DNA from: Phoronis australis
Taxonomy: Eukaryota > Animalia > Phoronida
Length of the DNA: 64,000 bases
Direction of reading: 5' to 3'
Assembly: GCA_002633005.1 (NCBI GenBank)
Contig: NMRA01000001.1
Span: 3,517,695 to 3,581,694, forward strand
Below, piece after piece: positions 1-64,000 of the stretch. The position numbers were made by a program, and so were the translations under genes. The notes beneath the pieces were generated by a model that was not told the DNA's origin, did not search any database, and was given only the letters and a program-made list of their open reading frames with translations. How positions within the stretch are numbered: position 1 is the first letter of the stretch; each line of letters starts with the position of its first letter.

Positions 1-102
1 GTGACGTCGCTGCTCAAGACGGTCAAGACTGTAGAGGACGAGGCTGCTCGCGGAACACGAGCATTGGAGTCGACCATTGAAGCCATCGGACAGGAGATTA
101 AG
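1..102 (+). CDS. TLN: Talin rod-domain exon (5' truncated by window edge)
   Basis: Translates VTSLLKTVKTVEDEAARGTRALESTIEAIGQEIK, matching the conserved talin rod sequence; GTATGT donor at 103. Confidence 0.95.
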
Positions 103-648
103 GTATGTAGAGGAGACAATCTCGATGCTTTCAGTAATCGTTTGTAAGAGAAATAAAAGTTAAAAGAAAATGGACATCATTTTCAGAGTTTTTGTTGTGA
201 ATTTTATAGTGTCGTATTTTGTGCTAGACAACTCTGTGTTCCAATTCATATGCAGTACCTGTAAAATGGTCAGAATAGTTTCTTTGCTTGGAAAAATGGG
301 AAAGAAAAGAAAAAGTCATGGAAAAGAGAGATTTTCACAAGATAGATAGGGATCTCTAATTTTGCAGTTGATGTAAGATCATGTAATTCACTTATGCTTG
401 GCAGCAATCACTTACAGCAAAACTTAACTATTGTGTCAACTTTTTGGTGGAAAAACATCTCTTGGATAATGAAAATTATAATCTAGATAACTAACCCATA
501 ACAAGTGAAAACCCACCATGGGTAGGAGCCGTGTTAAGCTGGCTGTTGTGAGATTTGAGAAGTTAGTGTTTATACCTTGGTTACACCATTGTTATTCTTG
601 CTTTGGTTTAATGTAAGTTACACGATGAAGAATTTTGTTGTTTTACAG

Positions 649-939
649 ACTTTTGAGGGTACAGGTCAGGGCAACAACAGAGGTACTTCCGAGGATCTGA
701 TCCGTGCTACTCAGCCTCTGACACAGGCCACGGCCAAGGCTGTCGCCGCTGGCAACTCGTGTCGTCAAGAGGACGTGATGATAGCTGCCAATGCGGGCCG
801 CAGAGCTGTGATGGACATGCTGAACACGTGTAAAGGTGCGGCATACACTACCAAGGATCTTGATATCCGAGGGAAGGTGCTGGAGTCTGGTCGAGAGACT
901 GCCTACAACTATCAGGAGTTGCTGCAGCTGCTTAATACG
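649..939 (+). CDS. TLN: Talin rod exon
   Basis: ttttacag acceptor; TFEG...SEDLIRATQPLTQATAKAVAAGNSCRQEDVMIAAN...LLNT; gtacga donor; 291 nt, phase 0/0. Confidence 0.95.
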
Positions 940-1368
940 GTACGATTGTAGATGGACGAGAAGTGGACATAGTCAGAGTTCAAATTTGAATGTGCCGTTG
1001 ATACATTGGTGTAATTTTGTTTTAGCGGGTGCATATTTTAAAGTACATGATAGCTGATCAGACACTCTTGATTGTAATATTCTTTTGGTTTTCCTCTCTG
1101 TGTAAATCCGGTGATCGAAAAATAATGGCAAACTTTGTTTCAATCTTTTTTCTATCTTATTCTGTTGAATTTTATGTAGGGCCAATAATTTTTGGTATGT
1201 TTCTTTGTTTTCCTTAAATTCTGTTATCCAAAATGCGTTCTTGAAATTAAATGGAATTCTGTCATTTTGCGCGTAAAGTATGTGACTAGGTTTTTGGATT
1301 TGGCAAACTTTCCATTTTTATCAATGTAAACTGAGTCACAGTTTTTACTGGATCGTGTATTGTTTCAG

Positions 1369-1474
1369 ATCGTACTGAAACCAACTCAAGAGAATAAAAT
1401 GCAACTGGCCGTAGTTTCCAAGAAAGTGGCGCAGTCGGTGACGGAAATAGTCCAGTCTGCCGAGATCCTGAAAG
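1369..1474 (+). CDS. TLN: Talin exon
   Basis: tgtttcag acceptor; IVLKPTQENKMQLAVVSKKVAQSVTEIVQSAEILK(G); gtaggt donor; phase 1 fits the next exon. Confidence 0.93.
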
Positions 1475-1926
1475 GTAGGTTGCCCATTGTTGGTTGACAT
1501 GCAATATACAACATACAAAGGGGATATGTTGGCTTAGTCATCGTCGTCGTCTCAATTGTAAGGGAAATTTGATGTCACATAATCTAAACTAAAACCAAAA
1601 AGGTTTTTTTTGTTGACATACATATACATGTTATCTAATATGTTTGTGGGACAAAATCACCATCTTGTTACATAACCTTGCATAAGGGCTTCCATCAGGA
1701 AAACCAGCATAATGTCTTCCAAACCGTGGGCAGATTCTCGCTGTGTGTTAACGGGTTAGTACCACGTTATCAACAGCCGTGCAACGAAAGCCATCTGACC
1801 TCTCATCTCACAAAAGGTCCATTACAAATTGGCTAGTTAAGACGTTTTGTTAGCAATGTGTGGTACTTCTGCAGCTAGGTTGTCATGGTAACGTGTTGTT
1901 ATGGTGACTTCTGCTTAATATTTTAG

Positions 1927-2051
1927 GTGACGACTGGGTTGACCCTGATGATCCTACAGTCTTAGCAGAGAATGAGCTGTTGTCAGCCGCTAGCTCCATT
2001 GAAGCTGCTGCAAAGAAACTGGCCGCGCTGCAGCCCCGGAAGGCCGCCAGG
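1927..2051 (+). CDS. TLN: Talin exon, start of I/LWEQ (THATCH) actin-binding region
   Basis: ttttag acceptor; GDDWVDPDDPTVLAENELLSAASSIEAAAKKLAALQPRKAAR; gtaaac donor. Confidence 0.95.
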
Positions 2052-3462
2052 GTAAACTCAATGGTTCACTCGCTGTCAGTTACGATGGTCGTGGTGGTGG
2101 CAATCCTTCTTATTGTGTTTTCTGTTTATCTAAATCAGCGTGTGACGCAAGTTTAGAACATTTCTGCTGTATTCGGGAGCATTGATAGATCAGAAAAAAA
2201 CCCAGCTGACTTCAAACGAGTCTGGGGTTTGAATGCTGAATAATTCCATGAGTGATGTTGTGGTATCCATGCTTCTGTCCCAAAACTAATGCTTAATGGG
2301 CGATGGCTCATTGCTCTTAGATCATTCAAATCACACAGTCACGATCTAATCTTCTCTAGGCATTGTGATAGTGAGTCTCTCTCATCCACTCTGTACTAGT
2401 TTCTAAACACTATCTTAACACCAAGTGTTCAGATTTACTTAGTGGATGTAAAGAGGGTTAAAGTAAATTGCGCTGTTCACAGTTGAAACTTTTCGCATTA
2501 CAACATTTTTAATGTTCCTTTGCAAACTAAAAGTCGCCCCTGGTTGTTTCTTTTGATTTTTAAGTGCGCTGATGTCCAAGGCTTTTGTGTAAACATTTTT
2601 CATGCAAGAGCTTGCTTGCATTGTTTCTTCAAATTGTCTTAACGCAACTGAACTGGACGTTGGGTTTTCTGATCAACTCGAAAATATGTCGTGTAGCGTT
2701 GAGTGGACTAATCCTTCTAGTTAACATTGCACAGGCTGTTCTACAATTTGTTGATTCCAATAAAAATTAAATAGACTCTTTATCAGTTACGTTGCCTTAG
2801 GCTGTTTTTAGGGTCTAGGTCTTAAGTAACTTGGATAGCGCAGTTAAGACAAAGTTGGTGAAATTGTTGTGGGAGAAACTTTCGCTTAAGGTATTAAACT
2901 TGCTGTTGAGGAAGTGGTCCATCCTAACACTGACTGCTGGACTTGTCATTCCACTGTTGCTGTGTTGTGTGACACTTGAGTTTTTCTTCGCATCCACTCA
3001 CTGCTGACTAGTCAGTCCGGCTAACCCGCGTTGACAATCGCTTTTGTACCTCGCACTTAACCATGCCACCCATCGGTGAGATATGTTTGATATATTTGGT
3101 GGTCGTTCCGAAACCCACCGTATATCCGACATATCACGCCGTTGGTCCACTGCACTTCACGTCTGGTTTGCTGTGGTGCACCGCCAACTGGTATCTGATG
3201 CTATCAAGATTGTCCACATTTTTACTTGTGTTGGTCTGTTGAATACTCTGACGGCCTTCTGCAATTAATGCTCTTGGAGGGATGAAAACCGGACTGGAAA
3301 TGTGTCCATGAATTTATTTTTTTATTTCAAATATTTCATTAAGTCGTAACCTTCCATGTATGAAAATTGAGTTTTTAACCATGAAGTAGAATTGTTTCAA
3401 CAAGTTCTGGTAATTTTGATGAACATATTTGGGCGTTACATGCTGTCTGCTGATGCTTGTAG

Positions 3463-3588
3463 GAAGCAGATGAGAACCTCAACTTTGAGGAGCAGATCCT
3501 GGAAGCGGCCAAATCAATTGCTGCTGCTACAGCTGCTCTGGTTAAGTCTGCGTCTGCTGCACAGAGGGAGCTAGTGGCCCAAGGGAAG
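3463..3588 (+). CDS. TLN: Talin I/LWEQ exon
   Basis: EADENLNFEEQILEAAKSIAAATAALVKSASAAQRELVAQGK; ttgtag acceptor and gtatgt donor. Confidence 0.96.
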
Positions 3589-3662
3589 GTATGTTGTATG
3601 AGCAAGTGTGCTCAAGTTGTGGGATACTTGATACACTGATCACGTACTGACAGATGTTTTAA

Positions 3663-3801
3663 GGCGCATTTAGAGGGACCTGGGTCCCTCTCCATACTGG
3701 GCCAAAAATATGGCACCCGCATGCCATTTTTAGTACTGTTGCAAAGGTTGGTCCTTCGGAAATTGTGTTGGTGCCCCCCCTCACAAAATCCTAGATGCGC
3801 C
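3663..3801. mobile_element. Small MITE in a talin intron
   Basis: Inverted ends GGCGCATTTAG...CTAGATGCGCC with an internal C-run, like the G/C-run MITEs elsewhere in the window. Confidence 0.45.
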
Positions 3802-4047
3802 AGTAGTATGGTACTTGGTGATTTATCCCTTCTCGCTCATTCTTATTCTAAGCTATACTGTTTAACTACCATTACAGGATAGGACAAATTTAAAGTAATT
3901 TCTACTCGTTTTAAAAATCTGATTAAAGATGTGCTAGGCCTTGAACATGCAGGTATAAGACATTTTAGCCGCTCCAGAAAGAAGACATCTTCTTGTGCCA
4001 CTACAAAAGTATTTTAAGTCAATTGGCTTTGTTTTTTGATTGGTCAG

Positions 4048-4116
4048 GTGAGGACATCTTTCCACAAGTACTCGACTGACAAGGATGAACAGTGGTCCCA
4101 GGGACTCATCTCTGCT
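4048..4116 (+). CDS. TLN: Talin I/LWEQ small exon
   Basis: VRTSFHKYSTDKDEQWSQGLISA, containing the conserved QWSQGLISA; ggtcag acceptor, gtaagt donor; 69 nt. Confidence 0.93.
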
Positions 4117-4530
4117 GTAAGTACATTAAGGCATCTCTGTTGTTGTATTTATCATGCCAGATGTTCGTTGGAGCTTTTGGCTGTCCACGCATCTTTTTGG
4201 CAACAACATTCATAATGACTTCGTGGTTTGTTCATTTTAGCAGAAGATGTATCCTTTGGTTTAATTCGAAACTTTAAACTACTATAAGATAAAATGAGTT
4301 TAAGACCGTTAAATGTGGCAGAAATTATGCCGCTTCTGACTTGACCCTGGACACAGTACACAAAAATCGAAAGCGATGTAGCACCTACCATTGAAGCGCA
4401 TTCATGTGCCAATGTACTAGGGCTTGTTTCACGCGTTGACCTTGACTGAAATATTCTGCTGGGAAACCCACCTTAGATTATGGTTATTTCTGTTCCCGTT
4501 CATCTGTTGCCCTTTGACCTTTCCATCCAG

Positions 4531-4713
4531 GCTAAGGTGGTGGCCACCGCTACCCACAGTCTGTGTGAGGCGGCCAACTCCATGGTGCAGGGCCAGGCAA
4601 GTGAGGAGCAGCTCATCTCAGCCGCCAAACAGGTTGCTGGCTCCACCGCACAGCTCCTGGTCGCTTGCAAGGTCAAGGCCGATTCCGATTCAGTGGCCAT
4701 GAAACGGCTACAG
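4531..4713 (+). CDS. TLN: Talin I/LWEQ exon
   Basis: AKVVATATHSLCEAANSMVQGQASEEQLISAAKQVAGSTAQLLVACKVKADSDSVAMKRLQ; atccag acceptor, gtgaga donor. Confidence 0.96.
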
Positions 4714-5268
4714 GTGAGAAAACGCATGTGAAGGAGAAATGGGACGTGTAACCAGGGAATATAGGATGTCTAGTTAAATGTGAACAGAAACTGGAGTTGA
4801 TTTTGCTGTACACACCAAAAATGTCAAGTAAATTAAGCCACTCTTCCATACTCTTCGAATCTTGACAATCTGTTGAGTGACCGCTGTCCATTTATTAGAC
4901 GGGGATGAAGCTTTGTGACAATGCCAAGATTTGTATTGTGCCTGTCATTTTATTCTGACTTAATGTGTTCTCTTGGTTTGGTATCAAGTGATGTCGAAGA
5001 CCTATGTATTTTAATTACTTTTTGTAATTTATTTAATATTCTTATTACCACAGCAAGGTCACTGGTCAAATGTCTCTGAGATTATGATTTGTAATACATA
5101 AATGTTGTAAGGATATAAATAAATGTGAATTTATCCCAAGTCAAGAATCAAAGAACTCAATGTGTGACCAAAACCACAAATAGCAGTTTCAATTAGATTC
5201 CCGAGGCAAGTAGACCTTTGTTATCTGGCTGTTGATCCTCCAAACTTATCAATTGTTACTGTCTATAG

Positions 5269-5397
5269 GCGGCTGGCAATGCTGTGAAGAGAGCTACAGA
5301 AGCTCTGGTAAAGTCGGCCCAACAGGCTAAAGACCATGCTGACGGAGATGCAGACGTCGTTCACCTTAACACTAAGATGGTGGGAGGAATTAGACAG
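5269..5397 (+). CDS. TLN: Talin I/LWEQ exon
   Basis: AAGNAVKRATEALVKSAQQAKDHADGDADVVHLNTKMVGGIRQ; ctatag acceptor, gtgagt donor. Confidence 0.95.
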
Positions 5398-5818
5398 GTG
5401 AGTGGAGTGGAGGTTTAGGCTAAGTTTGTTGGGTTGCTACGATACAGGTAGAGTGTGGACAGAACGTGTAGATGGGTAAGGATAGTGGCTGTGTAGGAGG
5501 GGGGTGGGGAGGGGGGGTAGTGTTAGGTTTGAATGATTCAGGGGTAGCAGGTGAGTTTGGAAGGTTACATTTTTAAAACAAGGGTGGTCCTGTTTTATAG
5601 GGGTGGTAGGATGATGATGATGGCTATTAAACCTTGTTGTGGTGTTATTGGTGTAGTGTTTGAGATAGGCCACACAAGGAGATATAGTGCTGTGGGACTG
5701 GCAACTAGTGACATCTGTGGTGGGAGAAATAACACTGATAAGTGGAGCTAACAGCTGTTCTGTACAGACTGAGTGATGGAGAACCAAAGGTAACATTGAC
5801 TATGTTGATTGTTTGCAG

Positions 5819-5950
5819 CTCATTGATGTGCAATCGGAAATCATTCAGAAAGAAAAAGAGTTAGAGGCAGCCCGTGTTCGTTTGGCCAAACTCCGAAAGG
5901 AGAAGTACAAAGATTTGCCACCAGAGGAGGACACTGGTGCTCTTTGGTAA
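5819..5950 (+). CDS. TLN: Talin terminal coding exon (dimerisation helix)
   Basis: ttgcag acceptor; LIDVQSEIIQKEKELEAARVRLAKLRKEKYKDLPPEEDTGALW*, with TAA at 5948-5950. Confidence 0.93.
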   Translation, partial: LIDVQSEIIQKEKELEAARVRLAKLRKEKYKDLPPEEDTGALW

Positions 5951-6611
5951 CTTGGAATGCTGGCAGCATTCTTGTTTCATATCTCAAGCCACCAAAGGAG
6001 ACCAGTGCCTTGCCCATGACCTTTGACCCTATTCCTGTTTTTCTACAGGCAGCCCTGTATAGTGTAAATGAGTGTTCACCAGTGAAACGTTTTGTCACCC
6101 AACATGAAATCCTTTTGTGACTGCTCTTTAGCTGACGACCCAAGACTGGGTTAGCATTATGTCTGTTGTGTTTAATTTAACTGTGTTTTATCTGATGAGA
6201 ACAAAAAAGCATATTTGGTTTGCATAATTTGCATACCAACTATCGAAACCAATGCTTTACTGTTTAAAAAGAGTCTGTCCACATTATTTTTTCATGTTTT
6301 CAATCCTTTTCTAAAAGCCACACTAATACTCAAAAGTTGCCAGTCAGTCTTACAGTAAATTATGAAGACATATCGAGTATGTTTTGTGAAAGTCAGAGGT
6401 ACCATGGTGTGAATCGTCGACCCTCCTGGATACCTGGTTGCTGTTATCAGTGTTGTTTTGCACTTTGCTTTGAGAAAGTTTAGTGTGGTGACTCACAGTT
6501 TCATGTTATAAGTCGAGATGCTTTGACTCTGTCTTTGCACGTGGTTATACACTCTATGGGCTGTTGTTTGCATTGAGTGTTGTATTGTTGTTGGGTGTAC
6601 AGTGTCCCTCA

Positions 6612-6682
6612 CTCTCTCCCTCCCACACTGTCTCTCTCCACCTCTCTCTGTCTCTCTCTCTCTCTATATATATAAATATATA
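6612..6682. repeat. (CT)n/(TA)n microsatellite
   Basis: Imperfect ctctct... run followed by tatata. Confidence 0.8.
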
Positions 6683-7342
6683 TTGTACCTTCACTTTTGC
6701 CTTCTCTTTCTCTCCTCGTCTTTCCTTCTCTGGTTGGCATTGCATGCTCTATATATACTGGTAGCAGTATTGTATCATATGACTTTATTAGAAAGCATGG
6801 AACACCTAGCCATCTTCCCAGTTTATATAATGTACAAAGGTATAGCTAAGGTGAATGGTGATTGCAATGTGTTTTGAAAAACTGTTTTCAGTGATAGATC
6901 ATAGATATCTTTTTATTTTTAAACATGATCAAAATTCTGTGTTGTCAATTTGGATAATCCCAGTCACATAACTGTCAGATATGACTTTGTTCTCGTGTGA
7001 CTTGAGATTTTGTTCAGAACAGTTATCTCATTGACAGAGTTAGGTTTTAGGGTGGTAAATTGCGTGGTCCAGTTTGTGCTTCAAAGTCCTTGTTGCTTCT
7101 TTTGCAAGTTTTTGTGCTGTGAAATTTTTCAATTTGTAAATGTGCCATGAGTTAAGGTGTGTGTGTCGGGTGATTAAGCGAGAGTTGTCACATTTTTGTA
7201 GCATCTGTTGTTGCTGGTTTTCTGTTTGACTCTTTTCAAGTCCAGCTCAAAACAATAGCCGGAGTTATGTCACATGGTATGCAGTGCATTCTACATCTGT
7301 TGGTTAGTAATTAATGAACTAGTTTGTTAAAAAGTTTATGTA

Positions 7343-7625
7343 ATCACCAACTTTTTAAGTCTGGTCTGCATGCCACCTTTTGGTCACATCATGTGAACTA
7401 ATGAACATTAGTCCAAAAAGATTTCTGCCCCCAACTGGGACTGGGACCTAGGACTTTCTGTTAACCATGCAGATGGTCTTGCCACTGCCAGAGTGTTTGA
7501 ACGGCTAGCAGAAGGTCCTGGGTTGGAGTCCGGTCAGGAACAGTAATCTTTTTGGACTTATGTTAATTAGGCCACGTGATGTGGCCAACAGGTGGTGTGC
7601 AGACCAAACTTAAAATGTTAGTGAT
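7343..7625. repeat. Long inverted repeat (fold-back) in the putative talin 3' UTR
   Basis: Left arm atcaccaactttttaagtctggtctgcatgccacc...aacattagtccaaaaagatt pairs with right arm aatctttttggacttatgtt...ggtggtgtgcagaccaaacttaaaatgttagtgat; arms about 120 nt each. Confidence 0.85.
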
Positions 7626-7951
7626 CTATATATAAGTTTATCCAGTATTTAAGGTATGGTACAAGTGTACAGAGGAACAAACTTTTTAATACACCACAAA
7701 GGTACAAAAGGAAGTTGACTGAACTTGGGACTATTGTAATATTTTAGATCGAATTAGTTAGTGTTAGTAAGTTAACTAGTTTACTAGTTTATCTGTTTGT
7801 CTTTAGTACTTTTACATGGGAGATTATAGATGAAGAGGAAATGACAACTTAGACAAAATTTTGTTGTTTGCTTTAAGCAGTTCTGCGCTCACATAAGCAT
7901 GGCATCTCAAGGAACAAAAACTAGGCTTATTATTTTTACGGTCAAAATGCA

Positions 7952-8055
7952 TTATTATCTTTGTCCTTGTTATTATTGCTTCTATTATTATTATTACTAT
8001 TATTATTATCATAATTATTATGAACATTGTGATTGATATTTCTGGTATAATTATT
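7952..8055. repeat. (ATT)n-rich microsatellite
   Basis: Imperfect attattatt repeats. Confidence 0.75.
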
Positions 8056-8201
8056 AGTGCGTCCACAAGTGTTCAATACTAACAGAAAACTGCTTGGGAT
8101 ATTTTGCTGGACATATCAATTGACTTTTTGTTGACTCTTAAATTTCCTGGGACATGGACAAAAAGTACCTAGACTTTATATACATTTCTTATACACAGTA
8201 T

Positions 8202-8207
8202 AATAAA
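8202..8207 (+). promoter_or_regulatory. Candidate talin polyadenylation signal
   Basis: AATAAA followed by T/GT-rich sequence; the first clear canonical hexamer I found after the stop codon, implying a 3' UTR of about 2.2 kb. Confidence 0.45.
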
Positions 8208-11196
8208 ATTGAATATTTCTGGTTTAATTCTTGTTGGTTATTGGGAATTCCCAGGAAATCTAAACCTCTTCCTCTCCCACAGTAGTGGTGATTCAGTCAG
8301 GATCTCTTATCACCCATTCTGGGGTTTTCTTTGACTAGGACATATTTGTGCTAACTTTCATGGTTTGATTTAAAATGTTATCTGGTATTGGATGGAGCAT
8401 TTTGTTAGAGGGTGAAGAACTGTTATTGGCAGCAAATAACGAAAAGGAATAATCTGTATTAAATAAGGAACCATCTTTAAGATCAACAATACAGCAACTT
8501 GTCCACAGAAGTGTTGAAACTGTTATCAAGCTTTTGTCCTAAAAGAATGAAAATGTACTGGCCAAATGTTGATAGCGGAGTCATAAACCAACAGGTCTCG
8601 TGAGATCTTTACATAACAGTCTGAGTCGCTGCTCTGGTAAAGCTTGCGTAGCCAGCAGCTTCGGTCTGCACGTCTGTGGTGTATGGCGGTGGACCGCATT
8701 GACTGGAAAAACATTTGGCGCGGCCCCCGCAGGCTCAAAAAGTAGACGGGAAAATTAAACCTGTTTTTAAGGGGATTTAAAAGAACCTTCTATCACAAAA
8801 AACGACAATTTTGGATTAGACCGCTTGCGTATCTCAAATTGTTCCTTAATCAAAATGGGTGTGTTTTCTGGGCTTTGAAGTACTAATAGTTATTCCGTGC
8901 TTGAGACTCAGTGTGCTTTCGGCGGATGCGAAAACTCAAGATCATGCAAGACTTCGCGAGATGTAGCCGTGTATTGCAAGCGAAGCACGTGATCACACTA
9001 GCCTGTCATTCGTAAGATTCTTACCTCTAAAGGACTCGGCACAGGCTCTACAAGTGCACGATGTCATTTTATTCTTCAAGCATGGTCTTCAGCCATCATG
9101 GAATTGTAAGATCCTTGTTAGACTAATTTGAAATCACATCTCTAGAGTAAGAAATAAGTTGAGACCAATTCTAAAGGAGAATATGGTATGAATCAAAAAG
9201 GTATTTTCTTCTACCGTGAGAACGCAGGTTTATTAGTCGCTTTAACTTTACCCGTCCAGTACTGGGATTTCACCACCGTGGCCACGTGTTGTACGCAAGT
9301 ACCCGCATATTGCGTGGAAACAATCTGCGAAGTGTGTTGGTAGGTATACTGTCAAACTTGAGAAGTCGCTGACATCAACCCCACAGGTGCTGATAATGGA
9401 TTCCCTGTGACATTCTTTGACAAAACTCGCTTTGTGACATTTTGAGAATTCTGTGACAAAATGTGTGTTTTTTGCCGAGTCAAGTAGGCTGTTAGTGTTT
9501 TGTTGGGTTTACATTTATTTTAGGCAGCATCAAGTGATGGTTTCTTTTTTCACAAAATGTTAAGTTATGGCATTCTTGAATATCTGAGTTTTGTTGTGTC
9601 TCACATGTGTGACAAAAGCAAACTTGACGCTACTTACACTTACAAAAAGCACCATAAAAGCTGTGTCGATTGAGTCTTCCCTGTGATGTCCCCAAAATTT
9701 TGAGACCTGGCAAGTTGTGGTTTGCCATTAAACATGATTCGATTCCCCGCAGCTGTTTGTTTGGGAAATATACGGGAAACGTACCGATTCCTTAGCCCAC
9801 AGTGTGGCGTCCGTCGGGACAGTCCAACGCTATGAGAGCGATAATTTACGCGCGCACTTCAAGAAATACGCCGGCACATATGTAACTCTTAAAGTGCTTT
9901 AAAATACCATTCACCTCGTTTTGTCAAGTGACTACACACAAGGGTGAATTCAATATCCCAAATACGAGAAAAGCGATTTTGATTGAAACTTGAATTGCGT
10001 AGCTCCACGAACATGAGCCTAATGAGAGATGTGAACGTGTTCAGCGCCAGTGTGTCATGTCCACCAACACGCGACATTGTACAAACTTGTGCCTTATTCG
10101 CACTTCTCTGATGTCCCGCGGGAAAGTGGAAAGAACCACAGCGTAGTCAAATGCTAGTGAAACGCCGCAAACACCAACACAACGCCTCGCCATTCTTCAA
10201 TATACTTTGAATTACGGGGAAACTAGCAACATCACACTTAACACAATGGGGGAGGGGGTGACTAATGATTTGATTGGTTGTCCCGACGTTTCGACCAATA
10301 AGTGCTCGTAACTCTAGATAGGCTAATTATCGTATCGTCAAATAGTGCGGGCATTTGACAGCTGATCGACTGGTGAGGTTGTTTTAATGTTTTCGATATG
10401 AAATTGATGATTTTAAGAACTTTTATTACTATAAGTGTTTTTACAATCAACATGTGCAGGGTACAGTAGAAAATTAAGTACTAATGTTTATTTTATCAAA
10501 TTACAATCACCAGAGCTAAATTTCTACAATGTCACTACAGTTCGATGGGCCAACATGTATCTGCCTGCCATAGGCCGTCAATGTGTTCCATTTCTTGTAA
10601 TGGTTTTCTGCAACAGTTGCTAATTTTGCTCCATTTCTTCTCCAAACTACTATTACCTTATCATTTTATTATTCCAAAACATGTTATGCAAATCCATCAC
10701 AAAATGATGCACGCACAGCGACTGAGGTTTTGGTGTTTCTGTTTTACCAAAAGCATGCATTGAACTGTGACCTGTGAACCTCGAGTGTCGCTTGATCACA
10801 CGATGCTTCGCATGCACAAGGTCAAAAGTGTTATGGAGAGGTGTTTTTGTAAAAACAGAAATACAGCAGTGGTTGCTTTAGGTTTCACAAGATCACATTA
10901 CTCCAAAGTTGGTGTTTTAACGTGTGGAGTTAATGTTCCGTGACAAGTAAAGTGAGGTAGATTGTACCCATTGATAGCCTTTACTGTTTCGAAGAATTTG
11001 TCATAAAAAGGCACAGATATCTCCTTGAAGACGTCGTTTCTCGAAATACAATAAATGATACCACAAATACAGGTTAAAATCAGTACTTCGATGATCATTA
11101 ATTAGATTAAATCGTAGAACTGAATAAACCAAATTCATAACAATCTTTCGCCCATGTGATAAAATTGTTAATGAACAATTTCCACTTTTAAAAATT

Positions 11197-11549
11197 TCAT
11201 AATATAGTGTGCAGTTTGATTCCTGGAACATGCCTAAGAACTTTCTCCGAAGATTTCCTTTTCTCTTCTCGCATTTCCAGATAGTTAGATCGGTATTTGA
11301 ACAGCATGGTTCTAGTTCCTTCACTCAGTAGGTGGTAATCCTGCTGCTCTTCGATTTGCTGCACCGATGACTTTTCAGAGACGGCCTTTGCAGCGGCTGC
11401 GATGGCTTTTTTCAAAGAGTATTCTTCGGCAAATATGAGCGAGTCGAAATCGAATTCTTTTTGGCAGGCGATTACTTTATCACACTTGTGGAGCACTGCG
11501 AAGGCTTTGTAGTAGTAGGCGATAGGGCACAGACGCTTGGCAGCGCGAA
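11197..11549 (-). CDS. BTB/POZ-domain protein, exon 2 (terminal)
   Basis: Acceptor tttgtcattacag; begins with TT, completing the phase-1 codon from exon 1, giving ...RITS-V-RAAKRLCPIAYYYKAFAVLHKCDKVI...LIFAEEYSLKKAI...; resembles the BTB C-terminal helices and following helix seen in BTB/MATH-38-like proteins. Confidence 0.8.
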
Positions 11550-11642
11550 CTGTAATGACAAACCAAATGGCCGGCGTAAAATCTGCTTAGTAGGCTGACT
11601 TAAAATTTTCCCAATAAAAGCAAATATTCAAATAGCATTCTG

Positions 11643-11862
11643 GGGCTCGTTCCAAGTAACTGACTAAAGTTTATTTTTACGTAAGTCTAAGATTACGGTG
11701 AAACTTCCACATACCGTAAGCTAGCATAATTAAAACAAAACTGAAGTGAAACTTAAGATCTCTTTCTTGAAACAGACTTGTGACAAATTCAAGTGTTACC
11801 TTAAAATTGACTGAAATTTAAGATTTATCTTATAACTAAGTCAGTTTTCTAGGAATGGGCCC
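11643..11862. mobile_element. PIF/Harbinger-type MITE
   Basis: CTG|GGGCTCGTTCCAAGTAACTGACT...AGTCAGTTTTCTAGGAATGGGCCC|CTG: inverted termini with a 3-bp CTG duplication. Confidence 0.65.
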
Positions 11863-12540
11863 CTGTCCTATACAGTAAAAATATCTGCATCTGTGCGATT
11901 AAAATTTCTCTAATCGAGAGGAATTGATGGAGTGACCGCCTCTTGTGGAACCTGTGCTAGTTCCGCAGACTTAAAAGAATCTCGTTAAAAAAGCTAGATA
12001 AGTGTAATTATGTGCTTGCGTGATCTTCCGTTTTCGCGAGGTTCTCTCATCTATGGAACGCAGCGCTGGTCAAGCTGTAAAGTGTTGCGGCGACTATGGA
12101 CTGATTTGAACGCGATGAAATTCCATTCTGTTTCTCATCGCGACCATAATTTGAATAATTAAATTATTTAATTACAAAAAAGAAAATCAATACTAGGCGT
12201 ATCTGGTTAGTCTTGAAGTCCCTAAATCTCTATCGCCCCACCTTGACTTCACGGTATCTTATATCCGTACGGGAATATGTATATTATGTATTTCTCACAT
12301 GACCTGGAATGTGTTACGACACGACTGGTTAATATCACCGAGTACGTAATTTTTTTGATATTACATGGGCGAATCACAAAGTAGTGCAAAATAAATATCC
12401 ATACGCCTTACATTTATCGTCCGAAAAACTCTAAAACAACCAAACGCTCGCCCACCAAACAATGCCGAGGTGACAAGGTTATGATTGACAAATCGGGTGT
12501 CGCAACTGTATGTACTCCCAGTCGGAAGGATATGCAAACA

Positions 12541-13041
12541 ACTTCATAAACGGACCTATCTTCGGCGGCGAATTCCCTATCCACGTTAATTCAAACGGAG
12601 ACGAGCCCCAACACAAGAAACGCCGCGAGACTGTCTAGCTTTGATGTCTCAAGGTCAATTCAGTGCTCACGCGCGGGGAAGCCTTGCTGACTGTTATTTA
12701 TAAAAAAATAAGTTTTAATATTACAACTTCAAAGACTATTTATTAGATTCTAACTTGAATATTTGCTACGACAGCTGAATGCAATTTACAGTTGTTAAGC
12801 TTAACAAAAAGTTACTGAATTACTTTACATTGCACAAGCGCGTTTCTACAAAAGTTGCGTCATGTGGTTGAAAGTTATTTAAAGACACGTCGAGTTTTTC
12901 GGCAAAAAGATTGTTTTTACGGTTCATGTGAGAAAACAAATCCCACACTCGTCTCAGATTTATGACATGGGCAAAACCTCTTGGAATTGGCAAGCCTCGG
13001 GATTTTGACGAAATTTCCAAGAGGTTTTGCCCCCGTCATAA
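12541..13041 (+). repeat. Dispersed ~500-bp repeat, copy 1 (BTB intron)
   Basis: Colinear with 18592-19083 (shared cgagactgtctagctttg, caaggtcaattcagtgctcacg, aaagactatttattagattctaac); ends in the hairpin TTATGACATGGGCAAAACCTC...GAGGTTTTGCCCCCGTCATAA. Confidence 0.85.
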
Positions 13042-14074
13042 GCCTTATTCTCTCCATCACACATTTCCACTCTTTACCCCCCACAGAGCTACGAGACGGG
13101 TAAACTATCGGATTGGCAACGTAGCAAAAGTAGCATATGCTACGGGCACCGCGATCACTGCATTTTTAACACTGGAAACGTATACATATCTCTACGTCCA
13201 GAAGCACTGACCTCAGTTTGTGCTGGGCCCCACCATTTTCAATATGTTTTGTCAAGGATGCGGAGGACCACTGAGTAAGCGATGTTCAAAGCTTTAGAGT
13301 GCACACATATCACCGCTGCGCCAAGCATTCCTTTATTTTTAACCAGGTAGTTTTGAATTTACAATTTGGATTTTGTTAATACAGAGCGGAAAATCTAAAA
13401 TTTTAAATTTGCGCAAAATGTATGTATTTGACAAACCGCGGGGCCCCTGATTAGTATTATTATCCTGAAATCATCCAATTCTATCAACAGGTGGCGCGCG
13501 TGGCTCAGTGGAAGGCACACCGTCTCATCATGTAAAAAAACTTTATGGAAAGCAAATGTGTCGTCTAAAAGTTTATGCGATTTCCATGCAATTATTAACG
13601 TAGTGAAAACTGCAAAAAAGTTTACATGGTCCATTCTTGCAGGCCAACTGTCTCGTTCTGTGACTTAAATTATTCGAATTAAAAAAGCCTCTATTGACAA
13701 CAATTCACGTTAAAAAATAATTGCAGGATGGTGGGCCCACATGCGTGGCCTGCGCACGTCTGGTAAAACGTGTATGAGACAGCCTGCAATTATTTTTTAA
13801 ACTATTCACGTAATCAAACTCAATTGAACTGGATACCTTTTTGATAAACTGCGTTCGTGTAGAGACTTGGTAATAATCTTAGGATTTATGTACGCATTTC
13901 CTTTGTATTTCTAATGTCAATGACGACGTATTCGGTCTCTTGAGACTTAGTAAGCGAATTAAACCTTGTTTTACATAAATGTCGAACAAAGTTCATCAAT
14001 GTGAAAGGCACGAATTCGCTATAGTTCCACTCGGGGGTAGAAAGCTATTAGTTTCGTCAAATGCTTTGGTAACT

Positions 14075-14922
14075 TAAAGCTTTCAACGCCGATCCGATGA
14101 GTTTCCGGCAGAAAAATCAGACGATATCGGCCTAACTGTGGGCGATTATCAGGAAAATAACAACCGTTGGCACGTCAAAAATAAGCTATCGTTGCATCAT
14201 CGCCAGGCAAAGTTAAACATTTTACCGCACCCAGATGATTTTTTCAGTTTATATTGATGGACATCGTGTCTCGACAGATCATCTGATGTTTGTTAAGTCA
14301 TCGACTGACGATGGGCGATGGTGCGCCGATATGCACACAATTGTCTGCACGCACGGTGGGCTATCATCGATTTCGCATCATGTCTCACATATCGGGCGAT
14401 GTCTATCCCAACGATTGAGTAACGATCCCTTTTAAAGATGAAAAGGCGATGCTTCGCTGACGTCGATCATCTGCCGGTCATGGGCCTGACTTCAAGCAAT
14501 GGCCGCGTTGACGTTGACCGACTCTAGTGATTTTAAAGTCACTAAGCCCATCAGCGGTTCTCTGAAGCTGGGTAATCAGACGATTGCAGTCGGATTTCGA
14601 ATATCTCCCGGTGATTGGCCGACAGACCGGGATTGTGAAATCGGGCGAGCCACGGAATACTTACTTTGCCAGACGGTGCACCGATTCGTGATTTCTGACA
14701 CCCGACGTCTGGCCGACGCGCCCAATAATTTCTCGACAATCTCCCGACTGTTGGTCCACCATATTAGCTCAGATACTCATCGATCGGAGGTTGTACATGC
14801 GACTGCGCCAGGCACCTCTTATAAAGATCTGATAAAAATCGTTCTATCGTGCTAGGTATCGGGATAGAACTTGATTATCAACGGGATTGACCGAGCATCG
14901 TCCGATTTATGACAAAGGCAAT
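14075..14922. mobile_element. Probable non-autonomous DNA element rich in ATCGG/CCGAT motifs
   Basis: CpG-rich block with many gatcgg/ccgat/catcg motifs, distinct from its flanks; termini not well defined. Confidence 0.35.
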
Positions 14923-16677
14923 AGATGACCTAATCTTCGTCAGAGAAAGGTTTCTAAAATGCCATACCTTTTAGGAAAGACGACAGCCATATTTTTTGGC
15001 TTGTCAGTTGACCTGCAGAGAGGTCGTCCATTTTTTCTTTTTGTTTACAGGCTGAATACTTTTACACAATAAATGATTTATTAACGTTTTGTCGCACCGC
15101 ATATTTCCCGTTCAATCTTACATTCTCAGTCATAATAAATAGGCCTAACCTTTATACCATAGTTACTGAATAGAGACATACATATTATGTTGTTACAAAT
15201 ATTGGCCAACAGCATTCATTTTTATTACATAACTTCTAGGATGATGCTGCGCACACCAGCTTGTCAAATGCGACTTCAGAATTCTAAAAGCGACTACATT
15301 CCGACTATCCTCACTCGTTCAAACCCCACCTCAAATTTTAGTAGCTCAACTCGTCAAACAGGACTTAAGTTCCGAGAAATTTTTCCACTTTCTATTCTAT
15401 GTTTTACAACTAACTTACTGAAACGTTTGAACTTTACCCGCGCATCAAGGTACAGAAATATGACGATTGCTTGCTAGACGCGTGCGGCTCTGGCGTCTCA
15501 AACAGTTGTTTCCAGGAAGTAAGTTTTCCCTCCGTGAGGTGGCACTATACAGTGATCCTGTAGCCGCGAATAATGATTTCTAGAAATTAAATAAGCTCTC
15601 GGGTGAGGCCAGTTTTGGCATAGTTTCGAGGCATGCTTTGTGCTTGGAAACATGCTGTGAATGTAAAAAACCTAATTTGACTGTCATGTAGAATTACTTT
15701 CCTTCAAAATGGAGTTTTCCTGTAGCATTGCCGTTCAGCAATTAAGGAGATAGCTGTGATTTAAAACAGTCCAGAACTGTTAAAAACTGGATGGCAGTAC
15801 TTTTTGGTGCCTGTAGTAAATATGCTCTCAGAATCTAGTGTTGGCTCGTGTCGAGCATTGGCAGGGAAATAATGGTCTGGGGACAAAAACTGTCAATTGA
15901 AAGGGAGAAAAATATGAGACAATGTTTCTGTCGTCATGTGTAGCTCCCTCAGTTGAAATGACATACAACTTTTTTCTATTCATAGCAGTTTTTGATAGAG
16001 TGAAAGAACGGCAACGGTAAGCCATTGGCGTGTGCTCCGCCAGACAAAACCCAATGAGAACTGAGCAGTGCATCATTATAACGCTCACCTCTGAATTCCA
16101 AATAGCCAAGTCTATTTCATTCATGAGCATAGTCATGCGCTGGGCTCATCACGATTGAGCGTTCCTAACTGGGATGTAGATGGCAGTGCAAAACCTTATT
16201 TTTCTTGACTGCTTCAGGGACATACGTATGCTTTTTCAAGAATATCCCAGATCTAAGCTTTGAACATTTTTCAGCGTTTAAATGGAAAAATCGGTTCACT
16301 ACACCTGTGTTAGTTACATATATGGACAAAATGAACAAATGTCATTGGGTTAAAGTTAATGTCCCGCATAGGAATTTTCAATGATTTTAAAAAACACCAA
16401 TGACAGTCGCGTGCCGATCTTAACGGGAATGTTCGACGCATAATGGCTTTCACATTAAAAAAAAAATAGGTGGAGATTCGTGGCTTATGTTCGTATTTTT
16501 TGAAAGCCTCTTCGCCAATGCATTCAAGCATTGATCTATCGGAGAATTAATCTGGCGAACTCCATAAACCGACAGCCCTCTGTGGGCGGCCGGTTACTTA
16601 CATGCATAGCAGGGTTAGAGTTGACCCATGGGCTTCCTAAACCTTGAATACTTCGTGGTAGAGATGAGCAAACATAC

Positions 16678-16936
16678 CTGATGTTATTCGCGTGTAAGGA
16701 TCGTGTACAGCATTCATAAAAATAAGAAGATCCTTGAACGTCCATTGTCTCAAAGCAGCCGCGTCCACCCTCAGTCGCGACTCTCCGTCAAGGAGTTTAT
16801 ACAGGCCAGGGCAGGAATATTTCAGCACCTCTTTGCTGACGTAAATACATAAAGTTTCGTTTTCATCAAAAATGAATAAATCGCAGCCTTGCCAATATTT
16901 GGTGAGATCGAGATCGGTTCTTGGCTGACCAGACAT
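16678..16936 (-). CDS. BTB/POZ-domain protein, exon 1
   Basis: aaaATG start; MSGQPRTDLDLTKYWQGCDLFIFDENETLCIYVSKEVLKYSCPGLYKLL...FKDLLIFMNAVHDPYTRITS; BTB-like D-hydrophobic, YVxKxVLxxxxP and FLxxIxP equivalents; GTATGT donor at 16677; joined CDS 612 nt, 203 aa. Confidence 0.8.
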
Positions 16937-16980
16937 TTTGACGGAAAGCAGACAAATGGTGAGGTTCACAGATGGTTGCC

Positions 16981-17007
16981 CATATATAGACAGCGGACGT
17001 GACGTCA
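16981..17007 (-). promoter_or_regulatory. Candidate core promoter of the BTB gene (CRE plus TATA-like)
   Basis: Perfect TGACGTCA at 17000-17007 and TATATA about 45-50 nt upstream of the ATG on the minus strand. Confidence 0.45.
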
Positions 17008-18518
17008 ATGTGCACCGCCAGGCACGCGTTTTTGTACTTCAATAAATTAGAGTGGCTTTCTAAAGTCATGTAACTCAATTCTGCATAACAAGAATATAAT
17101 CATGAAAGACGGTCATATTTTTGTCATGGACAACAACGGGAGCTTTTAAGAAAATTCAAGACCGACTCTAGTCTGTAAATCACTCTAGGCACACATGTGC
17201 CCTAGGTTTTACTAGTCTCCCGGCTTCGATAGGAATTCATCCCAGTCCATCGTGTAATTGTGCTAAATATTAACTAAAGACTCTAAAATCTGAGCAGAGA
17301 TACGTTGCAATGCTTCTTTCTTAAATGTCTGTTATCTCGACTACAGCAGTGGGAATGCGACTCCATATGAATATGTAGGCCTACGTTTTCAGTCAAAGTG
17401 TTTACACTATCGTGCCGACGATATCGTAGCTTTTCAAAAAGCGGACTGGTGAAATGTCTGGTGTTGATTCTACCAGTATTTAAAAAAGATTGTTTACGTA
17501 ATTTAAACAAAAGTAGTCTTGGCCTTAACCCTGCCACATACAAAAAATATCTAACAAAAAATGATTTCGCATAAAACCAACTCAGGTTTATTAAGAATAA
17601 CATCGTCTGAAATTAATTGAAAACAGAAAACCAATTTACAGACCAGATAGCTTAGGCTTTTACGATATTACATTGTTTATGGCACGTACGCAAAACACGA
17701 CACTGAGTCACGAAAAACTACTTCATTATGAAAGTGTTTTGTGGTCATTTCTCCATAAGGATTGTTCGGTGACGCGTTTCTACAGAATCAACTTGTTTCA
17801 TAACCGTTATAAAATGTCCAATGGATCTTTACGGTTTCTTGTGTAATACAGGTTACATAAACACTCCTGCAGAGAACTCTAACGGGTGGGGGTCGCGGTT
17901 CCGCTGTTATGAGAATTAAGTTTCCCTGGAAAACTTCGTTGCAACATAGACTATATAATCTATGGTTGCAAATAAGTTCCCTGAAGCACTCGTTTACGGA
18001 AAGCGGTACAGTTAAGTAATGACTGTTATTCATAAAGGATTTACTTTGAACTTTAGACCTCACTGTTAATTAATATTACACTGTGGTGTTTTTCTTAAAA
18101 GTTGAAGTTTCTTGAGTGGCCTATATTTATTAGAATAATCTGGATCATAGCTGGGTTAGAGTTGGGTATTAGTAATTAGATTAATGCCGAAATAAATAAC
18201 TGAAGTAAACAGCCAAGTTCGAGGAGAGTACCAGTCGACTCCCTCGGACTTAGTGCGCTGCTGAAAAATTGAAATATTTACCCTGTCTAACCTAAGCGTC
18301 ACCAATAAATATGGCACAATTCAGAGTTGAAATTACCTTGAGGCGTTGAGCCTTTCGCAGATTTTTAGGAGAAAACAATACTCTAGAGTATAGATAGTGG
18401 AAAACTACCCACGCCGTATATTTTCACCTAGGAGTGTTTGAATGAAAGACGGCCTACCAGAAAGTATTCAGTTTTAGAAAATTAAATTGGTTTCTGTTCG
18501 TTTCGGCTTACTTTCTGC

Positions 18519-19223
18519 CAGAAGTGTGCAGAAGAGGGGGGGGCAAGGTGCGACGGCCCCGGACATCCACGTCGGAGGGGCATCCCATCCGACTTCTTAA
18601 ACGGACCCATCTTCGGCAGCGAATTCCATAACCACGTTCTTTCAGACAGAGACGAACATCAACTCAAGAAACGCTGCGAGACTGTCTAGCTTTGCTGTCT
18701 CAAGGTCAATTCAGTGCTCACGCACGGGAAGCCTTGCTGACTGTTATTCAACTTTTTTTAAAAATTTTGATGTTACAATTTCAAAGACTATTTATTAGAT
18801 TCTAACTTATATATTTGCTACGAAAGCTGAATGCAATTTACAACTGCCAAGTTTAAAATAAAACTATAAACACAAAGTAACTGACTTACTTTATATTGCG
18901 CAAGCGTGATTTTACAAAATTTGCGTCATGTGGTTAATAGTTTTATACACGTCGAGTTTTTCTGCAAAAAAAGGTCATTTTTGCAAATCCTACACTCTTC
19001 TCAGGTTTATGACATGGGAAAACCTCCCGAGGCTTGCCGAGTGATTTTGACGAAATTTCCAGGAGGTTTTGCCCGTGTCATAAACTCGAGACTCGTGTAG
19101 GATTCTCTGTTTTATGTTTCAACTTTTTTATTTTTCTTTGTACTAGGGTTCATGCATTTGAGTAGAGAGAAGGGCATCCTATAAAAATCACCCCGGGTAT
19201 CACCAGACCTCTGCACGCTACTG
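18519..19223. mobile_element. hAT-like MITE carrying a nested insertion
   Basis: Ends CAGAAGTGTGCAGA...TCTGCACGCTACTG; flanks ctttctgc/ctctgtgc look like a degenerate 8-bp TSD (6/8); repeated gggcatcc and ccccgg motifs. Confidence 0.55.
18592..19104 (+). repeat. Dispersed ~500-bp repeat, copy 2, apparently nested in a hAT-like MITE
   Basis: Direct copy of 12541-13041, with terminal hairpin aatcctacac...gtgtaggatt at about 18987-19104. Confidence 0.85.
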
Positions 19224-21222
19224 CTCTGTGCTAATACTGGAAGCAAGAGTTTGAATCTTGTAGAAAATACACGAACCCACGGTTTCGTCCACCGTCTTGT
19301 ATATTTAATTTAGTGAAGTTAACAAACTAATTTACGTGGGTTTCCCATGTAAGTGGGCGGAACAGTAAGGTCTGTTAAACTTCAAATTGTTGTAAGATAT
19401 CGCCTCGCGTGTCTATAGGTGACAATTATGCCAATCCCAGCACTGTTAGTCAGGGTTGTTGCAGGCTCCTGTTTCTTCCTGAGAACCTCCTATGCTCAGT
19501 TTTGGAACCCAGAGGCTGTTGGTAAAAATCCGCTACCTTGCAAGGTCGGCCACGTTTTCATGAAGTCCACTCCAGGATCAATGTCCATAGTGACAATCCG
19601 AAAAGAACATCCTCAGTGTTTGGATTCATAATAATTTTGATTTAACTTTGTGAAGGAAAACATTTTTTCTAAAAATAAATTGAATGCCGTGCCAACACTA
19701 AATGAAAAAGAAAATCGTCCCTAAATCTCCCGCCTCTATTCTCCCATCTGCCATGTCGCCTCGGCTCGGTGTTCCCCAAATAGATGTACCCCAAGCCTGG
19801 TAACCCTCTACCCGTGGACCCATATTTGCAGAAATGACTTTTTGGAGAGGGGGCTCCATTGAAATGAGCGGCATTCTGGGGACACTTCACGTCATCATCA
19901 TCGCCAGCATTATTATTATTTCAAATTCAGATAACACGATGTTTACATGACACTGAGAAGGTCGCTACTGAAAATTTGTCTCTAAATCTCGTACTAAGCG
20001 CTTTTATTGAACGTATGCCATATAGCAATTATTGCTTCTCAGAGGTCGGATGCTTTTGTTTAAAAACAAGAACAAAAAGTTGGTCAGAATAATTATGTGT
20101 TTATTGACGAACGTAAAAATTTTGTTACACGACTGACAAAAACTTCTGAGACTATAGGTACATGGAAACACAACTGTGGACCCGAAAAAGAGTAGCAAAA
20201 ACATTTCTGAATGAAGCAGAAAAACGCATTTGTCCTCAAATTTGAAGTTAACATATTTATATTTTATGTTAATGACAATTTTTAGCAAGTTTGTCTATTT
20301 TGTATTTTCAAGAAATTGTAACGGGTTGCGATAACAACATTTAACCAAACCCAGGAACCTTTAGGACACTGAAAATGTCAACATAGGTGTTCAAAAGGGG
20401 TTAAATAAATCTATTTTTCCTGAAGTGTTCCTAAATGGAACACACTCTGTAAGCTGACAAAAGTATAATGATGTGTGGAAACCATTGATGATCTGTGTAT
20501 ACATGTTATTATTAGTGCGAAAAATAAATAGTGCACAGAATTGTATGTGTCCCTGTTTTCGCCATTTATCCGTAATTCTAAGAGAAACCTATATATTATT
20601 GCCGGATCCTTACAGTCTAAGAGTGTGCAGTGGAAAAATCGTTTCGCTTGCTCAACTTAGTTCTCTACCACGCTACTGCCCACGTGGTATGCATGCCCAC
20701 CTCGAAACCTAGGACTCAGGTAAATCGTGTCCTACTTAAAGTATGCCCACCACGTGATATTGCGTAAATTCAACTACCAGACAAGTTAGCTCACCACGTG
20801 ATCAAGTCGTGTGAAACAGCACAGATATTTTTTCTTAGTCCAAACGTTACAAGAAAATGGAAGTCATAAAAGTGAGGCAGGAATCCTTTTAATTGATATC
20901 AGATCAAATATGAAGACAAGCTGATTAATTTTTGTGTCTAACTTTCACTATATCCAAACTTGTTTTGAAACACTACCCGTGACATTTGCTAAGAGCTGGC
21001 ACATTTGCACCTGAGTTTCGTGTGCATAAAAGAAACCTTACGGGTGTTTTCAAAAGCGCCTGCAGGCTTATTGCTGGAACATCTTCCGTGTGTTTAATTT
21101 GTGGTCTCCGGTTAATACACGAAAACATCCTTGCGCCAGGAAAAAAATAAACATGTTTATCGCCCCCGTCTGCTTCAAAAATGTGCCGCGGAAATTTGCA
21201 GAACGCGGAAGTACTCGCACAC

Positions 21223-21952
21223 AAGGTGTTCCATCGAAATTAATACAGCGGTGTAAAGCAGATATCCCGGAGTCGAAAACAGACTCCCGCACCTTCAAAA
21301 CAGCTAACCAGCCCGAAAAACACGAACCCCGACCTTTAAAACAGGAATCCTGGGGATTGACAAGGACACCCCGGAACAGAAACATCACTCCCGCACTTTC
21401 TGTCAAACATTGTTAATCTCAAAAACAATACCTAGTTAGAACTTTTAAAGTGTTTTGTGTTCATACGACATGTATCAATTTCACATTTTGATGAAAAAAT
21501 AAATCTTTCTAATTTAAATAGTTGTGATATGTTGTTTTACCAAATGGGAATTTTGGACATCTTATGTCCGATCTCTAGCGACAACAACTGTCACAGAATC
21601 CAGAGGGATGATCCGTCAAGAAAGTTAGAGTGTGAATTCGTTGAGTTCAGATATTCCGATTCCAAATTCCGTTTCAATGATCCATGAAGAGTTGAAGTAC
21701 ACTTCTGAAGGCAAGAACGGTGAAACTGGTGACTGTGCAGGTCTTTTGAGTGAATAATTGTCGCGGTCCATTTCAAAATCCGGAAATTGATTGTACTCTC
21801 AACAAGTAAATCGACGAATCCTAAAATGCGGCCAGTTGTAAAGATATTTAAAGGAATTAATCAAGAGGTTAGAGGTTTTGAAGGTGCGGGAATCTGTTTT
21901 CGACTCCCGGATATCTGTTTTACACCGGATTCCTGTTTAGATGGGACACCTT
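21223..21952. mobile_element. TIR DNA element, short (deleted) copy
   Basis: Inverted ends AAGGTGTTCCATC...cggtgtaaagcagatatcccggagtcgaaaacaga / tctgttttcgactcccggatatctgttttacaccg...GATGGGACACCTT; homologous to 52445-53731. Confidence 0.8.
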
Positions 21953-22567
21953 AATACAGCGTACAGAAATTCATTTATCACCAGGCGAAAGAGTTTAAGT
22001 TTCATACTCGAAATCTAACTCGAAATTATGTTTTGTATTCTTCCGTTCTACTTTTGTGCGAACCCAAGACAATGAAGTGGCTATTGTCTGTATGCGAGTA
22101 CATTTTGTTTTGGTGCATATGACATTTTAGCCCAAGTTACCACACGATGCTACACACAATCGAATAAAAACTCGATTCTGTCGTCAAGGATTGGGAAAAC
22201 GTAAGGTTTCGTGGATTGAAATTAGTTATCAAAAAGGTAACTGAAGAACTAGTAAGGAAGGTATTCAGTTAACTTGCATATGTTAGTACCCTTTCTTATG
22301 AAGCGTATCGCGTTTTCATGTAGCGATAATTCAATATTTGTGGCGATCACTTCAAATCCTAATCTAATACAAACCAAGTGAGAGTCCTAAGAGAAGAATT
22401 TTAGACATGAAATTTACAACAATGTTATAATGTGACGCGGAATATGTTTGGTACCCTGTTTAAATGATAGGTACGAGTGAAGGTGAAAACCTGACCACGG
22501 AAATTAGCTTCCACTCGAGTTTCGGAATCTTACGAATTGGTTACATAGGCGGATTTAGGGGGGGGCA

Positions 22568-23119
22568 NNNNNNNNNNNNNNNNNNNNNNNNNNNNNNNNN
22601 NNNNNNNNNNNNNNNNNNNNNNNNNNNNNNNNNNNNNNNNNNNNNNNNNNNNNNNNNNNNNNNNNNNNNNNNNNNNNNNNNNNNNNNNNNNNNNNNNNNN
22701 NNNNNNNNNNNNNNNNNNNNNNNNNNNNNNNNNNNNNNNNNNNNNNNNNNNNNNNNNNNNNNNNNNNNNNNNNNNNNNNNNNNNNNNNNNNNNNNNNNNN
22801 NNNNNNNNNNNNNNNNNNNNNNNNNNNNNNNNNNNNNNNNNNNNNNNNNNNNNNNNNNNNNNNNNNNNNNNNNNNNNNNNNNNNNNNNNNNNNNNNNNNN
22901 NNNNNNNNNNNNNNNNNNNNNNNNNNNNNNNNNNNNNNNNNNNNNNNNNNNNNNNNNNNNNNNNNNNNNNNNNNNNNNNNNNNNNNNNNNNNNNNNNNNN
23001 NNNNNNNNNNNNNNNNNNNNNNNNNNNNNNNNNNNNNNNNNNNNNNNNNNNNNNNNNNNNNNNNNNNNNNNNNNNNNNNNNNNNNNNNNNNNNNNNNNNN
23101 NNNNNNNNNNNNNNNNNNN
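22568..23119. other. Assembly gap
   Basis: N run; further gaps at 46188-46202 and 63159-63354. Confidence 1.
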
Positions 23120-23208
23120 AATAAGCATTACAAAAAGAAGTAGGTTTCGCGCGCAAACGCTGTGGACCATAAACAAGTAGGTCTCTTAGTATACGACCAG
23201 TAGTTAAG

Positions 23209-23275
23209 GCGTGGTGGTGTAGTGGTATAGCATCCGCGCTCTATTCACCAGGTTGTGATTTCGAGTCTCTGGTAT
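23209..23275 (+). pseudogene. Degenerate tRNA-derived (Gly-like) fragment or SINE head
   Basis: GCGTGGTGGTGTAGTGGTATAGCAT resembles the 5' half and A-box of tRNA-Gly(TCC); TTCGAGTC is a weak B-box; no complete cloverleaf. Confidence 0.4.
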
Positions 23276-24849
23276 ATTGCAGTTTTCCTGTTTGACACGT
23301 TTTCTTTTTGTTTTTTTTTTGGCCTTTTTTCTTGGATAATACTTCAGGAATCAAGGAAAATGCTTGATTTTTAGAGGAAAAAACAGAAAAATTTCCTGGG
23401 CGGGAGGGGGCAAACCCCGCTCCCGACCTCCCCCCATTCGGTGCTATGCTCATCTACAATCGTGGTTTGCGCAAATGCTTAAGCCAGACAAAATGTTGGG
23501 CCCCCCCCTTGCGATATCCTAGATCCACCACTGGGTTACGTTATTTAGACGGAGACTAAACAGCTTATGCACAATAAGCACCACCTCCATCCTGAAACAT
23601 TTCCTACCTTTATTCTGCAATACCTTTATTCTGCAAAGTGCCCACCCCGACCTTTCCCCGCAGTTGTCGAGTACTTACTCGTCTGAGACGTAAGTCTCGG
23701 TTGTTGAATTATAAAAACTCGAATAACAAATACCCAAATTAGTTTTAGGCTTAACGGGGTTAGTGTTTACGGACCATTGTTTTGCATAACGATTATTGAT
23801 TTAGCAGCATTTACAGTCGAACCGTGCTATAACGAAAGTCTCTTACAATGAGCGTTTTAGAAAATTCGGAGACGAGTTTGTGGTAAAACGGTTCGACTGT
23901 ATTATCTATTAATATCCTTGAAGTGACCATCTAGAACGTAGAATATATTCTTGATCACAAAAAGTATGTCTCAAACGTTTCTTTCTATGGCAGAGAACAA
24001 GTTTCCCCAACGCGCAATTCAGGGTTACTGTATTGTCTTGTCAATCGGAGGTGATTTCGCAATGTGTTTTAAAGTTACGAAACAACAGTGTTCATCTAAG
24101 CAGAAAAATTGTGAAAAACCATTTTGTACAGTGGAACGAACAAACCTCTTTCACATTTTCTAGGTCAAACCTCAAGCTTTGCATGTATTTGTTCATGTCT
24201 TATATCGTGAAATTAAAATGTCAGCTATGTACCAGCAATTTCTCCTTTTATTTATGCAGTCGGCCAGTCTGCAATAATTTTAGCGCACGTGTCCCACAAA
24301 AAATCTATTCGTCAGACAGGAGACTTGTGTTGACATTGTAGGTTATTTAAAGACCAGGAGGCTTAGAAGGTGTCATCAAAATAAGCAATTAGCAGACTAA
24401 AAAAGAAAATCGAATTCGACCTTTTACTCTCATAAAGCGGTCTCACAACGTTTTTTACCTGGACAGAATCCAGTTTCCGTCATCAACCCAAATCACAGAA
24501 AAGGCTTTCAAGCGCCATTTTATTTTTTTAAATATGGGGTGTCCAACACCAATAAACTCTAAAGGGTTTCGTTGAGGCGCTGATGGTTTCGATGTTCTAT
24601 GGAAATCTTATCACGGCGAGGAATATTATGAGACTGAAGAGGGAGGGTGACAAGTGTAGTTGAACATGGTGTTAACCGGGCAGGGTTGGGGTGAAATCAG
24701 TGGGTGGTGACCGTAGTGCATGGAACATTTATTGAGCAAATTTGTTCATATTCCAAGTAGAGACACTAGTCTTGCCCTTAACAGCCTTTTCACAGGGATA
24801 AATACCTAATATCGACAAAGACGCCTTTCTGTGCTTGTTTTATGTGCAA

Positions 24850-25695
24850 TCATTGCTTGCACGATTTTCTCCATATCTTCAGAAACAGTGGAAATTGTGC
24901 AGTAAGCTGAACAATGTCACAATCATCCTTTTTGATATTGAGAATACTTTCAACTTCCCTCTGTAACTTTTCGATTGTCATAAGTCCATCCGGGTTCAAT
25001 TTTGTATAATTCTGATATGCCGACGACGTACTGATAGCCTTCATAATGCCAGTGACAGACATTGTCTGCTCAATTTTCAGCGAACTGTCATACAAGACTG
25101 CACAACTATTTGGAAATTCAACGTCTTTGTAGCCATTGAGCCTGCTGAAAAACTTTTCAGCTATTTCTTTCGGAAATTCTTGTCTCCAAGTCTTTTGAAA
25201 TCGGCCAATGGCTTGCGAAAGTTGTTCCCCTTTAGAATGGTTCAGGAAGATGTACTCAGAACGGTGATAACCACAGAATGCTAAACAGCCAAATGGTTTC
25301 AAAATTCTGTCAGCTTCCTTCAGAAATGCCGCCATGTCAAACCAGTGCGCTGCTGTAAAGGCAGTCACTAGCTCAACGCTTTTGTCGTCTGCTTCTAGTT
25401 TCTCTGCGCTTCCAACTTGGAAGGTGATGTTGGGACAACAATGGTTCTTTTTAGCGTAGGCAACTTGGCTCTCACTGACGTCAGTAGCGATCACGTGCTT
25501 AAAATGTGGCGCCAGGGGTGCTGTTCCTTGTCCATTTCCGCATCCGACATCTAGTGCCAGCTCAAACGGAGAGTGCAGTTTAACAGATACGAAGTTAAGT
25601 ATTTCTTTGTAAACTATCGCAGGATACAGCGGACGAGAATTACTGTAGAGTGCAGCGTGCGTTTTTCCTGCAAACAGCTGCGATGCACTAGCCAT
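24850..25695 (-). CDS. Class I SAM-dependent methyltransferase (Methyltransf_11 type, DDB_G0268948-like), 281 aa, uninterrupted CDS
   Basis: N-terminal LFxxKxHAxxYxxxRPxYP; motif I ALDVGCGNGQGT; VIATDVSESQV; GSAEKL...SVELVTAFTAAHWFD; ILKPFGCLA. AATAAA on the minus strand at 24728-24733; possible 5' UTR acceptor ttcacag just before the ATG. Confidence 0.92.
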   Translation of the reverse strand: MASASQLFAGKTHAALYSNSRPLYPAIVYKEILNFVSVKLHSPFELALDVGCGNGQGTAPLAPHFKHVIATDVSESQVAYAKKNHCCPNITFQVGSAEKLEADDKSVELVTAFTAAHWFDMAAFLKEADRILKPFGCLAFCGYHRSEYIFLNHSKGEQLSQAIGRFQKTWRQEFPKEIAEKFFSRLNGYKDVEFPNSCAVLYDSSLKIEQTMSVTGIMKAISTSSAYQNYTKLNPDGLMTIEKLQREVESILNIKKDDCDIVQLTAQFPLFLKIWRKSCKQ

Positions 25696-25796
25696 TCTGT
25701 GAAGTTAACTTTTCACGCTCTAAAAAAGAAATGGTGTTCTAGAATCGAATCCTGGAAGGACCCATACGCGTAATGGAACGGGGGACGCCTCTTCAC

Positions 25797-26053
25797 CATG
25801 CGCGCACCCAGCCTAAAACATAGGGGGCTCGAATTGTTCGATATGCGGACTTTTTACTGAAAAAAATCAACGAGGACTAAAAAGGGGCCTCTAGGTTCAG
25901 GCCTGCCAATCGTGCATCCGCGCCGAATTCCTGTGGACTTTGCGGACTTTTGTCTCGTTTACTCGGACTTTTTGTTTCACTGAGGCGGACCTTTTCGCCC
26001 AATTCGCCAAATTGGGGGGTTCCTTCGAGCCCCCCCCCCCGGGTGCGCCCATG
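25797..26053 (+). mobile_element. ~250-bp MITE with 5-bp TSD, copy 1
   Basis: TTCAC|CATGCGCGCACCC...GGGTGCGCCCATG|TTCAC. Confidence 0.8.
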
Positions 26054-26327
26054 TTCACGTATTTGGCGCGAAGTCGTTCGAATTTGCTTTAAGCATTGCA
26101 TTTATTGTCTTTGCATCTTATCCAGCCTCTATTACAATTAGTTAATAACGGCTTCCCGTAATTTTACTAATTAGTCGTGCCTTACTCCGGAAGTGACGCT
26201 TAGGGGATTAAGAATTTCCCGCCATTTCGTTTTCACATAGTCTGACTGTGTGACCTGTCGAATCAGTCATTGTTTTACCTCGGTTGTGATGAGTTCGGTT
26301 GTCCTTTGCGTTTGTTTACGTGTCAAC

Positions 26328-27026
26328 ATGACGCACGGTTGCTGCGTACCGGGGTGTGCTCATTATGTTATCGTGCACTTGGTATGCCATTACACCACTT
26401 TCCGAAAGTTACACGCTCCGCGTACTTGGCCCGTTCGTGTGAAGAGTGCAGCGTTACCGTCCACGCAACGTACAAAGCAGTGGAGAATTACAGAGTGTGT
26501 GGCAAGCGTTTTCTGCCGTTGGATTGCGAAAGAGATATGTACGCGGAATTGATGAAGGTTCCTGCAAAACTACGCCTGAAGAAGGGTACCATACTGTCGC
26601 TGTTGATTCCCGGTAGTGCCCCGTCACCACCCCCGAGAAGTGCATTTTTGAAGCTAGTAGCCTCGCGAGCTGTGGCCTCTAAAGTGACTGGAGGCGCTTC
26701 ATCTACTGTCATCCGTGCCTCCGAATGCACCCAAGAGCGTGCAATTCCGGGAACAAGCAGTGATTCGCCCTGTGCTGGTGTCGTCTCCAGCCCAGAGCCT
26801 GTAAGCAGCCCTGCAGCGATGTTGAGTAGTCAATACAGGCCAAGTTCGACATCCAGTGGGGAGGACGTTCATCGTCTCGTGGTCAGGCCGGTGAGCCAAA
26901 CTTTGATAAGTTTATTGTGGACTTGAATAAAGTATTGGGGCTATTTAGAAGGTGCCAAGTTTGTGGCAAGGGAGTCACACGGCTGGATGTAAGCGGTTTG
27001 GGTGCTCAGGTCACCATCCAGTGGGA
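26328..27026 (+). pseudogene. THAP-domain Kolobok transposase, 5' part, frameshifted
   Basis: MTHGCCVPGC in one frame, then LHHFPK...RVCGKRFLPLDCERDMYAELM...RLKKGTILS (THAP), then KFIVDLNKVLGLFRRCQVCGK...GAQVTIQW, typical of the Cys-containing region before the Kolobok catalytic core. Confidence 0.75.
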
Positions 27027-27185
27027 ACAGCACGGGCATTACATTGAGGTTGGCATAACAGTGCACACCTTGTATTTTGAACCAAGACGTCCCACCACGT
27101 CTATTCTCAGTCTCTGCCTCAGCCCTCTCAACAGCTGTCTGTATTCTGCCTCACTATACTCGGTATCAAACATCATATCCATCCA
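27027..27185 (-). pseudogene. KolX (P2X7 C-terminal-like Cys-rich protein) 5' remnant
   Basis: Minus strand reads MFDTEYSEAEYRQL..., NRRGGTSW (alternate frame) and CTVMPTSM*CPCC, matching the recalled KolX pattern YMFEPEYxEEE...RxGxxxWCxCxxCxxMPTxxECxCC. Confidence 0.65.
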
Positions 27186-28043
27186 CTGCTACTACAAACT
27201 AAAAGATTCTGAAATCCAACGTAATTGAGTTATCTAACAACCTAGCTTGTCGTAGAATACTCGTCGATGGGAAATGGGCCGTGACGACAATTTTAGGGGA
27301 CCAGCACAAACCAACAGTAGAACAGATCCCCATAGTAACTCGAACGCACTAGAAACGAAACGGCGGGAAATTCTCAACCCCCTGAACGTCACTTCCGGTA
27401 GTGCACGACCAATAACATTAAGCAGAGCCGTAGTTAACTGAAGTATATATCTGCGATAATCCATAGAGGAACTGTATTTTTACTAAAAATGACACGAAAA
27501 AGGTTGCCTTGCACTTTAAGCTATGATCTTATTTGCAAGCGTATTTTAACATTTTAAATTATCGGTGGCTAATGTTCTCTCGTTGTTTCACTAACCGACT
27601 ATAAATAACATGACTTGACTTGACTTGTCTCTTATTTTCTGCAATTTACCTTATTTGACATGTGTTTATTCACACTATTGCTCAATGATATCAATTTGTC
27701 TCTTGCTGGATAATCTTTATGAAATGTAGAAATGCGCATGTAATCAGCTCGCAGCTTACTATAGTAAACAGATCTGATCAAATGGCCTGGTTCGTTTTTG
27801 GGTTGTTCTATATGTTAGGGGGGGGGGCTTCATAAAAAACATCAGGCCATTTAGGTCACACTCAACAGGTTTTGAATCACCGATGAATTTAGCCTGTTCT
27901 GATTGGAAGATGCTAGTTGTCCCGTTGACCAATTTGCTACCCAATCATGGCTTAAACCTGCCATATTTATTGCACACACGCCCGCTTGACATCTCTACGG
28001 TCCATGAAACAACAATGTCTGCCCCGGCCCCAGTGGCCGTCCA

Positions 28044-28270
28044 CATGCGTGCACCAAGGGGAGGGTGGGGGAGCTCGGTGGGCAAAAAGGTCCGCCTCAG
28101 AGAAAACAAGAAGTCCAAGACAATGAGACATAAGTTCACTTAAAAGGCGCGAATGCACAATTCATAGCTCTGAACGCGTTTTTTTTTAGTTCCCCGTATT
28201 TTTTGTTAGTAAAAGGTCCACATTGCCAAACATTCTACCCCCCCTATATTTTAGGCTGGATGCGCGCATG
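28044..28270 (-). mobile_element. Same MITE family, copy 2 (inverted)
   Basis: GTCCA|CATGCGTGCACC...GGATGCGCGCATG|GTCTA; its reverse complement shares cagcctaaaa and ctgaggcggacctttt with copy 1. Confidence 0.75.
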
Positions 28271-28310
28271 GTCTAATGGGAGTTCCCTGGGAGATTTGAC
28301 TCCTTCTCTA

Positions 28311-28380
28311 CTGTCTCTGCTGGCACTCATATATTAGGGGAGTCTGTCTCTGCTGGCACTCATATATTAGGGGAGTCTGT
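28311..28380. repeat. Perfect 33-bp tandem duplication
   Basis: ctgtctctgctggcactcatatattaggggagt x2, plus ctgt. Confidence 0.9.
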
Positions 28381-28575
28381 CATCAGTCATGATGGTGTCA
28401 GTCGTATGAAATCAGGGACAAGTTCTCATGCTCGTGTGCGGGTATTGTATATATAGATGTGTTTAATGTCCTCATGCTTGGTATTTCGTGGAGATGATAT
28501 AACCCGTTACGCACGAGAACGGCCATAGACCGGGAGAAGATCTTGCACAACAACAGGGCGGTCCTCGCTCGTATA

Positions 28576-29168
28576 CACGCAGGTATCATTCAGCAGTAGC
28601 ACGCGCTTTATCACTGGCTGATGTAACCTCGGCAGTCATTGGTTAGCTTCACAACAAAGAAAGAAAATGGCGGACCATGAAAGGTTTTTAGCTTTAATTG
28701 ACATGCAAGTAGCGGAGCAGCAACTATTTCGTTTCTGCAGTAGATGTTTAATAGCCGCGTGTTAGCTTGAAGCACATACATGTACACACACATCTGGCCG
28801 ATTTAACCAGTGTGTTATTCATACTATGAATATAGGACAGCAACGTAAACAAAAGCCCAGCGACATAGAAAGAGGTACTCCGAGAAGGCGCAACCAAAAT
28901 TTTCTGGGCCATTCACACTTCTTGAACACGAATTAAGCACCGGTTTGTATGTACAACCTAGGAAGCAATAAGTTCCTAAGTACAACAGACCAAAATTTTA
29001 CACAGGCTTAGTTCCGCTCCATCAATCATGCCAGTTTGTTTGCGTAAAGCGCTACCTGTTGAGAATTCGACAAGCCAATCAGAAACGCCGGTGTAAAAAG
29101 GCCCGAGGAAAATTAAATGATACCTGCGTGTAGTCTCTGCCACCTAGCGACACGCAGGGAACCAGCGA
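28576..29168 (+). mobile_element. ~0.6-kb TIR element, copy 1
   Basis: CACGCAGGTATCATT...AATGATACCTGCGTG inverted motif; body is the reverse complement of 29959-30546. Confidence 0.8.
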
Positions 29169-29299
29169 TCACGGCGGTCCCCATTGGGGATCATTTGAAT
29201 CTCCCGGGACAAACTATCAGAGACCTCAATATACTGGTAGTTAAAAGCAGGCTGCCGGACTTCCACTCGCGTAAAAAGTGCGAGCTGAAGTTCACATGA
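29169..29299 (+). pseudogene. Penelope-like element GIY-YIG endonuclease C-terminal remnant
   Basis: PIGDHLNLPGQTIRDLNILVVKSRLPDFHSRKKCELKF fits the PLE GIY-YIG pattern PVxxHFNxPxHxxxDLxVxxI...RxxxExxW/FI. Confidence 0.55.
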
Positions 29300-29660
29300 A
29301 CGTAGAGGTCAGAAATCAGTAACAAATAGGCTACAGTCTTGAGCGACACTTGGCAAACTGAAGAAAAGACGACGTCGGAGATGATGACGAAGATGACGAA
29401 TATTATGATGGTGGTGGCGATAATGAACAACATCACAACATTCATATGACGAACTTAGATGTCATAAATCAATAAGAAATACGCTACAGTCTAGTTCAAT
29501 AGAAGCTAAACCAACATCAAATGCAGCAAGAGCTGTCAACAAAGGAACAGCGCTATCAGAAAATCTCGAATAATTCAAAAAGTTAGACGTCGTAGCGAAA
29601 AATGGAAAATATCGTCTGAAAGCCCGTCCAAAACTTTATCTAGATTGATAGTGTGCTTTG

Positions 29661-29795
29661 CCGGTGACCCTTGGTTCATTATGATCCACTAGTGTAGTAC
29701 AGCACCTAATAATTTCAAACCAACACTACAGACTGGCATGAAATTATTAGGTGCTGTACTACACTACTGGATCATAATGAACCAAGGGTCACTGG
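29661..29795. repeat. Near-perfect hairpin, 57-bp arms, 21-nt loop
   Basis: ccggtgacccttggttcattatgatccactagtgtagtacagcacctaataatttca against tgaaattattaggtgctgtactacactactggatcataatgaaccaagggtcactgg; 2 mismatches. Confidence 0.92.
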
Positions 29796-29958
29796 AAAAG
29801 CCTGCTTTGGAGGAAATCCCCCAAAATGAGTTAAACGTTACTTACTTGGATTCACGTAATGAACAGCCGTTGAGCGAATATGCATGCGCTGGTCCAGTCA
29901 CTTGCCTAAGGACTGTTCTTATCAGTGGATGACCTACTTTACATCGCAGGTCTTATCC

Positions 29959-30546
29959 TCGCTGGTTCCTTGTGTGTCCGCTAAGTGGTAGTGAACACAT
30001 AGGTATCATTTGATTTTCCTCGGGAATTTTTTTACACCGGAGTTTTTGATTGGCTTATCGAATTCTCAACAGGTAGCGCTTTACGTAAACAAACTGGAAT
30101 GACTGATGGAGGAAGTGTAAATGTGGATATAGTTTGTGGTCTGTTATATAGACAGGTCAGTGCTTAATTCATGTTCAAGAAATGTGAATAAGAAAATTGC
30201 GGTTGTTCCTTTTCGTAGTGCATTTTTCTACTGTCGCTTACTTTTGTTTACGTTGCTGTCCTGTATTCACACGGTATGAATTACACAACGGTGAAATCGA
30301 CCAGATGTGTGCGCATCTCAGTGTACATGTATGTGCTTCAACCACGCTGCTATTAAATCGCGTTACTGCAGAAACGAAACATTTGCTGTTACGCCGCTGA
30401 CAAGGCTAAAAACCGTTCATAGTCCGCCATTTTCTTTCTTTGTTGTAAAGCTAACCAATGACTGCCGAGGTTATATCAACCAGCTGGTGATAAAACGTGT
30501 GCTACTGAATGATACCTGCGTGTTCAGACACCCAGGGAACCAGTGA
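29959..30546 (-). mobile_element. ~0.6-kb TIR element, copy 2 (inverted)
   Basis: Termini TCGCTGGTTCCTTGTGTGTC / GACACCCAGGGAACCAGTGA; shares aagctaaccaatgactgccgaggtta and gaattctcaacaggtagcgctttacg with copy 1 in opposite orientation. Confidence 0.8.
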
Positions 30547-30556
30547 AAGGTCATAT

Positions 30557-30688
30557 CAGGGTCGAATTCAATAACTGTCTCGCGTGGCGAGAAAATCTAG
30601 CCAAAATCACGTGCTCTCTTGAAAATACACGGCGATATCTAGCGAAATCTCGCGAGATCTTGTTTTAGCGTTATTGAACTTGGCCCTG
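30557..30688. mobile_element. Harbinger-type MITE family, copy 1
   Basis: CAGGGTCGAATTCAATAAC...GTTATTGAACTTGGCCCTG; core tagccaaaatcacgtg...aaaatacac is shared with 57713 and 63887. Confidence 0.7.
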
Positions 30689-32987
30689 ATATAAAGCTTA
30701 CGGCTTTGACAAACTGTGACGAATCACCCTAAGGCAGATGACATTGAAACGGTATATACTAAAATACTATCTCGCTTCTAATTAAATGTGAAGGCCAGTC
30801 GAAACATGGCTTGTGTTGACGGACTGTGAGCGTCACTGTCGCGTTAGATTGATTGATGTTACTTAAGTATAATTAAAATTCATAATGATGTTCTTGAAAA
30901 AAAACTCACACGTAAGGAATTAACATTTTTTTCTACTTCGTATTTATATCTGAAATTTATTCAGTTGGTCAGACGCTTTTTAATAGTAGACGAAGAAACT
31001 TTAAAAATTCTTCAATTTCGCAATTGCCAAACTGCACCTTTACGGTTTTCAAAGCCTAATTCCATTTTGTAAATGCTGAAATGTTAGTATTGTGTTGTTG
31101 GGTAATACACACTGCGAACCATGTTACTAACGAAGGAAAATTTTTCAACTTTAAATTTTGTTTAGAAGTTTTACAAAATAAAAGTCTATTTGTCCGACAT
31201 GCTTTGTTCTATACTGAAGATTTTTTGCCTAAACAATTGCCACTCGCATTCGCAGACATGTTCACACGTTTTCAAATTGAATAACTGTTATTTGTTATTA
31301 AAATAGTTCACTACTTTCAACTACAATAAAACTGTGTTGTCACTGACGGCATGTAACTATTATTCTCTTTGATGTTTCATTAAAAATATTCAAAAAGTTA
31401 AAAAATTAGAGAAGTATTATATTCCTGATTATGTCAAATAACATTTGCCCAAAATTACCACTATAAATCCAGCTGTCGAGAGCACAAAATTTGTTTTTTA
31501 AAGCTCATTACTTTACTTACCTAGTTAACCCTGGTGAGCTTTAGGAACTGAAAGACTTCCAACAATAGGTGGCACTAGTTGTCGCTTGCAAGCGTTATCT
31601 CTCATCCTGGCCTTTACAGATATTCCTCGACAAATGCAGATAGACCACGCCTACCTTAGTTACCGCTGCGAAGTTCCGCAAGTGCAAAGCCAATGTGGCA
31701 AGGGTCCTTTGCAAGCTCACTGCAAGAACACGTTCGTTGCGAAGTATTACAGGCGATAAACGCGATTTTTGATCACCATGCCCTCTGCTCACAATGTCAC
31801 TCGAGTTGAATACTTTGTTTCGTTTTGAGTACATCTGTGCTTGTATTTTCGAATCTCATAAAGGTATACCGTTAAAAATCATTGAGCAGCAATTGAATGA
31901 ATATTTCTTTCAAAAATTACGGAAAACGATAGATATAGGAGACAATTTAAAATACGTATACAGATCAGATTGTAGTGCGTGCGTGCGTGTATGCGTGCGT
32001 GTGTGGTACGTGAATTAGCGAAATTTTGAATCGTTTTGTTGTACTGTTTGACACTTTATAGTCTTTTGTGTGTCAAAAACATGAAGTTGTGTGGAATACA
32101 TTGATTTAGTCTGTTCTTGTGATTGCAGCAACCGCAAGCCTCAAAGGCATTTCTCAATAGATAGAGCAGTATACTGGTACATTTCTCAACATCGACCACG
32201 GTTATTGTCCAACCAATCGAAAGCTCCGATAAGAAGCCATGACATATAATCAATTCACTGTACTACCTCTCCTACCGTTGAGTGTAGTGCACGCTTGGTT
32301 TACTCGGTTTCTATTCTCGTATAAAAAACCTCCCCTAAAATTACCTAAAACATATTTTTGACTTATATATGACCCATCTTCGATTAACTGGGTTAAAAAA
32401 GTGATTAGGGGAGCAACATGTAAAAACAACAGTACTCTGCGCTTAAACGCGCAGAGTAATAACACATTGTGTCGTGCGTCAGAGGCAGAACAATGGCGAA
32501 TCCCTTGGCCCGACCAAATAATCACAATTATAAAAACAAACCAATTTCGGCAAAACTTCGAGACATTTAATCGTAACAATCAAATAATTTACCATTGAAT
32601 GTGAACATATGTTCTCTACAAAAACCTCAAAAACTTCTTAAGCTATACACTGTGCTCTTTATACAACAAATATTGTAATAATCTCATCTCAATAAGATTA
32701 AACCAAGCTAGCAAATGACCTTTGAACGTGCAACGAGGACTCCGTATTACCGTCAGACTGCCGTGCGTCTGCTCGTATCTGAAATAGCAGGTAGATACGC
32801 GAGACCGACAGACTTCTGTAGTCGCCGTCGTTACGTTTATGAATATGAAATATGAAGTGTCTTTAGTCTCGACGTCGAAGAGTTCTTACACCAGGTAAAG
32901 CGTTGTGATCTCAATGATCAAATCTTATAGCTACCACGACCCGGCTCACGACCTACGATGAAACGTACCACATTTTTTTCTCCATAC

Positions 32988-33395
32988 GGAATACTTCATG
33001 TTTTTTTATAGCCTTAAATTTTCCCTCGGAGCACCTGGAGCACCACGTTTATTTTTTTTCGTTGCCTCAAATTGCCTTCGGAGGTGAACCACATCTGCCC
33101 ACGTGCGGACTTCAGTAATAAGACCAGTCACGTGACTTTCAACTTCGAGAATGGTGGGTCTGAAGTCGGCACATGCGCAGGTAATGTTCACCGCCTAAGA
33201 GAAACTTGAGGCAACGGAAATACCCGAGCTAGCACGTGTTTCAGATGCCCTTGGAAGTAAATTTTATCTGTGCATATGTGAACTCATTTATGAAAATCGC
33301 ATTACTTGCGGTATGACTGAAGTCCGCACATGTGCAGATAGCGTTCACCTCCGACTAAGATAAATTTAAGGCTACGAAAGTATTAGAAGTATTCC
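32988..33395. mobile_element. MITE with terminal and subterminal inverted repeats
   Basis: GGAATACTTC..TAGCCTTAAATTT / AAATTTAAGGCTA..GAAGTATTCC; cggaggtgaac..atctgc.cac.tgcggacttcagt recurs inverted at about 33160 and 33315. Confidence 0.65.
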
Positions 33396-34485
33396 TCATG
33401 AGTTTTTAACGTAAACGGTATAATTTCTCCGAAGGCTTACTACCCAATATGAAACACATTTTAAAAATGATTACTCAATCACACAAAACATGTGTCAACA
33501 TTTCTATATCATGACAAATATATGTAAATCCTCCCATACATCAGACAGGACATTGGCAAATAACAATTAAAGGAATGTTAAAGGGAAATCGTTTGACAGA
33601 GTTGCCCAAGCATTCCAAAATGTGACTGCATCTTGCCAATCGCAGATAAACCTCAATGCCTTCTGATGATAGAAAACAATTGGTATCAAGACAAAGAAGA
33701 TTTTGTGACCTCTTTGATAAAGCAGCTTTAAACCCGTATTTTTGTCAAAAAATATAAGTTTAGATTTAGGCTACTTTCTGTTATAAAATTGGTCTCATCG
33801 TACAAAGTTTCGAAATTATCTCTGGCCTGTGGAAAAGCTGGCAGTTCGTTATTTTTCAAACCAAGGTCGTGTTTTTCAAAACAAGGTTTTATTTTTCCGG
33901 TAAGGCGTGACAAGAAATTCTATGAGGTTGGTTTGATGAGAAGTAACTACCGAACAATTCTTTGCAAATGCAACAACCACTTCTCATTTGAGAAGGAGCG
34001 AGTTGAGGCCGATAAGTGGACTAAATCAAAAGTTCGCTTCTTCAACGGAACGCGAGTTTATAGCCACTTTAAAGTTAATGCTGTAAATTTCATGTTTGTA
34101 CTGCTAGTGGGTCTTAAAATGCTTTCTTCAAAGTGAACCACAAAATTATACAACTCGGCAACCGTTTTGTTGATGAGCTTACGTGGCTACCCACAGCCTA
34201 AAGCGTCTATATATCTTAATATTTTGAGCTGTCGCTTTTTCATTTACATCCAAGAAAGTGACTCGCATTCCAGAATTATCGATTCTGTCGTCCTGTCGAT
34301 TGCGTATTCCAGGTAACAACTGTTGCGACATCTATCGGCATGTTGAAACGAAAAGGGCTCGAGCGGTGTGGAGAATTTCTTGTTCTACCTTCTTTGCAGG
34401 TAGAAATAAGCGTCTTAGCCGGTGTAAACTTCATAGATTACAGTTTTGAAGCATTGACCAAAGACAGAAAACAATCCAAACGAAG

Positions 34486-34836
34486 TCAATACAGCAGTCT
34501 CGCTGTTGAATAGTTTTTACACCACGCGAAATACTGAGTGTCCGTACAGCACGATCTGTACATTGATAGTTGATTGACAAATTTCGTGCACGCAAAACAC
34601 GTCCGATATCGGTCGTTTGTAGCCGGGTTATCACTGCGTTCACACTGCCCGAGAGAAGGCGGAACATGGCTGTGGTGTATTTCTCTCCGTCTCCTTTGGG
34701 ATATATTTATCAACTGTTGTCTATGTATGTTGATTTTGTATCTCCTGATAGACATCGTGGGAAGAGTCAGTGGTTTGCTTCTTGATAATAGTGCTAAATT
34801 CATGACACACAGGACGAAGAGCATCCGTACTTTCAT
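34486..34836 (-). CDS. Secreted Cys-rich prepro-peptide A (116 aa)
   Basis: Acceptor ttttatttacag directly before the ATG; signal-like MKVRMLFVLCVMNLALLSRS; RRRR furin site; mature EIHHSHVPPSLGQCERSDNPATNDRYRTCFACTKFVNQLSMYRSCCTDTQYFAWCKNYSTARLLY; paralog at 45230-45532. Confidence 0.82.
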   Translation of the reverse strand: MKVRMLFVLCVMNLALLSRSKPLTLPTMSIRRYKINIHRQQLINISQRRRREIHHSHVPPSLGQCERSDNPATNDRYRTCFACTKFVNQLSMYRSCCTDTQYFAWCKNYSTARLLY

Positions 34837-35172
34837 CTGTAAATAAAAGCATAAAATTAGGAAACACACAAAGCACACGGTTCTCGTATTTTCCACAGTG
34901 TGAACGTACTCACCGCAAACATATACGTGTTTGTTGTTCCAATGTCATGCGCAAAGTAAGTTGTTTAACTTACCCGTAAAATCGTGACATTCAACGGAAT
35001 ATTTAATGGAAACAACGATACAATATATGTGTAACATCCGACGTGGTCCATGAAGACCCGGGCCCCGGGGAATCTAACATCTGCTCACGAAGGCATGCTT
35101 CGAGTAAACTCACCACCGTCGGTGATTGCTAAGTTCGGACCTGAGCCCAGGTCTTTGCTTCGATACCTGAAA

Positions 35173-35315
35173 ATGATGACGGCGAAGAGGACAACGACGA
35201 TAATGATGATGATGGCGATGATGATGACGATTTTGATGAAGATAATGATGATGAAGATGATGAGGATGACTATGACAATGACGATGATAATGATGATGGT
35301 GATGATGATGCAATG
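35173..35315. repeat. (GAT)n-rich microsatellite
   Basis: Imperfect gatgatgat array; it generates the spurious poly-Met and poly-His ORFs. Confidence 0.9.
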
Positions 35316-38300
35316 AACATCGAACGTGATTAAGTCGACGTAGAGATTGATATTATTTTAATTTAAGATTTTTTATCAATGTAACATAAGTCTATGCTAG
35401 CTAACAGGAAAGCAGTGAGCTGCATGAATTTTTTGAAAGTGTACATTTTATCTCTAGTTGCTTACGGGAAGGTGAAGGTAAACTCTTATCTGAACGACTA
35501 AGGTGCAGAATTAAATGAAACATAACGTGACGTTAATTCATCCTTTAGAATTTAGAAAAGAAAGCAAAAATGCTTAAGCTTCAGTGAAATGTTTTTATTT
35601 TTTGACATTTTTTTGTATTTACGCATGCAAAATGCGCTTCTATTTTTTAGGCAACAAGTTAAAATAATGCAGAGTATTTCAACTTAATTTCAAACAATTA
35701 AAATTCAGCGTTTATGTTGATTTGAAGTTGGAAACGACACAAAAGCACAAAGAACATGTTGTTAAAGATGGCATAAAAGTCTCCTTTGAAAACCTACTTA
35801 ATTGGTACAGTGATACAGCTAATGAATTGCACGCAAGCAAACAGTCCTTACCCTTCTGAATTCAAATTCCACGGTCTTGAATTTAATTGTATCAAAATTC
35901 TTCAGAAATCATTTCAAATAAAACGTTTTGGTACACGATAAAACCTTCCTTTCTATTTCGCAGGCTTAGTTGGAATAGCACTTGGAATTCTTGATATAAT
36001 TTGTGCATCTAAGGTCTTTTTAAACGTGCACTTCTCTTTTGATCGACGCGTGTCAATAAAACAGACGACTTATTTTCTATTTGAATCTGTGGCAGACGAT
36101 CAGATCAAATTTACCCCTATCCTTCAGACGCCCGCTGTGAATATTTCGCCGATGAAGTCATCAGGATTTCACTGTCTTTACTTAGAAATTCTACGACCCT
36201 GTGGGTTTGTATAAACTTTCCACACACACCTATGGCGCATCTATGGCAGGCGGTATGCTAATCCAGCAATTCGAGCATTAACAATTGTAAGAACTTCGAG
36301 AATTTTAAAGTTATTTGACACAGAGATAGTTGAAGTGCGTTGAAGCGCGCTACTCTCAAAGTGACCGAAACAGGTAGATTAACCGCCATTAAAATTATGT
36401 CAAGCCAAATGCTCCAAATATTTCTCCCTAGCTTGTACCTCTGACTATAAAACGGGTTTGTGGTCCGAGGTTTTTGCTTATATGTTGCGCTCACAGCCGA
36501 TTTAGAATGAGCAAAGCACAACATCGTACTGAAATCATTCATTTGTGCAGCATTCCTGGAGATGCATGCAAGCAAAAGTTAATAACATCAATTAGCGTGT
36601 AGGTTGCATTTCACGATAGTCCCGCGACTTTTAAATTGAGCCCTCTTCACACTTCTGCGGTGGAATTACAATAGCTGGCTATTACGGTGTCTTGTAACAG
36701 TTTAGTTACTCATTGGAAAGCTACGCGCTCTACTGTTCATAGCGGCAATAACTGTACCAAAGTACTTGCTGCTCGTGCCGTTCTTCAGTAGTTCTGCTCT
36801 GTCTAAAACAACGTGCTATGGCGGCAGGCGATTGACATTAATTTGGCAACCGGGAGTTGGAGGGCCCAATTTACAAGAGCATGCCATTTGGTCGAAATAT
36901 AAAAATTGAGATCTAAAAGTGCAGATTGAACCGTTAACTTAGATTACCTGTCTTGGATTGTATACATGTGTATGATTAAAAAACGGTGTTTACATAAGTA
37001 AAATATTTGATAACCTAATACTTACAAATAATTTGTCTTTTTATTGTAAACAAATGTTGCAAATTAACAATAAAATCACGGACTCAGCTATTAAAATGGC
37101 ATTTTCGGCGACAAAAATGTTTTCCTGAGATCAGCTCCAGTATGAACTCGAAGCTGATGCACGCGCGTCGCAGTCAAATCTTCTGCTATCTTAATAAAAT
37201 CTGATGAAGCCATCAGCTTCGATTTTAACGAATCCCTTGCAGAGAACAGTGAGATTTGGCGATTTGTAATGAAATCACAAAACAAAACGGAGTTTGTTGT
37301 TTTATTGCCCTGGTCAAAACTAATAACTTCAAAACATCTATACCACGCAACATTCCTAAAATTGCGCTTTCGGACGTACGAACGACACTGTTCCTTTAAG
37401 GCACGTGATAAATAGTTATTGTTTCATATAAATATTAGTTCTGGCTTTTGTAAAACCTTTTACTCTTCTGCTTATGATAGATATAATAAAATACCTCAAA
37501 GTGACGAGAAACTGTCAACTTCGACTCATTAGTCTCAACCCGTCTTCAAGAGCGAGACTTGCGATGTAACAGTGAATCGGCTAACTGAAGCTGACTCGCT
37601 CGCTTGTGTACCAGTGAGAATCATTTAATTGATCTCGGAATTTTAAAAGCGCACAGGAGCCGTGAAGACACAATTGAAAGTCTAAAAAATACCCTGAGGG
37701 TAAATTTAGCTTAGGAGATCTAAGTGAGGCGAATAACTCGCGTGATTATAGTACATAAAGCAACAAACAAAACAGGTGAATTAAAAAATTTAAACACCTG
37801 TGTTAGACTACTCATACCTGAGGCTAGGGCAGTGTAAACGGTGACCACCACTATCTTAATAGCTTACCTTTGTCAAATCTCTCTGGAATGTCAGGCACGC
37901 GAAACTTTTGTGAATAAAACTAACTATTATGATTTCGTGAATTATGATATTCCGTTTGTCGATTCCGCCCCATACCAACAACGTACTATTTCTGTTTACG
38001 GTTTGCTGGTTAACTGTATCGAACCATATTCTGAAAACGCCATTCTTTCGCGGAATGCCTTCTTGAAGCAGGAAGTGCCAATCTCGAGAGACTGTTGTTT
38101 TATTTTAACATTCCCAAGCTGCTAACGAGATTGAAATTAATTGCATACCTATCTGAATATCTTACTCGATGCATCCTTTTGCTTGTCGATTTCTCCGTAC
38201 GTACATGAACCACAGAGAAAGCCCGCCGACTGTAGGTGTAGTTCAGAAAACCACGACTTGCTCAAAACTCGATTCCTCGTCGACCAGTGACACAGATCAT

Positions 38301-41300
38301 TACCGCATTAAATAACATAATTAGATCCGTGTCATATATCCTCGAATATTTTCCTTGACAAAAAGCGTTATTGACCATACGCCCTCGTTTAGTTGCAAAT
38401 GTGAACGATCGACTGAACACTCACCATTATCCGCCGTGTACCAATTGTGAGTAAGTTCGAACATCTAAAAGTAGGTTTTTATATACAAATATTAGCGTAG
38501 GCATTATTTCTATAAAAATGATTAATTTTTGGTTAATTACCACTTTCTGCTGTCTATTTCCTAATATGGATTGCTGCTGAGGTATTTGTACTATTTTTAA
38601 TTTTACATCATTCATCGTCGTACCGCACCTATGAATGTGAGTTTAACTCCATTTTGTCGCTAAACCTTTTAATGTTACTATGAGTGGTATTTAAATATAA
38701 TTATCACTAAATCGTCAGAACCCTACGACCTCTATATGTATGATGCAAACATACAAATGTCTACTTCCGAAGACTGCTGACGTGATGTGAGAATCAAAAC
38801 TAGAATTGTCTGAAGCTAAATTAACTTTCTATGACCGCCCGATTGAGCTCATACAGGCAAAAGCACATATCAGTTGTTATAAGTTTTAAATTTAAGTTTA
38901 AAATTTGACATTTTTGCAAACGCATTTTCTTGCTAATGTGTTTGAGGATTTTTACATTATGTCTTACCGGAACTTTCGGACAGTAGTCCCCACTGCTTTT
39001 ATGCAGAAAATGGTTCATTTTTTTACCTTGCTAGTACTCCAAATTGAAGCCCACGCGGACCATGGAAATATTTTTTAAAACTTTTTTATGCCATCCGAAC
39101 ATCAGTTGTCATTTTTAATTTATTACTTTACTTCTACCATAGTCTTATCTATCTGAATGGATGTATTTCTTAGTATGTTGTATTGTGTTATGTTGTACTG
39201 GTATTATTCGGTATTGTATTATTTGTTAAATAAATCAACCGTCATTCGATTGAAAAAGGGGACCTAGAAACGGAGAAATTATCATAAAATATGTCACGAG
39301 GAGAGTTTTTCTAGTCGCAAGTTTGGCTCAATGGCTTATAATTACAACTCAACGCGGATCTTAATCAACTAACTGCGAACAAGAATAGATATTCCGTTGT
39401 TTACATCGTTTTTAGAAACATACACTGAAAAACAGTGAGACAATCATCCCTGTTAGTCCAGCTGTTGTGTTTGCACACCTGTTATCGGAAGCTAGTCTTG
39501 GCAGCTTGCTCACGTTCACCTCATCCATCCTACTCGGGAAAACATCAGAGAACACCACACGCCGAGATTTAAACGCATCCACGCACGCCGGTAAGCGATT
39601 GTCTCTGAGCACCAATTGAACTTGCATGATTTCCCCTCATTTACAGAAATAAAACCACACTGAAATTAAACTACACTCGTCAGATTACCTTCGGTAAAAA
39701 GTGTCCCACTGTTCTTTTACAACCTACATGCTGTAGATGATAAATAACCTTTCCCTATTGGTGTTCAACACATACCACCTACGAGATTCATGTCACCACG
39801 ATGAACATTGAATCCCCGCGTAATAGAATTAGCACTGTCGAACTATGTCAAATTTTAGACGTGGCTCCGAATATACGTAGTTGCAAACATTCGAGAATGA
39901 AAAAACGGGACACCAGAACTGACAATGTGGGCATCTGGGTCTTTACCAAAACGCAGGGGTGAAATGTTCGCGACACGAAACACGCGAAAATGGGTAGAAA
40001 TACGGGTACCGTAACACCGGAAAACGCCCCGATAGAGTTTTTTATTCAAGCTGAAAAATAGTGCTTTGTCGCGTTGTAAATCAATTTTTGCCGAGTATCA
40101 CGAAGAGGAATATTTGGATGGTGTATAGCGGGACGCAGGACAAACTTTCAAATAGCGGTACACTCCGGGCCGCCAAAAGCGGGGCATTACCGACAAAGTT
40201 CAGAATTCAGACTCGTGGGCCTGTTTTGGGGGCCCTGTTTGCGGATAACTCAAGTAGTTAACGTACTCTCGATTTCCACGGTCGCTTGGTGCAGAATGCG
40301 TGTTTACGTTTTGACTTTGCATATGTGTTCGTATATCTTAAATACACGCCTGATACAAAGCAGTGACCCACTAGTACTGTATGACCGTGACATCTAAACG
40401 CACGAGTAGGTCGCTGGCGGATCTAGAGGATCGAGGGTGGACAAAAATTTTTCAGTGAACGGCAAACGTATTTTTGGTTGTATCCTGAGGGATGTACCCA
40501 TGATTATCTCTACAAAATCCACCTATGACATACAGACGTCATGTCCTGCAACATCTAACAAATACTCCGCTGATGACGTCCGTCGTGTGTATTGCCTGAT
40601 GCTTTTGTTTCTTGGGCTCAACGATGGATTTATAGAGGGCAACGGGGACAATACGGGACTGTTCATATTGGAGCTCTCTAGAGTAACGAAAGCACGAAAG
40701 TGACTTCCGATTGATCCCGACTGAGATTTGGTGAACAAAACAGAAATCCAATTACTATATAACGGTTCATGAATATAAAAGCAGAGGAATGATTTCCACT
40801 GAAAGTCCCTCCCATTTCTTGATTAGTTTAAGTTCACTAATTTATCTTAGCCTTTTTGACACCAGCTGGGATCGAAATTTCCACGCTTTATCAGCCACAG
40901 GCGCTGGCTTCGGTGGATACTTCATCGCAGTGGAAATGTATGGAACATGATGTTCTTGTTCATCCAATGATACTTGAAAATGTTTACTTTTTTCGTAAGG
41001 CATTAGTACATCCCACCGCACATCAGTGGAAATTTGCTGACATAGGTGGAAAGGTTTAGGTAGAAATCTCCCGTTCACCCCGTTACATGGTATCTATAGG
41101 CGGTGCTGAATGCTTGTCCACCAAAGACATGATCGTCGTCTGGCGGGTTAGAGAATTTCAATATGACCGTGGGCTATTTCAAATGTCAGCTATTGCCCCT
41201 GTGCTCCTTCAAAGTTACTCTAGAACATCTTGCCCCAGAGTAATTTGTTCTCGGTCAGTTCAGCGTCCACACACCATGTAGGCAATATTACATCGCCGTG

Positions 41301-41399
41301 TAGTCAGCCGGCCGAGGGTTTATGTGTTGTCTACAAAACATGCACTTTGTGACAACTATGATGGCGCAAAAATATTAGGTAGCATTGAACAGCCCAGAT

Positions 41400-42017
41400 C
41401 ACAGTGCCAAAAATTTAAATTCTAGGAGTAGGCCAGGTTTGGGCTTAGTTTTGAGGTAGGTGTTGCCTAGCTGGAGAGTCAGTGAATCTGGTTTGTTTGT
41501 ATTTGTGAAAATGTTGGGAACGAGAAAAAAAACTTGCTCAACTGTAGCTGCACTCTTCTTCAAGATAGCGGCCATCTGTGGCATTTGTGCATTACTGGGT
41601 AGCGGCTGGGGAATTAGCTGCAATTTCAGGTAGCCCTCAAACAAATCAGAATTGCCAAAAAATAGTTGGTTGACAGCACTTTTGGACCACATTTTTGGAA
41701 TCTGTAGGAAATTTGTTTTCAGAATATAATGTTGGCTTATGCACGCACGTGGTGCATTGACAAGAAAGTGATGGTTTTGGGGGGAAAAATTCCAATTTTG
41801 TGGGTTTTTTGATCCTTGTTTTTAGTCTACCTTGATTTCTAGTAGGAGTGAAAGGGCCAACATTACAAGAAACAATAAAGTTTGTGTGCTCATCTGTAAA
41901 GCTTTTGATGTGAAATTACTCAAAATATGTCAATCTTTACACACGGTTTTTAACAGGATGAAGAAAAGGTGACAAGTCCCTTGATGTGTGTTTTCCTAGT
42001 CAAAATTCAGCTCTGTG
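41400..42017. mobile_element. Possible Transib-like MITE (CAC termini), CpG-poor
   Basis: Left end CACAGTGCCAAAAATTTAAATTCTAGGA; right end (reverse complement) CACAGAGCTGAATTTTGACTAGGA; no matching TSD. Confidence 0.3.
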
Positions 42018-45000
42018 CCCCCTTAGACACCCCGAGAGTAACTGAGCACGCGCACAGCTGACAATTACTTCCGCCTTGTCTGCATACTTGCTTCCACGCC
42101 ACAACTTTCGCTACGACAAGTTACCCTAGAGCAAATTTCCCTTCATTGATGAGGTGGAATTAGTTGTCACACATGTGTTCAGTTGCTCCTGCGCAAGTAG
42201 CATCCACATTACTACTAAACCTAGTGACAACTTGTTCTAAGATAACACCCTATGTGGACAGCATCGCAAGGGGGCCCTTAATATGAGAGAATGTTTAATT
42301 TCATAGAAAAAGGAAAAGAGAATTAATTATTTCGTCATTGAGAGCCCATTCTAAAGTGGAGGGGACAGAACAGCAACTGATACCCACCAGAGAGTGGCCT
42401 GCCTTAGAGTGAAAGGATCATCAATTTCAAAAAAATAATAAAATAGCCGGAGTTGATGTATTAACCGGTGGCCGCCTTGATATAAAATGATTCACTTACT
42501 ATACTTTCAAAACACATGAGAATAACAATTCATTCCATTATGGAAGCTTTCCTAAACATGGCAGGATGTATTACTGAACAAACAGGAAAAGAGAAGCAGT
42601 TGATTCCACCATCTGCCCGCCCCCTCCCCCATAGGGAAGGAGTGAAAGGATATTAATTACAAAAACAGGGAACGAGTGACAATTGATTTAATAAGGAAGG
42701 AAAAAACCAGGAAAACGGTAACAGTCGATTCCATCATCGGCACCCCTTCGATACAATTAAATTGCAAAATGCCGCCGATACGCGCAACGGCACTTTTTAT
42801 GCATGCTCTAAAGTTTGGTCGAAATCCCGTTTGAAATGCAAAAGCAGTAACGGGCATTTCCGTACAGGGATGAGAGAAAATCAAGAACGAGTCAAAATTG
42901 CGGAAAATAACGGTCAAATCACAAAATGCAGACGGCAATCCCTACGGTACTTCGTAAGCGTAATTCAGTATTTTACAGTATGGTCGAAATCTCAGAAATG
43001 TAAGAGGAGTTGCCTACAGAAAGTATGGACGCACGGACAGACGGGCAAGTTGAGTCTACCATAACAATGACCCCGTCGCCTTCGGCGGAAGATAGTAAAC
43101 GAGGGGCAGTTGATATCGTGATATCGTAATATGAAATTAAGGATATACTGTGTTTAAAAATGCATAAACAAAGCGGAAACTAATACTGTCAAAGCCCTTC
43201 CCCCTTTACCCACAGCTTCGTTAATATAAGCCGGCACCATGATTCCACAAATTCAAATGAATAACATAAAGACACAGCTTTACATTCGCTAAAATCGTCT
43301 TTTTGAATAAATTTGAATAATTGATATTTAAGTAATACTTTGGAAATCTGCGCCTTTGTGGAAATAAGCGACACATGCATCGAAAACATTGCCCACTGAA
43401 CAACTCGAGCATAAATCCGGCACTGCGTGGAAAGCAATGCAATTGGAGCTTTTGACACATGTAAATTTTGTACAGCAAAACTAATTTATGTTTTTCCGTA
43501 ATATGCTTTATGCATGTGACACACGTCGAATATGGCGTTTCGTTCATTTAATTAGTGACATAAAATAAGAATGGATATAACTAATGAGATTTCAGTAATT
43601 GGGCACACTTGTTGATCGCCTTTGCGTGACGTCAATTGAAGGACCAAACATGGAGAGCTACTGAGCGAACGTGTGTAAAAACAACCTAGAACTTATTTAG
43701 CAACACAAACCAGTAATAATTTACTTGTTGGATCTATTTGAAATCATATAAGGACGTAAGAGTTACTTTTTCTAGCCTAATCACTGTGAAAGCAAAATGC
43801 TTGTTTAATCGAGACATTCTTCGGTGGTGAAGGTACGGTAATGCATCAAATATTGTAAACCATTGTTGATCCCAAAAATGTGGGAATACGGCCATGGAAT
43901 ACGTCACGGAATACGTCATGGAATATGCCAGAGTCAGTCCTGGGGCCGTTCCATTTTGTAGATGATGACGGCTACCAGTTTTGAACAGATTACATCAAGT
44001 GTTATGTCGTAATTTCATATGTGTCTACCTTTGTATCTTTAAGAGAAGTACAATAGACATGCTAAATTCGGATGCCTCGTGCTATATATCCCTTTGTAGC
44101 AAATGTTGAAACATGTTTATTTTTAAACCTTTTTATTTGATGTTAAAAGGCGAGCTACCAATCCTTTTTGTCAATTCTGACTATTGCAACTACCCTTATG
44201 GTCCAAATGCTGTCTGACAGTACCTCACGTGAAACTGATAAGCACTCTTATAACATACCGTTTGCGGTGCACTGTGGGCGCACATCAACGCTTTACGTTG
44301 CTCTGGTTTTGTTGTGAGTAGCGATTCGCAGGCTGGGCTGCATACATTTGCAGTGATGTAGTCCTAGAAAAAATAGTGGAGGGTGGGGGCATTGAACACC
44401 AGAGAAGCAATGGCGTAGATACTGTTACGCAGTACTCTACCGAGGTATGCCATTTTCGTATAAATGAAACTGGTCGTTAAATTTACGTTTATACCACAGT
44501 ATGGAACAAAATGAAATTGTGCTGATGGGGGCGTGCCCTGATTGCCTACGAAGTGAGGAGACGAAGTCACTGACCCCACGTGCTCCCTCGACTACCCAGC
44601 TGTTTTGTAATAGACTGAGAATCTTGCGATTGCGTTCTGTACACTTAGATATAAGTGCAAATTTGTATAAAACGTGGCACTTGTTTTCTGACAAAAATTC
44701 GTTGCTGAAAAGCCATCTGAACACTTTATACAAACAGTTTGTTCTGACTATCAAATAAAATAACAACAGTTTTAGAGCCAATTAATTTATTATGTAGATT
44801 GTTTCACAACTAAATGAATAAATTTAACTTAAATTAAATAACAGATTTGGGTTTGATTTTACCAATATATACATTAATACAATCTTCAATAAAAATACAA
44901 CGTTGGGAAAAATAAATCAGATCTTGAGCAAAAATAAATAAGAAGATACGAATCATATCTTTGTCATGATGACGTGGCAGATGAACAGTTGACTGAACAA

Positions 45001-45229
45001 TGATATGAATTAACAAACATGTAAAGTCTGAGAACATAAAAGAATATGCGGAATCCGGTCTTTTATGTTCGGTCATGGTTAGAAGACTTGTCAATAGAAG
45101 TCTCTCGTCGACGAATCTTCCTTTCCAACAGGAGCCGTCTAGCGCGCGCTTGTCACTTCCGGGGAGGTTTGAACAGATGATTCACTTTGCATCACTGAAT
45201 CACTACGCGACGAAGTCGCTGCGTTTTCC

Positions 45230-45532
45230 TCAAAAGGGTATGTTTATATTGCAGTATTGGTGCACTGTCGATTCTCGACAGCAGTCTGGGTAAACGTTCG
45301 ATTTGAAAAATTTGGCGCATCCAAAACAGACCCTATGTCTGTGTGTGTCCCCTTCGCAATGGTGCACACGTTCTACAAAACGGGCAACTCTATTAAAAAC
45401 ATTCCTTTGCTGTTGCGTTCTTGCAATAACCTTTTCAAGGGGACTATTTGTCCTTGCGGGTCTGCACAAGACCATAGCGATGAAAGTCAGCAAAACTAGT
45501 AGAAACAACAATTGTCTTGTCGCTTGGTCCAT
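45230..45532 (-). CDS. Secreted Cys-rich prepro-peptide B (100 aa)
   Basis: Acceptor tatttttcag two nt before the ATG; signal-like MDQATRQLLFLLVLLTFIAMVLC; RVAR site; mature FVERVHHCEGDTHRHRVCFGCAKFFKSNVYPDCCRESTVHQYCNINIPF; same six-Cys framework as peptide A. Confidence 0.82.
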   Translation of the reverse strand: MDQATRQLLFLLVLLTFIAMVLCRPARTNSPLEKVIARTQQQRNVFNRVARFVERVHHCEGDTHRHRVCFGCAKFFKSNVYPDCCRESTVHQYCNINIPF

Positions 45533-48500
45533 ATCTGAAAAATACAACGACAGAAAAGTTGAGGATGAAGCTTAGAGCAACCACAGAACCGTCGGGCTGA
45601 AATTACTAACAGTGCCATTGCATAATGCAAGTGCAGTTAAACTTGAGGTCAACACCGAGTTCCCTTCTTAGCCACCTACGTGTTCGTTGAGGACAGCCAC
45701 AGACTAACATGTACAGTGGACTATACTTATCGTTTAAGCGACACACTTCGTTATTGCAAATTCACTTCAAATTCATATAAGTGAATTTGGAAAATCAGTT
45801 GGAAATAATCCGTCTAAATATTATCCATTACAACCAAAAAATACCCTCTCAAGATTTTCGTCCCCAGCCGCCGGGTTTTAGTTCGAGGCTTTTACATGCA
45901 AATCAATCGAGATGGGCGGCGAATCTGCCAAAGGTGAGAAAGTAAGGCGATGATCAAAATAAAATTGATGACGTCGTGGGCTTTACCAGACCAAAGAACT
46001 CTAAATAAACGATTTTTCTAGCTAATATTATGAATATAAACCAAAACGAAAATGCCACGTAAACAGCCTAGCTGTACAGTCTTAGATGAAACACTTCGTT
46101 AATGGCAACAGCGGTCCCATTGGTTGATGTTCGTCAGTATGCCACAACTACCCTGCACTCCACTGGAGGAGGGGGGGGGGGGGGGCGNNNNNNNNNNNNN
46201 NNGGAGCTGGGGGGGGGGGGGGGGGGGGGGGCGACACACACAACACGCAACGGGGACACAGACCCCTGTTCATTTGCAAAAAAGCCCTCCTCGACCGAAA
46301 CTCATTTCAAATTTGTGTTAGCCCCCCCCCCTCTATTCAATGGAAAGTGCCCAAAGGTTGTCCCTTAGACCCCTGTCGCCTGGAATTTCGACAATTCAGC
46401 GTCGAGTATTTCCACCTACGCCTGTGGCTGCAACAATCAGACACTATGTTTAGACGAATAATTCTTGACAGATAATTTTAGAGCAGAAATTAGTGATCGA
46501 TATTTGCACTTCTAGTTTCAAGTCTGACGGAGATATTGTAGGTTGATAAAAATACACAACTCCACACGGAAGATTAGAATTACGATCGCAATAACTGCTC
46601 GCCGTCAACAGAGAGAAAATTGAGTGATGCTCAGTCAGTGATTTGACGACTTTTATGTTCTAATCACAACAAAACCTTAATTAGGCGTGTAACAGAAGTT
46701 ATTCCCCGATAGGTATTTACCACTTGTGTAATCCAAATAAACACGTGTCTGGAATGATAATGAGAACATTGTGCTTTAAAGATACTCTTTCCGATTGTTT
46801 TCAATTAAAACTTCATAATTTGACCAGCTGATGCTCTGTTAACAAGTTATCTAATGTTTTTAGAACAATAAAAATTAAATGTGGAATTTTCAAAATCATC
46901 ATTTTTCTGTCGGTGCATCACTGTACTTCACGTTCACTGAATTTTCTGTTAAAAGTAAGTACATGCAGAATTGTAATCAGCGAAATGTTCTTATTTTAGC
47001 GATCTTTTCGATTGAAGGAAATTTCTGTTTTCTAAAAAAGGAAAATAGACGAAAGGCTCTCTGTGTAACGTAAAAAACGATTCGCGCAAGTTCTGTTTTA
47101 AGAAGCTGTTTATCAAGTCACAGATATTTAATTCTGTAATAAAGGCCATAGTTCACCAGTTGTGCGCACGTGAAATCCTGAGGAAGGTATTTGGGTCAAG
47201 TTGCCAAAACACACTAACGTTTAACAAGCATGTGGATCTGGCTATTTAATAAAGTAGTAATTTCAATTATTTCTATTCGGTGTTCTTCCACCATTATGCA
47301 AAATATCTGGTTTTACATATTCCTCTCGCGTCCTCATCTTCAAATCGTTTTAAATATCCTCAACATGGAACGGAGTGCTGAGTTGGGATGTTTTCAAGAG
47401 TAATTTGATTATTTCGAAATAGCATGGACACAAGCCATTGACCACAGATTGAAAATAGATTTGCAATTCTAGAAATCTTTACTTCCCGCAGCACAAACGC
47501 TAAGTCAATTACATTTCAGCAACAGGTAGTCAGGCACAACGCGGTCGTGTATTTTAGATCACTAACGTCGACCCATAAAATTGGAGACAGAGCAATTTTC
47601 AGTGACTAAGAATCTGTAATTTATGAATTTGAAAAGTTACCGGAGATCTATTCGGCATTTAATCAGAACTCAAATTGAATCTGCTTGCAAGATTCTGTTG
47701 CCATTCAAATCATAGTTTAAAGATGGAAGTTCTCATCTAATTATTGAATTTGACAAAAACAAAGTGACCGAGATCGCGTCATTGCGTTTTGAAAATCTCA
47801 AGAGATAAGGCAAAGCATGCTTTTATTTCTTACTAGCAAATCAATATTTTAAATATCCCACCGACTTTGCTCCATATCAAAAGGCTTTCCGCGATCATTC
47901 CTACGGGAATCACAGAAGTAAATTTATGTCAATAAAAATCAGCTGAAAATGGGAAACAGCCACGTACAACTGAATGAAAGGTCTTCTTCGGCTGTGACCA
48001 TTACGCTTACGTAAACTGTCGTCGTCACGTGACACGAGGAAAAATAGACTGGATGTAATTCTCAGTCGACGAATGCCGCCCTCAATTAAAAATCGCATAC
48101 TTTAATGCGACGAATGACAAATTAATTATGCATAAGAAATCAATGTAGCCCTCCGCCTGACAAACCACAATTGTTTCTAATAATTATGAGATGTTGTTGT
48201 GGAGAATAAGTTGGTTATTGGTCTCTAGAGGCATTGGAATAGAAGATAATCACAGATGCTGTTGGATAAATGATCTTGCATTTTTTATAAGAATGAGCTT
48301 TGACGTAATCTTTTAGTTTTGTTCAAATTGCTAATGATTGTTCGATAAATGTTTCATGTACGCCCACTGTTTAAACACGAGATAGAAAACAATCGATGGG
48401 ATTTGCAAATAACGCGGACCACTTAATGTATCTATATTTCAGTAATGAATGAAACTCTGCTTGAGCAGCGCTGTCTATTGACGCAGAAAACAGTGAAGTT

Positions 48501-51500
48501 GTACTGCAATTTAACTGAATTGGAAATATATTAGACTGTTCTTCTTGCTATTCGACCCCCAGTGTGTAATTTGTTCGCCTAACGAAGCCAAGATTTTATT
48601 TGCGCCAGCGGTTTTGTCTATATCGACGAATAAATGTTACCAGTAATTGTGTTATAATGACGTCAAGCGCAGCAAGAAAGGCCACAAATTAACAACTCTT
48701 AGAAAAGTGCAACATGAATACGTGGCTTAATTAATGACACGCCTTTCTTTATGAAAATGGAGACCTGATAAAAGGTTAATTCACAATGTACTTCTAACAA
48801 CCTACGCTCGGGCTGATCACTTCTCACGATAGTATCAAAAAGGTAGATATGAAATTAAACACGTTCCAAGCAAAACGAAACGCATTATATTTTCTCCATG
48901 AATGCAAAATAATTTAACTTTACATTTTACATAAGCAAAAAAGATACGAAAACTAACTTACTAAATTATAGGCACTGCACTCTGGAATGATATCGCACGA
49001 AGAATATCCAAATTGCAGGCAAAAATTCGTCTGCTCGTTCTTCAAGTTCAAAACAAAACAGCTCAGCTTTTTGACCGAAACTTTCTTCGTTATCACTGCG
49101 TCGTACCGGTCGTTTGAGCAGCATTAGATAGAATAAATTGAAGTCGCCCATCCTTGGCTTAAATAGCATACCACGTAGCCTAGGAAACGGTATAATTAAT
49201 CGACATACTTCCGATTATCACACCACTTTTCCATTCGTTGAGCGTCGCTTGCCTGTCCGGTTGCATATCTCGTCAAGAAACCAGGCGAACCTGGAAATTG
49301 ACGAGAATGCGAAGCACGCAAGGAATGTCGGTGGCGTAAATATAGTTATACTGTGCTTTAGACGCAGTCATTCATAAAAGCAGTTAGCCCATTTACTTCG
49401 GCTAATTTGACTTGGCTTACAAGAGTTTTCCTCGCATTGGGTGATGTTACCGACGATTTGGCAAGAGATTGATTAAAATAAACCTGTTAGCGCAGTTTAT
49501 ACGTGTCGGTGATGCGAAACTGAGGCTTTTAAACTACCGGCAAATGCGTTTCATGCAAATCAATACATCGGAATTTTGTTCACGTCCATGTATACAGATA
49601 CAAATAAAATTATTGCGACAGTAAGCCTAGCGATGATGAAGTTAACTTGTGTTTTGTGTTCCTATTACTTTAATGTATTTGTGCGTCTTACTAGCGAATG
49701 TCATCTTGTTTATATCGCCAGTGTACACTTTCAGAAAAGCCCAGCTGCTTCATAGATACGAACCTGTCTCACCTGAAAAGTAAAAACACGCGGTAATTAG
49801 TGTTACGCTCCACTTATTTGGCTTAAATATTTCGCACATCTGAGTCTCGAGCATGCGAATCGGTGAGACTATTTATAAACTGGCTTGTTATTTTCGTAAG
49901 ACTGTTTTCTTGTAAACAACGTGTGAAATTTGACTAAAAGTTAATATTACACAATCCTGAGGTTTCAAAAGGCACAGCGATCTCATAGGATCAAAATTTG
50001 TTACCAGGATGTAAAACGGGATAAAATCATAGCTCAAAGTTGTCGACTTTGAGGCGTTAATATAATCACCTCGTATGAGCTTGGTCCTCGTTGACAACGA
50101 TGTAAAATATTAATTTTAAGGTTCACTGTGCCCCGAAGTTTCCTCTGTTTCGTCGAGACAGTTGAAGTCATGGAAATTAGACAAGGTCATATATTTTGCT
50201 TACTGTTTTGGCCTGGGCTGGGATATTTTTCAAAAGAAACAGTTGTAAGCATGCAATTAAATTCTAGTTGAAGTTTATCTTCATCCTGGTCGTCGTTGTT
50301 GTCTTAACTGCCATCGCTATTATTGTCGTCGATGCATGTTAGCAGTCCTCACATGACCCCTAACTTAAATGACGGAATACCGGAAAAAGGAATTGTTGTG
50401 CCAAACAACGAGGCGGATAAGCGAACAGGACGTGTTACCATTTTTAGTATTCTGGGTGTGAAGACCGACACACAACCGTCAGCGCATGCCTCTTAGTTAT
50501 CCACGCTTAACTAATAATAATGTTACGCAATAAGATAGCAAGCGGTAGTACGGGAAAGTCCCAATATTTTGAAAATCTTGAGGATTTCCTAGAACGGCTT
50601 CTTATAGCATTAATCACGTTACACCAGTTTTGGTTTTTATTGACAAAGCGGAAGCCCTCCAATAGGGGCTGCTGGATCATTTATTTGGATCTCCGACGCC
50701 GATTCCTCGGAAAGATTTATATAAAGGCGAATAAGGCTACTTCTGGGGGATCGGTACGCGACAGGATTCTATATGTTAGGCAATCGTTGAGAAATTCTGA
50801 GAAGACAGTTATTCTCAAGTTACTCTGGATCTTTGACCTGTGCTCAACTTGAAACGAAGGCTAACTAGATTTTGTGCGATGGCCATGACCCGGGAATACG
50901 CCGCGTGGGGCATCTGCAATTGCGGCGTGTGGAAATTACATATTTTTTTAAGCGGCTATAAACCCTCGCGCAGTGGAAGAATAAAATTTCAATTTGTTCT
51001 TTGCTCATATAACACGCAATTTCTGGTTTTGGAAAGAATTTTACTGTTCGCTGTTGTTCAAGACCATGCCCGAAACATGACACGCTGCGGAAAATCGACT
51101 TGTAGAGACGCCAGTACGCAACAAGAGCAACGCGGAACGTTGATATGCCCCTACCGTGTACATCGCGTAAAGCGCAGATACAATAGATGAAGTTATGATT
51201 TATTATCAGTAAATGCAAAAGAGCCTCTCGGGTTTGAAAAGCAAGTCAACAATTCTCTCCTCAATAGAAACTCACCTTCTACTTTTCATCGAAATTAAAA
51301 TAGAAATGGCCAGTTGGCTGCGTACATAATTTAAGGAGAATGCCACCAAAAAAACGACGTATGAAAACGGGAAGGTGTCGTCGCCACTTTAAACAGAAAC
51401 GTGTCTGTCAAATTTCACGAAAACCTGTCTTAATAACAAACTGGCTATTCATTTCGAGCCCAGCTTTTTACAAAGGAAGAATTTGAATCCAATTTCCCCA

Positions 51501-52444
51501 TTTCATATTGGTAAGCGGTCTATGTCACACGTTGGTTTCTGTGACTGAAGTCGGTTAACAGCTGCTTATGAAATTGTTCGTCTACAGCACACCGGCAGAA
51601 TTGGTATCTTAATACTGCAAACTTTAATAATTATAATAACAATAAGGATATTGATAATGATGACAGTAAAAATAATTAATGATAATGATAATGATAATTA
51701 CCCGCTCAACTGGTTTGCCTGAGGTCAAGCTCAAATTTATCAAAAGTCTGAGAAACGCAGGGTTATGTTCTAACCAATTCCATATTCGATTATCCTATCA
51801 CGACTTCATCATCATCATCATCATCACGTTGTTTTCATTCCTGTTTCAAAACTAATGAACCTTGTTCGTGTCTCGATTTTTTATCTCGGTCGCCCAATGA
51901 ATCGTTCGTTATGGTCTATGGCTTGTGTGTGCAATAAACATTGAAAGACTGACCAAAAGCTTCCAATATTTCCACATCGAATTCGATTTCCAGTCATTAT
52001 TTGATTGTACTTTCAAAGTTTCCGCACAAATCCAAATTGTAAGAATTAAAACACAATCTGAAAAACGACTTACTTCCGAGTCAAACTTCTGCTTTTGCAA
52101 CGGAAAAGTCCGGTCCGGCGTCACAGCTCGTGACACGCACGTGGGTTCTCGCTCCTGTCTTAGGAAAGGTGGACAAGTCTTCTAAAAGAATAATTTTCCG
52201 AGAATGAACACACTACCGTCGCCAACCTTCATTATTCACTGCCTACTGTCCAATTCAATGTCCTTTAGAGTTGGTGTTTAGTTTTTGGGTTACAACGTCC
52301 TGACCTGAAGGAAGAAGGCAACATATAAAAAATGTGATTACTGCTGCCGTGCTACCTGGTGACAATTTCATCGACTAGTCGGCCACCCACAGAGGACGCT
52401 CGGCTGACCGGTTTCGCAAGAAAATTTTCAAGCCATCTTTTGAC

Positions 52445-53731
52445 AAGGTGCTCCATCCGAATTTGAACCCCGGTGTTAAACAGACAACCCGGAGTCAAAA
52501 ACAGACCCTCACACTTTCAAAACAGCTAACCAGCCCGAAAAAAAACACGAACCCCGATCTTTGAAACAGGAAACCCAGAGATCGGAAACACCACTCCCGC
52601 ACTTTCTGTCAAACATTGTTTATCTCAAGAAATTAGTACTTTAGTACCTTTAAAGTGTTTTGTGTTCATACGACATGTATCAATTTCATATTTTATTGGA
52701 AAATAAATCTTCCTACTTTAAGTAGTTGTGATATGTTGTTCATTTACATGGGCATTTTAGACAACCTATGACCGATTAGCGTAGGCCTACCTATTTTGCT
52801 GTTAAAGTTGTGGTGCGATCTTTTGCGTCGGTTTCGGCGCCATGAATTATTGAAGCTTCTATTGGCCAGTTTCTTTTTTCCCCAATTCTTCAATCAACTG
52901 TTCTTTTTCCACGAGGTTGCGTCCATGTCACAACAAATTACCGCAACAGATATCATTTCGTTACAAGTTTGTAGTATTATAATTTCAACAAACCGAATTT
53001 CAGAACAAAATGCAACTGCAAGTTGCAGTAGTGATTCGCCAAAAGGAGTGTGAATGCGTTGAGTTTAGAATTTCTGATTTCAAATTCCGTTTTAATGACC
53101 GATTAGGAGTTCAAGTGCACTTTTCTGAGGGCAAGATCGGTGAAATTGGTGACGGTGCAGGCCTTTTGAATGACAAATTCTCGCGGTCCATTTCAAAATC
53201 CGGAGATTGATTGTGCCGAAAATAATGTACTCTCGACAAGTAAATCGACGAACCCTGAAATGCGACCAATTGTAAAGACATTTAAAGAAATTCATTGACA
53301 ATGGCGCTCGAAAGTCGAAATAATATTCTTGTATATCATTTTTGAAAGCATGTTTGGAGAAACTATTGAACAATCTGAAATTCACTAACTATTCACCAAA
53401 ATAACAACGTGTTGAGAGTATACTAGATTATGTTGAAATTCGGCTACAGTGCAGTTGCGCGGGTTTTACCGATAGAAATCAAATAATGAAGGCAATATAA
53501 TACAGGTTACGTTTTATTGTAGATAATTTTTAACAGAAAAATACAGAAAACTCCTGGAAAGTACTTGAAGATGCTTTAATTCAAAGTTTGAGGCTACCTA
53601 CATCGTCTCGGGTTTCCAGTCCGATCACCGGGGTTTCTGTTTTAAATGTTGGGGTTTGTGTTTTCGGGCTGGTTAGCTGTTTTGAAGGTGCGGGGCCTGT
53701 TTTCGACTCCGGGACATCTGTTTTACACTGG
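52445..53731. mobile_element. TIR DNA element, longer copy of the 21223-21952 family
   Basis: Shared blocks (cttcaaaacagctaaccagcccgaaaaa, tgtgttcatacgacatgtatcaatttca, cgcggtccatttcaaaatccgga); long inverted termini; extra internal sequence. Confidence 0.8.
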
Positions 53732-56700
53732 CATTGTAACACCCTGTGTGACTCTTTTACGAAATAACTAGTGAAAAACAAGTCACTGATCTCCACCAAA
53801 CTTTAATAATTTGAAGACACTTATACGTCATGGAAACCTGTGATTCGTGACAGGCTGTGATACTTGATAAAAACGTTGGGTTTTCTTAGGCATTTCGTCA
53901 TTTTAACCTCTTGGCCGAGCAAACAACTATCGTATATCGTTACATCCCTATCAAGAATCCGATTTTTATTTTGTATTTTGCTTTAAGACTCGATGGCGAA
54001 ATGCACATTTATCTTAAAAATAGCGGGTAAATGGCGAAAATAGCGCTTTTTCATTCATGAAGTTATGGTATTATTGCCGTTTTGTTTTAACATGGAATCT
54101 TTCTGTTCACACTCAAGCAATATCTCGCGTTATCTTGCGAAGTTTTGCTTTTCTAGAGAGGTCTTAGGGCCACTGAATTCTACCCTGATTGGTTCTTAAT
54201 TATGACAACCGACTTACTAACCAATCGAATGCCTTAGCCGGACGAACTGGAGGAGTGAATGAAATGCAACCCCTGTTCATTGGAGGACAGACACCCATTT
54301 AAGCAGAGATTCAACAAGCTATAGATAGGCAACACCGCCTTGTGTTTACATGATTATTACAATCATCTCGAACTATGAAGACTCGACGCTGCGAATAAAA
54401 TAACCCTGGAGTTCGTTTAAAGTAAACGTCTAAACACTAAAGAAAAAAAATTGGACTTAGGCTCCAACTTCTCAACTTCTGAACAAAGGTTTAGTCGAGT
54501 AATTATAAAGGCATCGCCGTCTAGAAACAATTCATAGATATTATTTCAGTTTCAGAGATTCTGCAGTCTGCTCAAGTGAGATTTAAATATTTTTCGAAAT
54601 CAGCCGTGTGGAGCTTAAGACTAAATTTCTAACTTAAGCCTTAGGTCACTTTCTATGAAGCAGACCCATGGACTTAGAACTTTGTCGTTGGAAACACGAA
54701 GGGTGACGAGTTTGGATGCATCATTCATCGCTGTAACGACAGCAATAACAATAATAACAACGACGACAAGGGAAGAACTACAAGAACAACAAAAATGGCA
54801 ATAAAAACACTAACAATACTACCATTATTTCTGCTATTAATAATAACAATTGTATTTCTAATAAAATAATGGAAATAAGTAATAAAAACAAACATAATGA
54901 GTTGTTTTTATTCATTGTTTTCTTATTTTCAAGTTTACACCAGTATTTTTAAAAACGTTTTTCATTTCATAAAGTCGCACAGAAACATTTCGTGAATAAC
55001 ATCACATTGATGGGATTCATGAAGTCAAACTGGAAAAGGAAATAAGTTTCAACAATGTCTATAATTGGATATTTCTCAATTTTGAAGCCAAAAAAGTATT
55101 GATGTTTGCTTCACGTTCCGGGTAACCGCACAAGGATGTATCAGCAGTTTTCCTGCTCTAAAAGTAAACATATCCTCTTTCACTTTTAGCAAGCACGTTG
55201 TGTCACGAGGTGCTCTGGCGACCAATAAGAAACACCAATCCTTCTTCTGACGGTTACGTACATAGTAACAATGAAATAAAAATTTGTTGATGTAAAAACG
55301 ACTAGTCTCTTTTCGCGGGAGAAATAGATGCATGTACCGTCACACAAAAAGGAAAACAAACACTAAAGACCTACTGACTGTTGAACACATAATATACTGC
55401 CTTCCATAAATGCTCTTAAGATAGGGATTAAATATGAAGAAGCTTCTTCAACTCGAAGCTTCTTTCTGTAAGAAAGATCAAGTACGTCATTTCAGAACGT
55501 CAAAGCCACCTGCCAGTGTAAAGGTCAAAGTAAAACAGCACCAATTTCCAAGAAATCAAACCGGCGACAGAAAACTAACACCATAGCTCCACTCGGTCCA
55601 CAATTCGGAACCTCTGTAAATCGTGTAGTGTTTGGACCACTAGCTTGTGTGGTAGAATAATAAATTTTTTCTCCTCACCCATTTTAGTAATTTTGAAGTG
55701 GTGCTGGTCTACTCGCAGTGTAGAAATAAAAAATGAAAATGATCACTCTCCTGTGTCGATATGCTCAGAGATGTTAGCGCAATAAAAATACTTTAACTTT
55801 CTTCTGATTGCTATAATACTTGTCATTTTCAATAGGTGTAGGAAATAATATTTATCAGTACTGACAGATTTCAAAAACGACATTTTTATTCCTTTTCACG
55901 AATTACTAAAACAATTCTAATTTCATACACAAAGTAAATCATTTTCTTGGAAATTTTTCAATATTATTCTACTGCTTCAGTCTGGGAGTAATATACTAAT
56001 ATATTGGTCCTAGGTTTCAGCCTACTTGTGAAACCTACGAAACAAACTATTTTGTAACCAGGTGACAACTGGGCAGATTGAAACAGCTCTGAGTCCTGCT
56101 CGCTACAGCCATTTATCTGAGCAGCAAGCTCTATGCATGAGTCAATAGTGCGAGAGTGTGTTCAGGGAAGATATGAGCAAAATTACGAGAATCACACCAG
56201 TGTGAGAATGGTACGATTAAATAAAAACTTTTGACAGACCGTCGCCTTTAGATGTTTTGTAATGATAACTGACAGCGATTTGTGTTTCAGCGCCAAACTC
56301 CAAGTTTACATGACGCCCACATTGATCACGGTAGTAAAAAATAGACAAACATTTCAAATTCTGAGACCATAATACTAGTTTGTAAAATATTCCACGTATA
56401 AAAATCAATTTGGTAACATGGAAAAAGTCGAGTAATGCTCCTTAACAGATCGTTCCTTAGTGTTTTGTCGGGTACATTCAGCCTCAATTTGACGCCTTTA
56501 GCGACATCTGTGTTGAGATTATCTCAGACAGATGTATTGGTCAACATCAAACAAGACGTGACCTGAAACTTATCTTTGTGGTTAATGTGTCTTTTCTTAA
56601 TGACAATAAACGCTAATTATACAAGAACAAAAAGATGCAAAAATCGTTGCATCGTCAGCGAAGGCCTCGTGAGTATTCGCGCAAACTATTGCTGTCTGAA

Positions 56701-56789
56701 TAGGTGCATTTTATAACGTTTTATTAATCAACATCGTCATCTTCGTCGTTATCATCATCAATACTGACACACTCTTCCCGCCCTTAATA

Positions 56790-57184
56790 AGTAGCAGTTT
56801 ACAGACCATGGGTCACAGGTAGAGCGGCAGAAGAGGATTGGAGATCATTTGCCACTAGTCTGGAAAAACACACTTACCAAGAGCCGCCAAATTATTACTA
56901 CGAATCAAAACCCTCACCACCCTCTACAAACTCTTTCCAAGGAGTGTAGTACTACACTCCTTGTTCTTACCACGCACCGTGATAATTCCAACAAGCTCTT
57001 GCCACGGAGCCACTTGAAAATCCTCGATTTCGCGATCGATATAAAATGTGCATGTAGTGACAACATGTGGAAACGGGATGGCAAGGTCACTAAATTCGTA
57101 ACTTGCACTAAAAATTGTCCTTGCTTAGAGTCTGTGATTGGAGTTCAGGTTCAGTGCTCAACCCCTGAATGTTACCACAATTAG
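56790..57184 (+). pseudogene. Possible Academ-type transposase C-terminal remnant (Cys-rich finger)
   Basis: TDHGSQVE...LPLVW followed by IKCACS...CTKNCPCLE...CSTPECYHN*, resembling the end of XPG/PIN plus Cys8-finger transposases. Confidence 0.35.
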
Positions 57185-57558
57185 GCTTCTACAGTTACAA
57201 AAAATTTCAATTATTTAATATAAAAAGCATTTTCTTGAATTCGAGATGAGAGACGTTTGAAAAGTTCGCGAGTGCGTGGAACACACGATGCTCATTAAGG
57301 CCAGTTTATCAAAATTTCGTGATTGACTGACAATGCACCACTGGCGGTGCTTTCGCGTACATGTCGTTGGCAAAAACGTATTTGTGACATACTGTTGATA
57401 ATTTCTACTAATGAACCCCGACTATTTTTTGTAGAAAAAACTATAGTCGTAGCAGAAGTACATGATGCGTGTGCATAAAACTGTCAACGCTGGAGAAAAT
57501 TGTAACAAACTAAAACTGTCTCGAGAAATTTATTTTTATTAAGGATGATGTAAATAAT

Positions 57559-57634
57559 TTTGACGGATTTGCACTGCTTTGACGGATTTACACTATTTTG
57601 ACGGATTTACACTATTTTGACGGATTTACACTAC
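57559..57634. repeat. 19-bp minisatellite, 4 copies
   Basis: Unit tttgacggatttacactat with minor variants. Confidence 0.9.
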
Positions 57635-57712
57635 TTTCCGCCACAAAACTCATCTCAACTTGTTGCAGTTACTCAGGTGAGAAGTGGTTTCTGGCCTTCG
57701 GACGTGCTTGAC

Positions 57713-57870
57713 CAGGGTAGAGTTCAGTAACGCTAGGACCTACTCTAGGACCTCTGCTAAATTTTAGCCAAAATCACGTGGGCTCATTCAAAATACACAG
57801 CAATATCTCATGTAATCAGGCGAAGTCTTGCCTTTTAGCGAGGTCCTAGTGTTGCTGTACTATACCCAAG
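57713..57870. mobile_element. Harbinger-type MITE family, copy 2
   Basis: GGGTAGAGTTCAGTAACGCTAGGACCT...AGGTCCTAGTGTTGCTGTACTATACCC; same internal core. Confidence 0.7.
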
Positions 57871-58951
57871 TTTAGCGTATGAACTATTTGCCGTGATAAG
57901 TCACCGTGTTGCTCCCTCTAGCAAGCAGTAACGAACTGTCAATTCTTTTCAAGCACAGAAACCATCTATAGTTCAATCTGAATGTATGTGACAAGTTGAA
58001 AACAATTTCCAAATCATCTAAGTTTGTGTTTTGACGGATGACAGGATTGTAGCAACTGTATTGCTTTTATGTGGTACCAATACTTGCTTCCATTGACACT
58101 GACTAACACCAGTAGTTAAATCAATCTATTGTTTAGCAACGTGTGGGGCTCATTAAATAATTATGTAAAATTTTGAAATAGTTGACTCTTCCTACAGGCA
58201 CAGAGACCGCCATCAAAATGACGCCATTGACTCCCTAATGACGTAGAATTGCGATAACGTTTGGAATTCAAGACCCACGCGACATCACCTAAGTAAGGTA
58301 ATGTCGGAGAAAAGACTCGTGCTGAAATACAATTCAAGAGACTCAAACTGGAAATTAATTCAAATGTTGAGCGACAATACGTCATAACGTTCAAAATCGG
58401 TCCTGATAATAAATCTATCTGATTACTACGAACGAAGCAAGAAGCAATCACTGCGATAAAACGATTAACTAACTCGCAGAATCGTTACACACTTTTCCTT
58501 TCAGACATTCGTTATACTTATAATCAAAGGCAGCATCATTCAATCCGACGTCGAGTTATAAATTTATTATGAGTATTCATCCATTTTGAAATACACCTTG
58601 TTGTTACGAGCAGTCCAACATTTTTTCTTTATGGTACTTCCCAAAATGTAAACAAATCTCTTGGACAAAAATAAACCTTTGGAGGTGTTCTTCGTTTTCT
58701 TTCTCTCACTTGTTGCCTCATATCGTCGATTTCATTCAATTTCTCCTAGATTGGTTCTCTAGAGTGCTTTCATTATCTTTCTGAAGCTTTCATCACTTTC
58801 GGGCTATGAGTTATTAAGATCATCTTGAAGGCAAATTATGTAAAGAAGCGTAATTAAAATCGCAGTATGCGGACCATATTTACTGTACTGCAGCACAATG
58901 TTTCATAAAAAGCCATCACTTAATTGTCGTCACTAAATGCAAAGAAACGCG

Positions 58952-59152
58952 TATTCACTATTTGCACGAATTCGCTATTATGCTCCAAAACGAGGCTGTT
59001 GTGTCCAAACCACAGATGGTTCTGTGTGTTTGGAACACACGCGCGCTTTCACATTTGCGTTAAAATTGACGGTAAAACGAAGCATTGTGTCCTTAACAAC
59101 AATGCATAACAATTATTTTTGTAGCAACACCAAAGCGTGCAAATAGTGAATA
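58952..59152. mobile_element. ~200-bp MITE with perfect 17-bp inverted ends
   Basis: TATTCACTATTTGCACG...CGTGCAAATAGTGAATA. Confidence 0.7.
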
Positions 59153-62100
59153 TCACGAAGACTTTGAATGCGACTTATATTTCTCCCTTCTTCGTGAGAA
59201 TGATATGCGCTTCGAAATTTGGGCTCCGTCCTAAGGCAGTCCTGTGGATATGCGGGAGCATTCATTGTTTGTAGATCTTTTACATGATCAGTTACAGGTC
59301 CCCAAACGAATAAATCCTATTGTATGAGGATTGATGCAAGACAAATGGTTTGTTTGTATTATAATGTTACAGAGCATTAACGGAAACATTGTCCGCATTA
59401 ACTGGTCACCTTAACCCAGATCACTAAGCTATGAGTCATTCTTTGTCACTGCAGTTACTGTAATTAAAACATATGCATGCTTTATCGACAACATACCACA
59501 CCTGTGAGTAAACATAAGCGGATTTAGGGGGGGAGGGGTCCTCCCCCCTTGGCGGCCGTAAACTGACTAAAGCAGCACAGGCGTGAGGAAATGTTGAGTT
59601 CATTAATTAATCCCGGTAATTAAAATTATAAGGCGCCGAAACAAGATTTGACAATGTGTGGAGTTTTAGTTTGTGTGCGNGGGGGGGGGCTGGGCCTCAG
59701 ACCCGATTTCAAGTGTCTGATATAGACAACCGGCGCAATCGTAACGGTAACTGTGGCTAAGTAATGTCGCTCCCGGTTGATATGCGCGTGATACCCCAGG
59801 CAAGCGGCAGTGGCGCTACGCATTATCACTCCGTTTCCATCGTCTGCTCCACTGTGCAATGAGAATAATTACATCATTTTCAATGAAAGGGAAACTGAGT
59901 AACGATCAAGAAACGGAAGCTGCTGGTAAGATGTGAAGAAGGTGAAAAGCTGTTTTTATTGGCAACTTGACGAATTGAAAATTTGCCGAGTGACGACGTC
60001 GGATTACAGAATGCGATCTGGGTAGTGCGATTTTATCACGCTAGTCCGTCGCAATAGCGACCTGGCCAAAGTAGAGCCCTCGATGATACTTCAGAGATCA
60101 ATGAAAATGCTTGTTTTCAGAGGCAAAAACAAAACTTGACCCTGGACAAAAGGGAGGAACCTCCTTTCGGACCTCCCCCCCTTTCGGCGTTACGCGCCTC
60201 TTCAATCACGCTTTGCGTGATTGCCTACGAGACGAAATATTGCACCCCCTTAAAGTCCTGGTCTCGCACGTTGTTAACCCTTATTACATAGCTAGAGGAT
60301 GTTATAAGGATCCAAGAAGTACCTACCCCATAACTAATACACGATCCGTACACGAAAAAAGTTTAAATGAACGCGCCACTCACGATTCGCACCCCAAGAA
60401 CCACCGCCATTTTGAACTTGCCGCGAACCTGGAAGTACAACTCATTCAGGAACCCAGGCTAAGAAAACGCCGTCAGTGTGAATGGACGAGTGCCTGTTAC
60501 CGCCTGCAAACGGGGATAAAATAATGGACAGTGCGCCTTAAATTTAATAAAATCAAAATACGGACAATTTTATCGAATTTGCTGAAGAAATGTGGCGAAT
60601 AAATTTTGACAGAAATTATTTTGCCGGACTCGGAACCGCAGACTATTGGACCCGGTGCGGATCAAGACAAGACACTGGCGAACGGTAAAGGCATGCGGTT
60701 GCAAGCTGTTTTGTCGAAGTGAAATGTTCATCAAATCATAAATGCCGTATATATTCAAAGTTAGTTTCAGACACTTGCATAAAATTACGGACTAGTTAAT
60801 CCCGTGTCTCACTGCCGCGGCAGCCCTTAGCTAGCCTCAGTGCCAGCTACCAGTATGAAAACTACCGTCAAAATACAACTAGCTTGTTAGTAGGCCCATA
60901 CAGCTTTGGGCCAAGGCTACCCTTAGGCCTACCTGGTGGCTGGCCACAGCGCTCGCTGAAACGAGGTTTATTTATAGCTTGGGTACTTCTGGCGAACTGT
61001 GCAAAGTTGTTGGCTTTCAACAGAGATTTTCCCAGACTTTATATGAGCGCACCAAGCTTAAAAAATGGGGGGGCTGGAATTTTTGGGAATGTCTATCTTT
61101 TACTATAAGTTTCACTGGGTATGTTCAGAGTTATGAATTGCAGACGCTAAATTTTGGTACTTCCTGTCTTCTAGTGAAATATCGTCTCGTTTTCTACTTT
61201 TTTCAGAGTTCGTGCTTCTCTGGCTGAGGCAGACCTTTTTCTATTTCTCCAAATAGGGGGCTCGTTCGAGCACATAAGTATGACAAGTCCAATACAAAAT
61301 GTTATCATTTTTTATTCATTAAGCCAAAATGATTCAAACTTTTAACATAATAAGTAACTTAAAATGCACAATACTTTACAACGATTAGCATGATAAACAC
61401 TATTCAACAGCAAAAGTTTCCACAATATGAAAGTGGACATACATGTAACTATTACCATGGTGACTGAATAGTGTTTCCTTACACCAGAATTTGACAAGCA
61501 TGATTAAAAAAACATGAAGTTGCAAGGAACAAGAATTGGAGGCTTGAAGCTTCACAATCCAACAGCTAATTTCTCAAATTAAGATTATTCATATTGTTGA
61601 CTTGATAACCTGAATTAAGAAGCAATTAGTTACAAAACGTGACTTGAAAGCAATTGTGACTTAAAATTTAGAAAAAATATGAATCATTTTGTGACACCTA
61701 ATCAAGCCTTGAACAGCAGTTGACAGTCAAAAAAAAAACATTTCAAAATTATTTCAACTATTTTTTAGCTTAGTGTAAGATCACCTGAATGGGAAATTCA
61801 CAGTAAAATAATTCGAATTATCTTATATTTTTGCACAAAAAACACGAAAATTGAACAAAGTTCCTTTTTTGTAGCAACGTTTGTCAAAATGTATCAACGT
61901 TAAATCTTCACAAATTACAAAGTAACAGGTTGAACATGCCTTCCTGTTCAGGAAAAGTCGCCATGCTGTCGGTGCCGCCAGAAATGAGACTAAGTCCAAC
62001 GAGAAATGTGAGCACATTTATCACTTAATGAGTAACAACTGCGAGGTTGAAATTTGGTGAACACTGTTGAAGCGTGCAGAATAATAAGTAAAGATATGTT

Positions 62101-63886
62101 TCGCTAAATTTCACCGTAAATTGTTGGCGAAAACACTTTTAACTCGTAACTTATACCGCTGTCCCCCAATATGGCCGACGCTATCCAAACAAAGTGACCC
62201 AAATTTCGCCACAAAAATTGCAATAACTTTACAGTGCTTGCCCCGATTTTGATACTTTTTCGATTTTAACTGAGTAGAATGCACTACCTTTCCGATGATA
62301 GCAAAGCACTTTTTCAAAACGAGAGAAAAAAATCGGAAAAAATTGGTTCGATTCATATTGGTTCCTAGGTTCGACCGCCCTACTTAAGGAACTAAACACC
62401 AATGCTATTTTAACATAATAAATACGCGTAACATTCCAAAAAAATCAACGACCACTAACTACAAAATATAAATACACTACACACACAAACGAATCACGAG
62501 ATATTACTAATAAAACAAAATAATGAAGACTTATCGAGCAAGCGATAGCACATTCAGTTACAAGGAAAAAATGGTGGCGTTCAAGACAAGTTCCTGAACT
62601 GATGAGCCGGAAATGTGGGTACGGAAATAACCGATGACAGCCGGTAATTATACGCTCACAGAGAAGGGTCAAATACTGTTAAAAATCGCTTTTGGTAAGA
62701 AAGGCGAAAAGAATATAAAGAAAGGGTGTCGAAAATAAGATTTTATGTTGTAAGTTTTTTCGGATACTGAAACCACATGGGCAGTTTGAGACCAGGAAAA
62801 CTAGTGTGACAACAGAATAGGAAATGTCAGTTTTGTTGAGTTTTACAGCTGCTCAGACCTCAGAGTTGAACCACAGGCGCTTGGGTTTATCGCAAATGAC
62901 GTCACAATATATATATAAGAAAACATAAAGGTTGGACACTTAAACTTTGCAAATCCGAGGCTCCCAACTTCAACCGTCCAAAATCCAAATAAAATCTGCG
63001 TGCACCTCCCTCAGTCTGGTGTTGCATAAACCTTCGAAGCCTTATCTTTCCTAGATCCCATTAACTGTCTTCGTGAGTGGTGAATTGGCGATGGAATTTC
63101 CAAAACAATCTCAAAACTCTGAATTCAAGGACCTGAAATAGTAAACATGGCGGATTTCNNNNNNNNNNNNNNNNNNNNNNNNNNNNNNNNNNNNNNNNNN
63201 NNNNNNNNNNNNNNNNNNNNNNNNNNNNNNNNNNNNNNNNNNNNNNNNNNNNNNNNNNNNNNNNNNNNNNNNNNNNNNNNNNNNNNNNNNNNNNNNNNNN
63301 NNNNNNNNNNNNNNNNNNNNNNNNNNNNNNNNNNNNNNNNNNNNNNNNNNNNNNCACTAGTTATTTTACATTCGTAAAAATTCTGAATCTTGTTGATGTC
63401 GAAGCATTTTTCTTTTAGTTTCGAATTTCAAAAAACGATCTGTTAGCTGCTTGTCACTTCTTCGATTATTCTCCCACAAGGCAAAGCACAACGCCTTATT
63501 TGGTATGGCAAGACATTGACATAGCACATATTCCTTATATGGAAAATGAGACCTTTGACCTTTGACGTAAACGAAACGACGGTGACTTCAAGCAGCAGCC
63601 AGTCCCATTAAGAGGCAATTGATGTGAGTCCTAAGTGTTTGAACTTTGTTATAAAGGTATCGTAGAATTCAAATATATTCTTAAATGCACGTGGCATCAT
63701 TTCTGGGAAATCGCTTGCTTCACTAGCTTGCCCCGCACTGCACTGTCGACCTCAAATTCGGAATGCAATCACACATGATATTCTGCCGCTTAAAATATCC
63801 ATCTGGTCAGTCGGCTGTTTGTCGAATGACTGAGCGCATCAAGAACCAGAGGCCTGATGACACACTGATGTGTTTTAAGTTGAATC

Positions 63887-64000
63887 CTGGGTAGTGTTCA
63901 ATAACGCTAGGACCTCGTTAGCAAAGCATGTGTGTATTTTCAATGAGAGCACGTGATTTCGGCTAGATTTTATTCTCCCCTCGAGACAGCTTTATCACTA
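63887..64000 (-). mobile_element. Harbinger-type MITE family, copy 3 (runs to the window edge)
   Basis: GGGTAGTGTTCAATAACGCTAGGACCTCG...gtgtattttcaatgagagcacgtgatttcggctaga, the reverse complement of the family core. Confidence 0.65.

Follow-up and report, generated by a model that had tools for sequence, protein, structure and literature searches.

A tandem pair of six-cysteine prepropeptide genes in Phoronis australis with likeness to the CHH/HAND superfamily

Two open reading frames on the minus strand of a 64,000-nucleotide stretch of the Phoronis australis genome, referred to here as the window, encode small cysteine-rich precursors. We asked to which family these products belong, and whether they are likely to serve the animal as signals, as toxins or not at all.

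Architecture and paralogy of the gene pair

ORF1 (gene 1, 34486..34836) and ORF2 (gene 2, 45230..45532) are uninterrupted, lie 10,394 bp apart and encode prepropeptides of 116 and 100 amino acids, respectively, in agreement with an earlier note on this DNA that had described two same-strand frames with mature regions of 65 and 49 residues. Each protein contains one N-terminal hydrophobic stretch (maximal 11-residue Kyte-Doolittle value 2.65 in ORF1 and 3.31 in ORF2, not above 0.95 past residue 30), indicating likely signal peptides that, judged by hydropathy, span approximately residues 1-20 of gene 1 (34777..34836, minus strand) and 1-23 of gene 2 (45464..45532, minus strand), with putative cut sites at their ends. 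The following pro-region is basic, with a net charge over residues 23-51 of +8 in ORF1 and +6 in ORF2, and ends in a predicted furin-type site, namely RRRR in gene 1 (34684..34695, minus strand) and the minimal form RVAR in gene 2 (45380..45391, minus strand), both at residues 48-51 and in register. The signal, basic pro-region and processing site proposed earlier are thus borne out, where cleavage itself is a prediction. Since no dibasic site is present anywhere in the 100 residues of ORF2, its predicted cleavage depends on the minimal RxxR. The predicted mature peptides comprise 65 residues with the frame C-x14-C-x2-C-x12-CC-x8-C for gene 1 (34489..34683, minus strand) and 49 residues with C-x9-C-x2-C-x11-CC-x8-C for gene 2 (45233..45379, minus strand), with 10 and 6 residues, respectively, after the last cysteine.

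The strict six-cysteine pattern occurs twice in the six frames of the window, both times within ORF1 and ORF2, and in none of 100 order-3 Markov null windows, which upholds the common cysteine frame claimed before. When the two proteins were compared by BLASTP, the mature cores alone could be aligned (11 of 31 residues identical, pairwise E 8e-6), consistent with the earlier statement that the signal and pro-regions are unalignable. Of 5000 shuffles that left the cysteines in place, 1 scored at least as high as the ORF1-ORF2 comparison, indicating similarity beyond the cysteines. When the DNA flanking the two loci was compared by blastn, E-values did not fall below 0.095. The window holds two intact, deeply diverged copies and no young array. 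As judged from the sequence, ORF1 and ORF2 are real paralogues, and the data support the proposed old tandem duplication of genes whose predicted products are secreted, processed and disulfide-rich.

Cysteine frame, predicted fold and neighbouring families

The earlier note could not assign the pair to a named family, and in direct sequence searches this verdict stood. In Pfam, PF01147 was not matched at E<=10 by whole or mature ORF1 or ORF2, nor by the homolog P0001 described below; rows for EcsB and RIC1 fell below the cut-off and were dismissed. Neither the two proteins nor their profiles reached a CHH/HAND sequence in Pfam or among PDB sequences, and a word-index protein search restricted to near lengths returned no match for ORF1 (3 candidates) or ORF2 (1 candidate). 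The exact sequences of ORF1, ORF2 and a neighbouring methyltransferase are absent from a collection of 15 billion, and none of 38 pattern matches in JGI metagenomes could be confirmed. Matches to ribosomal protein L32 (E 0.013-0.58) were rejected because all that underlies them is a basic stretch together with a single C-x2-C.

A three-sequence profile, again at near lengths, retrieved P0001 as the sole match (3 candidates). This 91-residue Logan protein, which at E 4.4e-4 was alone in matching out of 1.84 billion representatives, is laid out like the two precursors, with signal and RxxR site, shares R-x-C-F-x-C and Y-x-x-CC with both ORFs and resembles each of them beyond the cysteines, as none of 5000 shuffles reached the score. 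Its cysteine spacing is 9-2-12-0-8, and among PDB sequences it is best matched by 2M35 (E 0.055), with which its cysteines line up. The same spacing, derived from disulfide numbers, is found in all three solved SLPTX3 peptides (PMC7232367), that is, in the centipede toxins kappa-SLPTX3-Ssm1a (2M35), mu-SLPTX3-Ssm2a, identical to Ssm6a (2MUN, 2MZ4), and SSD609 (2MVT). All five gaps of P0001 and four of five in either ORF1 or ORF2 equal those of SLPTX3, with which the pair further shares six cysteines, an adjacent C4-C5, a predicted three-helix core and the lack of helix 5. In contrast, the first loop of peptide 1 is longer (x14 instead of x9), identity to peptide 1 in structural alignments is only 17-27%, and SLPTX3 peptides are arthropod venom toxins with ion-channel or insecticidal activity, whereas the gene pair belongs to a phoronid.

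The fold was predicted with AlphaFold2 for residues 56-116 of gene 1 from an alignment of two sequences, yielding three helices at approximately residues 71-87, 92-98 and 100-114 (pLDDT 73.9, pTM 0.56); a single-sequence model of ORF2 (pLDDT 40) gave no usable fold. When the model of peptide 1 was searched with Foldseek, two of three rows were SLPTX3 peptides, with E-values above 1 (2MUN, E 1.4; 2M35, E 7.8). Among 48,161 chains compared by VIA-align, only 2M35 (rmsd 4.7, 51 residues aligned) and 2MZ4 (rmsd 2.9, 45 aligned) reached Z>=5, both at a modest Z of 5.5 that lies under the caution level of the program for small helical proteins. Ta1a ranked tenth and MIH fifteenth (Z 3.5), so that the CHH superfamily accounts for 4 of the 15 top chains. 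In the Atlas, the top clusters for both ORFs are unnamed arthropod clusters of 102-105 residues without Pfam assignment (score 0.91), whose likeness is one of features. Among the named clusters, those that score best with either protein bear PF01147 (Crust_neurohorm), at 0.86 (95% of the cluster), 0.87 (11%) and 0.84 (100%), all named matches being below 0.9 and the recognition score of ORF1, 2268, being under 2300. Thus, although no family was reached by sequence, the spacing of the cysteines, the predicted fold and the features compared in the Atlas all point to the CHH/HAND superfamily, and on these grounds we consider it probable that both peptides carry this fold by descent.

Like CHH/ITP/MIH peptides (PF01147; 1J0T), the pair encodes probably secreted precursors in which a pro-region precedes a six-cysteine mature peptide (type I layout), with C-x2-C-x12-C, a last gap of x8 and a helical core, as predicted for peptide 1. 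Unlike in these peptides, C4 and C5 are adjacent in both ORFs and not three residues apart, as they are in Sco-CHH-L (C4-x3-C5, Cys39 and Cys43; PMC8541221). The same paper names Phe44 (C5+1) and Phe49 (C6-3) as buried aromatics; by cysteine register, C6-3 is Phe in peptide 1 and His in peptide 2, and C5+1 is non-aromatic in both. Further differences are the absence of a PF01147 match, a predicted RxxR site in gene 2 where these peptides have a simple dibasic one, and the missing helix 5, as few residues follow the last cysteine. Moreover, CHH/ITP genes have coding introns after the signal region and after approximately residue 40 of the mature peptide (PMC7560641; PMC10501145), whereas the gene pair has neither coding introns nor alternative last exons. 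As canonical CHH/ITP spacing, Pfam match and introns are lacking and the pair is also unlike the four-cysteine mollusc CHH, we regard it as a variant rather than as members of CHH/ITP proper.

The lophotrochozoan CHH DREPs likewise represent a CHH-like helical fold outside Ecdysozoa recognised via structure and not sequence, and, compared by eye, share C-x2-C followed by a Tyr-Arg-Cys-like stretch; as described in Koch et al. 2023 (PMC10501145), they have four cysteines, a peptide directly after the signal and a phase-2 intron. Membership was rejected, as the pair has six cysteines and a pro-region some 30 residues long, and its coding sequences lack introns. Eclosion hormone (PF04736) was discarded for want of a Pfam match and with an Atlas rank of 17-18 (0.77-0.79). 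The A-chain of insulin has the frame CC-x3-C-x8-C; insulin-like peptides were dismissed because the frame here is CC-x8-C and no Pfam match was obtained. Comparison by eye with supplement sequences likewise set aside CCRFamide (PMC6158917) and CLCCY (PMC8557429), whose cysteine frames differ.

Transcription and features of the locus

A splice-acceptor-like pyrimidine tract ending in CAG directly precedes the ATG of gene 1 (34837..34858, minus strand, 0 nt) and lies 2 nt before that of gene 2 (45535..45556, minus strand). Such a tract just before the ATG was found for 2 of 48 N-free ORFs of at least 70 amino acids, exactly ORF1 and ORF2, and implies an upstream 5′-UTR exon for gene 1. Despite sense reads, no sense splice junction is listed for either gene in the RNA runs X1-X3. 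The sense RNA of the pair is low in all three raw runs, which would still be compatible with expression in a small gland. For gene 1, mean sense depth over 34401-34867 was 0.27 in X1, 0.05 in X2 and 0 in X3, reflecting few reads, and a candidate poly(A) signal AATAAA (33888..33893, minus strand) lies within a region of weak sense depth (33467-34400), which may come partly from a repeat. Sense reads of gene 2 stem mainly from X3 (13, 7, 5 and 2 at 45028, 45112, 45120 and 45512), where depth extends into the bin 44675-45141 containing a candidate AATAAA (44786..44791, minus strand) and falls to 0 over 44208-44674.

The 3′ end of gene 2 is overlapped by an exon of a spliced antisense RNA (44851..45237, plus strand, 5′ end approximate), whose donor after 45237 is joined to acceptors at 54157, 58198 and 63481 with GT..AG borders and all 61 junction reads on one strand. 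Its longest ATG frame comprises 57-68 codons; no longer coding frame was found in this RNA, and a 72-residue unspliced frame had no Pfam match.

In addition, a segment 1.6 kb past gene 1 (32864..32905, minus strand) weakly resembles codons 101-114 of gene 1 and may be a decayed fragment of a third copy: 10 of 14 residues are identical, 6 of these via different codons, and none of 40 null windows held at least 10 identical residues. The reading of this segment as a CHH-style alternative last exon was weighed; no clear pyrimidine tract precedes it.

Endogenous signals, toxins or relics

The reading that we favour, at a probability of roughly 0.55, is that both peptides are endogenous signals of the CHH superfamily. 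The prepropeptides would be secreted and probably cut by a furin-type convertase to three-disulfide peptides, predicted to adopt a three-helix CHH/HAND fold without a fifth helix and, by the match to SLPTX3, with disulfides 1-5, 2-4 and 3-6. Within the animal that makes them, they would likely serve as hormones or as local signals. By analogy to the family, the receptor may be a membrane guanylate cyclase of the Gyc76C/Gyc32E type signalling through cGMP, and the role one in ion, water or metabolic balance; the ITP receptor is itself a membrane guanylate cyclase, with two protostome-only clades (PMC12611267). We hold this specific route to be conceivable, with the odds somewhat against it. The intronless coding sequences, as opposed to the coding introns of CHH/ITP and mollusc CHH genes, and the fact that the nearest structures are toxins count against the signal reading.

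The latter would fit peptides derived from CHH but weaponised independently, convergent with SLPTX3 and secreted by skin or glands for defence or predation, where they would block the Kv/Nav channels of prey or enemies. Not only are spacing and structures closest to SLPTX3, but helix 5 is missing, a loss that PMC7560641 puts forward as one of the key steps towards weaponisation; CHH-like toxins arose many times, and cone snail tandem genes have the layout seen here, with the whole coding sequence in exon 2 behind a 5′-UTR exon (both PMC13542836). However, the 64 kb contain a pair of intact copies that have diverged far, in place of a young array, and RNA is very low in three of three raw runs, which favours a signal over venom, and P0001 together with the arthropod look-alike clusters, similar by score, suggests a wider conserved family. 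A toxin is thus unlikely. A little less likely still is an independent three-helix secreted family, unrelated to CHH/HAND, with a cysteine frame acquired by convergence. It would account for the absence of significant sequence similarity to either CHH or SLPTX3 (the lowest E, 0.055, was obtained through P0001), the modest Z (5.5), the lack of a common coding intron with CHH and the top Atlas clusters without Pfam; yet Atlas features, Foldseek and VIA-align on the model and phmmer of P0001 all rank the CHH superfamily first among named families, which holds 4 of the 15 top places among 48,161 chains, and four of five gaps agree with SLPTX3 in both ORFs. It is improbable that the pair consists of silent or decaying relics in a locus expressed mainly as antisense non-coding RNA. 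In X1 and X2, gene 2 is covered to a depth of about 22 by antisense reads and of 1.4 and 0.4, respectively, by sense reads, gene 1 has few reads, sense junctions are lacking, and a possible decayed fragment lies nearby. In contrast, frames, six cysteines, acceptor, signal and cut site were kept while similarity of the flanking DNA vanished, and all reads of X3 over gene 2 are sense reads.

Peptides of the CHH superfamily from outside Ecdysozoa usually have four cysteines (PMC13311285), and PMC8541221 and PMC7560641 treat the helix-5-less HAND form as a venom innovation and tie helix-5 loss to toxin function. A bolder and less likely reading is a so far unrecognised, ancient protostome branch in which C4 and C5 are adjacent and helix 5 is absent, comprising perhaps the gene pair, P0001 and the unnamed 102-105-residue arthropod clusters. 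Its members might be ordinary hormones in lophotrochozoans and arthropods and ligands of an orphan guanylate cyclase, e.g., of the Gyc32E clade, and SLPTX3 would have been recruited ready-made, so that, within that proposal, loss of helix 5 would not be the weaponising step. The significance of the pair hinges on the fold, predicted for peptide 1 only. If it holds, a six-cysteine, SLPTX3-framed lophotrochozoan pair would represent either an overlooked lineage of hormones from which the centipede toxins were drawn or a remarkable case of convergence, and the 49- and 65-residue peptides would be concrete candidate ligands with which to deorphanise the membrane guanylate cyclases of protostomes.

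Two paralogous prepropeptide genes

Both genes lie on the minus strand, gene 1 as an ORF of 116 aa at 34486-34836 and gene 2 as an ORF of 100 aa at 45230-45532. Each precursor comprises one N-terminal hydrophobic stretch and a basic pro-region. In both, residues 48-51 form an R-x-x-R site, C-terminal to which lie six cysteines; the spacing between successive cysteines is 14-2-12-0-8 in gene 1 and 9-2-11-0-8 in gene 2. Within the window, the strict six-cysteine pattern occurs in these two genes only and was reached in none of 100 Markov windows, and two matches to a looser core pattern were reached in one of 100. Pairwise alignment of the mature parts yielded 11 identical residues out of 31 (E 8e-6), a score equalled by only one of 5000 shuffles with the cysteines held fixed. 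Taken together, the ORFs, the shared frame and this alignment bear out the claim of the earlier note that the two are real paralogous prepropeptide genes.

Among 48 N-free ORFs of at least 70 aa, exactly gene 1 and gene 2 carry a pyrimidine tract and CAG at most 3 nucleotides 5′ of the ATG. These acceptor-like sequences indicate that each gene likely consists of a non-coding first exon and a single coding exon. A GAT/GAC-type trinucleotide repeat (35187-35314) is located 350 bp upstream of gene 1, within the inferred first intron.

The two coding sequences are reciprocal best matches among the approximately 390 blocks of the window, and no DNA similarity was found between their flanks. At the sequence level, this combination argues that the tandem pair arose by an old duplication. 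At 32864-32905 (minus strand), 14 codons resemble the end of gene 1, with 10 of 14 residues shared, 6 of them through different codons; 10 residues were reached in none of 40 null windows, and the stretch is possibly a decayed third copy. Multi-copy repeats (37253-37334 and 40673-41900), at which divergent reads and loose ends are frequent, lie between genes 1 and 2.

Transcription and surrounding sequence

RNA was mapped from 18-19% of each of three stranded raw runs (X1, X2 and X3), together with a single set of contigs. Strand was assigned from the GT..AG junction reads: in 61 of 61 the first mate maps to the minus strand, corresponding to plus-strand RNA; for X3, which contains no junction reads, it was assumed from the same protocol. 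Junction reads join the donor 45237 of a plus-strand exon (44851-45237) to alternative acceptors at 54157, 58198 and 63481. The resulting RNA is antisense across the 3′ end of gene 2; every frame spans at most 68 codons, and this alternatively spliced RNA is apparently non-coding. Over gene 2, the antisense depth in X1 and X2 was about 22, as opposed to a sense depth of 1.4 (X1) and 0.4 (X2), whereas X3 contained sense reads only (depth 3.5; 13, 7, 5 and 2 reads at four positions). This reciprocal pattern, observed in three runs only, may reflect regulation or a tissue difference. Gene 1 sense reads were few (depth 0.27 in X1, 0.05 in X2 and 0 in X3 across the ORF bin), and no sense-strand splice junction was present among those listed in the mapped runs. 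Transcription of gene 2 is thus weakly supported, and that of gene 1 barely.

Talin exons mark the window as animal DNA: the 3′ exons of the gene lie at 559-5947 (plus strand), with mir-190, whose range fits a bilaterian, between them at 3070-3145. A single-exon class I methyltransferase of 281 aa is encoded at 24850-25695 (minus strand; Methyltransf_11, E 5e-21), and its exact sequence is absent from a collection of 15 billion proteins. Nested inverted repeats (25795-26001/28079-28272 and 26140-26232/27353-27439) span an element, 25795-28272, that is likely a decayed DNA transposon. Overlapping short frames inside these repeats (26289-26926) appear THAP-like by eye, and Pfam yielded only Znf_SCAND3 (E 0.057) in one search and no match in a second. 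A 99-aa frame at 16637-16936 (minus strand), by eye like a BTB-type domain exon, had no Pfam match. Long inverted repeats are located at 28575-29168/29959-30523, 29655-29801 and 7343-7625; those spanning 28575-30523 and 7343-7625 likely represent foldback or MITE elements.

Relatives and predicted fold

Pfam, PDB sequence and word-index protein searches with both proteins returned no matches. A profile of the two mature sequences matched a single entry among 1.84 billion proteins (E 4.4e-4), the 91-aa Logan precursor P0001, which has neither a name nor a recorded DNA sequence and comprises a signal, RTRR and the cysteine spacing 9-2-12-0-8; the profile extended with P0001 found no further relatives. 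The best PDB sequence match of P0001 is the centipede toxin 2M35 (E 0.055), with the cysteines in register. In Atlas, a feature-based protein cluster search in which scores below 0.9 are leads only, both ORFs retrieved the same unnamed, mostly arthropod clusters of 102-105 aa on top (0.91), then clusters of the ecdysozoan hormone family PF01147 (0.84-0.87) and eclosion hormone (0.77-0.79).

AlphaFold2 predicted three helices for residues 56-116 of gene 1 (pLDDT 73.9) from an input alignment of two sequences. A Foldseek search with this model produced three non-significant hits, of which two are SLPTX3 toxins from centipedes. Among 48,161 chains, VIA-align ranked the SLPTX3 toxins 2M35 and 2MZ4 top as the only rows with Z of at least 5 (both 5.5, a value that can come from a common helix arrangement); lower ranks held an unrelated chain (Z 4.8), spider Ta1a (10th) and prawn MIH (15th). 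The weight for kinship with CHH/HAND comes from four of the top 15 chains belonging to this one small superfamily, together with the independently agreeing cysteine spacing: PMC7232367 gives C-x9-C-x2-C-x12-CC-x8-C, with pairs 1-5, 2-4 and 3-6, for three solved SLPTX3 peptides. Both products match this SLPTX3 frame, each in four of the five gaps; they are not assigned to SLPTX3, for which venom origin and activity would be required. CHH/ITP/MIH proper was ruled out for both, which lack C4-x3-C5, PF01147, coding introns and helix 5. The mollusc CHH-like DREPs were likewise ruled out; according to PMC10501145, these have four cysteines, no pro-region and a phase-2 intron.

Full-text literature searches listed no account of a CHH-like peptide with six cysteines and adjacent CC from animals other than arthropods. 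Non-venom CC-type sequences may already be contained in Undheim et al. 2015 (Structure) and its supplement. PMC12611267 lists an ITP-like sequence with six cysteines for a single mollusc and reports ITP as absent from deuterostomes. The neuropeptide survey of phoronids, brachiopods and nemerteans (PMC8557429) mentions neither CHH nor ITP in its main text, and by exact-string tests the ORF motifs are absent from matching precursors in the displayed passages of its supplement.

Endogenous signals or toxins

After removal of the signal peptide, a furin-type cut after residue 51 would release peptides of 65 and 49 residues, which, as in SLPTX3, would carry three disulfides. By prediction, they would work like CHH/HAND peptides. 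We favor endogenous signals, with a probability of roughly 0.55, because the two copies are old and do not form a young array, bulk RNA is low and a conserved counterpart exists elsewhere. It is unlikely that the peptides serve as defence toxins, the main alternative, even though the nearest structures are toxins, helix 5 is missing, and cone-snail CHH-like toxin genes, as described in PMC13542836, display the same tandem layout with the CDS in the second exon. A convergent family unrelated to CHH/HAND appears slightly less probable still, and that the two are relic genes is improbable.

As endogenous signals, the peptides would, by family analogy, likely act through a membrane guanylate cyclase. 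According to PMC12611267, Drosophila ITP acts via Gyc76C, and Gyc32E represents a second, protostome-only clade that is orphan; GPCR receptors are reported for Bombyx ITP in PMC13311285.

The earlier view that the family cannot be assigned is retained insofar as Pfam, PDB and the word index gave no match for the two ORFs, but spacing, predicted fold and Atlas lean towards CHH/HAND. Rather than forming a new family, the two genes likely represent a new variant within the CHH/HAND superfamily.
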